Origin: Acidobacteriota bacterium
Lineage (GTDB): Bacteria; Acidobacteriota; Thermoanaerobaculia; Multivoradales; UBA5704
Assembly (NCBI GenBank): GCA_040005235.1
Contig: JBDTZG010000012.1
Span: forward strand, 46,596 to 110,595
DNA: 64,000 nucleotides
Direction: 5' to 3'
A program made the translations under genes and the position numbers. Position 1 is the first letter of the stretch, and every line of letters starts with the position of its first letter. Below the pieces are notes generated by a model. It was not told where the DNA came from, searched no databases, and saw only the letters and a program-made list of their open reading frames with translations. Shown in pieces: positions 1 to 64,000 of the stretch.

Positions 1-1502
1 GTCTGCTCCGGCCAGCCGAGGGTTGAAAACGGCCAGAGCGCGGAGGAGAACCAGGTGTCGAGAACGTCCGGGTCTTGGCTCAGCTCCGCGGCGCTCGCCA
101 CCCCTGCCAGACGCACCGCCTCTTCCTCGTCGTGCGCCACGATCGTCTTGCCGTCGCCGGTGTACCAGGCGGGAATCTGATGGCCCCACCAGAGCTGGCG
201 AGAGATGCACCAGGGCCGGATGTTCGTCAGCCAGTGCTCCCACGTTTTGCCCCAGGTATCAGGGATCAGCCGCAACCGGCCGTCCTCGACCGCCGCGAGC
301 GCCTGGGCCGCCATGCCGGACACGTCGCAGAACCATTGGGTGGAGACGAGCGGCTCGATCGCCTCGCCGCCCCGTTGGCTGTGGCCGACGTTGTGGACGT
401 GATCCTCCACCTTCACCAGATGACCCGCGGCGCGCAACTGCTCGACCACCTTGATCCGCGCCTCTTCGCGGGTGAGCCCGGCGAAATCGGGCCCGGCCTC
501 AGGCGTCATCCGGCCGGACTTGTCGATCACCGAGATGCCGGGCAGGTTGTGGCGCTTGGCGACCTCCAAGTCGTTCGGGTCGTGAAACGGCGTGATCTTC
601 ACGAGACCCGTGCCGAATTCGCGATCGACCATCTCGTCGGGCACGAACGGCAGGCGCCGGCCGAGCAGCGGCAGGATCGCCGCCTTCCCCACGAGATGGG
701 CGTAGCGCTCGTCTTCGGGGTGGAACGCCACGGCCGTGTCGCCGAGCATCGTCTCGGGCCGGGTGGTGGCGACGACGATCCGCTCGCCGGTGCCCTCCGG
801 GTCTCCGGGCTCCCCTTCGATCAGGTATGAGATGTGGTAGAGCTTGCCCTGTACCGTCTTGGTCTCGACTTCGAGATCGGAAACGGCGGTTTCGAGCACC
901 GGCGACCAGTTGACCATGTACTCGCCGCGGGTGATCAGCCCTTCGCGGTAGAGCCGGACGAACGCCTCGCGCACCGCCCGATTGAGCCCTTCGTCCAGCG
1001 TGAAGCGCTCGCGCGTCCAATCGCAGGAGGCGCCCATCAGGTCGAGCTGTTGGCGGATGTTGCCGTGGTATTCCTTCTTCCACTCCCAGGTCCGTTCGAG
1101 GAACGCCTCGCGGCCGAGCGCCTTCCTCGACGTGCCTTCCTTCTCGACCTGCCGCTCGACCATCAACTGCGTGGCGATCCCAGCGTGGTCGGTGCCGGGG
1201 AGCCAGAGCGCGTTTTCGCCGCGCATCCGATGCCAGCGGACCAGGAGGTCCTGAAGGGTCGATTGGAGCGCGTGGCCGATGTGCAGTTTGCCCGTCACGT
1301 TCGGCGGCGGGATCATGATGCAGAAGCTCGGCCGGCCGGGAACCGGGACGACTTCAAAAATCCCCGCCTCCGCCCAACGGCGCTGCCAGACCTGCTCGTA
1401 GGTCGAAGGTTCGAAGCGCTTGTCCATCTCGGACTGGAGCGAGCTTCCCCCGGCTTCGGGCGCGGGATCGGAGGCTTCTGGGGTCGGTTCGGTCGGGCTC
1501 AT
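1..1502 (-). CDS. valS: Valine--tRNA ligase, N-terminal part (runs off the left edge of the window)
   Basis: Manual minus-strand translation from the ATG at 1502: MDKRFEP...IMIPPPNVTGKLHIGHAL (HIGH motif)...WLPGTDHAGIATQ...GASCDWTRERFTLD...VATTRPETMLGDTAVAFHP...FGTGLVKITPFHDPND. It is missing from the ORF track because there is no stop in the window. Confidence 0.97.
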   Translation of the reverse strand, partial: MSPTEPTPEASDPAPEAGGSSLQSEMDKRFEPSTYEQVWQRRWAEAGIFEVVPVPGRPSFCIMIPPPNVTGKLHIGHALQSTLQDLLVRWHRMRGENALWLPGTDHAGIATQLMVERQVEKEGTSRKALGREAFLERTWEWKKEYHGNIRQQLDLMGASCDWTRERFTLDEGLNRAVREAFVRLYREGLITRGEYMVNWSPVLETAVSDLEVETKTVQGKLYHISYLIEGEPGDPEGTGERIVVATTRPETMLGDTAVAFHPEDERYAHLVGKAAILPLLGRRLPFVPDEMVDREFGTGLVKITPFHDPNDLEVAKRHNLPGISVIDKSGRMTPEAGPDFAGLTREEARIKVVEQLRAAGHLVKVEDHVHNVGHSQRGGEAIEPLVSTQWFCDVSGMAAQALAAVEDGRLRLIPDTWGKTWEHWLTNIRPWCISRQLWWGHQIPAWYTGDGKTIVAHDEEEAVRLAGVASAAELSQDPDVLDTWFSSALWPFSTLGWPEQ

Positions 1503-1535
1503 GATCTCGGTCTCTTCGCTGCCATAGGCGTCTCA

Positions 1536-1564
1536 GTAGGGGCGGGGGGAAACCCCGCCCCTAC
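1536..1564. repeat. GTAG-type REP-like palindrome
   Basis: GTAGGGGCGGGG-GGAAA-CCCCGCCCCTAC, a perfect stem in the intergenic gap between the regulator and valS. Confidence 0.7.
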
Positions 1565-1590
1565 ACATTTGGGCCGAGGTTTCTTCAGGT

Positions 1591-2778
1591 TCAGGCGTCG
1601 ACCGCGGCTTCGAGCTCGCGGATCCGGTCGCGGATCACGACTTCGGCGAGATCGGGGATGACTTCCCAGGCGACGTCCCGGACCGGACGGTCGCCGATCA
1701 GCTCGATCACCCGGCGGGCGATCGCGTCGATGTCGGCGTCGGTCAACGCATAGTCGGCGGCGGAACCCGCCGGTGCCGAGGCGATTGATGCCGAGGCGGC
1801 CGATGCGGACGCCGCGGCCGGCGGGGCCGCTGCAGCCGGCGCTGGGGCTACGGGTGCTGGAGCCGCCGCGGCGGGCGCTGCGGGAAAGATCGTCGGCGTC
1901 CAGGGAGCTTCCTGGATCGGCTCGAACGCCGGTTCGGCGATCGAGAGGGCGGCGGGCAGATCGTCGGCGGAAAGATCGAACAGCGGCTCGGGCTCGACGC
2001 GCAGGCCGAGATCGGCCTCGGAGAGCGGCGGCAGAGACGCGCCCTCCTCTTCCACCTCGAAGGTCGACCAGACCGGCTCGGCGGGCGGCAGATAGGCGGG
2101 CTCGACCCCTACCGGAGGATCGTCGGCGAACGTGAAGGCGGGCTCGGCGGGCGGCGCGGGAGGAGGAGGCGCGAACGCCGGGAACGGATCGGCCGCCGGA
2201 GCGGGCGAGAACGCGAAGCCGCCGAACGGGTCGTTGGCAGGGGCTGCCGGGGGCGTCGAAAACGTTGAGAACGTCGGGGCTGGCGGGGCCATCGGAGCCA
2301 TCGGCGCCATCGGAGCCGCGGCGAGCGGCGCAGCCGGAGCGAGCCCGGGGAACGGATCGTCGGCGAAGCTCGGCGGGGCGGGCGGCAGGGCGGCGGGCGG
2401 CAGCGAGGAGGGCGAGCCGGAGGCGAGCAGGTCGTCGACGATCTGCAACAGCTCTTGGGAGTCGAACGGCTTCTTCAGGTGGCGATCCGCGCCGCAGGCC
2501 CGCGCTTCTGCTTCGTCAAAGGGCTCGAACGTGCCGACCAGCAGGAGCACGGGCCGATCCCGGCGGAGCGCTTTGGCGCGGCGGGCGACCTCGTAGCCGT
2601 TCGCCCCCGGCATGTGGACGTCGGCGATGACCACGTCCGGATCGACCGAGTCGAGCAACGCGATCGCTTCGTCGCCGTTGCCGACCGCCCGAACTTCGTA
2701 GTCACCGTCCATGAAGGTCAGCTCGATCACCTTCTGGATCGTCACGCTGTCGTCGGCCAGCAGGATGCGTCGGCTCAT
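1591..2778 (-). CDS. RomR-like response regulator (receiver domain, Pro/Ala/acidic linker, conserved C-terminal helix)
   Basis: N-terminal receiver (ILLADDS...IADVHMP...KKPF); long low-complexity Pro-rich linker; C-terminal VRDVAWEVIPDLAEVVIRDRIREL resembles the RomR C-terminal region; lies directly upstream of valS. Confidence 0.8.
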   Translation of the reverse strand: MSRRILLADDSVTIQKVIELTFMDGDYEVRAVGNGDEAIALLDSVDPDVVIADVHMPGANGYEVARRAKALRRDRPVLLLVGTFEPFDEAEARACGADRHLKKPFDSQELLQIVDDLLASGSPSSLPPAALPPAPPSFADDPFPGLAPAAPLAAAPMAPMAPMAPPAPTFSTFSTPPAAPANDPFGGFAFSPAPAADPFPAFAPPPPAPPAEPAFTFADDPPVGVEPAYLPPAEPVWSTFEVEEEGASLPPLSEADLGLRVEPEPLFDLSADDLPAALSIAEPAFEPIQEAPWTPTIFPAAPAAAAPAPVAPAPAAAAPPAAASASAASASIASAPAGSAADYALTDADIDAIARRVIELIGDRPVRDVAWEVIPDLAEVVIRDRIRELEAAVDA

Positions 2779-2824
2779 TGGGTTCGTTCTCCGGTCTGCT
2801 TAAACTTAAAGCGGCCCCTTAGCT

Positions 2825-3226
2825 TCAGGCCGCCTCTAAACGTTGCTTCAAGTAGTCCACGATGTCTCGGGTCGCCGTACCGGGCAGGAAGATCGCATCC
2901 ACGCCCGCGAGTTTGAGCTTCGGAATGTCCGCCGCCGGGATGATCCCCCCGGCGAAGACCAGCACGTCCGCGGCCCCCTGGTCGCGCAACAAGCGCGTCA
3001 CCTCGGGCAGCAGGCTGTTGTGCGCACCCGACAGGATCGACAGGCCGACGGCGTCGACGTCCTCCTGCACGGCGGCGGCGGCGATCTGCTCCGGCGTCTG
3101 GCGCAGCCCGGTGTAGATCACCTCGTATCCGGCGTCGCGCAAGGCCCGCGCCACCACTTTCGCTCCCCGATCGTGGCCGTCCAAACCCGGCTTCGCGATC
3201 AGCACCCGCACCCGTCGATTCGTCAT
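2825..3226 (-). CDS. Cobalamin-binding domain protein (methylmalonyl-CoA mutase C-terminal/small subunit type)
   Basis: [14 protein letters not shown] (DxHxxG B12 motif), [14 protein letters not shown]. Confidence 0.93.
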
Positions 3227-3411
3227 AAGTCCCAAGTTTATCAGACGCCTACCCGTTTGGGCGTGGGACACGGTGCCTATCGCTCTGTTAGAATAAGTTC
3301 CCCCGGCCGTGAGGCCGAGAGTCCATTCGCGGGATCCCCATCGATCTCAGCTCAGGCCGCTCAGGCCAAATTTCAGGTCCCTCGGCGGACCAGAAATCGG
3401 GACATTTTCTA

Positions 3412-5436
3412 ATGAAATACCTTCGCCTTCGTGCCCTTGGTGTACGCCGCTCTCTTCTCACCCTTCTCTGTCTCGCAGCTTCTTTCACCCCGGCGCTCCG
3501 CGCCCAGCAGCCAAGCCTGCCTGCCAACAAGAGCGGCTTCCCGATCTCGATTCCCGGCCAGCTCGTGAACAATGGCAACGGCAACGGCGTGTTCAGCCAG
3601 CCGGTGGCTGCGGACCTCGGCCTCTCGCCGGGATTCAAATCGATCGTCTTCGGCCTACGCAACGGCAGGCTCTACGTGATCTACCGCAATCCGGCCAACG
3701 GCGTCTGGGGAGTGGCGCCCGGCTTTCCAGTGCAGTTGCCGAGCCACATCGCGGCGAGCCCGACGGTCGGCGACGTCACCGGCGACGGGGTCGCCGAGAT
3801 CGCGGTCGGCTACGGCTCGACGCTACAGGGCGCGCCACCGAACCCCGCGCCCGGAGGGTTCCGGGTCTACCGCAACAACGGCACGCTGCTCTGGCAGAAG
3901 ATCACCGAAGATCGGGTGGAGGGCGTGGACGGCCAGCCCGACCCGGTGGTCGGCTCGGCGGCGATCGGCGACGTCGATGGCGACGGCGATCCCGACGTAG
4001 TGTTCGGCGGGTTCGATTACAACCTCTACCTGGTCGACGGTCCGACCGGCAACAACCTTGCCGGCTGGCCGAAGTTCATGCGCGACACGGTGTTCTCGTC
4101 GCCCGTTCTCCACGACATCGACGGCGACGGCAAGAAAGACGTGATCTTGGGCGTCGACGCCCATCAGGAAGGCTCGCCGTTCTTCACCCCGAACGGCGGC
4201 TGCCTGCGCGTCTTCCGCTACGACGCCACCGGCACCGGCTTATCGAGCATGACCATGTTGGGCTCGCCGATCAGCGAAATCCCGGGCTTTCCCAAGTGCG
4301 TCGACCAGGTGATCGTAAGCTCCCCCGCGGTGGGCGACATCGACGGCGACGGCCGTCCGGAGATCATCCACGGCACGGGCTCGTTTTATGCCGGCCGCCA
4401 GCAAAAGATCTACGGCTGGCACTGCGACGGCTCGCCGGTCTGGGGTAGCGTCGCCAACCCGGGCCTCGCGGTGACCGGCCAGGTGATCACCGATCCGGCG
4501 CTTGCCGACATCACCGGCGACGGCATTCTCGACGTCCTCTTCACCACCGACAACACCTCGCCGGCCACGACGTTCCTACTTCACGCCGTCCGCGCGAACG
4601 GCACCGACATCTTCCCGCCGGTGGCGCCGAAGAGCTTTTTCGGCAATACCCCGAACGCGGGCGACCCGATCGTCGCCGACGTTCTCGGCGACACGGCGCT
4701 CGAAATCCTGGTGCCGGTCAATACCGAGGTCGCGGCGTTCACCACCGCGGGCGTGCAACTCACCGAGACGACGCCGCACCCGAATCCGGTCGTCAAGCCG
4801 AGCTTCTATACCGCCAACACCGTCTCCGGCGTGGCGGTCACCGATCTCGAAACCAACGGCGCGGGCGCTCAGTCCGAGGTGGTCGTGGTCTCCGCAACGC
4901 CGTTCTCAACCCAGAGCGATACCCAGGTCAACGTCTGGACCCCGATCAACCGGGTCGGCGCCATGCCCTGGCCGATGTTCCACCAAAATCCGCTGCGCAC
5001 CGGGGTGGTCCCGGGAACGGGACCTTGCGCGGTTCACGGCGTGTGCAACATCTCCAACGTCGCCCGTCAGTTCTTCACCCTCTCCCCTTGCCGGATCCTC
5101 GACACGCGCAACGCCAACGGACCCTACGGCGGGCCGGCCCTCACCTCGGGTGCCCTGCGCGACTTCTCGGTCTTCGGCGTCTGCGGCATTCCGATCACCG
5201 CGCGCGCGATCTCGACCAACGTCACCGTGGTCGCGCCCACCAGCAGCGGCTTCGTCCGCTTCTCACCCGGCTGCGAAGTCCCGGTCCCCGCGGTGGTCAA
5301 TTTCTCGCCCAATCAGGTCCGCGGCAACAACGCGGTTCTGTCGATCAGCGACACGGGCGTCCTCACCGGCAACTCCTTCGTCGGCGGCAACGGCACGGTC
5401 CACGTGATCGTGGACGTGAACGGGTATTACCAGTAG
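3412..5436 (+). CDS. Secreted FG-GAP/VCBS-repeat beta-propeller protein with a C-terminal 'PCRxxDTR...VDVNGY' domain
   Basis: Signal peptide; repeated GDVDGDG/GDIDGDG/ADITGDG Ca-binding motifs; WPMFHQN; C-terminal LSPCRILDTR...CGIP...NVTVV...VIVDVNGYY domain. Confidence 0.85.
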   Translation: MKYLRLRALGVRRSLLTLLCLAASFTPALRAQQPSLPANKSGFPISIPGQLVNNGNGNGVFSQPVAADLGLSPGFKSIVFGLRNGRLYVIYRNPANGVWGVAPGFPVQLPSHIAASPTVGDVTGDGVAEIAVGYGSTLQGAPPNPAPGGFRVYRNNGTLLWQKITEDRVEGVDGQPDPVVGSAAIGDVDGDGDPDVVFGGFDYNLYLVDGPTGNNLAGWPKFMRDTVFSSPVLHDIDGDGKKDVILGVDAHQEGSPFFTPNGGCLRVFRYDATGTGLSSMTMLGSPISEIPGFPKCVDQVIVSSPAVGDIDGDGRPEIIHGTGSFYAGRQQKIYGWHCDGSPVWGSVANPGLAVTGQVITDPALADITGDGILDVLFTTDNTSPATTFLLHAVRANGTDIFPPVAPKSFFGNTPNAGDPIVADVLGDTALEILVPVNTEVAAFTTAGVQLTETTPHPNPVVKPSFYTANTVSGVAVTDLETNGAGAQSEVVVVSATPFSTQSDTQVNVWTPINRVGAMPWPMFHQNPLRTGVVPGTGPCAVHGVCNISNVARQFFTLSPCRILDTRNANGPYGGPALTSGALRDFSVFGVCGIPITARAISTNVTVVAPTSSGFVRFSPGCEVPVPAVVNFSPNQVRGNNAVLSISDTGVLTGNSFVGGNGTVHVIVDVNGYYQ

Positions 5437-5439
5437 GGG

Positions 5440-6123
5440 CTAGGCACGCCGGGCGAGCGCGAGCAGCTGATAGCCGAGCAGCGTCGGCATCAGCCGCGTG
5501 AGCCCGACGAGCAGCCCTTCGGCCGGGGTGAGCAGCCAGCCCGGCCAACCCGGGAGCGCGAGGCGGAGCGGCAGGGTCGAAACCGCCCGCCTCTCGACCC
5601 GGAATCCCGCCGCTGCCAACCGGCGTTCGAGGGTTCGGCGGGTCAGAAACACCCGATGGGTCCGGTCGAGAATTCCGCGCTCCGCGTAGTCGAAGCGACC
5701 GAACAACAGCGCCAGGCGGACGGTCAGGTTCGCGATGTTCGGCACCGAGACCAGCAGCGGTGCCCCGGAGGGCAGCGCAGCCGCAAGCTGGGCGAGCGTA
5801 CGATCCGGATCGACCAGGTGTTCGAGCACGTCGGCGGCGAGCGCGGCGTCGAAGCTGCGGGGCAGTCGGTCGAGGGTTTCGAGATCGACGATCGCCCCTC
5901 CGGCGAAACGCTCCGCGAGCGGTGCCAAACCTTCCAAGCTCCCTTCGAGCCCGACCCAATGGAGATCGGCGCGCCCGGCCAGCCGCGCCACCTGGCCGGT
6001 GCCCGGTCCCAGCTCCAGCAGGCGAACCCCTATGGGCAGCTCGCGCACCCAGGCCGCGAGTTGCCGGTGACTGGAGCCGTGGAAATCCTTGAGCACGTAG
6101 CTCCCGGGAGCCGGCGTGATCAT
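5440..6123 (-). CDS. Class I SAM-dependent methyltransferase (glycan-cluster type)
   Basis: LLELGPGTG motif I; ADVLEHLVDP; SVPN; GILDRTH. Confidence 0.88.
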   Translation of the reverse strand: MITPAPGSYVLKDFHGSSHRQLAAWVRELPIGVRLLELGPGTGQVARLAGRADLHWVGLEGSLEGLAPLAERFAGGAIVDLETLDRLPRSFDAALAADVLEHLVDPDRTLAQLAAALPSGAPLLVSVPNIANLTVRLALLFGRFDYAERGILDRTHRVFLTRRTLERRLAAAGFRVERRAVSTLPLRLALPGWPGWLLTPAEGLLVGLTRLMPTLLGYQLLALARRA

Positions 6124-7019
6124 TCGGCCTCTCCGGGCTGCGCGGGAGCCGGGGTCAATTCGATCGCCTCGGCGGCCGCCAGCAGGGGATAGCGAAGGAT
6201 CTTCTTCTTGTGCAGCTTGTAGCGCACGAGCACGCCCAGGATCGAAAAACCGTACTGGACGCTCTTCCAGAAACCGATCTGGGACGCCTCGTCGAAATAG
6301 CGCGTGGCGATCGGGATCTCGCGAATCCGCAATCTGCGCCAGACCCCTTGGGCGATGATCTCGGTGTCGAACACGAAGTTGTCCGAGTTCGCTTCGAGGG
6401 CGACCCCTTCGAGGTAGCGCCGGCTATAGGCCCGCAGGCCGGAGTGGTATTCCGACAGGAAAACGTAAAACGTGGCGTTCGCGAGCGCGGTGAGCCCCAG
6501 GTTTGCCAGGTACTTCCACTTCGGCATTCCCCCTTCGAGCGGCCGGCCGCCGAGCATTCGACTGCCGAACACGGCGTCGCATTCGCCCGAGATCAATGGC
6601 CCGACCAGCTGGGGGATCGCCTTGGGATCGTACTGATGGTCGGGATGGACCATCACCACGATGTCCGCCCCGCGCGCGAGCGCCTCGCGGTAGCAGGTCT
6701 TCTGGTTGCCGCCATAGCCCCGATTCTGCGGATGGACGACCGTATGAATCCCCAACTCGCGGGCGATCGCCACGGTCCGGTCCCGGCTGCCGTCGTCAAC
6801 CAGCACGACGTCATCCACCCAACGTAACGGCAGATCGGAAAACGTCCGCTCGAGCGTCGTCTCCGCGTTGTAGGCGGGCATGACGACGCAGATCTTCTGC
6901 AGACGGGGCGCACCAGTCGCGGTTTCCACGGCAGCGAAGTCTAGGGGGCTCCGCGGCAGGAATCCAGCTTGAACGGCGATTCCGCCGCCGTCCGTCCCCC
7001 TCTCTTCCCCACCCATCAC
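6120..7019 (-). CDS. Glycosyltransferase family 2 (DPM1/polyprenol-phosphate type)
   Basis: VVMPAYN, LVDDGSRD, NRGYGGNQK, MVHPDHQY, FGSR, FDTEI. Start codon uncertain. Confidence 0.9.
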   Translation of the reverse strand: MMGGEERGTDGGGIAVQAGFLPRSPLDFAAVETATGAPRLQKICVVMPAYNAETTLERTFSDLPLRWVDDVVLVDDGSRDRTVAIARELGIHTVVHPQNRGYGGNQKTCYREALARGADIVVMVHPDHQYDPKAIPQLVGPLISGECDAVFGSRMLGGRPLEGGMPKWKYLANLGLTALANATFYVFLSEYHSGLRAYSRRYLEGVALEANSDNFVFDTEIIAQGVWRRLRIREIPIATRYFDEASQIGFWKSVQYGFSILGVLVRYKLHKKKILRYPLLAAAEAIELTPAPAQPGEAE

Positions 7020-7058
7020 GTTCTACGGATATACTCCGGTCCCTTTTCGAGGTTCTTG

Positions 7059-7412
7059 ATGCCTTCCGTAGAGACTGCCGAAGCCCGACCCATGCCTATT
7101 CCGGCCTCCCGCTCGCTGGAGAACGCGATTGAGGATGCCGAGCGGTTCGGTCGATTGGAGGCCGAGGCATTCGAAGCCGGGCTGCGCGAGATCGAGCAGC
7201 GGGAACGCGAGAACCTGATGGGAAAGACGGCGCTCGCCTCGGATCAGTTCGGTCCCGGGGTCCAAGACGACCTCCCGGTGGCGACTAGTACGGAAGTGCT
7301 TCGTCTCCGCCGTGAGATCGACCGGCTCGCCGATTTTCACCGGACGCTCCTCCATTCGCGATCTTGGCGCCTGCTCCAGGCGCTCAAGCGTCCGATCGGA
7401 CGGGCCTGGTAG
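7059..7412 (+). CDS. Small hypothetical coiled-coil protein ending in an 'SRSWR' amphipathic motif
   Basis: GAGG before the ATG at 7059; EVLRLRREIDRL...LLHSRSWRLLQALKR; first gene of the run leading into the glycosyltransferase. Confidence 0.6.
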   Translation: MPSVETAEARPMPIPASRSLENAIEDAERFGRLEAEAFEAGLREIEQRERENLMGKTALASDQFGPGVQDDLPVATSTEVLRLRREIDRLADFHRTLLHSRSWRLLQALKRPIGRAW

Positions 7413-7434
7413 GGGATCGGGGCGCAAAGGAACG

Positions 7435-7737
7435 ATGCCGAACGACCGGGACGCTTTGGAGTCCGCGCTACGGATCGCCCGCCTCGAAGCGCGGGTGGCC
7501 ACGCTCGAAGAGGCGTTGCTGCGCCGCTCCAGGGAGTTGCGCGAGCTGCAGCGTCATCTGCCGAGCTGGGAGCTTTTGAACCTGTCGCGCCTGGCCGGCG
7601 GGCTGCCTCCGGTTCCCCACGGACGCTACGACCTCGAAGTCTGGCGCGAGACGACCGCACTTTCCCACGCGAGCGTAGAAGAGACGCTGCTCGACCTTTG
7701 GCAGAGCCTGACCCCTACAGTCGCCGCCTCCCGATGA
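7435..7737 (+). CDS. Small hypothetical protein with an N-terminal coiled coil
   Basis: AAGGA RBS; RIARLEARVATLEEALLRRSRELRELQR; ATGA overlap with the next gene. Confidence 0.6.
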   Translation: MPNDRDALESALRIARLEARVATLEEALLRRSRELRELQRHLPSWELLNLSRLAGGLPPVPHGRYDLEVWRETTALSHASVEETLLDLWQSLTPTVAASR

Positions 7738-9620
7738 CCGATTTTGCCTCGACATCGCCTCCCGGCGCCCCGTCGCGGAAGGCCACGCTGCTGGTTCTCG
7801 CCTGGAATCGTTGGGATCTCACCGAGCGCTGCCTCGCCACCCTGCTTACGACCGACCTTAGAAACACCGAGGTTCTGGTGGTCGACAACGGTTCGACCGA
7901 TGAGACGCCGGAGCGGCTGGCCGAAATCAGCGGGATCCGCGTGCTGCGGCTGCCTAAAAACCTCGGCTTCGTGCGCGGCAACAACGCCGGAATCGCCGCC
8001 GTCGATCCGGCCAACGACATCGTCTTGTTGAACAACGACCTGATTTTTACTCAGGACGACTGGCTGACCCGCCTGCGCGCGGCCGCCGTGTCGGACCCGA
8101 AGATCGGCGTCGTCGGCGCCCGGCTGCGGCTGCCGGACGGCAGGTTGCTCCATGCCGGAACTTACATCCTGCCCGACACCATGTGGGGCCAGCAGATCGG
8201 ATCGCTCGAACAGGACCTCGGCCAGTACACGGCGGAGGTCCGCGAGGTCGAGGGGATCGTCTTTGCCTGCGCCTATATCAAGCGCGAGCTGATGGCGCAG
8301 ATCGGCGGCCTGGCGCTCGATTTCGAGTCGTATTTCGAGGACACCGACTACTGCTTGCGGGCGCGGGACGCGGGCTTTAAGACCGTCGTCTGCGGCGGCG
8401 TCACTCTGATCCATGACGAGCACGGCTCGACCCAAAACGACCCCGATTCGCTCGGCCGCCTGTTCCAGACCAGCCGCGCGACGTTCCGGGCGAAATGGGG
8501 ATCGGATCTGGCGGACCGCTACGGGCATCGCCTGCTCTGGCAGTCGATCATGAACTTCCCCACCGGCTACGCGATGAGCTGCCGCGAGATCCTGCGCGCG
8601 CTCGATGCCGAGGGGGTGGAGGTCGCCTACCGCTACGTCTACGGGCCGCGCACGGTATTTCCGCCCAACGAGCCGGAGGACAGCGAGGACTACCGGCTGA
8701 ACGTGCTGCGCTCGCGGCGCGTCTCGTGGCGCCCGAAAGCCTCGGTGGTCTACGGCCAGGCCGACGTCTTTGGCAGCAACCGCGGCCGGATCAAGATTGG
8801 CTACACGATGCTCGAAGTCGACGGCTTCCCCCGCGACTGGGTGCGCGCGGCGCAGAAGATGGCCGAGGTCTGGGTGCCGAGCGAGTTCAACCGGCAGGGA
8901 TTTCTCGACTCGGGTCTCACCCGGCCGATCCAGATCGTCCCTCTCGGCGTCGACACCCATTATTTCCATCCCGGGCTCCACTCCTTCCCCAACCCGCATG
9001 GGGAATACGTCTTCTTCTCCGCATTCGAGTGGGGGGAGCGCAAAGAGCCCGGTCTGCTGCTCAAGATCTTCAACGACGAGTTCGGCTGCGACGAGCCGGT
9101 GCGTCTGGTCTGCAAGGTGATCAATCGCGATCCCGGCTTGAAGCTCAAGGAGGAGATCCGCGCCCTGCGCCTGCGCGATCAGGGGGGCCGGATCTCGTTC
9201 CTGTTCAACCAGGAGTTCCCCCACTATCAGCTCGGTTCGCTCTACCGGTCAATGGACTGTTTCGTCTCGGTGTCGCGCGGCGAGGGGTGGAACATGCCGC
9301 TGATGGAGGCGATGGCCTGCGGCCTTCCCGCGATCGCCACCGATTGGGGCGCTCATCGCGAGTTCGTCCACGAGGGGAACGCCTATCCGCTGCGCGTTCG
9401 CGGCACCATCCCCGCGATCGCAAAGTGCCCCTATTACACGGGTTTCCGTTGGGCCGATCCGGACCCCGACCACCTGCGCCACCTGATGCGCTGGGTGTTC
9501 GAGCACCGCGACGAGGCGCGGGCCAAAGGCGCCCAAGCCGCCCGCGAGGTCGCCGAACGTTGGACCTGGCGGCACACCGCGCAGAAGATCGTCGCGCGGT
9601 TGACGGCATTGGGCGCCTGA
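7734..9620 (+). CDS. Fused GT2 + GT4-like glycosyltransferase
   Basis: N-terminal GT2 (VVDNGSTD, NLGFVRGNN, LLNND, YFEDTDYC); C-terminal GT-B (VWVPSEFN, VPLGVD, ERK, RGEGWNMPLMEAMACGLPAIAT). Confidence 0.92.
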   Translation: MTDFASTSPPGAPSRKATLLVLAWNRWDLTERCLATLLTTDLRNTEVLVVDNGSTDETPERLAEISGIRVLRLPKNLGFVRGNNAGIAAVDPANDIVLLNNDLIFTQDDWLTRLRAAAVSDPKIGVVGARLRLPDGRLLHAGTYILPDTMWGQQIGSLEQDLGQYTAEVREVEGIVFACAYIKRELMAQIGGLALDFESYFEDTDYCLRARDAGFKTVVCGGVTLIHDEHGSTQNDPDSLGRLFQTSRATFRAKWGSDLADRYGHRLLWQSIMNFPTGYAMSCREILRALDAEGVEVAYRYVYGPRTVFPPNEPEDSEDYRLNVLRSRRVSWRPKASVVYGQADVFGSNRGRIKIGYTMLEVDGFPRDWVRAAQKMAEVWVPSEFNRQGFLDSGLTRPIQIVPLGVDTHYFHPGLHSFPNPHGEYVFFSAFEWGERKEPGLLLKIFNDEFGCDEPVRLVCKVINRDPGLKLKEEIRALRLRDQGGRISFLFNQEFPHYQLGSLYRSMDCFVSVSRGEGWNMPLMEAMACGLPAIATDWGAHREFVHEGNAYPLRVRGTIPAIAKCPYYTGFRWADPDPDHLRHLMRWVFEHRDEARAKGAQAAREVAERWTWRHTAQKIVARLTALGA

Positions 9621-9630
9621 GAACGTCGCC

Positions 9631-10773
9631 CTAGTCGATCGCCTCGCCCTTCTCCACCTTGGCGATCAGGTTCTCCAGGTTCTTCTTCGCCGCGTCGTCG
9701 GGCGCGGTCGTGAACGCGGCTTTCAAATGCCGCAGGGCGTCGTCTTTCTTGCCCGCGGCCGCGCTCGCTCGGCCGAGGCTCACCTCGGTCGGCCAGACCC
9801 CGGGGAAGCGCTTGCCGTTGGTCTCCAAGACCTTGATGCCGAGGGCGGTCTTCTTTGCCGCCAGGAACTGTCGGCCGGCGTTGTGAATCTCGAAGGCGCC
9901 CGCGGACGGGTGGCTGATCGCCAGATCGAGCGTCTTGGCCGATTCCGCGGTCTGGCCATTGGCTTCCTGGAGCGCGGCGAGGGTGGAGAGAGTGGTGAAA
10001 TTGGCCTGACCGCCGAACGAACCGGCTACCGCGGCCTGTGCCCAGGCGAGGCCCTCGGGCAGGTTGACCAGATGCGCGAGGCAGAAGTTCGCCGCCGCAT
10101 CCCAGTTCTGCCAGGAGAAGCCTTGGGAGTTCTGCAGCTCGCGGCGGATGTTTTCGACGTAGAGCTGGTCGGCGTTCGGCACGTCGATCTTCAAGGGGAG
10201 GGCGAGGTTTTCCCACTCCAGCTCGACCGTCGCGGTGGCCGGCTGGCGATCGACGAACTCGTAGGTCAGAAACTCGCGATAGGCGCTCTCGACCGGTTTG
10301 GCGGTCACCCGCAAAGCGTCTTGCTTGGCGTCATAGAAAAAGCTGCCCCACGCGGTCGAGTTGTGGGAAAAGACCACCGTCCATTCCTCTTTGCCCGGAA
10401 TGAAATGCAAGCCGTAGGTGCCGGCCGGGAGCGGCTTGCCTTGCACCACCACGTCCTGATCGACCGAAAACGTGGTGTTCTGGTTCGAGCCGCCCCGCCA
10501 GGGGCACTGGTCGCCGCAGGTGCCGAACCCCAGGTTCGCCAGTCCATACGGGACCAGGTCACCCCAGATCTTGCCTTTGCGGTCGGTGCCGTCCGGCGCG
10601 TGGACGTTCGGGCTGTTGTAGGTGATCTCGACGTTGACCCGGCCGATCTGCTGCGACACTTCGGAGTGCTGGTTGTCGCCGCTCGGAGGAAGGGTGAGGC
10701 CCTGGGAGACGGAGGGGGAAGCAAGTGCGAGGAGAGTGAGGAGTGTGAGGCAGGGTCTCAAAGAACGCTTCAT
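9631..10773 (-). CDS. Secreted DUF2911-domain protein with C-terminal TPR-like helices
   Basis: VSQQIG...ITYNSP...IWGDLVPYG...PWRGGSNQNT...LPAGTYGL...WGSFFYD...DALRV...LEWE. Confidence 0.85.
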   Translation of the reverse strand: MKRSLRPCLTLLTLLALASPSVSQGLTLPPSGDNQHSEVSQQIGRVNVEITYNSPNVHAPDGTDRKGKIWGDLVPYGLANLGFGTCGDQCPWRGGSNQNTTFSVDQDVVVQGKPLPAGTYGLHFIPGKEEWTVVFSHNSTAWGSFFYDAKQDALRVTAKPVESAYREFLTYEFVDRQPATATVELEWENLALPLKIDVPNADQLYVENIRRELQNSQGFSWQNWDAAANFCLAHLVNLPEGLAWAQAAVAGSFGGQANFTTLSTLAALQEANGQTAESAKTLDLAISHPSAGAFEIHNAGRQFLAAKKTALGIKVLETNGKRFPGVWPTEVSLGRASAAAGKKDDALRHLKAAFTTAPDDAAKKNLENLIAKVEKGEAID

Positions 10774-10879
10774 CAGTGTTTCCTCCCGGTGGGCGTGGAT
10801 GTCCTCTCGATGGACTTGGAAGACAGCTACGCAACGGCTCGGCGAAGGTTTGCCCGGTTTCGTTTACGATGCCTGCATC

Positions 10880-11992
10880 ATGCGCCGCTTAACGCCGCTC
10901 TTCCTGCTGGTTCTGGTCCTTCCGCTCGCCCCCGGGGCCGCCCGAGCCCAGGCGCCGACGTTCGACGCCCAGGCCGCCGCGCGCTTCGCCGATCTGGCGC
11001 TCGCCTGCGTCGGCAAGGAATATCCCAACAAGATCGCCCACGTGATGACCGGCGATGCCGACGCCAAGCCGCCGCACCTGCTCACCCCCGCGTTCTTCGG
11101 CTGCTACGACTGGCACTCCGCCGTCCACGGCCATTGGCTGCTCGCCCGGCTCGCGCGGACCTATCCGGAAGCGCCGTTCGCGGCACCGGCCCGCGCGGCC
11201 CTCGCCGCGAGCCTTACCCCGGAAAAGATCACCGCCGAGGTGGCCTATTTAGACGGCCCGGGCCGAGTCTCGTTCGAGCGTCCCTACGGCCTCGCCTGGC
11301 TGCTCCAGCTCGGCGCCGAGCTGCGCGGCTGGGACGACCCGCAAGCCAAATCCTGGTCCGCCGCGCTCGCGCCGCTCGAACGGGCGGCGGCGAAACGGAT
11401 CTCCGACTGGCTGCCGAAGCTCTCGCGGCCGATCCGGATCGGCGAGCACGACCAGACCGCGTTCTCGTTCGGGCTGATCCTCGATTGGGCGCGCGCCGCC
11501 AAGGACGCCGATCTCGAAAGGTTGGTCCTCGAACGCAGCCAGGCGTACTACCTCGCCGACCGCACCTGCCCGCTGTCGTATGAACCGTCGGGCCAGGACT
11601 TTCTCTCCCCCTGCCTCGCCGAGGCCGACCTGATGCGGCGCATCCTGCCGGCCGAGCGTTTCGCCGCCTGGCTCGGCGACTTCCTGCCGCAGATCCCCAA
11701 GGCGATCGAAGCCCCCGGCTCGCCCTCGTGGCTGGAGCCCGCGATCGTCACCGATCCGACCGACCCCAAGCTCGCGCATCTGGACGGCTTGAACCTCTCG
11801 CGCGCCTGGATGCTCGAAGGGATCGTCGCCAGCCTGCCCGCCACCGATCCCCGCCTGCCGGAGCTGCGCGCCACCGCCCTGCGCCATCGCAAGGCGGGGC
11901 TCGCCGCGGTGACCGGGGAGCACTACGAGGGAGGGCACTGGCTCGGCAGCTTCGCCACCTACTTGGCGACCGGCCGGGGGCTCGAACGGTAG
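10880..11992 (+). CDS. Secreted DUF2891-family protein
   Basis: EYPNK, PAFFGCYDWHSAVHGHW, SFERPYG, EPSGQDFLSP, HLDGLNLSRAW, YEGGHWLGSFA. Confidence 0.9.
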   Translation: MRRLTPLFLLVLVLPLAPGAARAQAPTFDAQAAARFADLALACVGKEYPNKIAHVMTGDADAKPPHLLTPAFFGCYDWHSAVHGHWLLARLARTYPEAPFAAPARAALAASLTPEKITAEVAYLDGPGRVSFERPYGLAWLLQLGAELRGWDDPQAKSWSAALAPLERAAAKRISDWLPKLSRPIRIGEHDQTAFSFGLILDWARAAKDADLERLVLERSQAYYLADRTCPLSYEPSGQDFLSPCLAEADLMRRILPAERFAAWLGDFLPQIPKAIEAPGSPSWLEPAIVTDPTDPKLAHLDGLNLSRAWMLEGIVASLPATDPRLPELRATALRHRKAGLAAVTGEHYEGGHWLGSFATYLATGRGLER

Positions 11993-12033
11993 GGGCGATT
12001 CTGGAGGCACAGGAGCTGGATCGGCGCGGCGAC

Positions 12034-12804
12034 CTACAGCATCTCGGCTTTCCGCGCCCGCCGCAGCACTTCGCCGCCCAGCTTGCCGTAGGCGGCGGCG
12101 CCGGTCGACCAGGACTCGTAGTCGAAGATGCTCCGGCCATAGCCAGGCGCCTCGGCGAGGCGGACGTTGATCGGGATCTCGGTCTTGAGCACCTTGCTGC
12201 CGTACTTCTTGCGCAGATCGGCCACCAGCTCCTCGGTCAGCTTGGTCCGGTGGTCGACCATGGTGAGCAGAATGCCGAGCAGTTGCGTCTTGCCCACCCG
12301 GTCCTTGTTCAGCTCCAACAGCTCGAAGAAACCGCCCAGCGCATCGGCGTCCAGGTGGTGCGGCGCGAGCGGCACGAGGTAGGCGTCGGAGGCGGCGAGC
12401 CCGTTGACCGTCAAAACCGACAGACCCGGCGGGCAGTCGATGACCACCGCGTCGAACCGGCGGCGAACGGACGCAAGAGCCTTCTTGAGCAGTTTCTCCG
12501 GCTCCTGCTTCCGGGCGACCGCGAGGTCCATACCGGCCAAGGCGAGCGCGCCGGGGATCAGCGAGACCCCTTCGATGCTCGACTCCCGAATCGCCTCGGC
12601 CGCCTCGACCTTGCCCAACAGCAGATCGGCGGTCGAAGGCTCGGCGTCGGCCCGGCCCACCCCGAGCGAATAGCTCGCCGACCCCTGCGGATCCAGGTCG
12701 ACGACCAGGGTCTTCAAGCCCCCGCGGGCGAAAGCCGCCGTCAGGTTCACCGCCGTCGTGGTCTTGCCCACTCCTCCTTTGACGTTCACCAGAGCCAGAT
12801 TCAT
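12034..12804 (-). CDS. Orphan ParA/Soj-family ATPase
   Basis: KGGVGKTTTAVN deviant Walker A; DLDPQG; IDCPPG; IPINVRLAEAP. No adjacent parB. Confidence 0.92.
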   Translation of the reverse strand: MNLALVNVKGGVGKTTTAVNLTAAFARGGLKTLVVDLDPQGSASYSLGVGRADAEPSTADLLLGKVEAAEAIRESSIEGVSLIPGALALAGMDLAVARKQEPEKLLKKALASVRRRFDAVVIDCPPGLSVLTVNGLAASDAYLVPLAPHHLDADALGGFFELLELNKDRVGKTQLLGILLTMVDHRTKLTEELVADLRKKYGSKVLKTEIPINVRLAEAPGYGRSIFDYESWSTGAAAYGKLGGEVLRRARKAEML

Positions 12805-12960
12805 CGCGTCCTCCTCGTTTGCAACGATTCTACGCAAGTCTATCCGTCGGGAGTGCGGAGCGCGAACGGAACGAGGAAATGCGAAAAAACCCGGCCGACC
12901 GGCATCCGTACGGAAGCCGATCGACCGGGTTGCGGGGAGGCCCCCCGAGAGGGGCGAAAA

Positions 12961-13530
12961 TCAGTTCGGCATCAGCACCGCGTCGACGACGTGGATGACG
13001 CCATTACTCTGGAAGACGTCGGCGGTAGTGACGGTCGCGGAGTTGCCCTTCTCGTCCCAGATCTTGACCGCTTTGCCGTCGAGCTTCGCGATCAGCTTGC
13101 CGCCGGCCACCGTGTCGAGCGTCGCCTTGCCGCCACCCGCCTTGATCTTCGCCATCAAGGAGGCCGCGTCCCATTTGCCCGCGACGACGTGGTAAGTGAG
13201 GATCTTGACCAGGGTCGCCTTGTTCTCGGGCTTGAGCAGATTTTCGACCGTTCCGGCCGGCAGCGCGGCGAACGCGGCGTTGGTGGGCGCAAAGACCGTG
13301 AACGGCCCCGGACCCTTGAGCGTATCGACCAGTCCGGCGGCCTTGACCGCGGCGACCAGGGTCGTATGGTCCTTCGAGTTGACGGCGTTGTCGATGATGT
13401 CCTTGGTCGGATACATCTCCGCACCACCAACCATCTTGGTTCCCATCTCATGGTTCGGAGCCGCGATGACGGTCGACGCGACCAGGGCGGCCGCCAAACC
13501 CATCCAGATTTTCACATTCTTGGAACGCAT
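12961..13530 (-). CDS. Secreted fasciclin (FAS1) domain protein
   Basis: HTTLVAAVKAAGLVDTL, GPFTVFAPTNAAF, ILTYHVV, SNGVIHVVDAVL. Confidence 0.95.
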   Translation of the reverse strand: MRSKNVKIWMGLAAALVASTVIAAPNHEMGTKMVGGAEMYPTKDIIDNAVNSKDHTTLVAAVKAAGLVDTLKGPGPFTVFAPTNAAFAALPAGTVENLLKPENKATLVKILTYHVVAGKWDAASLMAKIKAGGGKATLDTVAGGKLIAKLDGKAVKIWDEKGNSATVTTADVFQSNGVIHVVDAVLMPN

Positions 13531-13605
13531 GTGGGAATTCCTCTCAATTGGCATTCGGTCTCAGGAGAGCTCATGCAGGCCTCTTTTGGCGCCTGCAAAC
13601 ACTCC

Positions 13606-13631
13606 TACGCGGACAGGAGCATTCCGGATGA
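13606..13631 (-). promoter_or_regulatory. ECF sigma (SigK/RpoT-like) promoter upstream of the fasciclin gene
   Basis: The minus strand reads TCATCC-N16-CGTA about 75 nt upstream of the start. This fits the CATCC...CG(T/A)A promoters of SigK-like ECFs, which typically control fasciclin genes. Confidence 0.6.
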
Positions 13632-13653
13632 GATCGGCGGCGAGGCCGCTTCC

Positions 13654-13872
13654 TTACGCCGAAGCGATCGCCCAGAGGAACATCACGATCCCCGCCGCGA
13701 CCAGGAAGCCGCCGGGGAACATGAAGACGATGAAGGCGAGCGGGTGCGCGGAGCTTAAGGTGAGCGCCTGGATCGCGAGTCCGGGGGCGATCAGCAGCGC
13801 CGCCCGGCGCAGGCGCTTGTCGGTCGGTCGATCGCTGGCCTGGGGGTCCGCGCCGGCTTCCAAGGCGGTCAT
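13654..13872 (-). CDS. Small two-TM membrane protein in the cytochrome operon
   Basis: ATGA overlap with the NapC/NirT gene; hydrophobic segments AALLIAPGLAIQALTL and LAFIVFMFPGGFLVAAGIVMFLWAIA. Confidence 0.7.
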   Translation of the reverse strand: MTALEAGADPQASDRPTDKRLRRAALLIAPGLAIQALTLSSAHPLAFIVFMFPGGFLVAAGIVMFLWAIASA

Positions 13873-14483
13873 GGCTTGGGCTCCTTCCACAGGGCGTGCT
13901 TGGCGATGTTGGCCGCGTCGTGAACGTCGCTGTGGCATTCGATGCAGGAAGTCTTCTCGGCCGCGAGGTCTTCCAGCTGGTCGTCGTGCCCTTCGCTCTC
14001 GACGTAGCCGCGCGATCCGGCATGGCAATGCAGGCACTCGCGATTCTGGAACGGCTCGTACAGCGCGATCTTCGCGGGCATCGTGCCGAGATAGTTGATA
14101 TACAGATGGCGCAGGCCGCGGATCTTCGACTTGAATCCGCCGAACATGGCGTAGTTCGTATGGCAGGTGTAACACGCCTGGTCGCGCGGGATGCGCCGGT
14201 TCTGGAAGTGCGCCGCCGGCACGAAGTCGGCGCTGTCGATGTGAAGGCTCTTGCCGTACGGCTCCATCACGTGGCAGGAAAGGCAGAACTCGGTCGATTT
14301 CGACCGCTCGAGGTGCGCTTCGAGCGCGAAGACGGTGCCCAGCACGGGCAGCAGGAAAAACGCCAGGAACGCCAGAACCTTGCCGCCGCGAACGGCGGTG
14401 AGATTCGGACGAACGGCGACGACGGCGATCAATGCGATCGCAAAGACGATCAGCGAGACGACGGCCAAGGCCATGCCGGACAT
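13869..14483 (-). CDS. NapC/NirT (CymA-like) membrane-anchored tetraheme cytochrome c
   Basis: Two N-terminal TM helices; four CxxCH motifs (CLSCH, CYTCH, CLHCH, CIECH); STEFCLSCHVM signature. Confidence 0.9.
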   Translation of the reverse strand: MSGMALAVVSLIVFAIALIAVVAVRPNLTAVRGGKVLAFLAFFLLPVLGTVFALEAHLERSKSTEFCLSCHVMEPYGKSLHIDSADFVPAAHFQNRRIPRDQACYTCHTNYAMFGGFKSKIRGLRHLYINYLGTMPAKIALYEPFQNRECLHCHAGSRGYVESEGHDDQLEDLAAEKTSCIECHSDVHDAANIAKHALWKEPKP

Positions 14484-14514
14484 GCGGCGATTCCCTCCCG
14501 TTTCAAGCGAAGCT

Positions 14515-14856
14515 TCACTTGGCCTTCTGAGCTACCAGCCAATCCAAAACCGCTTGGATCTCCTCGTCGGTTCCCTTGAATTCCTTCGTGTGCTTCTTGC
14601 CTTTTTCTCCACCCGGCTCCAGCTTGCGCAGAAATTTGATCAGTTTCGGCGCATCCGCCGCCTTGACCTTGCCGGTGAGATCGGGCGCCTTCATCTTGTC
14701 GCTGGTTTGGGTGATTCCGGCCGCCGAAATTGAATGACAAAGGTTGCATTTCTGGGCGAGGAAAATCGCCTTGCCATCCAAAGCAGCTCCGGCCGCCGAA
14801 ACGAAGGTCAAGGCGAGGCCCACGGTGAAAGCCGCCAGTAGTCGTCGATTTTGCAT
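14515..14856 (-). CDS. Periplasmic monoheme cytochrome c (MtoD-like position)
   Basis: Signal peptide; DGKAIF...KCNLCH...APDL; candidate distal His in KKHTK. Confidence 0.85.
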   Translation of the reverse strand: MQNRRLLAAFTVGLALTFVSAAGAALDGKAIFLAQKCNLCHSISAAGITQTSDKMKAPDLTGKVKAADAPKLIKFLRKLEPGGEKGKKHTKEFKGTDEEIQAVLDWLVAQKAK

Positions 14857-14971
14857 TGAGGTCTTCTCCTGTCAGTAACGACCGGAGTGTAACGCCGCGG
14901 TCCACGCGTAGGGACCCAGAGCGGCGGTTGTTCAAGAAGTCTACCCCACGGCGCGCGGCTACCCTTTTGTC

Positions 14972-14989
14972 CCTACCCTGGAGGGTAGG
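14972..14989. promoter_or_regulatory. Palindromic operator candidate in the divergent cytochrome promoter region
   Basis: CCTACCCT-GG-AGGGTAGG is a perfect inverted repeat; additional CTACCC half-sites occur at about 14941 and 14959. Confidence 0.45.
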
Positions 14990-15114
14990 AGCGAGGCCAC
15001 CTCGCAAGAGTGCGACTTTCTCCCCTCGATCTGAAGAATGAACCTCGTCGTACTTTCTCGATCCAGCTTCACCAGAGAGAGCCGGTCCTTTACGTCCGGT
15101 CGGAGGGGCTCCGC

Positions 15115-16101
15115 ATGAATCTCAGACTTCGAGTCGCGTTCATCACCCTGGTCGCCGCCCTATGGCTCGGCGGTGCCGCCGGTGCTCTGGGCTTCGCCCT
15201 GATCCCGGGACACTCCCCCGAGACCCCCGCCCCTCCGACCGCTCCGGCATCCACCGCCACCTCCGCGCCCGCCGTTCCGGTATCTTCCGGATACGCCGGC
15301 AGCGAGGCGTGCGTCGGCTGCCATGGCGACCAGGCCGATCATCTGGCCAATACCCCGCACGGCCGCGCGGGATTCGCCAAGCTCTCGTCGCTCGGCTGCG
15401 AGACCTGCCACGGGCCGGGCAACGCCCACGCGGAAACGCCGGACGATCCCGCCCTGTATCCCAAGCTTGAGAACCTGACGGCGGCCAAGGCCTCCGCCGT
15501 CTGCCAGGGCTGCCACTCGGGGGGCAAGCAGTTCTTCTGGCACAACGGCCGCCACGAGGCGCGCGGCCTGTCGTGCATCACCTGCCACAGCGTCCATTCT
15601 CCCAAGTCGGAGCATGCGCAGCTCAAGCAGGAGTCGGTCACCGAGCAGTGCTTCTCCTGCCACAAGGACGTGCGCGCCGACACCTGGAAGACCTCGCACC
15701 ATCCGATCCGCGAGGGCAAGATCTCCTGCGCCGACTGCCACAACCCGCACGGCACGCAGACCCCGAAGATGATCGAAGCGGCCTCGGTCAACGAGCAGTG
15801 CTACAGCTGCCACACCGAAAAGCGCGGTCCGTTTCTTTGGGAGCACCCGCCGGTCCGCGAGAACTGCCTGAACTGCCATTCGCCGCACGGATCCAACCAC
15901 CTGAAGCTGCAGAAGACCTCGGTGCCGTTCCTCTGCCAGCAGTGCCACGCCAACACGCGGCATCCCGGCACGCTCTACGACGCCACCACGCTGGCCGACG
16001 GCGCGCGGGCGAGCAACCGAATCTTCAATCGTGCCTGTCTCGACTGCCACGCCTCGATCCATGGCAGCAACCATCCGTCGAGCCCGTACCTTGGCCATTG
16101 A
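15115..16101 (+). CDS. DmsE/MtrA/MtoA-family decaheme cytochrome c
   Basis: Ten CxxCH motifs (CVGCH, CETCH, CQGCH, CITCH, CFSCH, CADCH, CYSCH, CLNCH, CQQCH, CLDCH); EKRGPFLWEHPPV; IHGSNHPS. Confidence 0.95.
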   Translation: MNLRLRVAFITLVAALWLGGAAGALGFALIPGHSPETPAPPTAPASTATSAPAVPVSSGYAGSEACVGCHGDQADHLANTPHGRAGFAKLSSLGCETCHGPGNAHAETPDDPALYPKLENLTAAKASAVCQGCHSGGKQFFWHNGRHEARGLSCITCHSVHSPKSEHAQLKQESVTEQCFSCHKDVRADTWKTSHHPIREGKISCADCHNPHGTQTPKMIEAASVNEQCYSCHTEKRGPFLWEHPPVRENCLNCHSPHGSNHLKLQKTSVPFLCQQCHANTRHPGTLYDATTLADGARASNRIFNRACLDCHASIHGSNHPSSPYLGH

Positions 16102-16126
16102 TCCGCATGCAACCCGGAGCGAGAAG

Positions 16127-18418
16127 ATGAGAACTCAAAAAACCGTCTCCCTTCCGATCCTGACGCTGGTGCTTCTGCTGGCGCCGCTCGGCTCCTCGTT
16201 CGCCGCCGACCCCGCTGCGGTCGCGAGCGGAGGCTCGGGCCAAGGACCGTTCACCTTCCACCTCGACCCCGTGGCGATCGAGTGGCTTTCCCTCGATCAG
16301 GACACGAGCTCCTCGAAGTTCCAGGAGTACCGGGACCTCGACAACGGATTCCGCATCCCGCTGCTCAAGCTCTGGGGCGCGAGCGCGGACGGCAACCGTA
16401 CGCTCGACTTTTCGGCCCAGAACGTCTGGCGCGACGACGCCCGGCTCGAGCTCGACTACGCCCAGGCCGGCAAGTACGGCCTTAGCCTGTCGTACGACAA
16501 GATTCCCCACCGCTTCGGCAACGACGCGAGCTTCCTCTGGACCCGCACGGGCGCCGGACGGTTCGAGATCGACGACGCGGTCCAGCGGGCGAACCAGGCG
16601 GCGATCACCGCTCAGTTCGCGGCGAACAAGGCTCTGGTCGCCTTCCCCTTTCTGAACAATCTGATCTCGCCGCAGATCGCGGCGGCCAAGAAGATCGACA
16701 TCTCGCTCGAACGCGAACGGACCCGGCTCGACTTCGACCTCGGTACGCTCAAGGGTCTCTCTTGGGACGTCTCGCTGTTCAACGAGAAACGGACCGGCTT
16801 GCGCCCGTACGGCGCCTCGTTCGGCTTCAGCAACGCGACCGAGATCGTCGAGCCGATCGACTACGACACCTCCGAGGTGACGGCGCGCGGCGAATGGGCC
16901 GGCAAGAACGGCGGCCTGGTGTTCGGCTTCCGCTCCTCGCGGTTTGAAAACTCGATCAAGAGCGTCACTTGGGACAACCCGTTCCGCGCCACCGACTCGA
17001 CCGATCCAGGCGCCTATTCCGCCCCCGGCAGCGGTTCGATCAACGGCCCGGCGACCGGCAGGAACGCGCTCGCGCCGGACAACAAGGCGGGCAGCTTCTT
17101 CCTCGATGGTCGCTGGCGTTTCCCTTCCGGCTGGTGGACCAACGCGAGCGCGAGCAAGACCCGCATGAAGCAGGACGAGGCGCTGCTCGCCTACACCACG
17201 AACACGGCGATCAACACCCGCGGCGGCGCGCCGTTCGACGCCTCCCTGAGGTCGAATCTGCCGCAGCAGACGGCGGACCGGACGGCCGACGTCACCACCT
17301 TCTCGGCCAACGCCGGGGCTAAGTTCGCCCACAACCTGGGTCTAACGTTCCGGCTGCGTTCTTACGACTACAAGGACGACAGCGACCGGGTGACGATTCC
17401 CGGCTATGCCCGCTTCGACGCGGCGTGGATCGCCACCGCCCGGATCACCGTTCCGCCGCAGTTCACCCGCACCGATTTCGGCTCCGAGCTGACCTGGGAC
17501 GTCGTCCCCTCGACCAGCCTTGGCCTCTCCTGGAACCGCCAGAGCTGGGACCGCAAGCGGCGCGAGGTGGAAAAGACCGACGAGGACGTGTTCAAGCTGA
17601 CCGCCGATTCCCGGGCGTGGAAGAACGTTACGCTGCGCGGGGCGGTAGAGCACGGCGACAAGTCGATCGGAAACTACGACGTCGAAGCCGCGGAAGACAG
17701 CTTCATCGTCTCGGCCGGAGCCACCAACCAGCCCAGTCTGCGGAAGTACGACGAGGCCGCCCGCACCTATGACTCCTGGCGCCTCGGCGCCGATTTCGTG
17801 GCGGGTGACGCCTGGACGTTCACTCTCGCCACCACCGGCCGGAAGGACGACTACGACAAGAGCCTGCTCGGCCTGATCTCGGACGACACGCAGCACCTCG
17901 ATTTCGAGCTCGCCTACACTCCGAGCGAGAAGCGGGACGTCTATCTGTTCGGCGACCGCTCGAACCGCAAAACCTTCCAGAAATCGCGCCAGTCGGGGGC
18001 GCTCCCCTCGACCAGCACGCTCGACAACTGGCAGGTCAAGTTCGACGAGATCAACGACGTCTGGGGCCTCGGCTGGAACCAGAAGTACTCCGAAAAGTGG
18101 AAGAGCGCCGTCGAAGGTCGCTGGTCGAAGTCCAACGGCAAAGCCGACATCTTCAGCCCGCCGGGCGGCACGCCGGACATCGCCTTCGGGTTCGACAACT
18201 ACGAGGACATCGAGCTGCTGTCGATCTCCGGCAAGCTCGACTTCACCCTCAACTCCCACGTCGGCCTCGGCTTTTGGTACCAGTACGAGGACTACACGAT
18301 CGACAGCTTCATCCGCCAGGGCCTCCAGAACTACCTGCCCGGCACGTTGCTCCTGAACGCCAACAACGGCGACTACAACGCGAACCTGTTCGCGGGGTAT
18401 GTGCGGTTGAGTTTGTAG
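16127..18418 (+). CDS. MtrB/PioB/MtoB-family outer-membrane beta-barrel
   Basis: Directly after the decaheme gene; signal peptide; SSKFQEYRDL, EPIDYDT, WDNPF, APDN, RKYDEAAR motifs; amphipathic strands. Confidence 0.92.
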   Translation: MRTQKTVSLPILTLVLLLAPLGSSFAADPAAVASGGSGQGPFTFHLDPVAIEWLSLDQDTSSSKFQEYRDLDNGFRIPLLKLWGASADGNRTLDFSAQNVWRDDARLELDYAQAGKYGLSLSYDKIPHRFGNDASFLWTRTGAGRFEIDDAVQRANQAAITAQFAANKALVAFPFLNNLISPQIAAAKKIDISLERERTRLDFDLGTLKGLSWDVSLFNEKRTGLRPYGASFGFSNATEIVEPIDYDTSEVTARGEWAGKNGGLVFGFRSSRFENSIKSVTWDNPFRATDSTDPGAYSAPGSGSINGPATGRNALAPDNKAGSFFLDGRWRFPSGWWTNASASKTRMKQDEALLAYTTNTAINTRGGAPFDASLRSNLPQQTADRTADVTTFSANAGAKFAHNLGLTFRLRSYDYKDDSDRVTIPGYARFDAAWIATARITVPPQFTRTDFGSELTWDVVPSTSLGLSWNRQSWDRKRREVEKTDEDVFKLTADSRAWKNVTLRGAVEHGDKSIGNYDVEAAEDSFIVSAGATNQPSLRKYDEAARTYDSWRLGADFVAGDAWTFTLATTGRKDDYDKSLLGLISDDTQHLDFELAYTPSEKRDVYLFGDRSNRKTFQKSRQSGALPSTSTLDNWQVKFDEINDVWGLGWNQKYSEKWKSAVEGRWSKSNGKADIFSPPGGTPDIAFGFDNYEDIELLSISGKLDFTLNSHVGLGFWYQYEDYTIDSFIRQGLQNYLPGTLLLNANNGDYNANLFAGYVRLSL

Positions 18419-18443
18419 GCTTTTCCCCTTCCCGCCAGAGCCC

Positions 18444-18477
18444 ACCGGGGCGGAGCGATCCGCCCCGGTTTTCGTTT
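18444..18477 (+). terminator. Rho-independent terminator after the mtrB-like gene
   Basis: ACCGGGGCGGA-GCGA-TCCGCCCCGGT followed by TTTCGTTT. Confidence 0.8.
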
Positions 18478-18517
18478 GCGGGGAAAATGCGGCCCGACCC
18501 GGAAGGCCGTTGGAGCC

Positions 18518-18567
18518 ATCTTCGCCACCGCGGGTGCGGAGCTGGTGCTCGGCGGTCCCAGGGAAAA
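18518..18567 (+). repeat. Dispersed ~50-bp REP-like repeat, copy 1
   Basis: ATCTTCGCCACCGCGGGTGCGGAGCTGGTGCTCGGCGGTCCCAGGGAAAA, similar to 45483-45531. Confidence 0.7.
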
Positions 18568-18570
18568 ACT

Positions 18571-19821
18571 TTAGCAGAGCGCGGGGCGCAAGGAGAGCGC
18601 GTCGACGATCTCCTCGACGTTCAGCTCCGGCACGAACAGCTCGGGCGCCAGGCGCTCGAGGTGAGCTTCGACCAGCGGCAACCCTCCGGGCAGGTCGGGC
18701 AGCGTCTCGCGCGCCTCGGCGCTTGCGGCGTAGCGGAAGTAGGGACAGCCCTCGGGGGTGTTTTCGCGCAGGAGGCGATCGACCAGACCGCCGGTGGCGG
18801 GGTTGACCCGGCCGACCACTCCTTCGAGGAAGATCATTGCCGTCGGCCCTTCTTCGGCGAATCGGGCGGCTTCTTTCCCCGCTTCCTCCGCCAGACGGCG
18901 GGCGGCGAGCGGATATTTCGGCGCGAACGGCCGGTCGACCGGACCGGCGAGCTGGCGCGCGATCCGCTGCCGCAGATCTTCGAAAGTCCAGCGCTCCGTC
19001 CCCTCGAAGCCGAGCAGGTTGAAGCGGTCTCGGGCGCCCACTCGCACCTTGCCGTGCTCGGAGCGGACGCTGGTCGGCGAGTTGAAATAGTCGCGGCCGG
19101 TGAGCGGATCGGCCACGGGGGGAAAGAAGCCGAACAGCCGGCCGTCGAGATCGCGCCCGCCGTGGGCTGCGCGCTCCGCGACCTCGGACTCGACCCGGGC
19201 GGCAAAGCCGGGATCGCCGAGCCAGGCAGAGGGCTCTGCGGCGACGGGGGTGAGCACTGCGATCGAGGCCATCGAGGCGTTCCACCTCGCGAGCGTCCGG
19301 CGTGCCACCGTTTCTTCGAGGTCGAGTACCCGGCCTCCCCGATGTGCGGCGAGCAACTCGCGCCACTCGTCGAGCCGGGCGAGATCGACCGCCGGGTGGG
19401 CCGCGAGGCGAACCGCAGCGAGCGCGGACTCGTTTTCGTCCCCTACGGTTCCGGCGAGGGCGGCGAAGAAAAGCTCGGACGCGACCGGGCAGCCGGCCCG
19501 CGCGTCGTCCGCTTTGAGCGCGTAGGGAAGCCAACGCTCGCGCAGCTCCGCGATCGCGTCGCGCCGGGCCGCTCGGCGGTCGGGCGCGAGGCGGATCGCG
19601 CGGCGGATCGCGGCCAGCTCGTCGTCCGAGCGGTGATAGAGAGCGCTGTACTCCTCGACCGACTGGCCGGCGTCGATCACCAGCCGGACGTGCGGCTCGA
19701 CCCCCGACGCCGCGAGCCGGGAGGCGAGGTACCCCGCCTGGGTCAGATTGAGGCCGGCGTCCTCCCGCAAATGGATCGCCTGGCCGCGGGCTTCGACGAC
19801 GAGCAGCGCGCGCCGGGTCAC
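18571..19821 (-). CDS. Hypothetical protein (416 aa), translationally coupled to the thiol dioxygenase
   Basis: GTGA overlap at 19818-19821 with the upstream gene; long ORF with globular composition; no family recognised. Confidence 0.75.
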   Translation of the reverse strand: MTRRALLVVEARGQAIHLREDAGLNLTQAGYLASRLAASGVEPHVRLVIDAGQSVEEYSALYHRSDDELAAIRRAIRLAPDRRAARRDAIAELRERWLPYALKADDARAGCPVASELFFAALAGTVGDENESALAAVRLAAHPAVDLARLDEWRELLAAHRGGRVLDLEETVARRTLARWNASMASIAVLTPVAAEPSAWLGDPGFAARVESEVAERAAHGGRDLDGRLFGFFPPVADPLTGRDYFNSPTSVRSEHGKVRVGARDRFNLLGFEGTERWTFEDLRQRIARQLAGPVDRPFAPKYPLAARRLAEEAGKEAARFAEEGPTAMIFLEGVVGRVNPATGGLVDRLLRENTPEGCPYFRYAASAEARETLPDLPGGLPLVEAHLERLAPELFVPELNVEEIVDALSLRPALC

Positions 19822-20426
19822 GGAGTTTGCGCCCGCTCCGGGTCCAGCTCGGGCGCTTCGACCATCCGGATCAGCCGCTCGCCTTCGATTTCGATTTCGC
19901 CTTCCAGGCGGAAATAACGGCAGGGCCGGCCGGCGGCTTCGTCGTAGTAGGGCGAGAACAGATCGACGAAGGCGGTGTCTTCGAACGCCCGAAGATGGTG
20001 GAGGTTGCCATCGCGCGGCTTGAGGATGTCGCAGCGATCGGCGGCTCCCACCGTCCGCTCCGGGCGGGCTCTCGCGAGGCCGGGAGAGTTGGGAACCCAA
20101 TCGTAAGAGCGGATCTCCAGGCAGCCGGCGAGCACTCGCAGCATCACCGTCATCTCGGGATGATCATGGAGCGGCAACTCGCGGCCGGCCGGGACGAGGA
20201 AGAGGGTCGCGTGAAGGTCGGGGCGCTCGAACAGCGGTCGCTCGATCCACCGCGCGGTGCGGTCGAGGGCCGCAAGATCGACTTCCAGATCGGCGCAGGT
20301 TAGGGATTCGAGCGCTGCCGCGAGGGCCGACAGATCGGGCGCGCGGGCCGACCCGAGCGTTCCGAGCATTCCGGTGGAAAACTCTCGCTCCGAAAGGTCG
20401 GCCAGGCGGCACAGCTTGGCATGCAT
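19818..20426 (-). CDS. PCO/ADO-like (plant cysteine oxidase / cysteamine dioxygenase) thiol dioxygenase, cupin fold
   Basis: LPLHDHPEMTVMLRVLAG...RSYDWV...ILKPRDGNLH...AFVDLFSPYYD...GRPCRYF reproduces the PCO/ADO motifs. The real start may be the ATG at 20369. Confidence 0.85.
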   Translation of the reverse strand: MHAKLCRLADLSEREFSTGMLGTLGSARAPDLSALAAALESLTCADLEVDLAALDRTARWIERPLFERPDLHATLFLVPAGRELPLHDHPEMTVMLRVLAGCLEIRSYDWVPNSPGLARARPERTVGAADRCDILKPRDGNLHHLRAFEDTAFVDLFSPYYDEAAGRPCRYFRLEGEIEIEGERLIRMVEAPELDPERAQTP

Positions 20427-20473
20427 GACGAATAGAATATCGCTGAAACCTGCCGACCACCGAGCCGATCGCC

Positions 20474-21694
20474 ATGGACGTCCTTGTGCTTCTCCCCGAC
20501 GCCTTCGATCGAGCCTCGTTTTCCGCCGTGCCGGGGCACCGCTTCCGATTCGTCGAGACCGAGCGCGCGATTGACCATTGGCGGCCGACCGGGTTCGATC
20601 CTCTCGCCTATCTCGATCGGGCTCGCGCCGCGGCGCGCGAGGGGCCGGTCGATGCGGTCGTTTCGACCCACGATTTGGGCGACTACCTCGCGGCGCTCCT
20701 GGCTCGCGAGCTGGGGCTGCCGGGACCGTCGCCCGAGGCGGTGTTCCTCGGCCTGCACAAGTACTACGGCCGGCGGGCGGAGCGGCAGGCCGGGTTCGCC
20801 TCGCTTCGGTGCGAGGCGCTCAATCTCGAAGAGCCCTGCCCGCGGGCGTTCGGGTATCCCTGTTTCCTGAAGGCGCCGTTCTTGAAGCTCGGACTGCTTG
20901 GGTTTAGGCTCGACGGACCGGAGGATCTGGCGCGCGCTTGGGGCATCGCGCAGCGGGAGCTGCCCGCCTGGTGCCGCCAGTACCTACCGCTGTTCCAAGC
21001 CAACGTCGATCTAGATCGCTACCCTCTCGCCGGGCGCGAGATCATGCTGCTCGAAGAGCTCAAGGACGGGCCGCAGGTGACCGTCGAAGGCTGGATGCAC
21101 GAGGGCCGGTTTCACCTCTGGGCGATCACCGACACCAACGTCTTTCCCGGCTCGCGGGCGATCGACAATTTCTCCCTCCCCTCCCGCCTGCCGGCGGCGG
21201 CCCAGGCGAGTTTGGCGGAGGCCGCGGAGCGCGCGGTCCGGTCGATCGGCTTCGACGGCGGGTTCGCGAACGTCGAGCTCTGGTGGCAGGACGGAAAGGC
21301 GGTTCCGATCGAGGTGAACGCCCGGGCGGCGGCGAGCTTTTCGATCCTGTACGAACGGTGCCTTCAGACGTCGCACTGGGCGGCGATCGTCGAAGTGGCG
21401 GGCGGTGGTATGCCTTCGGCGCTTCCCCGGCCCGACGGCACGGTCGGCGGCCAGTTCAACCTGATCACGTTCGCCGAAGGGCGCGTGGGCGACCTGCTGG
21501 ATCTCGGCGCCGCCCGCGAGGTGGCGGGAATTTCGCTCGACCGTTCGGCCGACGAGGTCGTCCGGCCGGTGAGCGAGTTCGGCGTCGTCCTCGCCCAGGT
21601 CGAGCTGTTCGGCGGAAGCTACGAGGAGATCCACGCCGAGGCGACCCGGATTCGGCGCCGGCTGTTGAAGCGGCCGGAGAATTCGCCGGGGTGA
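20474..21694 (+). CDS. ATP-grasp carboxylate-amine ligase-like protein
   Basis: LARELGLPG, HKYY, YPCFLKAP, LLEEL..GPQVTVEG, GFANVEL...IEVNAR. Confidence 0.85.
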   Translation: MDVLVLLPDAFDRASFSAVPGHRFRFVETERAIDHWRPTGFDPLAYLDRARAAAREGPVDAVVSTHDLGDYLAALLARELGLPGPSPEAVFLGLHKYYGRRAERQAGFASLRCEALNLEEPCPRAFGYPCFLKAPFLKLGLLGFRLDGPEDLARAWGIAQRELPAWCRQYLPLFQANVDLDRYPLAGREIMLLEELKDGPQVTVEGWMHEGRFHLWAITDTNVFPGSRAIDNFSLPSRLPAAAQASLAEAAERAVRSIGFDGGFANVELWWQDGKAVPIEVNARAAASFSILYERCLQTSHWAAIVEVAGGGMPSALPRPDGTVGGQFNLITFAEGRVGDLLDLGAAREVAGISLDRSADEVVRPVSEFGVVLAQVELFGGSYEEIHAEATRIRRRLLKRPENSPG

Positions 21695-21758
21695 CCTTTC
21701 GGACTACAATCCACAACTCGCGCTCGGTTCTATTTTGCACCGGGCGCCGGAGGTTCCT

Positions 21759-24653
21759 ATGAACGGTCGCCGTCGCTCCTTGCTCGCTCTCCTCGTTCTG
21801 ATCGGCGCTCTTCAGCTCGCCACCCCTGCCGCGCACGGCATCGATCATGCCGTCCAGGTGGGTCCCGGCACCACCTTCTCGCCGCAGTTCTTGGACATCA
21901 CGGCCGGCGACACCGTGACCTGGACGAGCGCAGGGGGTTTCCACAATGTCGTCGCGGACAACGGGACCTTCCGCTGTTCGAACGGCTGCGATGGCGAGGG
22001 GGGCGACGGCAGTCCCTCCGCCGCCGGCTGGAGCTTCACCCGGACCTACCCCGCCAACGGCATCTACGGCTATCACTGCGAGGTCCATGGATCACCCGGC
22101 AGCGGCATGTACGGGACGGTTACGGTGCATGGCGTGACTCCTCCGGGAACGATCCAGTTCGCTTCCACCGCTTTCACGGTCGGCGAAGAGGAGCCCTCGG
22201 TCTATTTCACGATTTCGCGAACCGGCGGCAGCGACGGCGAGGTCTCGGTCGTGATCAACACCAGCAATGGGACGGCCACAGCCGGACAGGATTACACGCC
22301 TTTGAACAACGTCATGCTGGTCTGGGGCCCCGGCGAAAGCGGGATCAAAACCTTTGGGATACCGATCACCGACGACATACTGAACGAGCCGACCGAGACA
22401 TTTTTTCTCAGCCTCTCCGATCCCCAAGGCGGCACCACCATCAGCAATCCGTCCACCGCCACCGTGACGATTCACGACAACGACGCGCCGGCTTCGCCCG
22501 GCACCATCGCTTTTACGGGAAGCTCGTTCTCCGGGCCGGAAGGCGGGGACGCCACCATTTCGATCTCTCGCACCGGCGGCACCACCGGGCCGGTCTCGGT
22601 TTCGTACGCGACGAGCAACGGCACCGCCGTCGCCGGTTCGGACTACACCGCGGCGGCGGGCACGGTGAGCTTTGCCGACGGTCAAGGGGGACCGAGGACC
22701 ATCCCGATCTCCTTGCTCGCCGACGACGCGTTCGAAGGGAGCGAAAACTTCACAGTCGCCCTCTCAGGCCCGACCGGCGGCGCCTCTCTGGGCAGCCCGA
22801 CGAACGCGAGCGTGACGATCTTGGACGACGACTCTCCCCCGCCCACGGGCGACACCTTTACGGATGCCGAAGTCGCCTGTGACGCCGCGCGCCTCACCGG
22901 CCTCCTCGCGCGGACCACGGCGACGCCGAGGGCGGCGGCCAAGCTCACGAACCTCAATGTCTCGTTCACCGGGACGGGGGATTTCGCCGGCATCGCCACC
23001 GAAGGCACCGGCCCGCAGACGGTTGAAAAGGCGCTCGCGTTTTCGTCCAATCCGGAGGAGACCACCTTCCTCCGGAACCCCGTGCGGCCGCAGCTCTTCT
23101 CGGTGAGCCTGACCCGCAACGACCTCAACTCCGACCTGGTCGCCGCCGCTACCGATCCGGAGGCGATTCGCCTGGCGATCAATCCGACGCTCGACGTGCA
23201 TCCCCCGGTCGGAAACCTACTCGCGATCGACAGCGTTTCGGGCGCTGCCGGAAAGATCGCCGACGCCAAGCCGGGCCGCGGCCTCGCGCCGCTTCTGGCG
23301 CCTTGCCATCGGCGCTTCTCCGATCGCGACGTCCACCTGTTCCGGGTACTCGCGAAGATGGCGCGAGCCGAGCTGTCGGGAGCGCCGAGGACCGAGATCG
23401 CGATCTATCGCGGAACGGAGACCGACAGCTACCGCCTGGATGCTTTCCCCTACAAAGCCAACGGCGCGAGCCTGGGCCGGCTCTCGGCGACGCTCGACGC
23501 GACGTTTACCGCCGCGGGTGCGCTCGATCAAGGGACGCTACGCATTCTGCCCCGCTGCACGGAGGGCCAGACGAGCGATTGCACGGACGTGGTGGGAGCC
23601 GCCGCTCTCGCGCTTTACCGGCCGGAGACCTCGGGAACGCCGTCCACGACTTTCGTGCGCCTCGAAAGCGGCGTCGCCGAGTTCGAATGGGACAACCTGC
23701 TCCAAGGCACCACCTGGGAAAAGCCACTGGCCGGCGTGTTTTTCCCGGCGCTTCGAGCTTCGGCCGCGCTCACCCCCACCGAAACCCTGTGCGATGAGAA
23801 CCGGCTCGCCGGACTGCTCGCCAAGTCGACCGCGCTGGCCGCGCGCAACGCGAAGACTTCGAATCTCGCGGTTTCGTTCACCGCAACCGGCGATTTCGCC
23901 GGTATCGCGACCTCGGGCAACGGTCCTGGCACGCCGGAGGCGGCGCTCGCGTTCTCCTCGAATCCGGAAGAGACGACGCTGCTGCGCAACCCGGCCCGGC
24001 CGCAGCTCTTCTCGGTGAGCGTGACCCGGAACGATCTCAACTCCGACCTCGTGGCCTCCGGCAACGCCGACGAGCTGCGCCTCTCGATCATCCCGACGCT
24101 CGACGCCAACCCGCACGCCGGCAACCTGCTCTCGATCGACAACTTGGCGGCTCCTGCCGGCCGGCCGGCCGATGCCAAGCCGGGGCGCGGCCTCGCTCCC
24201 CTGCTGAACCCTTGCCACGACGATTTCAGCGAAGCGGACGTCCACGTCTTCCGAGTGCTCGAAAAAGTCGTGCGCGGCGAATACGCGGGGGGCAAAAGTG
24301 TCGAGATCGCGATCTATCGCGGCGAGGCTTCCGACACCTACCGGATCGACGCGGTGCCGATCGGCGCCGACGGCCTCGGTCGCGGTCGGCTTTCGGCGCT
24401 GCTCGAGCTCCTTTTCACCCCCGCGGGCGACCTCGCGACCGGACGCCTCACCCTCCTTCCCCGTTGCGCCGCGGGAGAGACCACCGGTTGCACGGACGTG
24501 GTCGGAACGACGGCTCTCGCCCTGTTCAAACCGGTCCTACCGGGGGCGTTTCCACCGCCGACAACCTATCGGGTTTCGACCGCAGGACCGGCGAGCGTGA
24601 CGATCGATTTCGCGGATCTGCTCGCCGGTACGTCCTGGCGGCGACCGTTGTAG
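21759..24653 (+). CDS. Secreted protein: plastocyanin-like cupredoxin, two Calx-beta domains and a tandem-duplicated unknown domain
   Basis: GGAGG RBS; FSP..LDITAGDTVTW...HNV...YHCEVH...GMYGTVTV (type-1 Cu ligands); Calx-beta motifs (GTATAGQDY, ITDDILNEPTETF, GTAVAGSDY); two ~290-aa repeats. Confidence 0.85.
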   Translation: MNGRRRSLLALLVLIGALQLATPAAHGIDHAVQVGPGTTFSPQFLDITAGDTVTWTSAGGFHNVVADNGTFRCSNGCDGEGGDGSPSAAGWSFTRTYPANGIYGYHCEVHGSPGSGMYGTVTVHGVTPPGTIQFASTAFTVGEEEPSVYFTISRTGGSDGEVSVVINTSNGTATAGQDYTPLNNVMLVWGPGESGIKTFGIPITDDILNEPTETFFLSLSDPQGGTTISNPSTATVTIHDNDAPASPGTIAFTGSSFSGPEGGDATISISRTGGTTGPVSVSYATSNGTAVAGSDYTAAAGTVSFADGQGGPRTIPISLLADDAFEGSENFTVALSGPTGGASLGSPTNASVTILDDDSPPPTGDTFTDAEVACDAARLTGLLARTTATPRAAAKLTNLNVSFTGTGDFAGIATEGTGPQTVEKALAFSSNPEETTFLRNPVRPQLFSVSLTRNDLNSDLVAAATDPEAIRLAINPTLDVHPPVGNLLAIDSVSGAAGKIADAKPGRGLAPLLAPCHRRFSDRDVHLFRVLAKMARAELSGAPRTEIAIYRGTETDSYRLDAFPYKANGASLGRLSATLDATFTAAGALDQGTLRILPRCTEGQTSDCTDVVGAAALALYRPETSGTPSTTFVRLESGVAEFEWDNLLQGTTWEKPLAGVFFPALRASAALTPTETLCDENRLAGLLAKSTALAARNAKTSNLAVSFTATGDFAGIATSGNGPGTPEAALAFSSNPEETTLLRNPARPQLFSVSVTRNDLNSDLVASGNADELRLSIIPTLDANPHAGNLLSIDNLAAPAGRPADAKPGRGLAPLLNPCHDDFSEADVHVFRVLEKVVRGEYAGGKSVEIAIYRGEASDTYRIDAVPIGADGLGRGRLSALLELLFTPAGDLATGRLTLLPRCAAGETTGCTDVVGTTALALFKPVLPGAFPPPTTYRVSTAGPASVTIDFADLLAGTSWRRPL

Positions 24654-24678
24654 TCGAGGAGCAACGATTCCAGAAACG

Positions 24679-26496
24679 CTACACCCGCCGCAGCACCACG
24701 ACCGCCGCGAGCACCAACAGCGCGGCGAGCAGCAAGCCTCCTGCTCCTGAGAGGGCCGGAACGTCGGTGACCGGAACCGGAACTCCGGTGATCGTAAGGC
24801 TCGCGGGCGTTCCGGCACCCAGAGCGTCGCTGACGATGAGAGTCACCCGGTACTCCCCCGGGAGGTCGGGCACCAGGCTCGCCTGAACGCTTGTGGCGTT
24901 CGCGAGAGCCGCCGCGCTGCCGACCGGTCTGGCGATCAACGACCACTGATAAGAGAGCGCGTCGTTTTCGGGATCGGTGCTGCCGGTACCCAAGAGCAGC
25001 ACCGGCGTGCCGATTCGGACGATCGTAGCGCTCGCCTGCGCCACCGCCGTCGGAGCGGCGTTGCCGATCACGGTGACCGGATCGACCGGGCTCGCCAGGC
25101 CGTCTTCATCAGTCACCACCAGCTGGGCGACGTAGGTTCCCGGGACATCGGCAACGAAGCTCGGCGTGGCAGTTGTCGCGGCTTTCAAGAGGGCCGCGCT
25201 CCCCGCCGGCCGGGTGGTCAAACTCCACGCGAAGCCGAGGTTCGCTCCGGCGGTCACGTCGTCGTTCGAGGCGCCGCCGTCGAGATTCACCGCGCTTCCC
25301 GGCCGAACCGTCTGGTCGGCCCCGGCCACGGCAATGGGAGGTTGGGACAGGCCGAGGCGGAAGATCTCGCTGGTCCTCAGATAGCTTGCGCCGTCGAAGC
25401 CGCCGGCCACGAGCACCTCGCCGCTCGGCAGCAGCGCCGCCGCCTGGGCCACTCGGACTACCGCCATCGAAGGAACGGTGCGCCATGCATTCGTCGCGGG
25501 ATGATAAATCTCGGCGCTCGCGTTGACAGTCGTCCCGCTTCCCACCTGCGCCCCGCCCACGACGAGCACGTCGCCGTTAGGCAGCAGGGTCGCCGTGTGG
25601 CGGCCGCGATGAAACGCCATGGGGGCGGCGGCCGACCAGGAACCGGCCAGAGGGTCGTAGATCTCCGCCGAGTCGCGGTTGGCGGTGTCGGCTCCCGCGG
25701 AATGGCCGCCGGTCACCAGCACCCGGCCGTCCGGCAGGCGCGTCGCGGTATGGAAACTCCGGGCGGCGGCGAGCGGGCCGGTTAGCGCAAAGGTGCCGGT
25801 CGCCGGGTCGTACAGCTCGCAGCGCGATTCGACCGTGAGGCCGATCCGCTGCCCCCCTCCGACGACGAGAACCTGGCCGGCGTTCGGCCCGGTGCTGAGC
25901 AGGGTCAGGCTATGGCCGGCGCGCAACGCGACCATCGAGCCGGTCGGGCTCCAGGTCGAGGTAGCCGGATCGAACAGCTCCGCCGAGCCGTAGGTCGGAC
26001 CGTCCGCGCCGCCGTTGTAACCGCCGGAAAAGAGCACTTTCCCGCTCGGCAGCAAGATCATCGCCCCGGCGAAGCGATCGAGCGATGGATGGTTCGCCGT
26101 CAGCGACCAGGAATGCGTGGCCTCGGTAAAAAGTTCGGAAATCTTGGCTCCGCCGTCGTACTGCTCGCCGGCCACCAGGATCTTGCCGTTGACCAACTTC
26201 ACCGCCTGGAACTGATAGCGGTGCGAATTCATCATTGCGGCCGTCTCGCTGAAAGTTTGGCCGGCGAGCGAAAAGATATCCGCGCGGTTCGTATATCCGG
26301 GAACCGGGATGACCCCACCCGGGGCGAGCAGGTCTCCCGAAGGGAGAGGAACGAGCGCGAAATAGCCGCGCCCGACCGACAGGTCCGGCCCCGGCAGCCA
26401 CTGCTCGATCGCCGCCGCGGGAAGCGCCGTCGTGACAAGAAAGATCGCCGCCAACCAAGCCAACCGCCTACGATCGCGCAAGAAGCCTGGGCGCAT
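24679..26496 (-). CDS. Kelch-repeat protein with PKD-like domains and an IPTL-CTERM-type sorting signal
   Basis: Kelch repeats (HTATRLPDGRVLVTGG...AEIYDP); AVAGADQTV...LDG and PGTYVAQLVVTD Ig-like domains; C-terminal VPALSGAGGLLLAALLVLAAVVVLRR. Confidence 0.88.
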   Translation of the reverse strand: MRPGFLRDRRRLAWLAAIFLVTTALPAAAIEQWLPGPDLSVGRGYFALVPLPSGDLLAPGGVIPVPGYTNRADIFSLAGQTFSETAAMMNSHRYQFQAVKLVNGKILVAGEQYDGGAKISELFTEATHSWSLTANHPSLDRFAGAMILLPSGKVLFSGGYNGGADGPTYGSAELFDPATSTWSPTGSMVALRAGHSLTLLSTGPNAGQVLVVGGGQRIGLTVESRCELYDPATGTFALTGPLAAARSFHTATRLPDGRVLVTGGHSAGADTANRDSAEIYDPLAGSWSAAAPMAFHRGRHTATLLPNGDVLVVGGAQVGSGTTVNASAEIYHPATNAWRTVPSMAVVRVAQAAALLPSGEVLVAGGFDGASYLRTSEIFRLGLSQPPIAVAGADQTVRPGSAVNLDGGASNDDVTAGANLGFAWSLTTRPAGSAALLKAATTATPSFVADVPGTYVAQLVVTDEDGLASPVDPVTVIGNAAPTAVAQASATIVRIGTPVLLLGTGSTDPENDALSYQWSLIARPVGSAAALANATSVQASLVPDLPGEYRVTLIVSDALGAGTPASLTITGVPVPVTDVPALSGAGGLLLAALLVLAAVVVLRRV

Positions 26497-26750
26497 GATC
26501 AACCTCCCGAATTCGCCTGCGATGAGCCCGGCGGCATGGACATCGAGCCGGGCAGAAAAAGCTGTCGGGAGAGAAGACCCAGAGGCGCTACGTAGGTGTT
26601 AGCGTGACTTCGGAAAGAAAAGGGTACCGCAGCGATGGCCTACCCCGCAACGATGCTTCGGTTGCGACGTTTCACCCGCGGTTGAAACGCCCCCCCCCGG
26701 CCTGTCCTAACATCCCCCATCACAACAACTCCCAGGAGAGAGGAATCCCC

Positions 26751-27059
26751 ATGCTCACCCTCAGCATCCGCTACCAGATCGACCCCAACAAGCTGCGCGA
26801 TTTCGAGACCTACGCCAAAAGCATCGCCGAGCCGATCCGCCGCTCGGGCGGCGACCTGATTGGCTACTTCCTGCCGACCCGCTTCGCCGGTCGCACCAAC
26901 GAGGCGCTCGCCCTGATCGATTTTCCGGACCTAGCGGCTTACGAGCGCTATCGCGAGGCTCTCGGCAAAGACCCCGAAAACATGGCGAGCATCGCGCAGG
27001 TCGAGAGCAGCTGCTGCATTCTTTGCGAGGACCGGGGAATCATGCAGCGGGTTTCTTGA
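26751..27059 (+). CDS. NIPSNAP-family protein
   Basis: IRYQIDPNKLRDFETYA...GYFLP...ALALIDFPDLAAYERYR. Confidence 0.85.
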   Translation: MLTLSIRYQIDPNKLRDFETYAKSIAEPIRRSGGDLIGYFLPTRFAGRTNEALALIDFPDLAAYERYREALGKDPENMASIAQVESSCCILCEDRGIMQRVS

Positions 27060-27124
27060 CGACACCCCCGCCGGCTACGTTTCAAACCGATGGCAAACCG
27101 ACACCTCGGATAGCATGCGCCGCC

Positions 27125-28069
27125 ATGCCCGCTCTGGCCGATGCCCCCTACCGCCCCGCCTCCAAGCGCCGGGCAATCGCCGAGGCACTGTTCGCCGTCG
27201 TCGTCTGGGGCGCCACATTCGTAGCGACCAAGCGGGCTTTGGCGGATGCTTCTCCGGCGTTCGTGGTGGCGATTCGGTCGGGGCTTGGGGCTCTCGTGCT
27301 CGCGGGGGTCGCGGCCTGGCGCGGCGAGATGGCTCGGGTTCCGTTACGCCTGCTCGGCAGGCTCGCGTTTCTTGGGTTTCTTGGCATCGGCTTCCACCAA
27401 TGGCTCCAGGCGCAGGCTTTGATGACGTCGGACGCTTCGACCGCCGCGTGGCTGGTGACGGTGTCGCCGATCTTTACCGCGTTGCTCAGCCGGACGATGC
27501 TCGGCGAGCGGTTGGGGTGGGTTGGACTCGCGGGAATCGGAGTCGCCGCGTTCGGCGTGCTCTGGGTGGTGGCGCGCGGCGACCTGGGCCATCTCGCACA
27601 GAGCGGCTTCGGCACGATGGGCGATTTTCTGATGCTGTTCTCCGCCCTCAACTGGTCGATCTACACGGTTTTCTCGCGCCGAGTGCTCAAGGCGCAGCCC
27701 GCCGGGCGTACGACGTTTTACGTCCTCGCGTTCGGTTGCCTGTTCTCCGCGCTCTGGTGGGTCGCGGCACCCGGCGGGTCGCTCGGCGCTTCGATCGCGA
27801 AGATCGGCCCCGGGGCCTGGATCGCGATCGCGTTTCTCGGCATTCTGGGCTCGGCGTTGGCACCGCTCGCCTGGAACGACGCGCTCGAAACCATTCCCGC
27901 CGCGCGCCTTTCGGTGTTTCTCTATTTGGAGCCGCCGATCACCACCGCGCTCGCGGTCGCGATCGGTCAGGAAGCGTGGCGCTGGGCGACGCTGTGGGGC
28001 GGGTTGTTGATCGTTCTGGGGGTGGTGATGGTGAATCTGCGGACGCGAAAGCCTTCATCCGAGGAGTAG
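27125..28069 (+). CDS. DMT/EamA-family transporter
   Basis: About 10 TM segments; VWGATFVATK, LGERLG, GDFLML, YLEPPIT. Confidence 0.9.
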   Translation: MPALADAPYRPASKRRAIAEALFAVVVWGATFVATKRALADASPAFVVAIRSGLGALVLAGVAAWRGEMARVPLRLLGRLAFLGFLGIGFHQWLQAQALMTSDASTAAWLVTVSPIFTALLSRTMLGERLGWVGLAGIGVAAFGVLWVVARGDLGHLAQSGFGTMGDFLMLFSALNWSIYTVFSRRVLKAQPAGRTTFYVLAFGCLFSALWWVAAPGGSLGASIAKIGPGAWIAIAFLGILGSALAPLAWNDALETIPAARLSVFLYLEPPITTALAVAIGQEAWRWATLWGGLLIVLGVVMVNLRTRKPSSEE

Positions 28070-28080
28070 GGGCGCCCTAC
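28066..28080. repeat. 15-bp GTAG palindrome containing the stop codons of both convergent genes
   Basis: GTAGGGGCGCCCTAC; its exact reverse complement is at 38784-38798. Confidence 0.65.
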
Positions 28081-28589
28081 TCCAGCTCAAACAACGGATC
28101 GCCGCCTTCGACGGCTTGGCCGGTCTGGACGTAGATCGCTTTGATCGTGCCGTCGGCTTCGGCGAGGATCTCGTTCTGCATCTTCATCGCTTCGAGGACG
28201 ATGATGCCTTGGCCGGCGACCACTTGGGCTCCGGTCTCGGCGAGGATTGCCACCACCCGGCCCGGCATGTAGGCCGCGACCTTCCGGTGGCGGCGGCGGG
28301 CGTCGGAGCCGCCGGTGGTCGCCGCGAGGTGGGCGAGCGGATCGGCGATATCCACCTCCCAGGAAGCGGACGCGCCGGAGACGCGCAGGGTCTCTTCGCC
28401 GCTCGCGCGGACCACGACCTCGCGCTGTACCCCGTCGAACCGCAGGCTGTAGGCGCCCCGTCCGAGGACCGAGGCGTCGACGCGGTGGACGACCTCGCCG
28501 ATCGTCACCTCGTACCCTCCGTCGCCGTCGCGGCGCACCCGTGCCCGCTCTTCCCGCTCACCCAGCTTGACCCAGAGGTCCATCGTCAA
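28077..28589 (-). CDS. Biotin carboxyl carrier protein (acyl-CoA carboxylase)
   Basis: AYMPGRVV...LEAMKMQNEI biotinyl-lysine motif. Confidence 0.93.
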   Translation of the reverse strand: MTMDLWVKLGEREERARVRRDGDGGYEVTIGEVVHRVDASVLGRGAYSLRFDGVQREVVVRASGEETLRVSGASASWEVDIADPLAHLAATTGGSDARRRHRKVAAYMPGRVVAILAETGAQVVAGQGIIVLEAMKMQNEILAEADGTIKAIYVQTGQAVEGGDPLFELE

Positions 28590-30136
28590 CCCTTCCGGCC
28601 GCCGCCCGGGCGCAGGGCGTCACGCCGGCCGGCCGCGCGCCAGAGCGTCCGGCGACCGGTCGAGCGCGGCACGGCGGTCGCGCGCTGGGCGCGCTCGAAA
28701 TGGTGGATCGCGGCGGCCACGAGCGGCAGATCGCCCGATTCTTCGACGCCCAGTCCGTGCAATTCGCCGCTCGCGAGCTTGCGGTCGAGCATGCCGATGT
28801 TCATATTGCCGGAGCGGAAATCGGGATCGGCGAGCAGCGCGCGGAACAGCGGCGCGGTCGTGCGAATCCCTTCGATCCGCAGCTCCGTGAGCGCCCGGGA
28901 GAGCCGGGCGAGCGCGCGCGGTCGGTTTTCCGCCCAGACGATCAGCTTCGCGAGCATCGGATCGTAGTGGATCGAGACCTCCGCCCCTTCGTAGACCCCG
29001 GCGTCGTTGCGGATGCCCGGTCCTTCGGGCCAGCGGAGGAGGTGGATTTTGCCGGGCGAGGGCTTGAATTTCTGGAACGGGTCCTCGGCGTAGAGCCGGA
29101 CCTCGATCGCGTGGCCACGCGGCTGGACGTCGTCGAATTCGGGGCCGAGCGGCTCCCCCTCTGCCACTCGGATCTGGGTGTAGACGAGATCGAGGCCGGT
29201 TACCAGCTCGGTCACCGGGTGCTCCACCTGAAGCCGGGTGTTCATCTCCAGGAAGTAGAAGTTTAGGTCGGCGTCGAGCAGGAACTCGCAGGTTCCGGCG
29301 TTCGCGTACCCCACCGCCGAAGCGGCGCGCACGGCCGCCTCGCCCATCCGGCGGCGCAGGTCGGGCGAGACCACCGGCGAGGGCGCCTCTTCGACCACCT
29401 TCTGGTGCCGGCGCTGGAGCGAGCATTCGCGCTCGCCGAGCGAGACCACCCGGCCGTGGAGGTCGCCCATCACCTGGATTTCGACGTGGCGCGGATCGAC
29501 GATGAATTTTTCGATGTAGACCGCGCCGTCGCCGAAGCTGGCCAACGCCTCGGCGCTCGCGCCGCGAAACGCCGCCGCGATCTCGGGCTCTGAATCGACC
29601 CGGCGCATCCCCTTGCCGCCGCCGCCCGCCGAGGCCTTGATCATCACCGGATAGCCGATCGAGGCGGCAAACGCCGCGGCCCCTTCGGCATCGGCGATCG
29701 GATCGCGCCCGCCGGGGACGACCGGCACGCCGGCATCGATCATCCGGCGCCGGCTTTCGACCTTCGAGCCCATCGCGTCCATCGCCTCGGGCGAGGGGCC
29801 GATGAAGACCACCCCCGCCTCGCGGCACATGCGGGCGAATTCGGCGCGCTCCGAGAGAAAGCCGTAGCCGGGATGGATCGCGTCCGCGCCGATCCGCTTC
29901 GCGAGATCGACGATCTCCTGCCCTTTCAGATAGCTCTCGCGCGAGGGGGCCGGGCCGATCGGATACGCCTCGTCGGCGAGCAGAACGGGAAGGCTCTTCC
30001 TATCCGGCTCGGAGTAGATGACGGCGGAGCGAATGCCCATTTCGCGCAGGGTGCGCAGCACGCGCACCGCGATTTCGCCGCGATTGGCGATCAGCACTTT
30101 CTTCAACTTACGGGCGATGGGCGGAGGAGTAGGCAA
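28586..30136 (-). CDS. accC: Biotin carboxylase subunit (acetyl/propionyl-CoA carboxylase)
   Basis: KVLIANRGEIA, AIHPGYGFLSE, KASAGGGGKGMR, ERECSLQRRHQKV, FLEMNTRLQVEHPVTE, YDPMLAKLI. Confidence 0.93.
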   Translation of the reverse strand: MPTPPPIARKLKKVLIANRGEIAVRVLRTLREMGIRSAVIYSEPDRKSLPVLLADEAYPIGPAPSRESYLKGQEIVDLAKRIGADAIHPGYGFLSERAEFARMCREAGVVFIGPSPEAMDAMGSKVESRRRMIDAGVPVVPGGRDPIADAEGAAAFAASIGYPVMIKASAGGGGKGMRRVDSEPEIAAAFRGASAEALASFGDGAVYIEKFIVDPRHVEIQVMGDLHGRVVSLGERECSLQRRHQKVVEEAPSPVVSPDLRRRMGEAAVRAASAVGYANAGTCEFLLDADLNFYFLEMNTRLQVEHPVTELVTGLDLVYTQIRVAEGEPLGPEFDDVQPRGHAIEVRLYAEDPFQKFKPSPGKIHLLRWPEGPGIRNDAGVYEGAEVSIHYDPMLAKLIVWAENRPRALARLSRALTELRIEGIRTTAPLFRALLADPDFRSGNMNIGMLDRKLASGELHGLGVEESGDLPLVAAAIHHFERAQRATAVPRSTGRRTLWRAAGRRDALRPGGGRKG

Positions 30137-30156
30137 GGTGGCATATCCTACCTGGA

Positions 30157-30918
30157 ATGCCTGTTCCTTCGCCCGTTCGGCTGGCGGTCTGGTCCGGTCC
30201 CCGGAACATCTCGACTGCGATGATGCGCTCGTTCGAGAGCCGTTCCGACAGCCACGTCACCGACGAGCCGCTCTACAGCCACTACCTGAAATCGACCGGC
30301 CTCCCCCATCCCGGCCGGGACGAGGTCATCGCCCACCACGAGAGCGACTGGCGGAAGGTTGTCGCGTGGCTCACCGGGCCGGTGCCGGGAGGCAAGGCGC
30401 TCTGGTACCAGAAGCACATGGCCCATCACCTGCTGCCGGAGATCGACCGAGGCGATCTCCCGGGTACTAAGGACGGCGACTGGCTCTCGCAGCTCGAAAA
30501 CTGCTTCCTGATTCGCGAGCCGCGGGCGATGCTCGCCTCGCTCGCCAAGGTCATTCCGAATCCGACGATCGAAGACACCGGCCTGCCCCAACAGGTGGAG
30601 CTGTTCGAGCGGATCCGCGCCCGGCGCGGCGCGGCGCCTCCGGTGGTCGACGCAAGGGACGTGCTGGTCGATCCGCGCCGAACGTTGAGCGCGCTCTGCG
30701 AGCGGGTGGGAATCGAATTCGAGGACTCGATGCTCGCCTGGCCCCCGGGCCGGCGGGCGACCGACGGGATCTGGGCCGAGCACTGGTATGCGGAGGTCGA
30801 ACGCTCGACCGGTTTCGCCCCCTACCGGCCGAAAGGCAACGATCTGCCCGAAAGGCTTGCGCCGCTCGCGAAACAGTGCGGAGAGCTGTACGACCGGTTG
30901 GCCGATCATCGGCTGTAG
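30157..30918 (+). CDS. Sulfotransferase-like P-loop protein (family also found fused to BCAT-like proteins)
   Basis: WSGPRNISTAMMRSF, DEPLY, YQKHMAHH, FLIREP, WAEHWY...STGF. Confidence 0.8.
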   Translation: MPVPSPVRLAVWSGPRNISTAMMRSFESRSDSHVTDEPLYSHYLKSTGLPHPGRDEVIAHHESDWRKVVAWLTGPVPGGKALWYQKHMAHHLLPEIDRGDLPGTKDGDWLSQLENCFLIREPRAMLASLAKVIPNPTIEDTGLPQQVELFERIRARRGAAPPVVDARDVLVDPRRTLSALCERVGIEFEDSMLAWPPGRRATDGIWAEHWYAEVERSTGFAPYRPKGNDLPERLAPLAKQCGELYDRLADHRL

Positions 30919-30993
30919 GGTCCGCACGGGCTTTCCGTCCTCTGGAGGGGGCGGTCCGGCCCCGCCGATCCTGATTTCGCCCCGCACGAAATG

Positions 30994-31010
30994 TTGGCCG
31001 CAACCTTGCA
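30994..31010 (+). promoter_or_regulatory. Sigma54 (-24/-12) promoter
   Basis: TTGGCCGCAACCTTGCA fits GG-N10-GC with TTGCA; a near-identical copy lies at 33248-33264 before the paralogue. Confidence 0.75.
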
Positions 31011-31083
31011 AATGGGGAGAGCATGAGACAATTCCTTGCCCGCATTGGAGCGAGGTTCGATGAGCTCTGAGGAGAGTATCGCC

Positions 31084-31575
31084 ATGAGTTTGATCCACTG
31101 TTTTTCCTCGCGCCGTTGCGCGTTCCTTGCGATCGGATTCGCCGCAGTCGCGGGCTTCGCGCTCGCAGCACCGGCCGCCGTCAAGGCCGACGAAGTCTCC
31201 CGGGTCATCGCCATTCAGGTCTACGCCCAGGCCAACGGCGAGGACGACTCCACCCTCTATGGCGTCGCCCCGGAAAACGAGCCGGTCGATGTCTCCGCCG
31301 GCCAGCGGCTGCGTCTCACCCTGGTGGGAACCGGACTGGTCGACGGCACGGGGGAGGAGATCGAAATCCCGGCATCCTTCAATGTAGCGGCCGGCCCGAG
31401 CGTCGACATCATCGGCCGCGGCAGTAACTGGGTCGACGTGTCCATCCGGCGCAACGCGAGCGGAGTCGCCGGGCAAATCGGCTATCGGGTGGGCGACGAC
31501 TACGAAATGCGCGGCGAAATCCGCACCGGCTGGATCGTCCTTCAGGTGGAAGAAGAGGAAGAGGAAGAGGAATAG
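31084..31575 (+). CDS. Secreted hypothetical protein, paralogue A (single beta-rich domain, poly-Glu tail)
   Basis: Signal peptide; VIAIQVYA...GVAPENE...RLRLTLVG...WVDV...AGQIGYRV..DYEMRG is shared with the genes at 31582 and 33323. Confidence 0.8.
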   Translation: MSLIHCFSSRRCAFLAIGFAAVAGFALAAPAAVKADEVSRVIAIQVYAQANGEDDSTLYGVAPENEPVDVSAGQRLRLTLVGTGLVDGTGEEIEIPASFNVAAGPSVDIIGRGSNWVDVSIRRNASGVAGQIGYRVGDDYEMRGEIRTGWIVLQVEEEEEEEE

Positions 31576-31581
31576 AACGCC

Positions 31582-32490
31582 ATGAAAATCAATCGAAGCT
31601 CTACCTTGCGCCCCGGCGCATTCCCCGCGGTCTCGGCGGTCTTTCTCGCCGCGATCACCGCGGTCGCCGCGCTCGCTTTCGCGATCCCGGCAGCCGCCAC
31701 GAAAGTCATCGCGATCCAGGTCTACGCCGACCCGGCGGGTTCCGGCGGCGAGGCGCGCTACGGCGTTGCGCCCGAGAACGAAGCCGTGCCGGTCACTGCC
31801 GGTGAGCGCCTGCGCCTCACCCTGATCGGCAGCGCGCTGATCGACGGTATTGGCAAAGAGGTTCGGATCAACGCGTCGTTCAGCGTCGCGGCCGGTGACG
31901 TTCAAATCGTCGGCCGTGGCGAGGATTGGGTCGACGTGGTGGTCGGTCGCGGGGAAAATGGCGGCGCCGGGCAGATCGGTTACCGCGTGACCGACGACTA
32001 CGAGATGCGCGGAGGGTTCTCCAACGGCCGGATCACCCTCCAGATCCAGCGCGGCTCAGGCCATGGCGGGGGTGAAGATCACGGGGGAAGGGGCGATCAC
32101 AATGGCGGCGGTAATTCGAGCCGGCATGAGAAGGCGACCACCGTCACCCGCGCGCTGATCGAGGGAATCTCGAACAGCAACTTCGACGAAGATCGCGACA
32201 GCGAATGGGTCGACGAGGTCTACGAAGGGGGCTACGACGGCGTCGTCTCGGTCGCCGGCGATCTCGCCCGCCAGGCTTCGCGACACGGCTCGCAGGACGC
32301 GGAGGCGACCGTCCGCCGGCTCTACCGCTTCCTACTCCGGCGCAGCTCCGACAAGATCGATTCGGATGAAGGCTTTTGGACCAACGTCACGGCGATGCGC
32401 AAGGCCGGGCTGGAAAACGTGGTCCAGACGATCGTCGAGTCCGACGAGTTCAGCCGGGCGTTCCGGCTCGACGACTTCGACGCGCGCTAG
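31582..32490 (+). CDS. Secreted hypothetical protein, paralogue B (shared domain plus a DUF4214-like C-terminal helical domain)
   Basis: Same N-terminal domain; Gly/His linker; TVRRLYRFLLRR...DEG...VVQTIVESDEF. Confidence 0.8.
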   Translation: MKINRSSTLRPGAFPAVSAVFLAAITAVAALAFAIPAAATKVIAIQVYADPAGSGGEARYGVAPENEAVPVTAGERLRLTLIGSALIDGIGKEVRINASFSVAAGDVQIVGRGEDWVDVVVGRGENGGAGQIGYRVTDDYEMRGGFSNGRITLQIQRGSGHGGGEDHGGRGDHNGGGNSSRHEKATTVTRALIEGISNSNFDEDRDSEWVDEVYEGGYDGVVSVAGDLARQASRHGSQDAEATVRRLYRFLLRRSSDKIDSDEGFWTNVTAMRKAGLENVVQTIVESDEFSRAFRLDDFDAR

Positions 32491-33130
32491 CCTCGTCCGC
32501 CTTGCGCTTGGCCGAAGCCGCCCAGGAGCAGATCGGGCAGGCGGCCAGGTCGTGGTAGAGCGCCGGGCACTTCTCGCGGCCGAAATAGATGATCTGAAGG
32601 TGGACTCTTCCCCAGCTTTCTTTGGGGAAGAGTGCCTTCAGGTCCGCTTCGGTCTTCCCGACGTTCGATCCATCCGAAAGACCCCAGCGCGCGGCCAGCC
32701 GGTGGATGTGGGTATCGACCGCGAACGCCGGCAGGCCGAACGCCTGATCCATCACCACCGACGCTGTTTTGTGCCCGACACCGGGCAACGCCTCAAGCTC
32801 CTCAAACGTCCGCGGCACGACCCCGCCGTGGCGCTCGACCAGCAGCTCTGAGAGGCGCTTCAGGTTCTTCGCCTTGGTGGGCGCGAGACCGATGCGCCGG
32901 ATCAGGTGTTGGATCTCTTCAACCGGCAGCGCCGCCATCGCGGCGGAGGTAGGCGCCCGGGCGAACAGCTCGGGCGTCACGGTGTTCACCAGCTTGTCGG
33001 TGGTTTGCGCCGAGAGGACGACCGCTACCAACAGGGTGAACGGATCGACGTGATCGAGCGGAATCGCCATCTCGGGGTAAAGATCGTCGAGGATCGCTTG
33101 GATGCGGTCGGCCTTCTCGCGGCGGGTCAT
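32450..33130 (-). CDS. nth: Endonuclease III
   Basis: FTLLVAVVLSAQTTD, LPGVGHKTA (HhH motif), VDTHIHR, IYFGREKCPA. Confidence 0.93.
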   Translation of the reverse strand: MTRREKADRIQAILDDLYPEMAIPLDHVDPFTLLVAVVLSAQTTDKLVNTVTPELFARAPTSAAMAALPVEEIQHLIRRIGLAPTKAKNLKRLSELLVERHGGVVPRTFEELEALPGVGHKTASVVMDQAFGLPAFAVDTHIHRLAARWGLSDGSNVGKTEADLKALFPKESWGRVHLQIIYFGREKCPALYHDLAACPICSWAASAKRKADEASARRSRRAGTPG

Positions 33131-33247
33131 GAGGGGGTGGATTCTCCGTCGAAGCGCCCGCTGCAATCAAGACCGGACTTGTCACCTGGAGAGGACGAAT
33201 CGGAACTTTTTTCCGCCTTTAGCCTTTCGCTACCCGGGGAAGTAGGG

Positions 33248-33264
33248 TTGGCCGCGACCTTGCA
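33248..33264 (+). promoter_or_regulatory. Sigma54 (-24/-12) promoter
   Basis: TTGGCCGCGACCTTGCA, one mismatch from 30994-31010. Confidence 0.75.
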
Positions 33265-33322
33265 CTATGTCCTAAGCGTTCAGTGACCCGCTCGAGTTTG
33301 ACCCGTAAACGAGGAGATTTCC

Positions 33323-34270
33323 ATGACCATCGAATCCAGTACCCTTAAGACCCGCCTTTTCTCGGTTGCCGCTCTGGCTTTCGCCCTCGCGGTGCCCGTT
33401 GCCGGACAGGGAGCCAGAGAGCGCTCTTGGGATCGTGACCATTCCCGCTCGGTCGAAACCGGAGCCACCAAAGTCATCGCCATCCAGGTCTGGGCCGATC
33501 CGTTCGGCAACGGCCGGGAACAGCGTTTCGGCGTCGCCCCCGACAACGAAGCGGTGCAGGTTTGGCCGGGAGAACGGCTGCGCCTCACGCTGGTCGGAAC
33601 CGGTCTGTTCAACAGTGAAGGAGAAGAGGTTCCGGTCGCCGCGACGTTCAACATCGAGGCCGGCCGAGATATATCGATCCTCCGCGCGGCCAACAATTGG
33701 GTCGAGGTTGCGATCGACGGCGACGCGCACGGCGTGGCCGGCCAGCTCGGTTTTCGGGTTCGCAGCGGCTACGACATGCGCGGCTCGCTCACCAATGGCC
33801 GCATCACCCTGGAGGCCCGACGCGGCGCCCACGATATCGACCACGGGGATCGCAACGAACGCCCGGACGTGGGAACCTCGACCCGGCGCGAGAAGTCGCG
33901 ACTCGTCACCCGTGCGCTGATCGAAGGGATCTTGGATGCGAAGTTCGATCCGGTCCGCGATGGCGATCGGGTCGAAGAGATCTATAACGGCGGCTACCGC
34001 GAAGTGCAGCAATTCGCCGATGATCTCGCCCGTTCGGTCGAGCGGCGCCGCATACGCCTCGATTCGGAGGAGACGGTTCGCCGCCTGTACGTGGTGCTGC
34101 TCAAGCGGACCAACGACCAGATCCGCGCGGATCGCGGCTTCTTCTCAAACGTCGAGGCGATGCGCCGCCACGGTCTGCGCTCGGTAGTGCGGACGATTGT
34201 CAACTCGGTCGAGTTCCGCCGCGTCTTCGATCTGAACGATTTCGACCGGCAGCGCCGCGAACGCCGCTAG
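33323..34270 (+). CDS. Secreted hypothetical protein, paralogue C
   Basis: GAGGAG RBS; shared N-terminal domain; C-terminal TVRRLYVVLLKR...DRG...VVRTIVNSVEF. Confidence 0.8.
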   Translation: MTIESSTLKTRLFSVAALAFALAVPVAGQGARERSWDRDHSRSVETGATKVIAIQVWADPFGNGREQRFGVAPDNEAVQVWPGERLRLTLVGTGLFNSEGEEVPVAATFNIEAGRDISILRAANNWVEVAIDGDAHGVAGQLGFRVRSGYDMRGSLTNGRITLEARRGAHDIDHGDRNERPDVGTSTRREKSRLVTRALIEGILDAKFDPVRDGDRVEEIYNGGYREVQQFADDLARSVERRRIRLDSEETVRRLYVVLLKRTNDQIRADRGFFSNVEAMRRHGLRSVVRTIVNSVEFRRVFDLNDFDRQRRERR

Positions 34271-34324
34271 ATTCCTCGCAGGGATTCGTGAACCGGTGAG
34301 GGCGCGCTGCGCCCTCACCCACCC

Positions 34325-35269
34325 TCACCAACTGCTCGAAGAACCTCCCCCGCCGAAGCTGCCGCCGCCTCCCGAGAAGCTGTCCGACGACGAATCGGAC
34401 CCCCAGGACGAGCCGCCGCTCGACGAGCTTGAGCTTCCGGAGTTCCAACTCCATCCCCGGCTTCCCCGGGAGCCGCGCAGCATTCCGGCCGGCGCCTTCT
34501 TCACCCGGCCGGTCAAGCGGAGCCAGAGGCGGATCAGCGGAAATCCGATCAGCCACGTCAGCAGGACCCCGACCGCCACCGGACCCGAGGTCGCCAAGGC
34601 GCCCAGGATCGCGACGAACGGTGTGACGATCGCGTAGATCCCCCAACAGGCGCAGCCCGGCGTCTTGAGTCCGAGCCCGCCGAATACGCCCATGATCCCC
34701 AGCAGCATCCCGCCGACGATCAGCTGCCCGGCCAGACCCAGGGAAGGCGAAGCCGCGGGCGGCGGATCGGGAGGCGCCTGGCCGCGCAGCTGGGCGCCGA
34801 TCGCGTCCACCCCGTTTTTGATGCCGCCGGCATAGTCGCCGGAGCGAAACGCCGGGCGGACCAGGTCGTCTTGAATCCGCCGGGTGCGGATGTCGGTGAG
34901 CGTCGGCTCCAGGCCGTACCCCACTTCGATGCGCATCTTGCGGTCGTCGCGCGCCACCAGGAACAGCACGCCGTCGTCCCGTTTGGCGTCGCCCAGCTTC
35001 CAGGTTTCGGCCACCCGATGAGAGAAATCCTCGATCGGCTCGCCGTCCAGGCCCGCCACGGTCAGCACCGCCACCTGCGCCTTCGTGTCTTTTTCCAATG
35101 CGGCGAGCTTGCCTTCGAGCGCGGTGCGCGCCTCGGGCGAAAGAAGCGCCGCTTCGTCGACCACGCGGCCGGAGAGAAACGGCACCGGGCGCACGTCCGC
35201 CCCGGCCGAATAAGAAACGAACAGCGCGAACGCTAGAGCCAGAGGGAGCGGGAGCGAGGGCCGACGCAT
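34325..35269 (-). CDS. TPM-domain (YgcG-type) membrane protein with Gly/Ser tail
   Basis: GRVVDEA, QVAVLTV, WKLG...DDGVLFLVARDDRKMRIEVGYGLE; FSGGGGSFGGGGSSSSW. Confidence 0.9.
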   Translation of the reverse strand: MRRPSLPLPLALAFALFVSYSAGADVRPVPFLSGRVVDEAALLSPEARTALEGKLAALEKDTKAQVAVLTVAGLDGEPIEDFSHRVAETWKLGDAKRDDGVLFLVARDDRKMRIEVGYGLEPTLTDIRTRRIQDDLVRPAFRSGDYAGGIKNGVDAIGAQLRGQAPPDPPPAASPSLGLAGQLIVGGMLLGIMGVFGGLGLKTPGCACWGIYAIVTPFVAILGALATSGPVAVGVLLTWLIGFPLIRLWLRLTGRVKKAPAGMLRGSRGSRGWSWNSGSSSSSSGGSSWGSDSSSDSFSGGGGSFGGGGSSSSW

Positions 35270-35958
35270 CACGTCTCCTTGAGGCGCAGATCGTCCGGCA
35301 GCTCGTTGACCGCGGCCGACACGGGCGCCATGTCGGAGGTCGAATCCGCCGCCGAATCGATCGTCAAGCCGGCCGCGCGCAGGACTTCCCCCACCTCGGC
35401 CACTCCGGCGGCGAGCGCGGCGGCCGGGCGCTCGCTTTTGAGCCGGCCGGCGATTCCGGCGGCGACGCCGTCCCACGCGGCGGTGGAAACCCGGCCGCGC
35501 AGTCCGACGTCCGGCAGCACCAGCACACGCCGCTCGAACAACGAAACGAAAAGCAGCAGCCCCTGGCGGCTCGCGGTCGCGGCGAGATCCTCAGCAAGAA
35601 ACGCCGATTCCGCGCGGCGGCGCACCTGCTCGTCGATCCGGTCCTCCCCCACCAAAGCGCGGGTGAAAGGCGGCAGCCGCGACGCGAGCCACCCGAGGGC
35701 GGCCCCGACGGCCGGCGGCAGGGCGATCCAGAGCACAGGGTCGAGACCCCAAAGGCCGAGCGCGCGATGGAGCGCGGCGGCGAGTAGTCCGCCGCCCAGG
35801 GCGCCGAACGCCGCGCCTTTCCAGTCGGCATTGGCGTACCGGTCGCTTCGCGCCACGATGAACGGCACGATCTCGGCCGCCGTCCGGCGTTCGAGGTCGG
35901 CGACCGCGAGACGGAGCGCTTCGCGCTCGGAGGGTGGAAATCGATCTTCGAAGCTCAT
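35269..35958 (-). CDS. TPM-domain membrane protein (partner type)
   Basis: ERRTAAEIV, RRAESAF, GLLLFVSLFERRVLVLPDVG, NELPD. Confidence 0.85.
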   Translation of the reverse strand: MSFEDRFPPSEREALRLAVADLERRTAAEIVPFIVARSDRYANADWKGAAFGALGGGLLAAALHRALGLWGLDPVLWIALPPAVGAALGWLASRLPPFTRALVGEDRIDEQVRRRAESAFLAEDLAATASRQGLLLFVSLFERRVLVLPDVGLRGRVSTAAWDGVAAGIAGRLKSERPAAALAAGVAEVGEVLRAAGLTIDSAADSTSDMAPVSAAVNELPDDLRLKET

Positions 35959-35974
35959 GAGGAGGGGTCGGATG

Positions 35975-36406
35975 CTACTCCCATCCACCCCCCGGTGCCC
36001 GGTTTTTCTTGGTCTGCCCGCGTCGCTTCTTCTCGTCCACCCGCCGTACCTTGGCCGCCCGCGACGGACGGGTCTTCACCCGCGGCGTCTCTTCCGCGAG
36101 CGCGCCGCCGATCAGCTCGGCGAAACGGGCGATCGCCGCCTCCCGGTTCTGCCCCTGCGTCCGGTGGCGTTGGGACATGACGTGGAACACCCCGTCGCGG
36201 GTGATCCGAGTCGCCAACCGCTCGCGCAGCCGCTCCTTCTGCTCGGGGGTCAAAACCGCGGAGGCCTCCACGTCGAAGCGGAGCAGCACGCGCGTCTCGA
36301 CCTTGTTGACGTTCTGGCCGCCCGGCCCGCCGGAGCGCGCGGTCGCAAACGCCAGCTCGGTCTCCGGAATCTCCAGCCGGTCATCGATTCGAATCATCGT
36401 CGCCAT
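35975..36406 (-). CDS. arfB: Alternative ribosome-rescue peptidyl-tRNA hydrolase ArfB (YaeJ)
   Basis: RSGGPGGQNVNKV (GGQ motif), RTQGQNREAA, basic tail TRPSRAAKVRRVDEKKRRG. Confidence 0.95.
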   Translation of the reverse strand: MATMIRIDDRLEIPETELAFATARSGGPGGQNVNKVETRVLLRFDVEASAVLTPEQKERLRERLATRITRDGVFHVMSQRHRTQGQNREAAIARFAELIGGALAEETPRVKTRPSRAAKVRRVDEKKRRGQTKKNRAPGGGWE

Positions 36407-36445
36407 GGCTCTCAAGTCTCTCTGCGATAGGCTCGCTACCCGCCA

Positions 36446-37759
36446 ATGGTAGACGCGTCCCGAAGGTCCGGCCAAATTTCGCTGCGAATCCTTGCGCGCA
36501 CCGCGGCATTCGTCCTGGCTGTCACCGCTCTCGCGGCGTGCGGCCGCCCCGCGGACACCGCGGACTCCACCCTTCCCAACCACCGCCTGCGCCTTCCGCG
36601 CGGCGGAGACCGGAGCCCGAGCGCCGCGTCGTTTTCGATTTCCGGGCCGGTCGCCGGGGTGGCGCTTGAGGAGGTGCTCCGCCTCCCCTCCATTCCGATC
36701 TACTTCGTATCGCCACCCGGCGACGACCGCCTGTTCATCGTTCAGAGGAATGGCGCGATCCGCATCCTCAAGAACGGCAGCCTGCTGCCCGGCAACTTCC
36801 TCGATTTGACCGAGAAGATCACGGAAGAAGGCGAAGGGGGCCTGTTGTCGATGGCGTTTCATCCCCGCTACGCCGAAAACGGTCTGTTCTTCGTCAACTA
36901 CACCGACACCGAGGGCGACACGGTGATCGCCCGCTACCACCGCTCAGGCGAAGACCCGGACCTCGCCGATTCGGGCTCCGCCACCCGGCTGCTCTGGATC
37001 GACCAGCCGTACAGCAACCACAACGGCGGCCAGCTCCAGTTCGGTCCCGACGGTTACCTCTACATCGGCATGGGCGACGGCGGCTCGGCCGGCGATCCGA
37101 GCTGCAACGCCCAGCGCCGGGTGAACCTGCTCGGCAAGATGCTGCGGATCGACGTCGATCACCCCACCGGCAACCGGCCCTATGCGATTCCGCCCGACAA
37201 TCCGTTCCTTGGGCCGAACCCGCTTCCCGACGAAGCCTGGGCGATCGGTCTGCGTAACCCCTGGCGCTTCAGCTTCGACCGGGCGACCGGCGATCTCTGG
37301 ATCGGCGACGTCGGCCAGAACCGAATGGAAGAGATCGACTTCCAGGCCAAGGCCACGCCCTCCGGCCGCAATTACGGCTGGAAGCCGATGGAGGGCACGC
37401 TCTGCTTCGCGGACGACAAGTGCGAAGCCGACACTCCCTCCTGCAACGCCAAGGAGCTCACTCTACCGGTGCTCGAATACCCCCACGAGGACGGCAACTG
37501 CTCGGTGACCGGCGGCTATGTCTATCGCGGCCGGCGGATTCCCAGCCTGGTCGGCAGCTACCTGTTCGGCGACTATTGCTCCGGTCGGGTCTGGGCGGCA
37601 AAGATCGGAAAGAGCGGCTTCGATGTGCAGCAGCTCTCCGACCTCGCCATGAGCGTCGTGACTTTCGGCGAAGATCGCGACGGGGAGATCTGGCTGGGAA
37701 CGTTCGAAGGAAAGGTGTTGAGATTGGTCGCCAAGGACTCGAAAGGCGGAGGAAAATGA
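36446..37759 (+). CDS. PQQ-dependent glucose/sorbosone dehydrogenase-family protein (possible lipoprotein)
   Basis: EGGLLSMAFHP, NHNGGQLQFGPDGYLYIGMGDGG, GKMLRID, GLRNPWRFSFD, SVTGGYVYRG; LAAC lipobox. Confidence 0.9.
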   Translation: MVDASRRSGQISLRILARTAAFVLAVTALAACGRPADTADSTLPNHRLRLPRGGDRSPSAASFSISGPVAGVALEEVLRLPSIPIYFVSPPGDDRLFIVQRNGAIRILKNGSLLPGNFLDLTEKITEEGEGGLLSMAFHPRYAENGLFFVNYTDTEGDTVIARYHRSGEDPDLADSGSATRLLWIDQPYSNHNGGQLQFGPDGYLYIGMGDGGSAGDPSCNAQRRVNLLGKMLRIDVDHPTGNRPYAIPPDNPFLGPNPLPDEAWAIGLRNPWRFSFDRATGDLWIGDVGQNRMEEIDFQAKATPSGRNYGWKPMEGTLCFADDKCEADTPSCNAKELTLPVLEYPHEDGNCSVTGGYVYRGRRIPSLVGSYLFGDYCSGRVWAAKIGKSGFDVQQLSDLAMSVVTFGEDRDGEIWLGTFEGKVLRLVAKDSKGGGK

Positions 37760-38787
37760 AGAGCCTCTTTCGCCGGTGGCTCGGCGGTTCGGACCCCGAA
37801 CCCGCGGGACCGCTTTCCCCCGATGGCCAGCTCGCGAGCGACCTCTGGGTCGATCGGCCGGATGCCCTTACGCGCCTTGAAGGAATGCACGCGAGCGGCA
37901 CGGTCGCCGACGACGAGGCGGCGCAGCTGGAACAGTTCATCCGCCGCGGCTATTTGACGTTTTCTCTCGGCGACCTCACCGCCCCGGCCGCCGCGATCGG
38001 CCAGGACGTCGACCGGGCCTGGCGCGAACGACCCGCCGACCTGGCGTACGCCTGGAGCGGCCCGCTGCGCAGCTTCGCCGAGGCGGACTTGGGCCGCGAC
38101 CGCCGGCCGTCCTATCGCATCGCCGACCTCCATTCGCACTCGGCCGCGGCGCTCGATCTCTACCTTCATCCCGCCATTTTCCGGCGCGTCGAGCTGGCGC
38201 TCGGTCGCCCCGCCGTCGCCACCCAATCGCTTTATTTCGAATGGGGAAGCCAGCAGGCGCTCCACCGCGATCCGGTGTTCGTTCAGACCCAGCCACCGAG
38301 CCATCTGATCGCCGCCTGGATCGCTCTGGAAGACATCCATCCGGACAGCGGCCCGCTGGTCTACATGCCCGGTTCGCACCGGCTCCCCTACTACCAGTTC
38401 GCGCCGGGAGAGTTTCTGTTCGACCAGAGCCGCTACGGCCCAGCTGAGACGCAAGCGATGGCCGAGCACGACCGCCGCCAATGCGCCGCCGCGGGGCTTG
38501 AACCCGAAACCCTTGTCTGCCCGAAGGGGGAAGTCCTGCTCTGGCACTCGTCGCTGCTCCACGGCGGCTCCGCGGTCGCCGATCCGGACCGGACCCGCAA
38601 AAGCTTCGTCGTCCACTTCTCCAGCGCTGACCGCTACAAGCTGCGCCGTCAGGGAATCGTCGAATTTTTGAACGACGGCGATCAGCGCGTGGAACGCCAC
38701 CGGATTTTGGAGACAGAAGAGATTCTCGAACGCCCGGGAGCGCGTGGTTTCGCGAGCCCGATGGTTGGGTACGAACCGCCGCGGTAG
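37756..38787 (+). CDS. Phytanoyl-CoA dioxygenase (PhyH)-family Fe/2OG dioxygenase
   Basis: QSLYF..GSQQALHRD, AAWIALEDI..DSGPL...PGSH, WHSSLLHGG...TRKS; ATGA overlap with the upstream gene. Confidence 0.88.
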   Translation: MKSLFRRWLGGSDPEPAGPLSPDGQLASDLWVDRPDALTRLEGMHASGTVADDEAAQLEQFIRRGYLTFSLGDLTAPAAAIGQDVDRAWRERPADLAYAWSGPLRSFAEADLGRDRRPSYRIADLHSHSAAALDLYLHPAIFRRVELALGRPAVATQSLYFEWGSQQALHRDPVFVQTQPPSHLIAAWIALEDIHPDSGPLVYMPGSHRLPYYQFAPGEFLFDQSRYGPAETQAMAEHDRRQCAAAGLEPETLVCPKGEVLLWHSSLLHGGSAVADPDRTRKSFVVHFSSADRYKLRRQGIVEFLNDGDQRVERHRILETEEILERPGARGFASPMVGYEPPR

Positions 38788-38798
38788 GGCGCCCCTAC
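38784..38798. repeat. 15-bp GTAG palindrome containing the stop codons of both convergent genes
   Basis: GTAGGGCGCCCCTAC, the reverse complement of 28066-28080. Confidence 0.65.
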
Positions 38799-39382
38799 CC
38801 CAGCCGCCCCAGTTTCCCCAACTTCGCCGCCGCCCGCAGCACGCCGCAGACGCTCTTGGCGTCGTGCATCTCGCCCGAAAGCGCCTGTTCGATCGCTTCT
38901 CCAAGCGGCAGGCGCTCGACGTGGAGCACCTCGTCGGCTTCGAGGGTCTGGCGGGTCTGGGTCAAATCGGTCGCGAGGTAGAGCCAGACCTTCTCGTCGG
39001 CAAAGCCCGGGGTGGCCCAGATCCAGCCGAGCGGTTCGAGGCGGCCGGCGGTGTGGCCCGTCTCTTCTTCCAGCTCGCGCGCCGCGCAGATCTCCGGCGC
39101 TTCGGTTCCTTCCGCCGTTCTATCGAGTTTGCCGGCCGGGATTTCGAGCAGCCAGCCTCCCGTCGCCCAGCGCGCCTGGCGGACCAGGAGGACGTCGCCC
39201 TCGGCGGTGACCGGCACGATCGCCGCGGCGCCCACGTGGTAGACCCGTTCGAGATCGACCTCGACGCCGTTGGGCATCCGGACGGTGTCGATTTTCAAAT
39301 GCACCGTCCGGCCGGTGAAGATCTCGCGGCTCGCGAGCAGGATGATCGGCCCGAGGGTCGGTTTCCCTTCGCCTTCGCTCAC
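38795..39382 (-). CDS. NUDIX hydrolase (ADP-ribose pyrophosphatase-like)
   Basis: LEIPAGKLD...AARELEEETG Nudix box; TPGFADE; DAKS. Confidence 0.92.
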   Translation of the reverse strand: MSEGEGKPTLGPIILLASREIFTGRTVHLKIDTVRMPNGVEVDLERVYHVGAAAIVPVTAEGDVLLVRQARWATGGWLLEIPAGKLDRTAEGTEAPEICAARELEEETGHTAGRLEPLGWIWATPGFADEKVWLYLATDLTQTRQTLEADEVLHVERLPLGEAIEQALSGEMHDAKSVCGVLRAAAKLGKLGRLG

Positions 39383-40212
39383 TGACCTTCCCCGGGGACC
39401 TGGGGCATCATCTCGCGCTCTTTGTAGCCGGCCGGCACCTCGAACGAGACGGGCGCCTTGGCGAAACTGTCGAGCGCCGTCACCTCCATCGAGCTCTGAG
39501 TCTTTTGTGTCCGGCCGCCCTGCGACGTCGTGGTGACGGTGATCGACTTGAGCGGCACGCCCTTGAGCTTTTCGGTTTCGGCGGCGATCAGGCGGTCAAG
39601 GTCGGCGTTGCCGGTCTTCGGCTTGCCGGTCCGCAGCCACAGGCCGAACGATTTGTCGAGCAGGCGGTCGGTGACCCAGAATTCCTCTTCGGTCAGCACG
39701 TCGTTCGCCTTGCCCATCCCGAAGACTCGGACCTTCATCTGGTAGGCGGTGCGGAACTTGAGGTGGCGGGTCGGCTGGCCGAGCATCGTCGGCCCCGCCT
39801 CGTCGAGCAGCGTCTCGACCTTGGGGCTGGAGATTTCGATCTTGAGCAGCGGCCCCATGCCGCCCATCACGGCGCCGATGGAGCCGAGCATCGCATCGAG
39901 GTCCATCTCGCCGTACGTTTTCTCCTCCGGATCGACCAGCAGGATCGTCCGGCCGCCGTCGCGGGTCAGCATGTAGGTGCCCGCCCCGGCGATCGGGTTC
40001 GCGCTCTCTTTGAAATCGACCCGGCCCTTGTCGCCGTCGGCCCAGGCTTCGACCACGGTCTTCTGCGGTCCGCGCGACGATTCGATCGTGGTCGTCGATT
40101 GAAAGTGAAAGCCGGCCCGGGCGGCGACCGGGGCCAGGAGGGAGGTCAAAAGCAGGGCCGCGGCCGGAAGGCGGCGGGAGATTCGAATCGATCGGTCGGT
40201 GGTCATGGGCAT
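39379..40212 (-). CDS. Secreted DUF4412-like protein
   Basis: Signal peptide; GRVDF, LVDPEEKTY, GVPLKS, FEVPAGYKE. Confidence 0.7.
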   Translation of the reverse strand: MPMTTDRSIRISRRLPAAALLLTSLLAPVAARAGFHFQSTTTIESSRGPQKTVVEAWADGDKGRVDFKESANPIAGAGTYMLTRDGGRTILLVDPEEKTYGEMDLDAMLGSIGAVMGGMGPLLKIEISSPKVETLLDEAGPTMLGQPTRHLKFRTAYQMKVRVFGMGKANDVLTEEEFWVTDRLLDKSFGLWLRTGKPKTGNADLDRLIAAETEKLKGVPLKSITVTTTSQGGRTQKTQSSMEVTALDSFAKAPVSFEVPAGYKEREMMPQVPGEGQ

Positions 40213-40335
40213 GTCTCCTCGGAAGTGGGACCGGGGCGCGATGATCCCAGAGCGGGAGGCGCGAGGCAAGGACGGGGCTGGGAATAGACTTGGACGTCGG
40301 CGCCTTCTGAATGCGCCACGAAAGAGACTCATCCC

Positions 40336-41616
40336 GTGCATCCCCCCGCCTCCCCTCCACCGAAACCCAAGCCGCCCACGGAGCCCTCTTCCGAGCGCCT
40401 GCGCGAAGCGCTCCGCCTGCTCGCAGCGGAGGCCGAAGCGCGGATCGCCCGCCATCCGGGCGGCCACCTGGTCGCGGGGCGCGGCGACAGCCTCGCGGTC
40501 GCTCTGCGCATTCCCTCCGACCTGCGCGACGGCCGGCTGGAGCCGGCAATCCGGGCCGCCGACGAGGCGCTCGACGACGCGCTCGGCGATCTCGTGCGCG
40601 AACGGAGCGTCTTCCGGCCGGGCCGGGCGTTCTGCCTGCGCTGCAGCTCGCCCGATTGCGTCCACGCCGCGGCGCCCGAGCCGCGCCAGGTGTTCGCCGG
40701 CTATGGTCCGACGGGGTTGCCCCGTTATCTCGATTTCGGCCAATTGCTCCTAGAGCGGCGCGATCCGCGGGTCGAGACGCTGTTCAAGGACACTCCCGGC
40801 CTGGTGGCGCTCACCCTCGGCGAAGCGGACCTCTGCGCCGCGCTCGCCGCGCCGTTCCAGAAGCGGGAGGACGGCTTCCGCTTGCTCGGCCAAGTGGCCG
40901 CCGGCTGGTTCCGGGTCCGCGCGGATTCCGGCGTCGCGGTACCGTTCGCGATCGCGTTCCAAATCCTGTCGGTGCGGGCGAAGAGAGGCCGCCGCAGCCT
41001 GGTCCTGAACGTCCTCGGCACGGCGCCCGGCGGCGGGCCGCTCGAAGCGCTTTACGATCGGCTGGGCAACATCCCCTGGCTCGACGCCGTCCGCTGGGCT
41101 CAGACCGCGTTGGCGAGCGTCGAGCGGAGCTTGGACGCCCCGCCGCAGGCCCGCCGGCCGGGGAGCAAACCCGGCGCGGGCAATGCCGCGGGAAAAAGCG
41201 CGGGAAACGGATCGGCCCCCGCGCGCGCCTTGGAGCTGGCGCCGCGCCGCCTTCAAGGGATCTTGGACGGCCTCGCGCATCGGCTGGAAAAAGACCGCCG
41301 CGGCCAGGACCGGCGAACCCAGCACGCCGAGATCCGCCGCGCGGAAGGAGATCGCCCGACCGGCATGGCGCTCGCCGATCTCGCCCGCGCGTCGGCACAC
41401 GAGGTGCTGGCCGACGTCCAACGCGACACTCTGGTCGTCCTGGGCGAAAAAGGCCGCGCCCACGTTTTCAACCGAGAAGGGCGTCACGTCACGTCGATCC
41501 GCTTTACCCAAGTGGCCCTGGACAAGCGCCGCGCCCGCGGGCTCTGGCGCCCGGCGCGTCCCGACGAAATCGCCGCGCTGCTCACGGCGGTCAAGACCGC
41601 GGGAATGTCACCCTAG
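40336..41616 (+). CDS. Hypothetical protein with a CxxC..C.H putative Zn knuckle
   Basis: Long ORF; FCLRCSSPDCVH, VFAGYGPTGLP, VVLGEKGRAHVF...GRHVTS. Start uncertain. Confidence 0.7.
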   Translation: MHPPASPPPKPKPPTEPSSERLREALRLLAAEAEARIARHPGGHLVAGRGDSLAVALRIPSDLRDGRLEPAIRAADEALDDALGDLVRERSVFRPGRAFCLRCSSPDCVHAAAPEPRQVFAGYGPTGLPRYLDFGQLLLERRDPRVETLFKDTPGLVALTLGEADLCAALAAPFQKREDGFRLLGQVAAGWFRVRADSGVAVPFAIAFQILSVRAKRGRRSLVLNVLGTAPGGGPLEALYDRLGNIPWLDAVRWAQTALASVERSLDAPPQARRPGSKPGAGNAAGKSAGNGSAPARALELAPRRLQGILDGLAHRLEKDRRGQDRRTQHAEIRRAEGDRPTGMALADLARASAHEVLADVQRDTLVVLGEKGRAHVFNREGRHVTSIRFTQVALDKRRARGLWRPARPDEIAALLTAVKTAGMSP

Positions 41617-41630
41617 GGGCCGGGCCGGCC

Positions 41631-41978
41631 CTACACCAGGACGCTCTCGATCCAACTCTCCAGGCGGGTCTGACCCAGACCTTCGACGTCGATAAATTCG
41701 AGCCCCATGCCGCGCGGGCGGAACCAGCGCCGGACCCAACGAACGACGGCGCGGGCATGGACCGGCTCTCCCCGCTCGTCCGCCTCGACGAAGAAATCGA
41801 GATCGACCAGCGCCCCCTTGGGCAGCGGCCGGCGGGTCTCCAAGAACAGACCGCCGATCGACAGATCGCGGGCGATGCCGTCCAGATACTCCCGGGTCGC
41901 CCGTTCCACCTGGACGCCGGAGTACAAAACTCTTACTCCGCCCGCGACGCGGCGGTATTTTCTGCGGTCTCTGCCCAT
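41631..41978 (-). CDS. Stand-alone PilZ-domain protein
   Basis: RRKYRR (RxxxR), DLSIGGLF (DxSxxG), VRW...GMGLEF. Confidence 0.88.
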   Translation of the reverse strand: MGRDRRKYRRVAGGVRVLYSGVQVERATREYLDGIARDLSIGGLFLETRRPLPKGALVDLDFFVEADERGEPVHARAVVRWVRRWFRPRGMGLEFIDVEGLGQTRLESWIESVLV

Positions 41979-42078
41979 TCTTAAGCTCGGTTAGTTCTTC
42001 GGATGGCCTCAGGCAAGGATAGTCGAAATCGAATCCGCCGAGAGCCGGCCGTTCGGGTTTCGACTACCATCTCCCCGC

Positions 42079-42801
42079 ATGACATCCGATCAACTCATCC
42101 TCGGCCTCACTTGGTTCGTGGTCTTCCTGTTTTCGACCACGCTGCACGAGGCGGGCCATGCTCTCGCCGCGTACTGGATGGGCGATCCCACGGCGTACCA
42201 CGGCGGCCAGGTGAGCTTGAACCCGTGGCCGCACATCCGCCGCGCTCCGTTCGGCATGGTGGTGGCCCCACTGGCCTCGCTGCTCCTTTCCAAGGGTCAG
42301 TCGCTGATCGGCTGGGCCTCCGCTCCGTACGATCCCCACTGGGCCGCGAGCCACCACCGCCGCGCCGCGGTCATGGCAGCCGCCGGACCCGCGGCGAACC
42401 TGGTGCTCGTACTGCTGTCCGGCGCCGCGATCCGGATCGGTTACCTCCAGGGGATTTTCGCCGTGCCCGATCAGGTGACGTACGACCGGCTGACCGAAGC
42501 CGCCGTTCAAGGGAGCCTGGCCGGGGCGTTCGCCGTGCCTCTGTCCATTTTTTTCACCCTCAACATCCTGCTGTTCGTGTTCAACCTTCTTCCGCTTCCG
42601 CCGCTCGACGGCAGCGCTCTTCCGCCGCTGTTCATGTCGGACAAGATGGCGGAAACTTACCTCGATTTTCTTCACCAGCCCCAGCTCGCGCTCGTCGGCA
42701 TGATGGTCGCGTGGCAGATCTTCAGTCCGCTTTTTACCCCGATCATCCGCTTCGCGATCAACCACCTCTATCCGGGCGTCATCTACACCTTTCCCGCCTG
42801 A
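42079..42801 (+). CDS. Site-2 (M50) intramembrane metalloprotease
   Basis: HEAGH, GDPTA, AAGPAAN, FNLLPLPPLDG. Confidence 0.93.
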   Translation: MTSDQLILGLTWFVVFLFSTTLHEAGHALAAYWMGDPTAYHGGQVSLNPWPHIRRAPFGMVVAPLASLLLSKGQSLIGWASAPYDPHWAASHHRRAAVMAAAGPAANLVLVLLSGAAIRIGYLQGIFAVPDQVTYDRLTEAAVQGSLAGAFAVPLSIFFTLNILLFVFNLLPLPPLDGSALPPLFMSDKMAETYLDFLHQPQLALVGMMVAWQIFSPLFTPIIRFAINHLYPGVIYTFPA

Positions 42802-42810
42802 AGGCCGCCG

Positions 42811-43884
42811 ATGCTCAAGAAACTCGCCCTGACGTTCGTCGCCCTCGCGATCTCACTGCTCGCCGCCGAGCTGATGCTGCGCCTGGTCGGCGCCGCCCCC
42901 AAGATCTACCCGATCGAACGCGGCCGGTTCCGCCTGGCGAGGAATCCCAAGATCGGCTACGAGCCCGCGCCGGTCAATTACCGCGGCGACGGATCGAAAC
43001 CCGGCACCCCCGCGAAGAACCCAGCGAACCCGCCACTCCCTCCCAACACCGAAGGGCAACTGGCGTTTTACGACTACCTCGGCGCCAGCAACCGGCTCGG
43101 CTTTCGCGACGTCGACCACGAAGTGGCCAAGCCTCCCGGCGTCTATCGGATCGTGGTGATCGGCGACAGCATCGCGGCAGGCCTGAAGGTCGATCGCTTC
43201 GAGGACACCTTCCCGTCGATCCTCGGCGAAGAGCTGCGAGCGAAAGGCGTGAAGGCCGAAGTGATCAGCCTAGCGGTCTCCGGCTATAACACCCAACAAG
43301 AGGTCGAGACGCTGCGCGAAAAGGGCCTCCAATACCAACCCGATCTCGTGCTGCTCTCATACTCCCTTTCCTCCCGAGAGCACATCGACGGCGACATCTA
43401 CAAGACCCTGCTCGAAGAAGAGCAGCACCAGGGCGGAGTCTCGAGCGCCCGCACCAATCCCTACCTGGTCAACAGCGCCCTCTACCGCTTCTTCCGCTAT
43501 CGGGTCTTCCCGCCCCACCACGGCCCGCCCGACCCCAAACGGGTCGAACAGTTCCTCGCCGACGTCTCCACCGACCGCGTGGCCGAATACTTCGGAGTCC
43601 TCGACGACCTCGCCCAAAAGAACGGCTTTCAGGTCCTGGTCGCCGTCTTCCCCCGCTTCACCAAAAACTTCCACGCCTACCCCCTCGGCGAGCAGCACGC
43701 CTACGCCAAGCGACTCGCCGACCAGCACCACTTCTACTACCTCGACCTGATCGACCCCTTCCAAGCCTGCCGCGATGCCTCCCCCGACCCGATCGAGGAG
43801 GACAACTTCCACCCGAACGCCCGAGGGCACCGGTGCGCGGCGGAGGCTTTGGCGGGGAAGGTTTTGGGGGAGGTTCGGCGGTAG
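42811..43884 (+). CDS. SGNH/GDSL hydrolase-family protein (membrane-anchored)
   Basis: NRLGFRD, RIVVIGDS, VSGYNTQQE, DNFHPNARGH. Confidence 0.88.
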   Translation: MLKKLALTFVALAISLLAAELMLRLVGAAPKIYPIERGRFRLARNPKIGYEPAPVNYRGDGSKPGTPAKNPANPPLPPNTEGQLAFYDYLGASNRLGFRDVDHEVAKPPGVYRIVVIGDSIAAGLKVDRFEDTFPSILGEELRAKGVKAEVISLAVSGYNTQQEVETLREKGLQYQPDLVLLSYSLSSREHIDGDIYKTLLEEEQHQGGVSSARTNPYLVNSALYRFFRYRVFPPHHGPPDPKRVEQFLADVSTDRVAEYFGVLDDLAQKNGFQVLVAVFPRFTKNFHAYPLGEQHAYAKRLADQHHFYYLDLIDPFQACRDASPDPIEEDNFHPNARGHRCAAEALAGKVLGEVRR

Positions 43885-44096
43885 GGGGCGGGGCGCTCGG
43901 CGCACTTTCCCGCAGCACTCCCTCCCCGGCCCCTCCCACCGCCCCCATCCCAACCCCCCCCAGCTCCAACCCACCCCCTCCCCGGGGGAATGGGCGCTGC
44001 GTTCGGCGGGGGTGGTGGGCCGGAAGGGTCGAGTTTGTGGAGCTTGGGTGGCGGGGATTGCGGCTGCGGGCGGGCGGTGTCTGGCTTTGCAGGTGG

Positions 44097-44390
44097 CTTC
44101 TGCGGATTCGCGGAAGGCACCTGCAAATTCCCGGAGGGCATCTGCAAATTCCCGGAGGGCATCTGCAAATTCGCGGAGGACTTCTGCAAAATCGCGGAGG
44201 GCTTCCGCGGATTCGCGGGAGGCTTCTGCGGAACGGCGGATTGAATCCTCCGTAGTGCGGACCGTAAATCTCGATCGGGGTAAGGCTTCTGCGAATTGGC
44301 GGACGGTCTCCGCGAAATGGCGGATGGCTTCCTGGAATCGGAGGACCGGGGTTTCCGAACGACGGACGGCCTACTCTAATCGCGGGAAGG
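44097..44390. repeat. Degenerate 21-bp tandem array (about 14 in-phase units)
   Basis: Units such as CACCTGCAAATTCCCGGAGGG, CATCTGCAAATTCCCGGAGGG, CATCTGCAAATTCGCGGAGGA and CTTCTGCAAAATCGCGGAGGG. Phase is kept through CTTCTGCGAATTGGCGGACGG (44286) to 44390. Confidence 0.85.
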
Positions 44391-44755
44391 CTTGGGATAA
44401 GACCGACCCCCTCGTAGCCCACCTTCCAACCGTGAGATTCGAGCCGCGGCCGCCCGGTTCTTTCAAGCGTCCTGGCCAACTTCGACACCAAGAATCGCCC
44501 CGGATCTCCTCGCGCTCCCTGGGTCAGCTCGGCACGAACCACGGAGGACAGCACGAGCCGCGGCGCGATCGGTACCGGGCAGTTTTGTTTGTCGGCGGCG
44601 ATCATCGATCGTGAGGCTGAGCACTCCGTTTTGGAGCGCCGAGGCCGGCGGCGCCGGAAGGCCCTGTTGCATTTTCGTGGTGTAGGACGGCGCGGCGGCA
44701 TCGTGCGGCAGGACGCGGATCGGCGAATGAGAATCTCCAACCTTGACATAGGGCC

Positions 44756-44785
44756 TTGTCGTCAAACCCATTACCGCGGTAATCT
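44756..44785 (+). promoter_or_regulatory. vapBC promoter with palindromic operator (probably a leaderless transcript)
   Basis: TTGTCG-N18-TAATCT ends 6 nt before the ATG at 44792; the perfect palindrome ATTACCGCGGTAAT (44770-44783) overlaps the -10 element. Confidence 0.65.
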
Positions 44786-44791
44786 GACCTC

Positions 44792-45052
44792 ATGACGATC
44801 GCGACATCGAAGGTGACGGCGCAAGGGCAAATCTCGGTACCTGCCGAGGTTCGGCGCAGGCTCGGTATCGGCCCGGGATCGGTCCTCGAATGGGACCAGG
44901 AAGGCGAAAAGATCCTCATTCGCCGGGCGGGACTCTACTCTTCCGAAGATCTACACCAGGCGTTGTTCGACACGCCGCCCAGGACCCGCAGCCTTGAGGA
45001 GCTGAAGGAAGGGATTCGCTCCTCGATCAAGAAACGTCATGCGCGCGGTTGA
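44792..45052 (+). CDS. vapB: AbrB/MazE-fold antitoxin (VapB)
   Basis: SKVTAQGQISVPAEVRRRLGIGPG; overlaps the PIN toxin gene. Confidence 0.88.
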   Translation: MTIATSKVTAQGQISVPAEVRRRLGIGPGSVLEWDQEGEKILIRRAGLYSSEDLHQALFDTPPRTRSLEELKEGIRSSIKKRHARG

Positions 45053-45419
45053 TACCAACCTGTTGGTGCGGCTCATGGCGCGCGACGACGAGCGCCAAAC
45101 CGCCGCGGCCGAGGTTTTCGTCACGGGCGGCGCTTGGGTGTCGCACCTCGTGCTCGTCGAGGCGATGTGGGTTCTCGGTTCCGTCTACGAACACCCTCCG
45201 GCCAAGATTGCAAAGGCTGTCGAGATTCTTCTCGCGCATCGCGATTTGGCGCTTCAGGAGCCGGAGGTCGTGGCGGCGGCCCTGGTTCGCTTCCAGCAAC
45301 GGCCGAAACTCGGCTTTTCGGATTGCCTGATCCTTGAAGTCGCGCGGCGGGCAGGGCATCTCCCGCTCGGTACTTTCGATCGTGATCTCGCCAAGCAGGC
45401 AGGAACGACGAAGCTTTGA
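45039..45419 (+). CDS. vapC: PIN-domain toxin (VapC)
   Basis: AVDTNLLVR, VLVEAMWVL, GFSDCLI, TFDRDL acidic PIN residues. Confidence 0.92.
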   Translation: MRAVDTNLLVRLMARDDERQTAAAEVFVTGGAWVSHLVLVEAMWVLGSVYEHPPAKIAKAVEILLAHRDLALQEPEVVAAALVRFQQRPKLGFSDCLILEVARRAGHLPLGTFDRDLAKQAGTTKL

Positions 45420-45482
45420 CGGCCGCGATTGCGGCAAATGAGATCCCCTTCGCGCCGCGGTCCAATTCGGTCCTCTCGGACG

Positions 45483-45531
45483 ATCTTCGCCGCTTCGGTG
45501 CCGAGCTGGTGCTCGGCGTTCCCAGGGAAAA
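45483..45531 (+). repeat. Dispersed ~50-bp REP-like repeat, copy 2
   Basis: ATCTTCGCCGCTTCGGTGCCGAGCTGGTGCTCGGCGTTCCCAGGGAAAA, with the hairpin GCCGAGC-TGGT-GCTCGGC. Confidence 0.7.
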
Positions 45532-45560
45532 GCAGCACCTCCGGCTATCATTCCGGTTCC

Positions 45561-46358
45561 ATGAGCGCCCCACTCCCCCGCCGCTTCGAGCGGTATGTCG
45601 CGATCGGCGATAGCTCGACGGAAGGGTTGGACGATCCGGACGGGCGAGGCGGGTATCGCGGTTGGGCGAATCGTTTGGCGGAGCGGGTGGCGGCGGTACA
45701 GGGGTCGCTGCTCTATGCCAATCTGGGGATTCGAGGGCGGCGGACGGGGCAGATTTTGGACGGGCAGCTCGATCGGGCGGCGGCGATGCGGCCGGATCTG
45801 GTGACTTTGTTTTCCGGCACGAACGACGTGATCGCCCGGCGGTTCGATCCAGACGCGGTCGCGCGCGATGTAGAGACGATGCAGCGGAGGCTGATCGAGG
45901 GCGGGGCGACGTTGCTGACGTTCACGCTGCCGGATCTCGGGCCGGTGTTGCCGCTCGCCCGGCGGCTGGCGCCCCGAGTTCTGGCGCTCAATGCGGCGCT
46001 GCGCGAGGTCTCGGCGCGGACGGGGGCCATCCTGGTCGATTTCGCGGCGCATCCGGTGGCTTCCGACTCTCGCCTTTGGAGCGATGACCGCCTGCATGCC
46101 AATTCGCTCGGCCATGAGCGGATCGCCGCGGCACTTGCCCATGCTTTGGGGTTGCCGGGGACGGATGCGTCGTGGGCGGAGCCGCTGCCGGTTCGCCGTC
46201 CCTCAACGCTCGGCGAACGGTTTGCCGCCGAAATCGACTGGGGGCGCCGCCACCTTCTTCCTTGGGCCTGGCGGCATCTTTGGGGGCGATCTTCCGGCGA
46301 CGGGCGGACGGCGAAACGGCCGGAGTTGTCGCCGGTGGTTGCCTTGGCTCAGGAATGA
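45561..46358 (+). CDS. SGNH/GDSL hydrolase-family protein
   Basis: YVAIGDSSTEG, GWANRLA, YANLGIRG, GTND, WSDDRLHAN..GH. Confidence 0.9.
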   Translation: MSAPLPRRFERYVAIGDSSTEGLDDPDGRGGYRGWANRLAERVAAVQGSLLYANLGIRGRRTGQILDGQLDRAAAMRPDLVTLFSGTNDVIARRFDPDAVARDVETMQRRLIEGGATLLTFTLPDLGPVLPLARRLAPRVLALNAALREVSARTGAILVDFAAHPVASDSRLWSDDRLHANSLGHERIAAALAHALGLPGTDASWAEPLPVRRPSTLGERFAAEIDWGRRHLLPWAWRHLWGRSSGDGRTAKRPELSPVVALAQE

Positions 46359-46555
46359 CTTCTGGCGGGTAGGTAAAGCCTACTCCCGCGGCGGCGGGTT
46401 GGTTCACGGCGGGACCTCCCAGGGGCTGGAGTAAAAAGTCGGAGAAAAGATTCTATCGACCCGGGGAGTTGGACGGCCGCCCCCTCCCGGTTCCCGTGCG
46501 GATGTGCGCGGTCCGAAAGAGGGCGGTATTCGATTTTTGAAAAGTTCGATCGCTT

Positions 46556-47404
46556 TCAGTGAACGGCCATCGGTAACAGCTCGAGAACGGGAGAGGTCGG
46601 CAGCGGGAAAGCAGCGAAAGCTTCGCGGGCCGCGGGCAAAGCGCGAAGACCGCCCGGCAGCGACGTGGGCGAGCCCTGGATCAGCAGCCCGACCTGTTTC
46701 ATCTCGCCGAGCAGGTTGCCCCAGACACCCGGGCCGGCTGGGTCCCAGCGCAGCCGCTCGTAGGCCGAGTGGGACAGGTGGCCGTAGCGGGCGTTGGGAT
46801 CGAAGCTGACCCCGAGCGGGCAGGGTTCCAGTCGCGGCTGGATCCAGGTCATCTCGTGGAACGCTTCGAGCGGGTTCAAGACCATGTCCTTCATCGCGGC
46901 GAAGAAGCGGTGCAGCTCACGCAGCTGCCCTTCGTTGGACAGGCCGAAGACGGGCCACTCGGTGGGCCGCTTTTCGAGCAGCTCCCGCATCCGGCGGGTG
47001 CCGCCCAGCTCGTCGTACGGATCGCTCGCCTCGATCAGCACGTCGCGGAACCGGGTATCGACGGCCGCCAAGCCCACGGCGCAGCACATCTGGAAGTCGT
47101 GCGCCGTGACCGCATTCATGCCACCCGAGGGCCAGAGCCGGCGCACGGCCGCGAATTTCTCGTCGCAGATCGGATCGTCCACCTCGACCACCGGCCCCGA
47201 GAAATCGTCGAACCGCGTCCGCGTGATCATCTCGTGCAGCACCATGATCTCGTAGCGGCTCAAAGGCAGCCCGTCGCCCATGAGTTTCGCCCGGAGATCC
47301 CCCAGCTCCTCGAAGCTCCGCCGCCCCGCCGCCAACTCCCAGCACTCCTGATGGTACTTCTGATTCAAAAGCAGGTAACCCAATGCACCCCAGAGTCCTT
47401 TCAT
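46556..47404 (-). CDS. Hypothetical protein downstream of the Ser/Thr kinase
   Basis: GGAGG RBS before the ATG at 47404; 282-aa ORF; no family recognised. Confidence 0.7.
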   Translation of the reverse strand: MKGLWGALGYLLLNQKYHQECWELAAGRRSFEELGDLRAKLMGDGLPLSRYEIMVLHEMITRTRFDDFSGPVVEVDDPICDEKFAAVRRLWPSGGMNAVTAHDFQMCCAVGLAAVDTRFRDVLIEASDPYDELGGTRRMRELLEKRPTEWPVFGLSNEGQLRELHRFFAAMKDMVLNPLEAFHEMTWIQPRLEPCPLGVSFDPNARYGHLSHSAYERLRWDPAGPGVWGNLLGEMKQVGLLIQGSPTSLPGGLRALPAAREAFAAFPLPTSPVLELLPMAVH

Positions 47405-47511
47405 GACGACCTCCAAAAGATCCCGGTCAGCTCGATCGCCGTCGGTTCTATCTGGAGAGACGGGGGTGGATGGAATTTTCCGGGGGAAAAGGGAAAGAAG
47501 TCGAAAAGAGG

Positions 47512-49929
47512 TCACTTCTTTCTGCAAGAAGCTTCCGACGCGACCGCCTCATTCCAAATCGTCCACGGCGTGTAGAAGTCATCCACGATCAGCCCGCGTC
47601 GAGAGACCACATCATTCAGATATGGGAGAGCTAGATCGCAGCGTTTCTGGCCGAGGTAAACGCGGGCCAAGGATAGGGAATTCTGAGGGTCATCGCGCTC
47701 TTTTCTGGCTTCAGTGATCACCTTGATTGCCTCCTCAAAATTCCCGCGACGCCAAGCGAGCTCACCTTTCAACTGTAGGTCGAAACTTCGGCTCAGCGAA
47801 GTTGTGTACTTCCCTGCAAGCTGGCTGACGATTTTGGAAAATCTAACGGCGAGAGGAATGTCGTTGACCGAGTATGCGATCAAAGCCGCATTGCGAAACA
47901 ATTTGAGATTGGTCGGGATCTTTTCTTGCTCTAATATCGGCTGGAGAGCAAGTGATGCCTGGCGAAAATCTCCGGCGATAGCGAAGCACTTTGCAAATAG
48001 AATCTTGCGGATCGCCTCATTTCGGTCGAAGCCTTCCTGGAAGTCAAGACTTGATGATTTGACTAAAACTTCCTTCGCCTCGTCGACCTTGAATCGAAAC
48101 ATTAGTGCCTGTGCCCAAAGGAGCTGGCCATTGCTCTCGTCCTCGGAGTCATTATGCTGCGTGGCCAATGACCTAAATTCATTTTCGCCCGTTGCTTCGT
48201 CACCTGCCGCGATCGCAACCGGTCCTGCAACCCAAGGGAGGTATTTATGTGCAGGGAAGCGGCGGCGAAATTTCCCCACTTCTACCTTGGCATCCGGGTA
48301 CCGCCCCGCCGCCGAAAGTGTCAACGCTAGCTCCCCTGCTCCAACAGGGTCGTCGATGTTCCCCAGTTCCCTCGCGGCCGGGAGGCCTTGGTCTGGCTGT
48401 GCAAGATTTCTATAGAGTCCGACAATCTCTTGCAATATTCTTTCGTCTTTACCGAGTTTCTCAACCTTCTCAAAATTATCTAATGCGCCCTTGTAGTCCA
48501 TGAGCTGAATCGCCAATCGACCCTTAACTTCAAGGCAGCTGGGAAGTGAAAACTCCCCGCAAAGGGAGTCCGCTTCCTTCGCGATCGTCAGAGCTGCACT
48601 GTACCGTCCAAGGCCTGACTGATACGATATTAATTTCAAGTAGACTGTTGCGTTCTTCGGATCAATCTTCTTCGCTTCATTCAACTCATTGATCGCCGCT
48701 TGCAGATGGCCTTCTTTATGCAAGACAGCTGCTTTATCTAGATGCTCTAGTGCCTCCCTTCGGCGCAGTTCGCGAGCGACATACATCCCTACGGCAAAAA
48801 TGAACACCGCACCAGCCACTATAAAGGCTTGGCGCATTCTCTTTCTCCGAAGCGGGCGCTCCCCCAGAAACCGCCGCAGCTCCTTCTCCATCCCCGCCTC
48901 GTCCCCCCGCTTCTCCAGATCACGATCCAATACCCGCTCGAGCGCAGCGACGAAGGACCCGGGCAGATCCTTCCGCAGCTCCTTCAACCAACGCCGCTTC
49001 CTTCCTTGATGGGCAGCCTTTAACTCGTCGAACGAGTTTCCCGTAATGGGAAACTCACCGGTCACCAAATGGAACAGCAAAACCCCAAGGGCATACAGGT
49101 CGGAAGCCGGAGAAGGCAGTTTTCCCTCGAACAGCTCTGGAGCGAGATAGAGGGGAGTTCCTGAAAGCGAAGGTTCCTCTGTATGGAGGACTGTCGCGTC
49201 ACGGCCCACTCCGAAGTCGGTGAGGACGATCCGGCCGTCATTCTCGCGCACTACGTTCTGCGCTTTGACGTCGCGATGGACGATCCCCTGCGCGTGAACT
49301 GCCGCGAGGGCGCGGCAGAGGGCAATACCGATCTCGGCGGCTTCTCTGGGATCGAAGAGGCCTTTCTCTTGGAGGATCTCTGCGAGGTTCTTACCCTCCA
49401 GGAACTCCATCCAGAACCCGACCCGGCCGTCGGCTCCGGCCGCGCCGTGGACCGTCGCTACGTTCGGGTGCCGGACTTTGGCGAGCAGGCGCCCTTCGCG
49501 CAGAGTTTCGGCTTCGCGCTCGGGCGTCTTCGCCGAGGCGCGGATGAGCTTTAGGGCGACGATTCGGTCGAGCCGCGGCTCGCGCGCCTTGTAGACGTCT
49601 CCGAAGGAACCGCGGCCTACGCGTTCTATGATTTCCAGCTCGCCCCAGTGGGTCGGGATCTCGTCGTCCGGCTCCTCGTCTTCGTCCAAATTGCCCGTGA
49701 TGCCTCCTTCGGCGAGCCAGGTGCGGTGGAACGTGGCGACTTCCGAGATCGCGGCCAGCGCGCGGACCTGTTCCCTCTCTGCCTCGCTGCCGGCGGAGAA
49801 CTCGGCCTGGCGCCAGTCGACCGTCTCTCCCCTGGCGAGCGCTTCGACCAGTGCGGCCAGGCGAGGATCGTCTAGATCTTCCGATTCGTCGGGTTCGCCG
49901 CCTGCGGGATCGTCGAGGGAACGACTCAC
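47512..49929 (-). CDS. Membrane Hanks-type Ser/Thr kinase with extracytoplasmic TPR region
   Basis: GRGSFGDVY, VALK, HRDVKAQN, LTDFG, GTPLYLAPE, DLYALG; TM segment AFIVAGAVFIFAVGMYVA; TPR-like helices; GTGA overlap with the sigma gene. Confidence 0.93.
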   Translation of the reverse strand: MSRSLDDPAGGEPDESEDLDDPRLAALVEALARGETVDWRQAEFSAGSEAEREQVRALAAISEVATFHRTWLAEGGITGNLDEDEEPDDEIPTHWGELEIIERVGRGSFGDVYKAREPRLDRIVALKLIRASAKTPEREAETLREGRLLAKVRHPNVATVHGAAGADGRVGFWMEFLEGKNLAEILQEKGLFDPREAAEIGIALCRALAAVHAQGIVHRDVKAQNVVRENDGRIVLTDFGVGRDATVLHTEEPSLSGTPLYLAPELFEGKLPSPASDLYALGVLLFHLVTGEFPITGNSFDELKAAHQGRKRRWLKELRKDLPGSFVAALERVLDRDLEKRGDEAGMEKELRRFLGERPLRRKRMRQAFIVAGAVFIFAVGMYVARELRRREALEHLDKAAVLHKEGHLQAAINELNEAKKIDPKNATVYLKLISYQSGLGRYSAALTIAKEADSLCGEFSLPSCLEVKGRLAIQLMDYKGALDNFEKVEKLGKDERILQEIVGLYRNLAQPDQGLPAARELGNIDDPVGAGELALTLSAAGRYPDAKVEVGKFRRRFPAHKYLPWVAGPVAIAAGDEATGENEFRSLATQHNDSEDESNGQLLWAQALMFRFKVDEAKEVLVKSSSLDFQEGFDRNEAIRKILFAKCFAIAGDFRQASLALQPILEQEKIPTNLKLFRNAALIAYSVNDIPLAVRFSKIVSQLAGKYTTSLSRSFDLQLKGELAWRRGNFEEAIKVITEARKERDDPQNSLSLARVYLGQKRCDLALPYLNDVVSRRGLIVDDFYTPWTIWNEAVASEASCRKK

Positions 49930-50489
49930 CTGACCATCTTCGCGACCAGACGCTTGATCGCGCGTTCATAGGCGACGCGAGCCGCGTCCGGACTGGGCTT
50001 GGCGAATAGGAGCGCCACGTCACCGTACGGCAGATCGAGATCGAGCCGGGCATTGAGCAGCGCCTGATCCTCGTCGCTCAGCCTGGATCGCGCGGTGATC
50101 ACCCGGTCCAGTTTCTCTTTCTCGATGGCTTCTTCCATCGGGGAGAGGCCTTGCGCAGCGAGGCTCGTCGCGGTTTCCCCCTCAACCGGCTGGCGGCTCG
50201 CGTGGCGATACTGGTCGATCAGCTCGTGCTTGAGCGCCGTGAACAAATTGACGCCGAACGCACCGCTGTGCTTCGGATCGAAAACATCGGCTCGGCGGAT
50301 CGTCCGGGCCAGGACGTTTTGCACCACGTCTTCGGTCTCGACCAGGCTGCGAAGGCGTCGCGGCAGCTTGCCATGCGCGTAACGACATAGGCGCTCGCGG
50401 AGCTTTTTCCAGAGCTTCTCGCGCGCTTCCATGTCGCCGTCCCTAGCCCGCAAAAACAGACCTCGCGTCGAATCCATGGGCGAAGACAT
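49926..50489 (-). CDS. ECF sigma factor coupled to the Ser/Thr kinase
   Basis: RARDGDMEARE..., VETEDVVQ region 2, ELIDQYR, LSDEDQ...YGDVA...AARVAYERA region 4. Confidence 0.88.
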   Translation of the reverse strand: MSSPMDSTRGLFLRARDGDMEAREKLWKKLRERLCRYAHGKLPRRLRSLVETEDVVQNVLARTIRRADVFDPKHSGAFGVNLFTALKHELIDQYRHASRQPVEGETATSLAAQGLSPMEEAIEKEKLDRVITARSRLSDEDQALLNARLDLDLPYGDVALLFAKPSPDAARVAYERAIKRLVAKMVR

Positions 50490-50857
50490 TGGCTTCCCGC
50501 TCCCGTTCTTCGGCTCTAGTCCTGGTGTAGGAGGCCGATGATAGTCCGCTCCGCAGGTCCTAACAATCGCTGATTCTGCATATCCAACTTCCGCTTCTCT
50601 CGCGGATACACCAAACACTTACGGAACCCTCTCCATTTTTTAGACACACCCGGAGGTAATCCCCTTAGAGAGTGTCGGGACCGGACCGCAATCTCGCAGC
50701 AAATCGGGCGGCCGATCCTGGTGGGTGTACGGGATTTCGGCTTTTTTGTTTGAACCCTGTTCGGTTTCGCGTTCGCCGTCGTTGATCCCTAGTGAACGCC
50801 TGATCAGAGCCCGGTCGGGCATTCGACCGCGGGGCCCTTCACCCCGGGAGGATTGAG

Positions 50858-51667
50858 ATGATTGCCATCGACCCCCAGAGCGGTACCGGACGTGCGATGT
50901 TCGAGGAGCAGTACGAGCTGATCCACAAGACGATCTACGGAGTCGCGCGGCGGAAGCGGCTCGACTCGGAGAGCGTCGAAGAGTTCTCGGGCTTCGCGTT
51001 CGTCAAGATCCTCGACGACGACGCGGCGGTCCTGCGGAACTTCGAGGGGCGCAGCACGCTCAAGACCTACCTGGTCACCGTGGTCCAGCGGCTCTACCTG
51101 GATTTCCAGATCCACCGCTACGGCAAGTGGCGGCCCTCCCGCCGGGCTCTGCGGCTGGGTCCCCTCGCGATCGAGCTCGACCGGCTGCTCCATCGTGACG
51201 GCAAATCGCTTTTCGAAGCGGCGGACTGGCTGCGCGAGCGGGGCTTCGGCGAACATTCCCGCGAGAGCCTCTCGGCGCTCGCCCGCCTGATGCCAAACCA
51301 GCGTCGTCGGCCGCGGCTGGAGCAGCTCGACCGGGCGGAAGAGGTGGCGTGCGACGGCGGCGTCGAAGAGCGGCTGCTCGCGCGGGATCGCCAACGGGCG
51401 GCGGCCCGGATCGGCGCCGCTCTCTCCCAGGCGCTCGCCGCCCTGCCGGCCGAGGATCGCACGCTGCTCCGCCTGCGTTTCGAAGAGGAGCTGACCGTGC
51501 GGGCGATCGCCACGCGATTCGGGGTCGAGGCGCGCCAGCTCTACAGCCGCTTCGAGCGCCTGATCGTGAGCCTGCGCCGCACCCTCGAAGCGGCCGGAAT
51601 CGGTAAGGAAGCAGCGGCCCCGCTGTTTGAAGCCTGGGGGCTGGATTTGGAGCTGGCGCTCGGGTAA
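50858..51667 (+). CDS. Sigma-70 family (ECF-like) sigma factor
   Basis: LRNFEGRSTLKTYLVTVV..LYLD, GKWRPS insert, LPAEDRTLLRLRFEEELTVRAIA. Confidence 0.85.
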   Translation: MIAIDPQSGTGRAMFEEQYELIHKTIYGVARRKRLDSESVEEFSGFAFVKILDDDAAVLRNFEGRSTLKTYLVTVVQRLYLDFQIHRYGKWRPSRRALRLGPLAIELDRLLHRDGKSLFEAADWLRERGFGEHSRESLSALARLMPNQRRRPRLEQLDRAEEVACDGGVEERLLARDRQRAAARIGAALSQALAALPAEDRTLLRLRFEEELTVRAIATRFGVEARQLYSRFERLIVSLRRTLEAAGIGKEAAAPLFEAWGLDLELALG

Positions 51668-51688
51668 GGCAGTTAAACTCGGCGCTCC

Positions 51689-52921
51689 ATGGCAGAGCTG
51701 CCGATCGTCGTCGTAGGGGCCGGAGCGGCCGGGTTGGTGGCGGCGATCTTCGCGGCGCGCTCGGGGCGCCGGCCGGTGCTGCTGCTCGAAGGGACTCCGG
51801 ACGGCGGCCGGAAGATTCTGGTTTCGGGCGGCGGACGGTGCAACGTGCTTCCCTCCGAGCTGGCGCCCGAGCGGTTCGTCACCGATTCCTCCCCCAACAC
51901 GCTACGGAAAATGTTGCGAGCTTGGCCGGTGGCCCAACAGCGGGAGTTCTTCGAGCGGGAGGTCGGCATACCGCTGGCGCTCGAAGCCGAGAGCGGCAAG
52001 CTGTTCCCCGTCTCGAACCGCGCTCGCGACGTGCGCGACGGCCTGGTGGCACTGGCCCGGCGGAGCGGGGTCGAGCTGCGCACGGGCTCGCGGGTCGCCG
52101 ATCTCGAACCGGACGGCCAGGGCGCTTGGAAGATCCGGCTCGCGGCCGGCGATTCGATCGATGCCGCAGCCGTCGTGCTCGCGACCGGCGGGCTTTCTCT
52201 TCCGGGAACCGGCAGCGACGGCTTGGGGCTCGCGATCGCCGAAAGACTCGGATTGCGAGTGATTCCGACCTATCCGGCGCTCGCCCCGCTCACCGGCGAG
52301 GGGCATGCCGGGCTCGCGGGCGTTTCCCTGCGGGTGAGGATCGACGCGCCGGGCACCGGCCGGCAGGCGGAGGGGGGATTTCTGTTCACCCACCGGGGAT
52401 GGAGCGGTCCGGCGGTACTGGATCTCTCGGACGTGGTGTCGCGGCGGGAAGAGACCGAACAGAACAAGGCGTCGGGGCTACGGGTGCGCTGGTGCCCGCT
52501 CGACGAGGGGGGTTGGGAGGTCGCTATTCGGTCCGGACCGGGGACGCCTCTAGGAGCTTTGCGCCGCCATCTGCCGGAGAGGCTGGCGGAGCAACTGCTC
52601 GCCGAATCGGCGGTCGATCCGGGGATCTCTCTCGCCCAGCTGCCGCGCGAGGCGCGCAAGCGGCTGATCGCCAACCTGGTCCGCTATCCCCTGCCGGCGA
52701 CCGGCGACGAGGGGTATAAGAAGGCGGAGGTCACCGGCGGCGGTGTCGAGCTTTCGGAAGTCGATCCGCGCACGATGGAGTGCCGGCGCCTTCCCGGTCT
52801 GTTCCTCTGCGGCGAGATCCTCGACGCCTTCGGCCCGATCGGCGGCCACAACTTCGCCTGGGCCTGGGCGACCGGCCGGGCGGCGGGGATTGGCACGGCA
52901 AGCGCTATTCTCTCCTCCTAG
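51689..52921 (+). CDS. HI0933/BaiN/YhiN-family flavoprotein oxidoreductase
   Basis: GAGAAG, GRKILVSGGGRCN, GKLFP, ATGG.S.PGTGSDG, FTHRGWSGPA, AEVTGGGV, GEILD..GPIGG.N. Confidence 0.92.
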   Translation: MAELPIVVVGAGAAGLVAAIFAARSGRRPVLLLEGTPDGGRKILVSGGGRCNVLPSELAPERFVTDSSPNTLRKMLRAWPVAQQREFFEREVGIPLALEAESGKLFPVSNRARDVRDGLVALARRSGVELRTGSRVADLEPDGQGAWKIRLAAGDSIDAAAVVLATGGLSLPGTGSDGLGLAIAERLGLRVIPTYPALAPLTGEGHAGLAGVSLRVRIDAPGTGRQAEGGFLFTHRGWSGPAVLDLSDVVSRREETEQNKASGLRVRWCPLDEGGWEVAIRSGPGTPLGALRRHLPERLAEQLLAESAVDPGISLAQLPREARKRLIANLVRYPLPATGDEGYKKAEVTGGGVELSEVDPRTMECRRLPGLFLCGEILDAFGPIGGHNFAWAWATGRAAGIGTASAILSS

Positions 52922-52949
52922 CGCAACGCTTTTCGGGAGGAGCTTCAGG

Positions 52950-54839
52950 ATGATCCGCAGGACCCGGACTCGATCGGTCACCGCCGTTTCCGTCATCACC
53001 CCCCTCGTCGTTCTGGCCTTGATCCTCAGCAACGTTCTTCCGGCTCGCGCGCGGACGCAGAAACCGCCGCTCCATGCCGCCCATTGGCTTGCGATCACCG
53101 GGAAACCCCTGGCCGCCACGGCCGGGTCGATGATGTTCCAAAAAGGCGGCAACGCGGTCGATGCCGCGGCCGCCATGCTCGCCGCGGCCTGCACCATGTG
53201 GGACACGCTCAGCTGGGGAGGCGAGACCCAGGCGCTGATCTACAACCCGAAGACCGGGCAGGTGATCGCCTTGAACGCGCTGGGCGTCGCCCCGACGGGA
53301 GCGACCCCGGAGTTCTTTCGCGGGCAAAAGCTGCGCTACCCGCCCGAGTATGGGCCGCTCGCGGCGGTGACCCCAGGCACCCCCGGCGGGTTGATCACCA
53401 TGCTTGCCGAGTGGGGCCGCCTGTCGCTCGCCGACGTGCTCGCTCCGGCGATTCAGATGGCGGACGGATTCCCGATCGAGGCGCAGCTCGCCGATACGAT
53501 CGCGCGCCAGCAAGAGCGGCTGTCCGGCTGGCCGTTCTCGAAAGCGGTCTTTCTTCCTCACTCCGATCGGGCGCGCCAGGCGCCGGACGCGGGCGAGATG
53601 TTCCGCCAGCCCGACCTCGCGCGCACGCTGCGCCGGCTGGTCGAAGCGGAGGCGAAGGCGAAAGCGGCGGGCAAGAACCGGCACGACGCGATCCTCGCCG
53701 CCTACGACCTGTTCTACAAGGGCGACCTCGCCCGCGAGCTGGTGGCGGGGGCGCGAGGAGAAGGCGCCCTGTTTACCGAGCCCGATCTCGCGAACTGGAA
53801 GGTGAAGATCGAAAAGCCGGTCTCGGTCGATTACAAGGGGATCGAGGTCTACAAGCTGGACACCTGGACCCAAGGGCCGGCGATGCTTCAGGCGCTCAAC
53901 CTGCTCGAAGGGATGGACTTGAAAGGGATGGGCTACAACAGCTCCCGCTACATCCACACCGTCACCCAGGCGATGCACATGGCGTTTGCCGATCGCGATT
54001 TCTATTACGGCGACCCGGCGTACGCTCCGGAGGAGCCGCTGGCCGGCCTGCTCTCCAAAGCGTACGCCAAGGAACGCCTGCGCCAATTCGATCCGGCGAA
54101 GAACCCGCCCGATCTCGGCCCCGGCGATCCGTTTCCGTTCCAGGGGGGCACGAACCCGTTCCCCGAACTGTTGAAGACCTGGGTCGCCAAAGGGGCCGCG
54201 GGGCCGAACCAGCCCGGCTGGCAGGTGTCGTCGCTCTCGACCGAGGAGGCGTTCCATGCCGGAACGACCTCGGTCCTCGCCTCCGACGCCGAAGGGTGGG
54301 TGGTCTCGATGACGCCGTCGGGCGGCTGGGTTCCGGCGGTGATCGCGGGGCACACCGGCATCGGCCTGTCGCAGCGGATGCAGAGCTTCGTCACCGCGCC
54401 GGAGGACGGCCCCTATAACGTCGTTGCGCCCGGCAAGCGCCCGCGGGTGACGCTCACGCCGACGCTCGCCATGAAGGACGGCAAGCCGTTTCTCGCCTTC
54501 GCGGTCCAGGGGGGCGACAGCCAGGATCAGAACCTGCTGCAGTTTTTCCTGAACGTGGTCGAGTTCGGCATGACCGTCCAGGAGTCGACCGAGGCGGCGA
54601 ACTGGAACACCTACCAGATGCGCAGCTCGTTCGGCGACCACAAGATCGAGCCCGGGCGGCTGACGCTCGCCGACGCGGTCTCGCCCTGGGTGCGCGATCA
54701 GCTGCGGCAGATGGGCTACAAGCTCGATTTCGAGGAGCGGACCTCCGGGCCGATCAACGCGATCGAGATCGACGCCGCCCACGGCACAATGTGGGGCGGC
54801 TCGTCGAACCACGGCGAAGATTACGGCATCGCTTGGTAG
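52950..54839 (+). CDS. ggt: Gamma-glutamyltransferase-family protein (secreted)
   Basis: GGNAVDAA, GGETQALI, QPDLARTL, FYKG, ADRD, GTTS (nucleophilic Thr), PGKRPR.TLTP, GGD.Q.Q. Confidence 0.9.
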   Translation: MIRRTRTRSVTAVSVITPLVVLALILSNVLPARARTQKPPLHAAHWLAITGKPLAATAGSMMFQKGGNAVDAAAAMLAAACTMWDTLSWGGETQALIYNPKTGQVIALNALGVAPTGATPEFFRGQKLRYPPEYGPLAAVTPGTPGGLITMLAEWGRLSLADVLAPAIQMADGFPIEAQLADTIARQQERLSGWPFSKAVFLPHSDRARQAPDAGEMFRQPDLARTLRRLVEAEAKAKAAGKNRHDAILAAYDLFYKGDLARELVAGARGEGALFTEPDLANWKVKIEKPVSVDYKGIEVYKLDTWTQGPAMLQALNLLEGMDLKGMGYNSSRYIHTVTQAMHMAFADRDFYYGDPAYAPEEPLAGLLSKAYAKERLRQFDPAKNPPDLGPGDPFPFQGGTNPFPELLKTWVAKGAAGPNQPGWQVSSLSTEEAFHAGTTSVLASDAEGWVVSMTPSGGWVPAVIAGHTGIGLSQRMQSFVTAPEDGPYNVVAPGKRPRVTLTPTLAMKDGKPFLAFAVQGGDSQDQNLLQFFLNVVEFGMTVQESTEAANWNTYQMRSSFGDHKIEPGRLTLADAVSPWVRDQLRQMGYKLDFEERTSGPINAIEIDAAHGTMWGGSSNHGEDYGIAW

Positions 54840-54851
54840 CCCACTCTCCCC

Positions 54852-54883
54852 AAAGAAAAGAGGCGGGCCTTCCGGCCCGCCTC
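54852..54883 (-). terminator. Rho-independent terminator (possibly bidirectional)
   Basis: GAGGCGGGCC-TTCC-GGCCCGCCTC hairpin, followed on the minus strand by TTTTCTTT; lies between convergent genes. Confidence 0.8.
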
Positions 54884-54914
54884 CCGTTTCAACTCCGCTT
54901 TGACGTAAAGCGCC

Positions 54915-56870
54915 TTACGGCACTTCGCTGAAGTGGAGATCCATCTCCCAGAAGTAGGTCGGGTCCTCGGTGAAGTTCACGCAGTCGGTCGAGAAATACG
55001 ACAGGCCGGCCGGCACGAAGCCGTCGCTGCGCAGGTCGACCGCGGGACGGTTCGACTTGTTGCTGAAGTTGGGCGTGCTCGGCGGATTCGGGGTCTTCGC
55101 CACCAGGAAGACGTGGCTCTGGGCACCCGTGCGATAGGCGTCGAAGATTTTCTTCGACAGGTTCTTGCGCTCGAAGAACCAGGGCATACGCTCGAACTGC
55201 TGGATCCCGAAGTTGGTCTTCGTTTCGAGCGGGAAGGCCAGGTTGATCGACGCGGTGGTGCCGCTCACCGTGCCGAACGCCAACCACACCTGCTGCATCA
55301 CGCAGACCTGCGACTGGTCGGCAGAAACGCCTTCGATGATGCCGGTGGTGAGCGGCAGATCGAGACCGCCTCGTGCCGCGGCCAGCTGGCTGATCGGGAA
55401 GTCGACGGCGTAGCAGGCACCCGGGGCGAAGTCGAAGTCGGTCATGTTCGGACCGCCCGACTCGGTCACCACCTTCACTTTGTTGGTGACGAAGTTCACG
55501 TTGCTGACCAGCGGGGTGGCGGCGCTCACGGTCACCGGAGTGCTGTCGCCCGGGTACACTTCTTTGGCGGCTTCAAGCGTCGAGTTCCAGAACTCCTCGG
55601 AGAAGGCGTTCAAGCCATAGGTACCGCCGAGGCTCGCGACCGCACCGACGGAAGCGACGCCCTGGGGGAAGAAGTCGACCGCTTCGAGGTCGAGGTCGTA
55701 GGTGCCGAACGGCACGACCAGGCTGTATTTGCCGTCGACTATACCTTCGGCCGCGGGTAGGTTGGTCGACGTGAGCGTGGTCGTGTTGACCGAGACGCGG
55801 GCGTTGCCGACGTAGACCGCGTCGATGAGATCGCCGGTGGAGTGGTTGATTCCGACGACGTCACCGCCGAGCACCGGCAGGTTCAGGTCGCCGTGAGTCA
55901 CGTTTCCTTCGATCTTGCCGTACACGCTGCTGAAGGCCACGTCGCCCGCCTGCAGAGCGGCGGGACCCGATGCCGCAGTACCCTCGGGATAGAGTGTCGA
56001 AGCGGCGATGATGTCGTCCTGTTCGAGCGTCCGCTGGTTGAGGAAGTACAGAGGGTCGTCAAAATCGGTGAAGTTGTACATCGAGGCGTCGTTGGCGTTG
56101 GTGAGGTTGTTGACGTTCGGGATCGTCGAGACGGTCAACCCCATGCCGAAGCCAAGACGGTAGACCATTTCCCTCACGAAGTCGGTCGACCGGGCGTTGA
56201 TGTTCGCCGTCAGCTGCGCCACGTCGCCGGTGATGGTGAACCGGAAACCGTTCGACGCCTTGGTGTTGACGACGATGTCCATGTCGAGGACCGTGCCGCC
56301 GTCGTAGGTGCCGGCCGGCCACTCAAGGTCGCCGTCGCTGTCGAGGTCCGTGCACGTCGTGATCGAGCTCGACACGTCGGAATCGCCGTCGCCGTCGAGG
56401 TCATTGCCGTCCGCGAATACGGAGGTCTCGACCAGCCGGGTCGGGACGTTCGAGGCGATTCCGGCGAATCCGGCGCCCGTACGGAACGTGATTTCGTTGA
56501 TCGTGTCGAACTTGCGCAAGCCGGCGTTGGCGTAGTCTGCGCCCATCTGGAACTGGATATACGAGGTCGGGATCTGGTTCCACTGATCCATCGCCTGCTG
56601 GATTGCGGTCTTCGCATCCGTCACGGTCAAGAACGCCGTGCCGAGCGGATTGGGGACCGGGTTCTGCGTGTTGTTGACGCGAAACACCATCGGAGTGCAC
56701 CGTGCATCCCAATGAAGCGGCACGAAGTTGCCGTAGACCTGACCGGGGATCGACGACGGCGTCCGACCGGTGATGTCGGTCACCATCTGGAAGCCGCCCG
56801 CGTGTGCGACGCTTGCACCGAGCATCAAAGCAAGGGCCGCGACGAGCCCCAGGGCCGTTCGTTTCACCAT
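54915..56870 (-). CDS. Secreted matrixin (M10)-like protein with a degenerate zinc motif
   Basis: Signal peptide; AIQQAMDQWNQI, DTINEITF, DLDGDGDSD Ca motifs, DMDIVVN, ASMY Met-turn, RTLEQDDI..ASTLYP; YRLGFGMGLTV sits where HExGHxxGLxH is expected. Confidence 0.7.
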   Translation of the reverse strand: MVKRTALGLVAALALMLGASVAHAGGFQMVTDITGRTPSSIPGQVYGNFVPLHWDARCTPMVFRVNNTQNPVPNPLGTAFLTVTDAKTAIQQAMDQWNQIPTSYIQFQMGADYANAGLRKFDTINEITFRTGAGFAGIASNVPTRLVETSVFADGNDLDGDGDSDVSSSITTCTDLDSDGDLEWPAGTYDGGTVLDMDIVVNTKASNGFRFTITGDVAQLTANINARSTDFVREMVYRLGFGMGLTVSTIPNVNNLTNANDASMYNFTDFDDPLYFLNQRTLEQDDIIAASTLYPEGTAASGPAALQAGDVAFSSVYGKIEGNVTHGDLNLPVLGGDVVGINHSTGDLIDAVYVGNARVSVNTTTLTSTNLPAAEGIVDGKYSLVVPFGTYDLDLEAVDFFPQGVASVGAVASLGGTYGLNAFSEEFWNSTLEAAKEVYPGDSTPVTVSAATPLVSNVNFVTNKVKVVTESGGPNMTDFDFAPGACYAVDFPISQLAAARGGLDLPLTTGIIEGVSADQSQVCVMQQVWLAFGTVSGTTASINLAFPLETKTNFGIQQFERMPWFFERKNLSKKIFDAYRTGAQSHVFLVAKTPNPPSTPNFSNKSNRPAVDLRSDGFVPAGLSYFSTDCVNFTEDPTYFWEMDLHFSEVP

Positions 56871-57215
56871 ATCGCTTCTCCTTGGCCCTTAAAGGGCGAA
56901 TTTTTGTTCCCCGTAGGGATGTTTTCAAGCGCTTGCAGCGAGGCTTGGTGGAGCCTCAGGCCATGGCATTCGGGTCGATTTCCATCCCGGGACGCAAGAA
57001 CCGGCCGCCGCGACGGGCTCTCACCGCGATCACCCCCGCTCGGAGTTCGAATGGGAGATCAGCTGGAGGGCTGGCGGTGAAGAGGTCGAAGGGCCGGAAC
57101 AGGGTCCACGTCAACAGTGCCGCTTCAGGAGAAATCCGTGACATCCGGAGCGCCGTATAGGGCAGCCCAACGCCTGGCGAAGCTCGATCGTATGAAAGGG
57201 ACATCAGGAGAGGAA

Positions 57216-59294
57216 ATGCCACCCGAGCCCTTGACGACCCCCTTCACCTCATCCCTTACGAACTTCCGCCTGTCGCGCGTCGGGCGTGTCGTCGTTGCGC
57301 TGACCCTGGGATTCGGCCTTTGCCGGATCGCCCAGGCCGGCGTAGATCGTTGGACGCCCTACGGCCCGGGCGAAGGCGCACTGCAATCCCTGGTCGCCTC
57401 GACCCGCGGCGAGATGTATGTCACCTCGTATTTCACGGTCGGCGAGGTCTGGCAGCTTCCCGACGTCAACGCCTTCTGGCGCTGGCGCGGGTCGGGGTTC
57501 GGCCAGCCGGCCCCGCCGGGGATCACGGCTCTGGCGATTCACCCGAAGAATCCGAGCGCACTGTGGGCGATCGCCACCGACAGGACCTCCGTTGCTCAGA
57601 GCGTCTTCCGCTCGACCGACGCCGGAGCGTCATGGCGCAAGCTCTACACCGGCGACAGCGATTTTCAAATCGCCCGGCTGACCATCGCCCCGACCGCCCG
57701 CTCGGTCGTGCTGCTCGCCGAGACCGGCCGCGGCGCACCGAAACGGCTCTGGCGCAGCAGCGACCTCGGCGTTTCCTGGACGGAGGTTCCGGGCGTCCTC
57801 GGGCCGGTCGCCGCGGCGCCCGACGAACCGGGCACGGTCTATGCCGTCGCCGCCTCGGGTTTGAACCTGGTCAAGAGCGTCGACGGCGGCGCCACGTTCC
57901 ACCCGGCCGGCGCGCTGCCGATCGAAGAGGGGGACGAGGTCCGCGCGCTTCACGCCACCTACGGCCGGCCGGCGCTGGTGTTGGCGTCGCTCCGCGCAGG
58001 CGGCCTGTACCGGAGCACCAACGGCGGCGGCGCCTGGCGGCGGACGGGGTTCCGCGGCGTCGGTCCCGGCGTGATCGCCTCCGAGCCCGCCGATCCGCGG
58101 AAGATCTACTTCGCCAACATCATCGGCCTCTATGCAAGCGACCACGGGGCTCAGGTCGGCAGCTTCCGGACCGTCGCCAACCTCTCCTTCGGTCTTCTCG
58201 CCGGCAAGGAGCCCACGGCGCTCGCCGCGGCTGCCGGGGGACCCTACTTCCTGGCCGGCAATGACCTCTATCGCTACGGCACTCCCAACGGTTTCTCTCC
58301 GGTGAACAAGACCGGCATCGAAGCTTTCGGCGTCGCCGAGCTGCGCATCTCACCGGTCGATCCTTCCTTCATCACCTTGCGCCGCTATACCGGCTGCATC
58401 CGCGATTCCTGCGATTTCCGAACCCTCCTGTCGACCGACGGCGGCGCGACGTTTTCGCGGGTCGGAGCGCAGATTTCCGCCCGGTCCTTCGTCGACGCGG
58501 CGGACCTGGCGTTCGATCCAGCCGATCCTCATCGCCGACTCGTCGGCCTGTTCGCGGGGCTTGTTCTGCTCCATGAGCCCGACGACACAGGCCTCGGCCG
58601 TCAGGTCTATTCCGGCCCGGTCCGAACGGTCGAATTCGGCGCGGGAGGCGTTCTATTGGTGGGCGGCCTCGACGGCATCCACCGGAGCGACGACGATGGC
58701 TCGACCTGGACCCAGACGCTCGACACCGTCGTCCCGCCGTCACCCGAGCATCCAGCAGGCGGCTCGCGACGAGTCGTCAACCTGGAGGCCGACCCGTACT
58801 CTCCGGAGAAACTGATCGCGGGCGTGCTCGAATTCACCTCCAACTTCCCGCGCGATCAGGGAATCTCGGCCCTCTATCGCAGCACGGATGCCGGCATCAC
58901 CTGGACCCAACTGCGCGACGGCGGCCGCCGGATCGAATTCATCCCTGGCACGCCCTCGAGCTTCTACCTACTGATCGGCAGCGGGACGGACACGGAGCTG
59001 CGCCGGAGCGACGACTTCGGCACGACCTCCACCCTGATCCACACGTTTCCGCTCTTCGAATTCGCCAGCGACGTGGCGGCCGATCCCAACGGCTCTGGCG
59101 ACCTCTACCTTGCGTCCCGCCTGGGCGTCCGGAGAAGCCGCGACGGGGGCGCTACTTGGGAGGCTACCCCAGGCGGGTTCAATCCCTTCGGCCCCTATCG
59201 TCGCGAGGTCGACCAGGTTCAAGTAGCTCCCGACGGACGGCTGATCGCGGCCCCGGGCGACGGCGGGCTGTTCGAGAATCGGCTGTCGAATTGA
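57216..59294 (+). CDS. Secreted BNR/Asp-box repeat beta-propeller protein
   Basis: Repeated S-x-D-x-G-x-(S/T)-W/F motifs (RSTDAGASW, KSVDGGATF, RSDDDGSTW, RSRDGGATW); AGVDRWTPYGP N-terminus. Start uncertain (57192 or 57216). Confidence 0.85.
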   Translation: MPPEPLTTPFTSSLTNFRLSRVGRVVVALTLGFGLCRIAQAGVDRWTPYGPGEGALQSLVASTRGEMYVTSYFTVGEVWQLPDVNAFWRWRGSGFGQPAPPGITALAIHPKNPSALWAIATDRTSVAQSVFRSTDAGASWRKLYTGDSDFQIARLTIAPTARSVVLLAETGRGAPKRLWRSSDLGVSWTEVPGVLGPVAAAPDEPGTVYAVAASGLNLVKSVDGGATFHPAGALPIEEGDEVRALHATYGRPALVLASLRAGGLYRSTNGGGAWRRTGFRGVGPGVIASEPADPRKIYFANIIGLYASDHGAQVGSFRTVANLSFGLLAGKEPTALAAAAGGPYFLAGNDLYRYGTPNGFSPVNKTGIEAFGVAELRISPVDPSFITLRRYTGCIRDSCDFRTLLSTDGGATFSRVGAQISARSFVDAADLAFDPADPHRRLVGLFAGLVLLHEPDDTGLGRQVYSGPVRTVEFGAGGVLLVGGLDGIHRSDDDGSTWTQTLDTVVPPSPEHPAGGSRRVVNLEADPYSPEKLIAGVLEFTSNFPRDQGISALYRSTDAGITWTQLRDGGRRIEFIPGTPSSFYLLIGSGTDTELRRSDDFGTTSTLIHTFPLFEFASDVAADPNGSGDLYLASRLGVRRSRDGGATWEATPGGFNPFGPYRREVDQVQVAPDGRLIAAPGDGGLFENRLSN

Positions 59295-59304
59295 GCGGCG
59301 AAGC

Positions 59305-59979
59305 TCAGACCAGCTCGGCGAGCATTTTCTCGAGCACCTGATCGACGCCCAAGCCGGTCGCGTCGATCCGCACGTAGCTCTCATCGCAGGTGAGCGGCGA
59401 ATCGGCGCGGCTGCGGTCGCGCCGATCGCGTTCGGCGAGATCGGCTTCGACCTCCTCGCGCGGCACGGCGCGTCCGGTCTCCGCGAGTTGGGCATGGCGG
59501 CGCTCGGCGCGAATCCCCGGATCGGCATCCAGGAAGAATTTGTACCGCGCCTCGGGAAACACCCGGGTGCCGATGTCGCGCCCCTCCAGCACTCCCCCAA
59601 GCCGCTCGGCGGTCGCCCGCTGGAGCGCCACCATCCGCGCCCGGACGCCCGGATGGGCGGAGACCGCCGAGGAGGCGAGCCCGACCTCCGGCGTACGGAT
59701 GCGCGATTCGACCGGAACGCCGTCGAGCAGCACTCGATAGCTGCCGTCGCCCGCCGGTTCGAGCCGGATGTCGGCCCGCTCGGCGAGCGCTTCGACCGAT
59801 CGCCGATCGTCGGGATCGAGACCGGAGTCGAGGGCGGCGAGCGCCAGCGTCCTGTACATCGCGCCGGTATCCAGATAGGGCACGCCGAGCCGCGCGGCGA
59901 GCCGCCGCGCGATGGTCGATTTTCCCGCGCCGGAGGGACCGTCGATCGCGACGACGAGCGGAGACCTATCTCCGCTCAC
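59305..59979 (-). CDS. cmk: Cytidylate kinase
   Basis: AIDGPSGAGKST, YLDTGAMYR, EGRDIGT.VFP.A, RDRRDRSRADSPL. Confidence 0.96.
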   Translation of the reverse strand: MSGDRSPLVVAIDGPSGAGKSTIARRLAARLGVPYLDTGAMYRTLALAALDSGLDPDDRRSVEALAERADIRLEPAGDGSYRVLLDGVPVESRIRTPEVGLASSAVSAHPGVRARMVALQRATAERLGGVLEGRDIGTRVFPEARYKFFLDADPGIRAERRHAQLAETGRAVPREEVEADLAERDRRDRSRADSPLTCDESYVRIDATGLGVDQVLEKMLAELV

Positions 59980-61721
59980 CGGCCGCTCCGGCCTCCGGGT
60001 TTACCGCCCGGCCGGCCGGCGCCGCCCGATCGGCCGGGAGGCCGCCCCGAAGGACGTCCGGAAGCCGGGCGACCCGAAGCGGGACGATCTGACGACGGGC
60101 GACCGCCGGCCGGCCGGCCCGAAGAGGGGCGGCCCGCAGGTCCGGAAGACGGCCGCCCCGGAGGACGTCCCGAGGTCGGACGGCCCGAAGGCTTGGCGCC
60201 CGGACGATCCGAGGCCGGACGAACCGGGCGATCGGAGCGGTCTGATCGCCGAGCGGGGCCGGCACCCGCGCCGGCACGTTCCGGCGGCCGGCCCGCAGAC
60301 CGACCGGCAGGTCGCGCTCCCGGTCCGCCGCTGCTTCCGGTGGGACGGCCCGCGGGGCGCCCGGTCGGACGGGAGGTCGGCCGGCCCGCGGGTCTGCCGC
60401 GTTCCTCGAAATCGGTTCCGGGCGGCGGGTAGGGTCCGCTTCGCGGCCGGGGCGCACCGGGAATACCCCCCGCGGCGCGCGGCGGGCGTGCGGCAAGCGG
60501 CGAGCGCGGGCGGCCGGCGGGAGGACCGCTGCGCTCGCGATCGAATCCCGAACGCGACGGGGTCTCGCTCGATCTGCTCGATGCGCTCGATCCGGGCGAT
60601 CCGCTCGGCACCCGCGGAACGCTCCGAGGTGGACGCGGCGCCGGCCGGCCCCCCCGCTCTTCGCCGGGACTCTGAGTCGCCGTCCCCGCTCGACGGGGCG
60701 CGGCCGGTCGAACCTCCTCCAACCTCGGCAGCAGCAGAGTCCGGGAAACCCTCTCCGGCGCCGCCGGTCGTTCCGGCTTCTCGGGCCTTTCCGCACTTTC
60801 AGGACCCTCGGGCCGCGCCGGCCGGGGTGCCCTGGGCGCCCGCGGCAAATCGGCCGCCTTCTCTTCACCCTTCGCGCGCCACCTGCGAATTTCGGGGAAC
60901 CGTTCGGAGGTTCCTGCCATCTTACGTACTCTGCCGCTCGTGGCACTGGGCAGCGGATCGCTCGTTCGGCTCCCCTGCCGGAGCATCTCGACCTCGCGGG
61001 GGTTAAGCTCGCGGATCGAGCCGAGCGGCAGGCTCGGATCGGTCAGGCCGCCGATCGCCACGCGGCGCAGCTTGCCCACCGGATGGCCGATGCGTTGGAA
61101 CATCTCGCGGATCTGCCGCGTCCGCCCCTGGGAAAGCTCGACGTTCCACCAGGTGTTTTCGCTGTCCACCCCCTTCGGACGCGTCACGGTCCGCGGCTCG
61201 ATCCGGCACGGGGCGGTGCGCTCGCCGTCGAGCACGATCCCCTCGCGCAGGCGATCGAGATCGCGCTCCGCCGGCCGGCCGGAGACCTTCACCTCGTAGG
61301 TCTTCCGGCAGCCGTAGCGCGGGTGGGCGACCCGGTTGGCGAAGTCGCCGTCGTCGGTGAGCAGGATCAAGCCTTCGGTCAGGAAGTCGAGCCGGCCGAC
61401 CGGCACCAGCGCCTTCCTCAACGCCGGAGGGACCAGGTCGATCACGGTCGGCCGGCCGGCCGGATCGGCGACCGTCGTCATCACGCCGCGCGGCTTGTTG
61501 AGCAGCAGGTAGCGGTGCTCTTTCGGCAGCAGGATCCGCTTGCCGTCGAGCTTGATCGAATCGTGCTCCGGGTCGGCTTTCTGCCCCAGCTCGGCGGGTT
61601 GGCCGTTGACCGTCACTCTGCCTTCCGTGATCAGCGTTTCGGCCTCTCGGCGCGAGCTGACTCCGGCTCGGGCAAGGATCTTCTGAATACGGTCGCCGCC
61701 GCGCGGTTTTTCGTCGTTCAT
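59976..61721 (-). CDS. rluB: RluB-type rRNA pseudouridine synthase with a long disordered C-terminal tail
   Basis: S4 domain RIQKILARAGVSSRREAE; LNKPRG; VGRLDFLTEGL; GRTRQIR; ~330-aa R/P/G/S tail. Confidence 0.88.
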   Translation of the reverse strand: MNDEKPRGGDRIQKILARAGVSSRREAETLITEGRVTVNGQPAELGQKADPEHDSIKLDGKRILLPKEHRYLLLNKPRGVMTTVADPAGRPTVIDLVPPALRKALVPVGRLDFLTEGLILLTDDGDFANRVAHPRYGCRKTYEVKVSGRPAERDLDRLREGIVLDGERTAPCRIEPRTVTRPKGVDSENTWWNVELSQGRTRQIREMFQRIGHPVGKLRRVAIGGLTDPSLPLGSIRELNPREVEMLRQGSRTSDPLPSATSGRVRKMAGTSERFPEIRRWRAKGEEKAADLPRAPRAPRPARPEGPESAERPEKPERPAAPERVSRTLLLPRLEEVRPAAPRRAGTATQSPGEERGGRPAPRPPRSVPRVPSGSPGSSASSRSSETPSRSGFDRERSGPPAGRPRSPLAARPPRAAGGIPGAPRPRSGPYPPPGTDFEERGRPAGRPTSRPTGRPAGRPTGSSGGPGARPAGRSAGRPPERAGAGAGPARRSDRSDRPVRPASDRPGAKPSGRPTSGRPPGRPSSGPAGRPSSGRPAGGRPSSDRPASGRPASGRPSGRPPGRSGGAGRPGGKPGGRSGR

Positions 61722-62710
61722 CGCCTACTCCCGGCCTCGACCGACTCGGAGGCCTCCTGGCGCGCTTCGATCTCCTCGGATTGCTCCAGAAGCTCGCGCT
61801 CGCGCGATTCGTCGGCGGCCGAAAGGTCGGCGACGTGGACTGCGGATTCTTCGTCCGGACTTATTTCCGAAACGTCCGAGGCTGCCTCGGAGGGCTCCGG
61901 ATTAAATTCGGCATTCATCCCGGTATTCGCCCCGGCATTCACCTCAGGCGTCTCGGGCGCCTGGGGCACCGCATCGAGCGAACGGTCGACCAGGTTCGAG
62001 TCGCTGCCGAACGTCTCTTCGAACTCTTCGAGCGGCGGCAGGTCGGCCAGGCTCTTGAGCCCGAAATGGACCAGAAACTCCCGGGTCGTGCCGTAGAGGA
62101 AGGGCTTGCCCACCACTTCTTTTCGCCCGGTGATTCGCACCAGCCGCCGTTCGAGCAGGGTCTTCAAGGTGCCGGATGCGCTGACGTTTCGCAGCTCTTG
62201 GATTTCCGGCCCGGTGATCGGCTGCCGGTAGGCGACGATCGCCAAGGTTTCGAGCGCGGCCATCGACAGCTTCGTCCCGGAGGCCACCTCGAAGAAGCGG
62301 CGCAGCCAGCCGACCAGCTCCGGCCGGGTCGCCAGGCGGACTCCGCCGGCCACCTCTTCTGCCATGAAGCCGCGGCCGACCTGCGGGCCGAACCGTTCGA
62401 GCACCGAATCGATCGCCGCCTCCGCCTCCGCGCGATCCTCCTCGTCGAACAGCTCGGCGAGCTTGCCACGCGGCACCGGCTCGGAGGAGACGAACAGGAT
62501 CGCCTCGATCGCGATCTCCATCTCGGCCCGCTCGGTCGGCCGGCGCTCGCGCCGACGCCGCACGGGGGCCTCGGACACCTCGGGCGATTCCGCCGTCTCG
62601 GGCGTCTCGACGGCCTCCGCAGGCTCCGCAGCTTCCGACGCTTGCGAACCCTCGGGCGCCTCGGGCGCCGCTTCGAGCTCGTCGATCGATTCTTCTCGTT
62701 CGTCGTTCAT
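61718..62710 (-). CDS. scpB: SMC-Scp complex subunit ScpB
   Basis: IEAILFVS.EP, LSMAALETLAIVAYRQPIT, GKPFLYGTTREFL.HFGL.SL.DLP. Confidence 0.95.
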   Translation of the reverse strand: MNDEREESIDELEAAPEAPEGSQASEAAEPAEAVETPETAESPEVSEAPVRRRRERRPTERAEMEIAIEAILFVSSEPVPRGKLAELFDEEDRAEAEAAIDSVLERFGPQVGRGFMAEEVAGGVRLATRPELVGWLRRFFEVASGTKLSMAALETLAIVAYRQPITGPEIQELRNVSASGTLKTLLERRLVRITGRKEVVGKPFLYGTTREFLVHFGLKSLADLPPLEEFEETFGSDSNLVDRSLDAVPQAPETPEVNAGANTGMNAEFNPEPSEAASDVSEISPDEESAVHVADLSAADESRERELLEQSEEIEARQEASESVEAGSRR

Positions 62711-63525
62711 CCGAGAAACGTCTCCAATTCGTCATGTCCCACTTCCCGGGTCGTGCGGTAGAGCAGCAGCTCGCCGTCCCCGGTCTGATGAATGCGCACC
62801 AGGTTCAAACGCGCCAGCTCCAGGACGGCGAGAAAACAGGCGATCGCCTCGGAACGGCAGGACAGGCGGCGCAGGTCTTCGAGCAGGTCGTACGGCCGCG
62901 CGGCCGAAAGCACGCCGAGCAACCGGTCGAATTGGCCGCGGACCGAGAACGTCTCGCCGGAGAGCAGCATGGCCGGCGGGTGCTCTTTGTCGTACCGCTC
63001 CATCGCCTTCTTGAACGCGCCGAGCAGGTCGAACAGCGAAACCTCGCCGAGGTCGATCGTCGCCTCTTCCTCTTCGGGCTCGGGGCCGAGATCGACCTTT
63101 TGCGCCCTCCGCGGCCAGACCCCGGCGCGCATGCGGTCCACCTCGGCGAGCGATTGCGCGGCGTCCTTCAAGCGGCGATATTCGAGCAGGCGGGCGACGA
63201 GATCCTGGCGCGGGTCTTCGTCGATCACCGTGCCTTCGAGCGTCTTTGGCCGCGGCAGCAGCAGCCGCGATTTCAGATGGATCAAGAGCGCCGCTTCGTA
63301 GATGTACTCGGCCGCGATGTCGAGGTTCAAGATCTCCATCAGCGCCAGATATTCGTGAAACTGATCGCAGATCGTCGCCACGGGGATGTCCGAGATCTCG
63401 ACCTTGTTGACCTTGATCAGCTGGAGCAACAGGTCAAGCGGCCCATCGAATACCGGCAGGTGCACCCGCCACGAGGCCGGCAGCAGCCCCGGGGTGGGAA
63501 TATCGGAACGGATCTCTCGACTCAC
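62707..63525 (-). CDS. scpA: Segregation/condensation protein ScpA (kleisin)
   Basis: FDGPLDLLLQLI, LKSRLLLP, DPR..LV.RLLEY, FLAVLEL; GTGA overlap with trpS. Confidence 0.95.
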   Translation of the reverse strand: MSREIRSDIPTPGLLPASWRVHLPVFDGPLDLLLQLIKVNKVEISDIPVATICDQFHEYLALMEILNLDIAAEYIYEAALLIHLKSRLLLPRPKTLEGTVIDEDPRQDLVARLLEYRRLKDAAQSLAEVDRMRAGVWPRRAQKVDLGPEPEEEEATIDLGEVSLFDLLGAFKKAMERYDKEHPPAMLLSGETFSVRGQFDRLLGVLSAARPYDLLEDLRRLSCRSEAIACFLAVLELARLNLVRIHQTGDGELLLYRTTREVGHDELETFLG

Positions 63526-64000
63526 GCCGAGACTTTCGCCGACAGCACGGTCGAGTAATCGAGCTTCATCGCCGCGCGGGTGAGCTCCATGGTCTCCCGC
63601 GCGATCTCGCGAGCCCGGGCGGAGCCGTCGATCAGAATGTCCATCAGCGCGCCGCGGTCGCCCACCAGCTCGGCGCGCCGCTGCTGCATCGGCGCGAGGA
63701 AGTCGATGATCTGCTCGGCGAGCAGCTTCTTGTCGTCGACGCAGCCGATCTCGGCGGCCAGGCACCGGCGCTCGACGTCCGCGCACAGCTCAGGGCTGGA
63801 GATCAGTTTGTGAAACTGAAAAAGGTTGCAGACGCTCGGCCGGCCCGGATCTTTCCGGAACAGGCGCTGGGGGTCGGTGAACATCTCCTTGCATTTCCGG
63901 CGGATCTCGTCGGGCGTGTCGGAGAGGTGGATCGCATTGCCGTACGACTTCGACATCTTGCGGCCGTCGATCCCCGGCACCTTGGGCGTCGGCGTAAACA
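63522..64000 (-). CDS. trpS: Tryptophan--tRNA ligase, C-terminal part (starts beyond the right edge)
   Basis: PKVPGIDGRKMSKSYGN (KMSKS), MFTDPQR...DPG.P..CN, IGCVDDKK; typical trpS-scpA-scpB-rluB order. Confidence 0.95.
   Translation of the reverse strand, partial: FTPTPKVPGIDGRKMSKSYGNAIHLSDTPDEIRRKCKEMFTDPQRLFRKDPGRPSVCNLFQFHKLISSPELCADVERRCLAAEIGCVDDKKLLAEQIIDFLAPMQQRRAELVGDRGALMDILIDGSARAREIARETMELTRAAMKLDYSTVLSAKVSA

Follow-up and report, generated by a model that had tools for sequence, protein, structure and literature searches.

The PCO/ADO-family thiol dioxygenase gene of a soil acidobacterium belongs to a fixed three-gene module, which is found in Thermoanaerobaculia and related Acidobacteriota and in which the dioxygenase is accompanied by an ATP-grasp ligase and by a protein of an unnamed family. 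This conserved module is what is new here; it is the most informative feature of the locus, and a preliminary description of the same DNA had overlooked it. In the window analysed, a stretch of 64,000 nucleotides from an Acidobacteriota bacterium, the dioxygenase gene (PF07847) occupies positions 19818..20426 of the minus strand, with an ATG start and a product of 202 aa. On the same strand lies the gene of UNK416 (18571..19821), a 416-aa protein whose family has no Pfam match, and on the plus strand, divergent from the dioxygenase, lies the gene of a 406-aa ATP-grasp carboxylate-amine ligase (20474..21694). The divergent starts of the dioxygenase and the ATP-grasp gene are separated by an intergenic spacer of 47 bp (20427..20473), and both match the N-termini of homologues. 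The GTG start of UNK416 overlaps the TGA stop of the dioxygenase gene (GTGA), which suggests that the two are translationally coupled.

The dioxygenase had been described as a bacterial homologue of the plant and animal enzymes on the strength of five motifs, all of which were found in the translation in the order claimed, an agreement far beyond chance: PLHDHPEM at residues 85-92, RSYDWV at 106-111, GNLH at 140-143, AFVDLFSPYYD at 152-162 and GRPCRYF at 166-172. Comparison of the two relevant Pfam profiles bore out this placement, since PCO_ADO (PF07847) matched with 99 bits (E 3.1e-28), far above the cut-off of 27, whereas CDO_I (PF05995) gave no match at E<=1. A phmmer search against the PDB retrieved PCO2 (5.1e-18), PCO5 (4e-16) and ADO (5.5e-15), the best sequence matches, PCO2, PCO5, ADO and PCO4, spanning 5e-18 to 3e-14, while CDO type 1 reached only E 0.06-0.45 in the same search. 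The AF2 model (pLDDT 91.1), a double-stranded beta-helix, ranked accordingly in Foldseek: PCO4, PCO2, PCO5 and ADO came first (E 9e-17 to 1e-14, TMq 0.71-0.80), ranks 1-19 were all PCO/ADO entries, and CDO appeared from rank 23 on, with E 2e-10 and weaker and TMq 0.50-0.63. Pfam, PDB sequence and fold searches thus agree in ruling out a CDO/MDO or a generic cupin; a separate CDO_I gene (43.7 bits) is present elsewhere in the same genome, on another contig. The open reading frame therefore belongs to the PCO/ADO family, and by sequence and predicted fold it is a genuine relative of the oxygen-sensing cysteine dioxygenases of plants and animals. Its N-terminus has no signal-peptide-like features, and the product is predicted to act in the cytoplasm as an active thiol dioxygenase that depends on Fe(II) and O2.

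The metal ligands of human ADO (hADO), its essential catalytic Asp, a Tyr that hydrogen-bonds the thiol and a Phe that stacks on the substrate amide have been described (PMC8503633, PMC12098869), and residue equivalences were drawn from these reports together with PDB and homologue alignments. The proposed Fe ligands H87, H89 and H143 correspond, in sequence and in the predicted model, to hADO H112, H114 and H193; D155, itself invariant and set in V-D155-L, corresponds to the catalytic D206 (PMC10966181, PMC12098869); F76, placed 11 residues before H87 as F101 is before H112, to the amide-stacking F101; Y161 to the active-site Y212; and the pair C169/Y171 to C220/Y222. All eight residues align to their hADO counterparts without gaps. 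Seven of them (H87, H89, H143, D155, Y161, F76 and Y171) do not vary among 20 bacterial and plant sequences, in which C169 reaches at least 90% conservation. The hairpin 161-169, ending in C169/Y171, has nine residues, equal in length to hADO 212-220 and PCO4 182-190. By these alignments, every catalytic or substrate-contacting residue known from human ADO is retained. The remark that the usual PPY reads PYY in this protein was accurate: the motif is S-P-Y-Y, in which the Tyr of Pro-Pro-Tyr (Y161) is kept and the second Pro is changed to Tyr, a clade-specific variant that marks the acidobacterial clade, occurs in 52 of 215 rows and needs only five changes on the tree. Such a change, in a protein shorter than the characterised members, might mean that this cupin has come to act on something other than a thiol or has a role outside catalysis. 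We hold this to be very improbable, as the metal ligands and catalytic residues are all invariant across the clade down to about 40% identity, and the invariance of the site residues despite such divergence argues for retained chemistry.

By tblastn, the genes of UNK416 and the ATP-grasp protein adjoin the dioxygenase gene in all 24 Acidobacteriota loci with readable neighbours, and in 24 of 40 prokaryotic loci overall, all 24 being labelled Acidobacteriota; the identity of the dioxygenases among these module loci falls to about 40%. Eight loci have the ATP-grasp gene in divergent orientation; in the other 16 it runs in the same direction with little space between the genes, as in locus L017, where the three genes lie at 4699-5904, 5932-6510 and 6507-7763 with gaps of 27 bp and -4 bp and where the dioxygenase stop overlaps the UNK416 start as ATGA. 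In a survey of 301 genomes of the class, strong matches to the dioxygenase (E<=1e-20), matches to UNK416 and orthologues of the ATP-grasp protein (E<=1e-190) shared one set of 16 genomes, where they lay side by side, and UNK416 was found in none of the remaining 285. The 16 genomes with the module are all free of the flag for unpublished data; the tallies 69/301, 249/301 and 19/301 include genomes so flagged (among G166, G204, G207, G136 and G044), as does the weak-paralogue count f14 of 63/72 (G166, G204 and G207), and one distant ATP-grasp paralogue is in G044. A predicted protein of 591 aa, P0078, carries an ATP-grasp region 55% identical to that of the window (E 2e-139) fused to a PCO_ADO domain; it was seen only once, on a single contig, and a frameshift may have produced it artificially. 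The module includes no gene for a transporter, a decarboxylase or a regulator from which its product might be guessed, and a search for RNA data containing the 3.1-kb module found none. Two DNA runs, from soil and root metagenomes, contain it, and the assembly itself may derive from them.

This arrangement bears on the simplest reading of the enzyme, that of a plain cysteamine (2-aminoethanethiol) dioxygenase that makes hypotaurine and whose neighbours are functionally unrelated. JGI names close relatives 'cysteamine dioxygenase', and the family member ADO oxidises cysteamine (PMC10966181, PMC12170894). Strict adjacency, co-occurrence of the three genes in 16/16/16 of 301 genomes, the codon overlaps and the one fusion are nevertheless hard to square with unrelated neighbours, and no gene handling hypotaurine or taurine was seen beside the dioxygenase, so that we consider this reading rather unlikely.

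Neither Pfam nor NCBIfam names the UNK416 family, no Pfam model matched any of 14 members even at E<=10, and a sequence-profile search against the PDB gave no match. The homologues form 133 clusters from Thermoanaerobaculia or Acidobacteria, in which every given name is 'hypothetical protein'. The AF2 model (pLDDT 90.3) is alpha/beta and Rossmann-like, and among 48,161 chains compared with VIA-align its top structural match is BshC (4wbd), with Z 11.9, rmsd 5.0 A and 9% identity over 292 of 416 residues; the runner-up has Z 9.8 with 126 residues aligned, and class I LysRS, ArgRS, CysRS and MshC score Z 7.4-9.1. Foldseek returned nothing from the PDB at E<=0.001, BshC reaching only E 0.0097; the family profile aligned to the genome's own BshC with an hhalign probability of 0.15, and the BshC Pfam models PF10079 and PF24850 did not match UNK416. 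The likeness to BshC is thus a structural one only, seen in the predicted model, and a sequence relation was not detected. Sir2-type names among ESM Atlas look-alikes (best 0.77-0.79) lie below the noise level and provide no lead. Prediction of a complex between the dioxygenase and UNK416 scored 0.00, which gives no verdict and is evidence neither way.

LmbE-family proteins also resemble the UNK416 model, with Z 7.4-8.3 over 165-193 residues (MshB 1q74, Dbv21 3dfi and diacetylchitobiose deacetylase), and because such deacetylases reach Z about 8 a hydrolase role for UNK416 is possible. The invariant H17-x-x-E20-D21 that follows its first strand loosely resembles the LmbE metal motif. UNK416 might then be an amidase that frees an aminothiol, for instance from a bacillithiol conjugate, which the dioxygenase would oxidise irreversibly, the module serving to degrade or detoxify a thiol in a genome that makes BshC. 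Yet the BshC match is clearly the stronger one and extends over a larger part of the chain (Z 11.9, 292 aligned), the PIG-L/LmbE Pfam model does not match UNK416 even at E<=10, and it is hard to see what an ATP-grasp ligase would do in a route that only degrades; we give this reading a low probability.

Membership of the third protein in the ATP-grasp superfamily was assigned on sequence profiles. PF13535 (ATP-grasp_4) scored 27.1 bits, a borderline value given its cut-off of 27, and PF18130 (ATPgrasp_N) 25.6 bits, under its cut-off of 27; in a search of the PDB, the family profile retrieved 4dim (1.2e-10), carbamoyl-phosphate synthetase (6e-4), D-Ala-D-Ala ligase (1e-3) and the L-amino acid ligase 3vot (0.04).

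We judge it somewhat probable that the module serves small-molecule metabolism: a cysteinyl amide would be made or processed, and its thiol group converted to a sulfinate. The dioxygenase would be the oxidising step of a three-enzyme module with the ATP-grasp ligase and the Rossmann-like protein whose predicted fold is closest to BshC. One or both of these ligase-like enzymes would convert the carboxyl group of cysteine, or that of a related aminothiol, into an amide, giving a low-molecular-weight compound that resembles an N-terminal cysteine in its free alpha-amine and free thiol. Human ADO binds its substrate to iron through amine and thiol; the compound would be held in the same way, with F76 stacking on the amide, and its oxidation would then yield the sulfinate. 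Candidates for this compound are cysteinyl amides of the bacillithiol type, because the genome has a canonical BshC (183 bits), and also Cys-Xaa dipeptides; BshC is present in 16/16 module genomes but also in 249/301 genomes of the class, so that its presence in the former is uninformative. The genome also encodes two haem-copper oxidases, and O2 is therefore part of the physiology of the organism.

The retained hairpin loop and amide-stacking Phe, which set PCO/ADO enzymes apart from the small-molecule thiol dioxygenases, would suit a peptide or protein N-terminus equally well, and the enzyme could instead be a genuine N-terminal-cysteine oxidase with a peptide or protein as its substrate, the ATP-grasp protein and/or the class-I-synthetase-like UNK416 ligating a residue onto the oxidised N-terminus or processing it. 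Such a system would parallel, in bacteria and without tRNA, the eukaryotic relay from PCO/ADO to ATE1 and could act as an O2-dependent switch. The residues F76, D155 and Y161 and the hairpin of equal length, which in human ADO hold the N-terminal Cys and the first amide, are kept, and strict coupling of an oxidase to two ligase-like enzymes mirrors an oxidise-then-ligate logic. ATP-grasp enzymes that extend peptide N-termini are known, and the L/F-transferase of the bacterial N-degron pathway (PF03588) is present in the genome with 227 bits. Against this, no ATE/Bpt-type transferase (PF04377, ATE_C) was matched in a genome rated 100% complete, the Caulobacter control matching as it should; the gaps of 27 bp and -4 bp in L017 and of 47 bp in the window provide no room for a precursor-peptide ORF; and neither partner protein starts with Met-Cys. 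The dioxygenase is moreover about 40-70 residues shorter than the PCOs and ADO, and it ends near where the border region would align, a comparison that is not rigorous. This C-terminal region, hADO 249-261 and PCO4 220-231, has been proposed to hold protein substrates (PMC8503633). The bacterial protein ends at residue 202, and its alignments to PCO5 stop at query residue 184 (chain residues 207/225); in these alignments, which compare sequence without superposing the segment, no counterpart of the PCO border region was found. On balance we regard N-terminal-cysteine oxidation of a peptide or protein as unlikely, and its most far-reaching form, a bacterial system in which a PCO-like enzyme sulfinylates N-terminal Cys in proportion to O2 and the ATP-grasp protein and/or UNK416 add a residue without tRNA, as quite improbable.

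The family had been portrayed as mainly eukaryotic, which overstates its rarity in bacteria: the PCO_ADO profile finds 3689 representatives at 50% identity (E<=0.001), and homologues are present in at least 40 prokaryotic species genomes, including the close relatives labelled by JGI as mentioned above. Homologues of Planctomycetota, Myxococcota, Pseudomonadota and Verrucomicrobiota occur without the two partners, so that the family as such is not tied to the pathway of the module; the neighbours of these non-acidobacterial homologues are mixed and share no common theme (carbamoyltransferase, nitroreductase-like, HtrA-like protease, EamA, WD40, ankyrin and MFS). A relevance to the origin of eukaryotic oxygen sensing had also been suggested, and on this the phylogeny speaks in part. 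Seven named eukaryotic and 19 unlabelled rows form one clade (SH-aLRT 97), all bacteria-labelled rows fall outside it, and this topology is compatible with a bacterial origin; the tree was rooted with the genome's own CDO, the root lies among long branches where attraction is flagged, and labelled animal, fungal or protist ADO sequences are absent from it. Their absence follows from sparse row labels (naming of unlabelled rows gave names for 3 of 14 proteins, 'plant cysteine oxidase', an Acetabularia transcript and 'hypothetical protein') and from a further homologue search that returned almost only land-plant PCOs. No description of a bacterial PCO_ADO member was found in a full-text search that covered the main texts of openly accessible papers.

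Plants and animals sense O2 enzymatically through PCO and ADO. The acidobacterial protein is a compact member of 202 aa in which every catalytic and substrate-contact residue appears to be kept and which falls in a clade outside the named eukaryotic sequences; its operon with two ligase-like enzymes is a context that the eukaryotic genes cannot offer and makes the native substrate tractable by reconstitution of three proteins. The module suggests that bacteria have a thiol-oxidising pathway not described so far. Should the substrate be a cysteinyl amide, for example a bacillithiol-type thiol or a Cys-Xaa dipeptide, the oxidation of N-terminal cysteine would probably have started out as small-molecule thiol metabolism, a new sulfinate metabolite would be defined, and a handle would be gained on the Pfam-less UNK416 family, whose structural relative BshC catalyses a reaction still to be reconstituted. 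With a protein as substrate, this would be the first O2-consuming oxygen sensor of its kind in bacteria, a class of enzymatic sensor that, according to a recent review, has not been found in bacteria (PMC12170894). Were the oxidise-then-ligate reading true, the sensor logic of the eukaryotic Cys N-degron would predate eukaryotes.

Among known systems, the clusters that combine NHISS with ATP-grasp provide an analogy only: there a non-haem-iron sulfur enzyme and an ATP-grasp ligase build small thiol (thiohistidine) dipeptides (PMC13674229), but the iron enzyme is a sulfoxide synthase rather than a PCO/ADO cupin, and the ATP-grasp proteins of the two systems are of different families. The partner ATP-grasp protein of the module weakly matches the L-amino acid ligase BL00235 and ATPgrasp_N. 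BshC (4wbd), the putative cysteine ligase of bacillithiol synthesis, whose own reaction has never been reconstituted (PMC5790435), is the best whole-chain structural match of UNK416; both have a Rossmann-like shape resembling class I aminoacyl-tRNA synthetases and both are tied to a cysteinyl compound, UNK416 by its gene context, whereas BshC has about 540-590 residues with a coiled-coil and UNK416 has 416 and no match to the coiled-coil domain. CDO and 3-mercaptopropionate dioxygenase (PF05995) share with the acidobacterial dioxygenase the cupin fold and the 3-His iron site, and supply its second-tier fold matches; their Ser-His-Tyr motif is replaced in PCO/ADO by x-Asp-Leu (PMC10966181), as in this protein, which lacks a CDO_I match. 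Arabidopsis PCO2, PCO4 and PCO5 (PDB 7cxz, 6s7e and 7chi) belong to the same Pfam family and are the best matches in sequence (5e-18 to 8e-15) and in fold (TMq 0.76-0.80), with the 3-His site, the Asp, the Tyr, the nine-residue hairpin and the Cys-x-Tyr pair in common. They differ in having about 240-290 residues and P-P-Y, against 202 residues and S-P-Y-Y, and the bacterial gene stands in an operon with two ligase-like genes, with no known ERF-VII-type substrate or ATE1 partner. In human and mouse ADO (PDB 7rei, 7lvz and 9dxv) a long insertion splits the alignment in two and proline-rich loops have no equivalent in the bacterial protein; because a small aminothiol and protein N-termini both serve ADO as substrates, either the small-aminothiol or the protein reading may hold for an enzyme that belongs to the same family and has aligned equivalents of its eight site residues.

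The dioxygenase gene lies on the minus strand of the window (19818..20426), across which G+C ranges from 59 to 72%, and encodes 202 residues from an ATG start that matches the N-termini of its homologues. The preliminary description had read it as a bacterial homologue of the plant cysteine oxidases (PCO) and animal ADO, and the five motifs on which it relied are all found in the translation in the claimed order, namely PLHDHPEM (residues 85-92), RSYDWV (106-111), GNLH (140-143), AFVDLFSPYYD (152-162) and GRPCRYF (166-172). The sole Pfam match is PF07847, PCO_ADO (E 3.1e-28, 99 bits, cut-off 27); no Pfam match to CDO_I was obtained at E<=1, and NCBIfam offered no model for the dioxygenase. Against all PDB sequences the top matches were plant PCO2 (5.1e-18), PCO5, mouse and human ADO (5.5e-15 to 3e-14) and PCO4, with CDO type 1 reaching only E 0.06-0.45. 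An AlphaFold2 model built from a 20-sequence alignment (mean pLDDT 91.1, pTM 0.87) gave the same picture in Foldseek, with PCO4, PCO2, PCO5 and ADO on top (E 9e-17 to 1e-14, TMq 0.71-0.80) and CDO appearing from rank 23 on (E 2e-10, TMq about 0.62). Since the Pfam, PDB-sequence and Foldseek rankings all favour PCO/ADO, the alternative identities of CDO/MDO or generic cupin are ruled out and the proposed family assignment holds. A separate CDO_I-type gene (43.7 bits) is present on another contig of the same genome.

The nearest proteins and loci belong to metagenome-assembled genomes of Thermoanaerobaculia (Acidobacteriota), the closest being 90% identical, and close relatives are named 'cysteamine dioxygenase' by JGI and hypothetical by NCBI. 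The window's genome (6.2 Mb, 140 contigs, rated 100% complete) carries the dioxygenase in single copy. The host is aerobic-capable, having two haem-copper oxidases, and its DNA is soil- or root-associated, the runs concerned possibly being the assembly's own source. Among 40 relatives, the gene occurs in five of the seven other genomes of the genus and in none of 17 from the family's other genera, and a class-wide sample of 301 genomes gave strong matches (E<=1e-20) in 16. When 1.84 billion representatives were searched with a profile, 3689 matched at E<=0.001, of which 2327 reached E<=1e-10 and 492 reached E<=1e-30. A scan seeded with peptide patterns and covering a single genome for each prokaryotic species yielded 88 pattern matches and 40 confirmed loci, a minimum figure, since the scan used no more than two patterns. 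The class-wide counts, the profile search and the species scan therefore describe a gene that is patchy, not unique. Most of the 40 loci are from Thermoanaerobaculia, with Planctomycetota, Polyangiales, Gammaproteobacteria/Pseudomonadales and Verrucomicrobiota/Lentisphaeraceae also represented. Three homologues from Lentisphaeraceae, Verrucomicrobiota and Gammaproteobacteria (L041:316-3202, L043:5863-6576 and L044:5635-6360) begin, by eye, with Tat- or lipoprotein-like signal sequences, an indication that these proteins may be periplasmic; downstream of the L041 gene come an HtrA-like protease (Trypsin_2 and PDZ) and an EamA transporter.

The dioxygenase stop codon TGA (19820-19818) overlaps the GTG start (19821-19819) of UNK416, a 416-codon gene running from 19821 to 18571 on the minus strand, and an ATP-grasp gene (20474-21694, 406 aa) diverges from a point 47 bp upstream of the dioxygenase. 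By tblastn both partners adjoin the dioxygenase in 24 of the 40 loci, all 24 labelled Acidobacteriota, Acidobacteria or Thermoanaerobaculia, and the module is kept even in lineages whose dioxygenase shares only about 40% identity with that of the window; the 16 loci without partners are the non-acidobacterial ones and one 3-kb acidobacterial contig with unreadable neighbours. The ATP-grasp gene is divergent, as in the window, in eight loci, and 16 have the co-directional order ATP-grasp, dioxygenase, UNK416 (in locus L017 the intervals are 27 bp and -4 bp). Within the 301 genomes of the class, the UNK416 profile matches 16, ATP-grasp orthologues (E<=1e-190) occur in 16, and these are the identical 16 genomes that hold a strong dioxygenase match, with adjacent coordinates. 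The genomic association of the dioxygenase with two ligase-like enzymes has been shown to be obligatory. A stand-alone cysteamine dioxygenase, as the JGI names would have it, is a further rival reading. In a predicted metagenomic protein of 591 aa (P0078), a PCO_ADO domain is fused to an ATP-grasp region that shares 55% identity with that of the window (390 residues, E 2e-139). This protein is a singleton on a single 10-kb contig, and an artefact is possible.

Several features surround the module. A DUF2911 protein is encoded near it in the window (9634-10773, minus strand) and in distant loci (L017:10506-11666), a recurrence which shows that wider synteny is conserved in the class. Directly beside it lies an Mtr-like extracellular electron-transfer set (13872-18418), consisting of a NapC/NirT-type tetrahaem cytochrome (13872-14483, minus strand), an MtrA-like multihaem cytochrome (15010-16098, plus strand) and an MtrB/PioB outer-membrane porin (16031-18418, plus strand, 273 bits). 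Ten distant module loci have an MtrC/MtrF-like cytochrome (about 900 aa) downstream on the opposite strand, and the arrangement may reflect either synteny or a functional link. On the plus strand, 21735-24653 encodes a secreted protein of 972 aa that has a plastocyanin-like copper domain and two Calx-beta domains and whose long C-terminal half is internally duplicated. In a further genome of the module-bearing genus that has neither UNK416 nor a strong dioxygenase match, an ATP-grasp fragment with an internal TAG (G217:C186:3741-4232, model positions 42-204) looks like decay of the whole module. A weaker second PCO_ADO-like gene (about 24-35 bits, model positions about 26-145), a divergent paralogous cupin commoner than the module, occurs in 63 of 72 genomes of family f14, a count that takes in three genomes flagged unpublished (G166, G204 and G207).

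In a FastTree phylogeny of 215 domain sequences, from which one fragment of <110 aa was dropped, the S-P-Y-Y sequences fell in a 53-row clade (support 88) whose neighbours are other rows with bacterial labels and which is separate from a P-P-Y group of 106 rows containing the plant sequences, on a weak backbone. An IQ-TREE analysis of 74 rows comprised the window protein, 38 of the 40 loci, seven named eukaryotic sequences (with no animal, fungal or protist label among them), 28 representatives that carry no label and, as outgroup, the own-genome CDO; L045 and L047, whose branches are very long, and the fragment L046 were left out. Here the named eukaryotes and 19 unlabelled rows formed one clade (SH-aLRT 97), and the module-type sequences a group of 25 with three unlabelled rows (support 87). 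Every bacteria-labelled row lay outside the eukaryotic clade, which fits eukaryotic enzymes that arose inside the diversity of the bacterial ones, in a tree with a single outgroup and with a root that joins long branches and was flagged for this.

The ATP-grasp partner is a predicted carboxylate-amine ligase: it passes PF13535 marginally (27.1, cut-off 27) and touches ATPgrasp_N, and its family profile matches 4dim (1.2e-10), carbamoyl-phosphate synthetase, D-Ala-D-Ala ligase and, weakly, L-amino acid ligase in the PDB. UNK416 has no sequence match in Pfam, NCBIfam or PDB; its 133 homologous clusters are from Thermoanaerobaculia or Acidobacteria, every source-given name being 'hypothetical protein'. 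About 60 positions are invariant, many of them charged (E10, R12, G13, H17, E20 and D21, for example), including a D-x-G-Q-S-x-E-E-Y-S block and Y-F-N-S-P, a pattern typical of an enzyme. Its confident model (pLDDT 90.3, pTM 0.90) gave no Foldseek match at E<=0.001, the weak list holding class I aminoacyl-tRNA synthetases, BshC (E 0.0097, probability 0.96) and MshC. In an exhaustive VIA-align comparison with 48,161 chains, the top match was Bacillus subtilis BshC (Z 11.9, with 292 aligned residues spread over model residues 1-401 at an rmsd of 5.0 A). Universal stress proteins ranked next (Z<=9.8 over about 126 residues), then class I LysRS (Z 8.8 over 255 residues) and CysRS (Z 8.1). As unexplained models typically reach Z 7-8 in the method's own calibration, the value of 11.9 is suggestive, not proof. 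A second structure search concurred and added ArgRS, MshC (Z 7.4) and the LmbE-type deacetylase MshB (Z 8.0); a catabolic reading, a further rival, would take UNK416 as an LmbE-like amidase. Alignment of the UNK416 family profile with the genome's own BshC by hhalign found no relation (probability 0.15), the latter being canonical (PF10079 at 182 bits, with coiled-coil domain). The canonical BshC and the separate CDO_I-family dioxygenase stand at G000:C82:27969-28952 (L049) and G000:C66:22221-22568 (L048). BshC is described in passages of PMC5790435 as the putative ligase of cysteine to glucosaminyl-malate, a reaction never reconstituted, and bacillithiol synthesis genes are predicted in Acidobacteria (PMC6282198, in part).

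No paper describing a bacterial PCO_ADO enzyme was found in the searchable literature; the InterPro paper gives the family as animal and plant, and known bacterial oxygen sensors are, in passages of a 2025 review, not O2-utilising enzymes (PMC12170894). Since Pfam and JGI already assign bacterial proteins to the family automatically, the bare homology adds a new member to a known kind. What sets it apart is the variation in the active-site motif, the small size and, most of all, an invariant module of three genes, one of them encoding a Pfam-less protein of predicted BshC fold; together they point to an undescribed pathway that can be tested. If the substrate were found, the interest for research on thiol dioxygenases and oxygen sensing would be high.

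PCO/ADO enzymes require a substrate residue in which amine and thiol are free while the carboxyl is either missing or amidated (sections of PMC12098869), and bacillithiol, by the structure in part of PMC5790435, is a cysteinyl amide with a free amine. We lean towards a small-molecule route in which the ligase or ligases would build a cysteinyl amide or dipeptide whose thiol the dioxygenase would turn into a sulfinate; alternatively, the sulfinate might then be ligated further. This route is favoured because amidation of the cysteine carboxyl by a ligase yields exactly a compound of the kind that PCO/ADO enzymes require. In the main rival the substrate would be the N-terminal Cys of a peptide or protein, with ligation afterwards, by analogy with PCO/ADO followed by ATE1; however, no ATE/Bpt homologue was found in the window's genome and the operons have no space for a precursor-peptide gene.

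At the sequence level the PCO/ADO-type active site of the window protein has been shown to be complete. In an alignment with 17 bacterial or metagenomic and two plant homologues, F76, P85, L86, H87, D88, H89, P90, M92, N141, H143, D155, P159, Y161, R167 and Y171 are invariant, and C169 is conserved at >=90%. HMMER alignment to ADO and PCO equates H87, H89 and H143 with H112, H114 and H193 of human ADO, D155 with D206, Y161 with Y212, F76 with F101, and C169 and Y171 with C220 and Y222. According to parts of PMC8503633 and PMC12098869, three His of ADO/PCO bind the metal, which the N-terminal residue of the substrate reaches through its amine and side chain; in ADO, D206 is required for turnover, Y212 hydrogen-bonds the side-chain group and F101 stacks on the substrate's first amide. 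The conserved Phe and hairpin keep a peptide or protein N-terminal-Cys substrate in play, and the shortness of the protein counts against it. Known PCO/ADO members are about 40-70 residues longer, a counterpart of their C-terminal 'border region' not being established, and have P-P-Y where the window protein has S-P-Y-Y. Small-molecule thiol dioxygenases, in passages of PMC10966181, have Ser-His-Tyr where it has x-Asp-Leu; and the hairpin, which spans residues 212-220 in ADO and 182-190 in PCO4 and which CDO and MDO lack (PMC8503633 and PMC12098869, in part), corresponds to residues 161-169 of the window protein, with an equal length of 9 residues.
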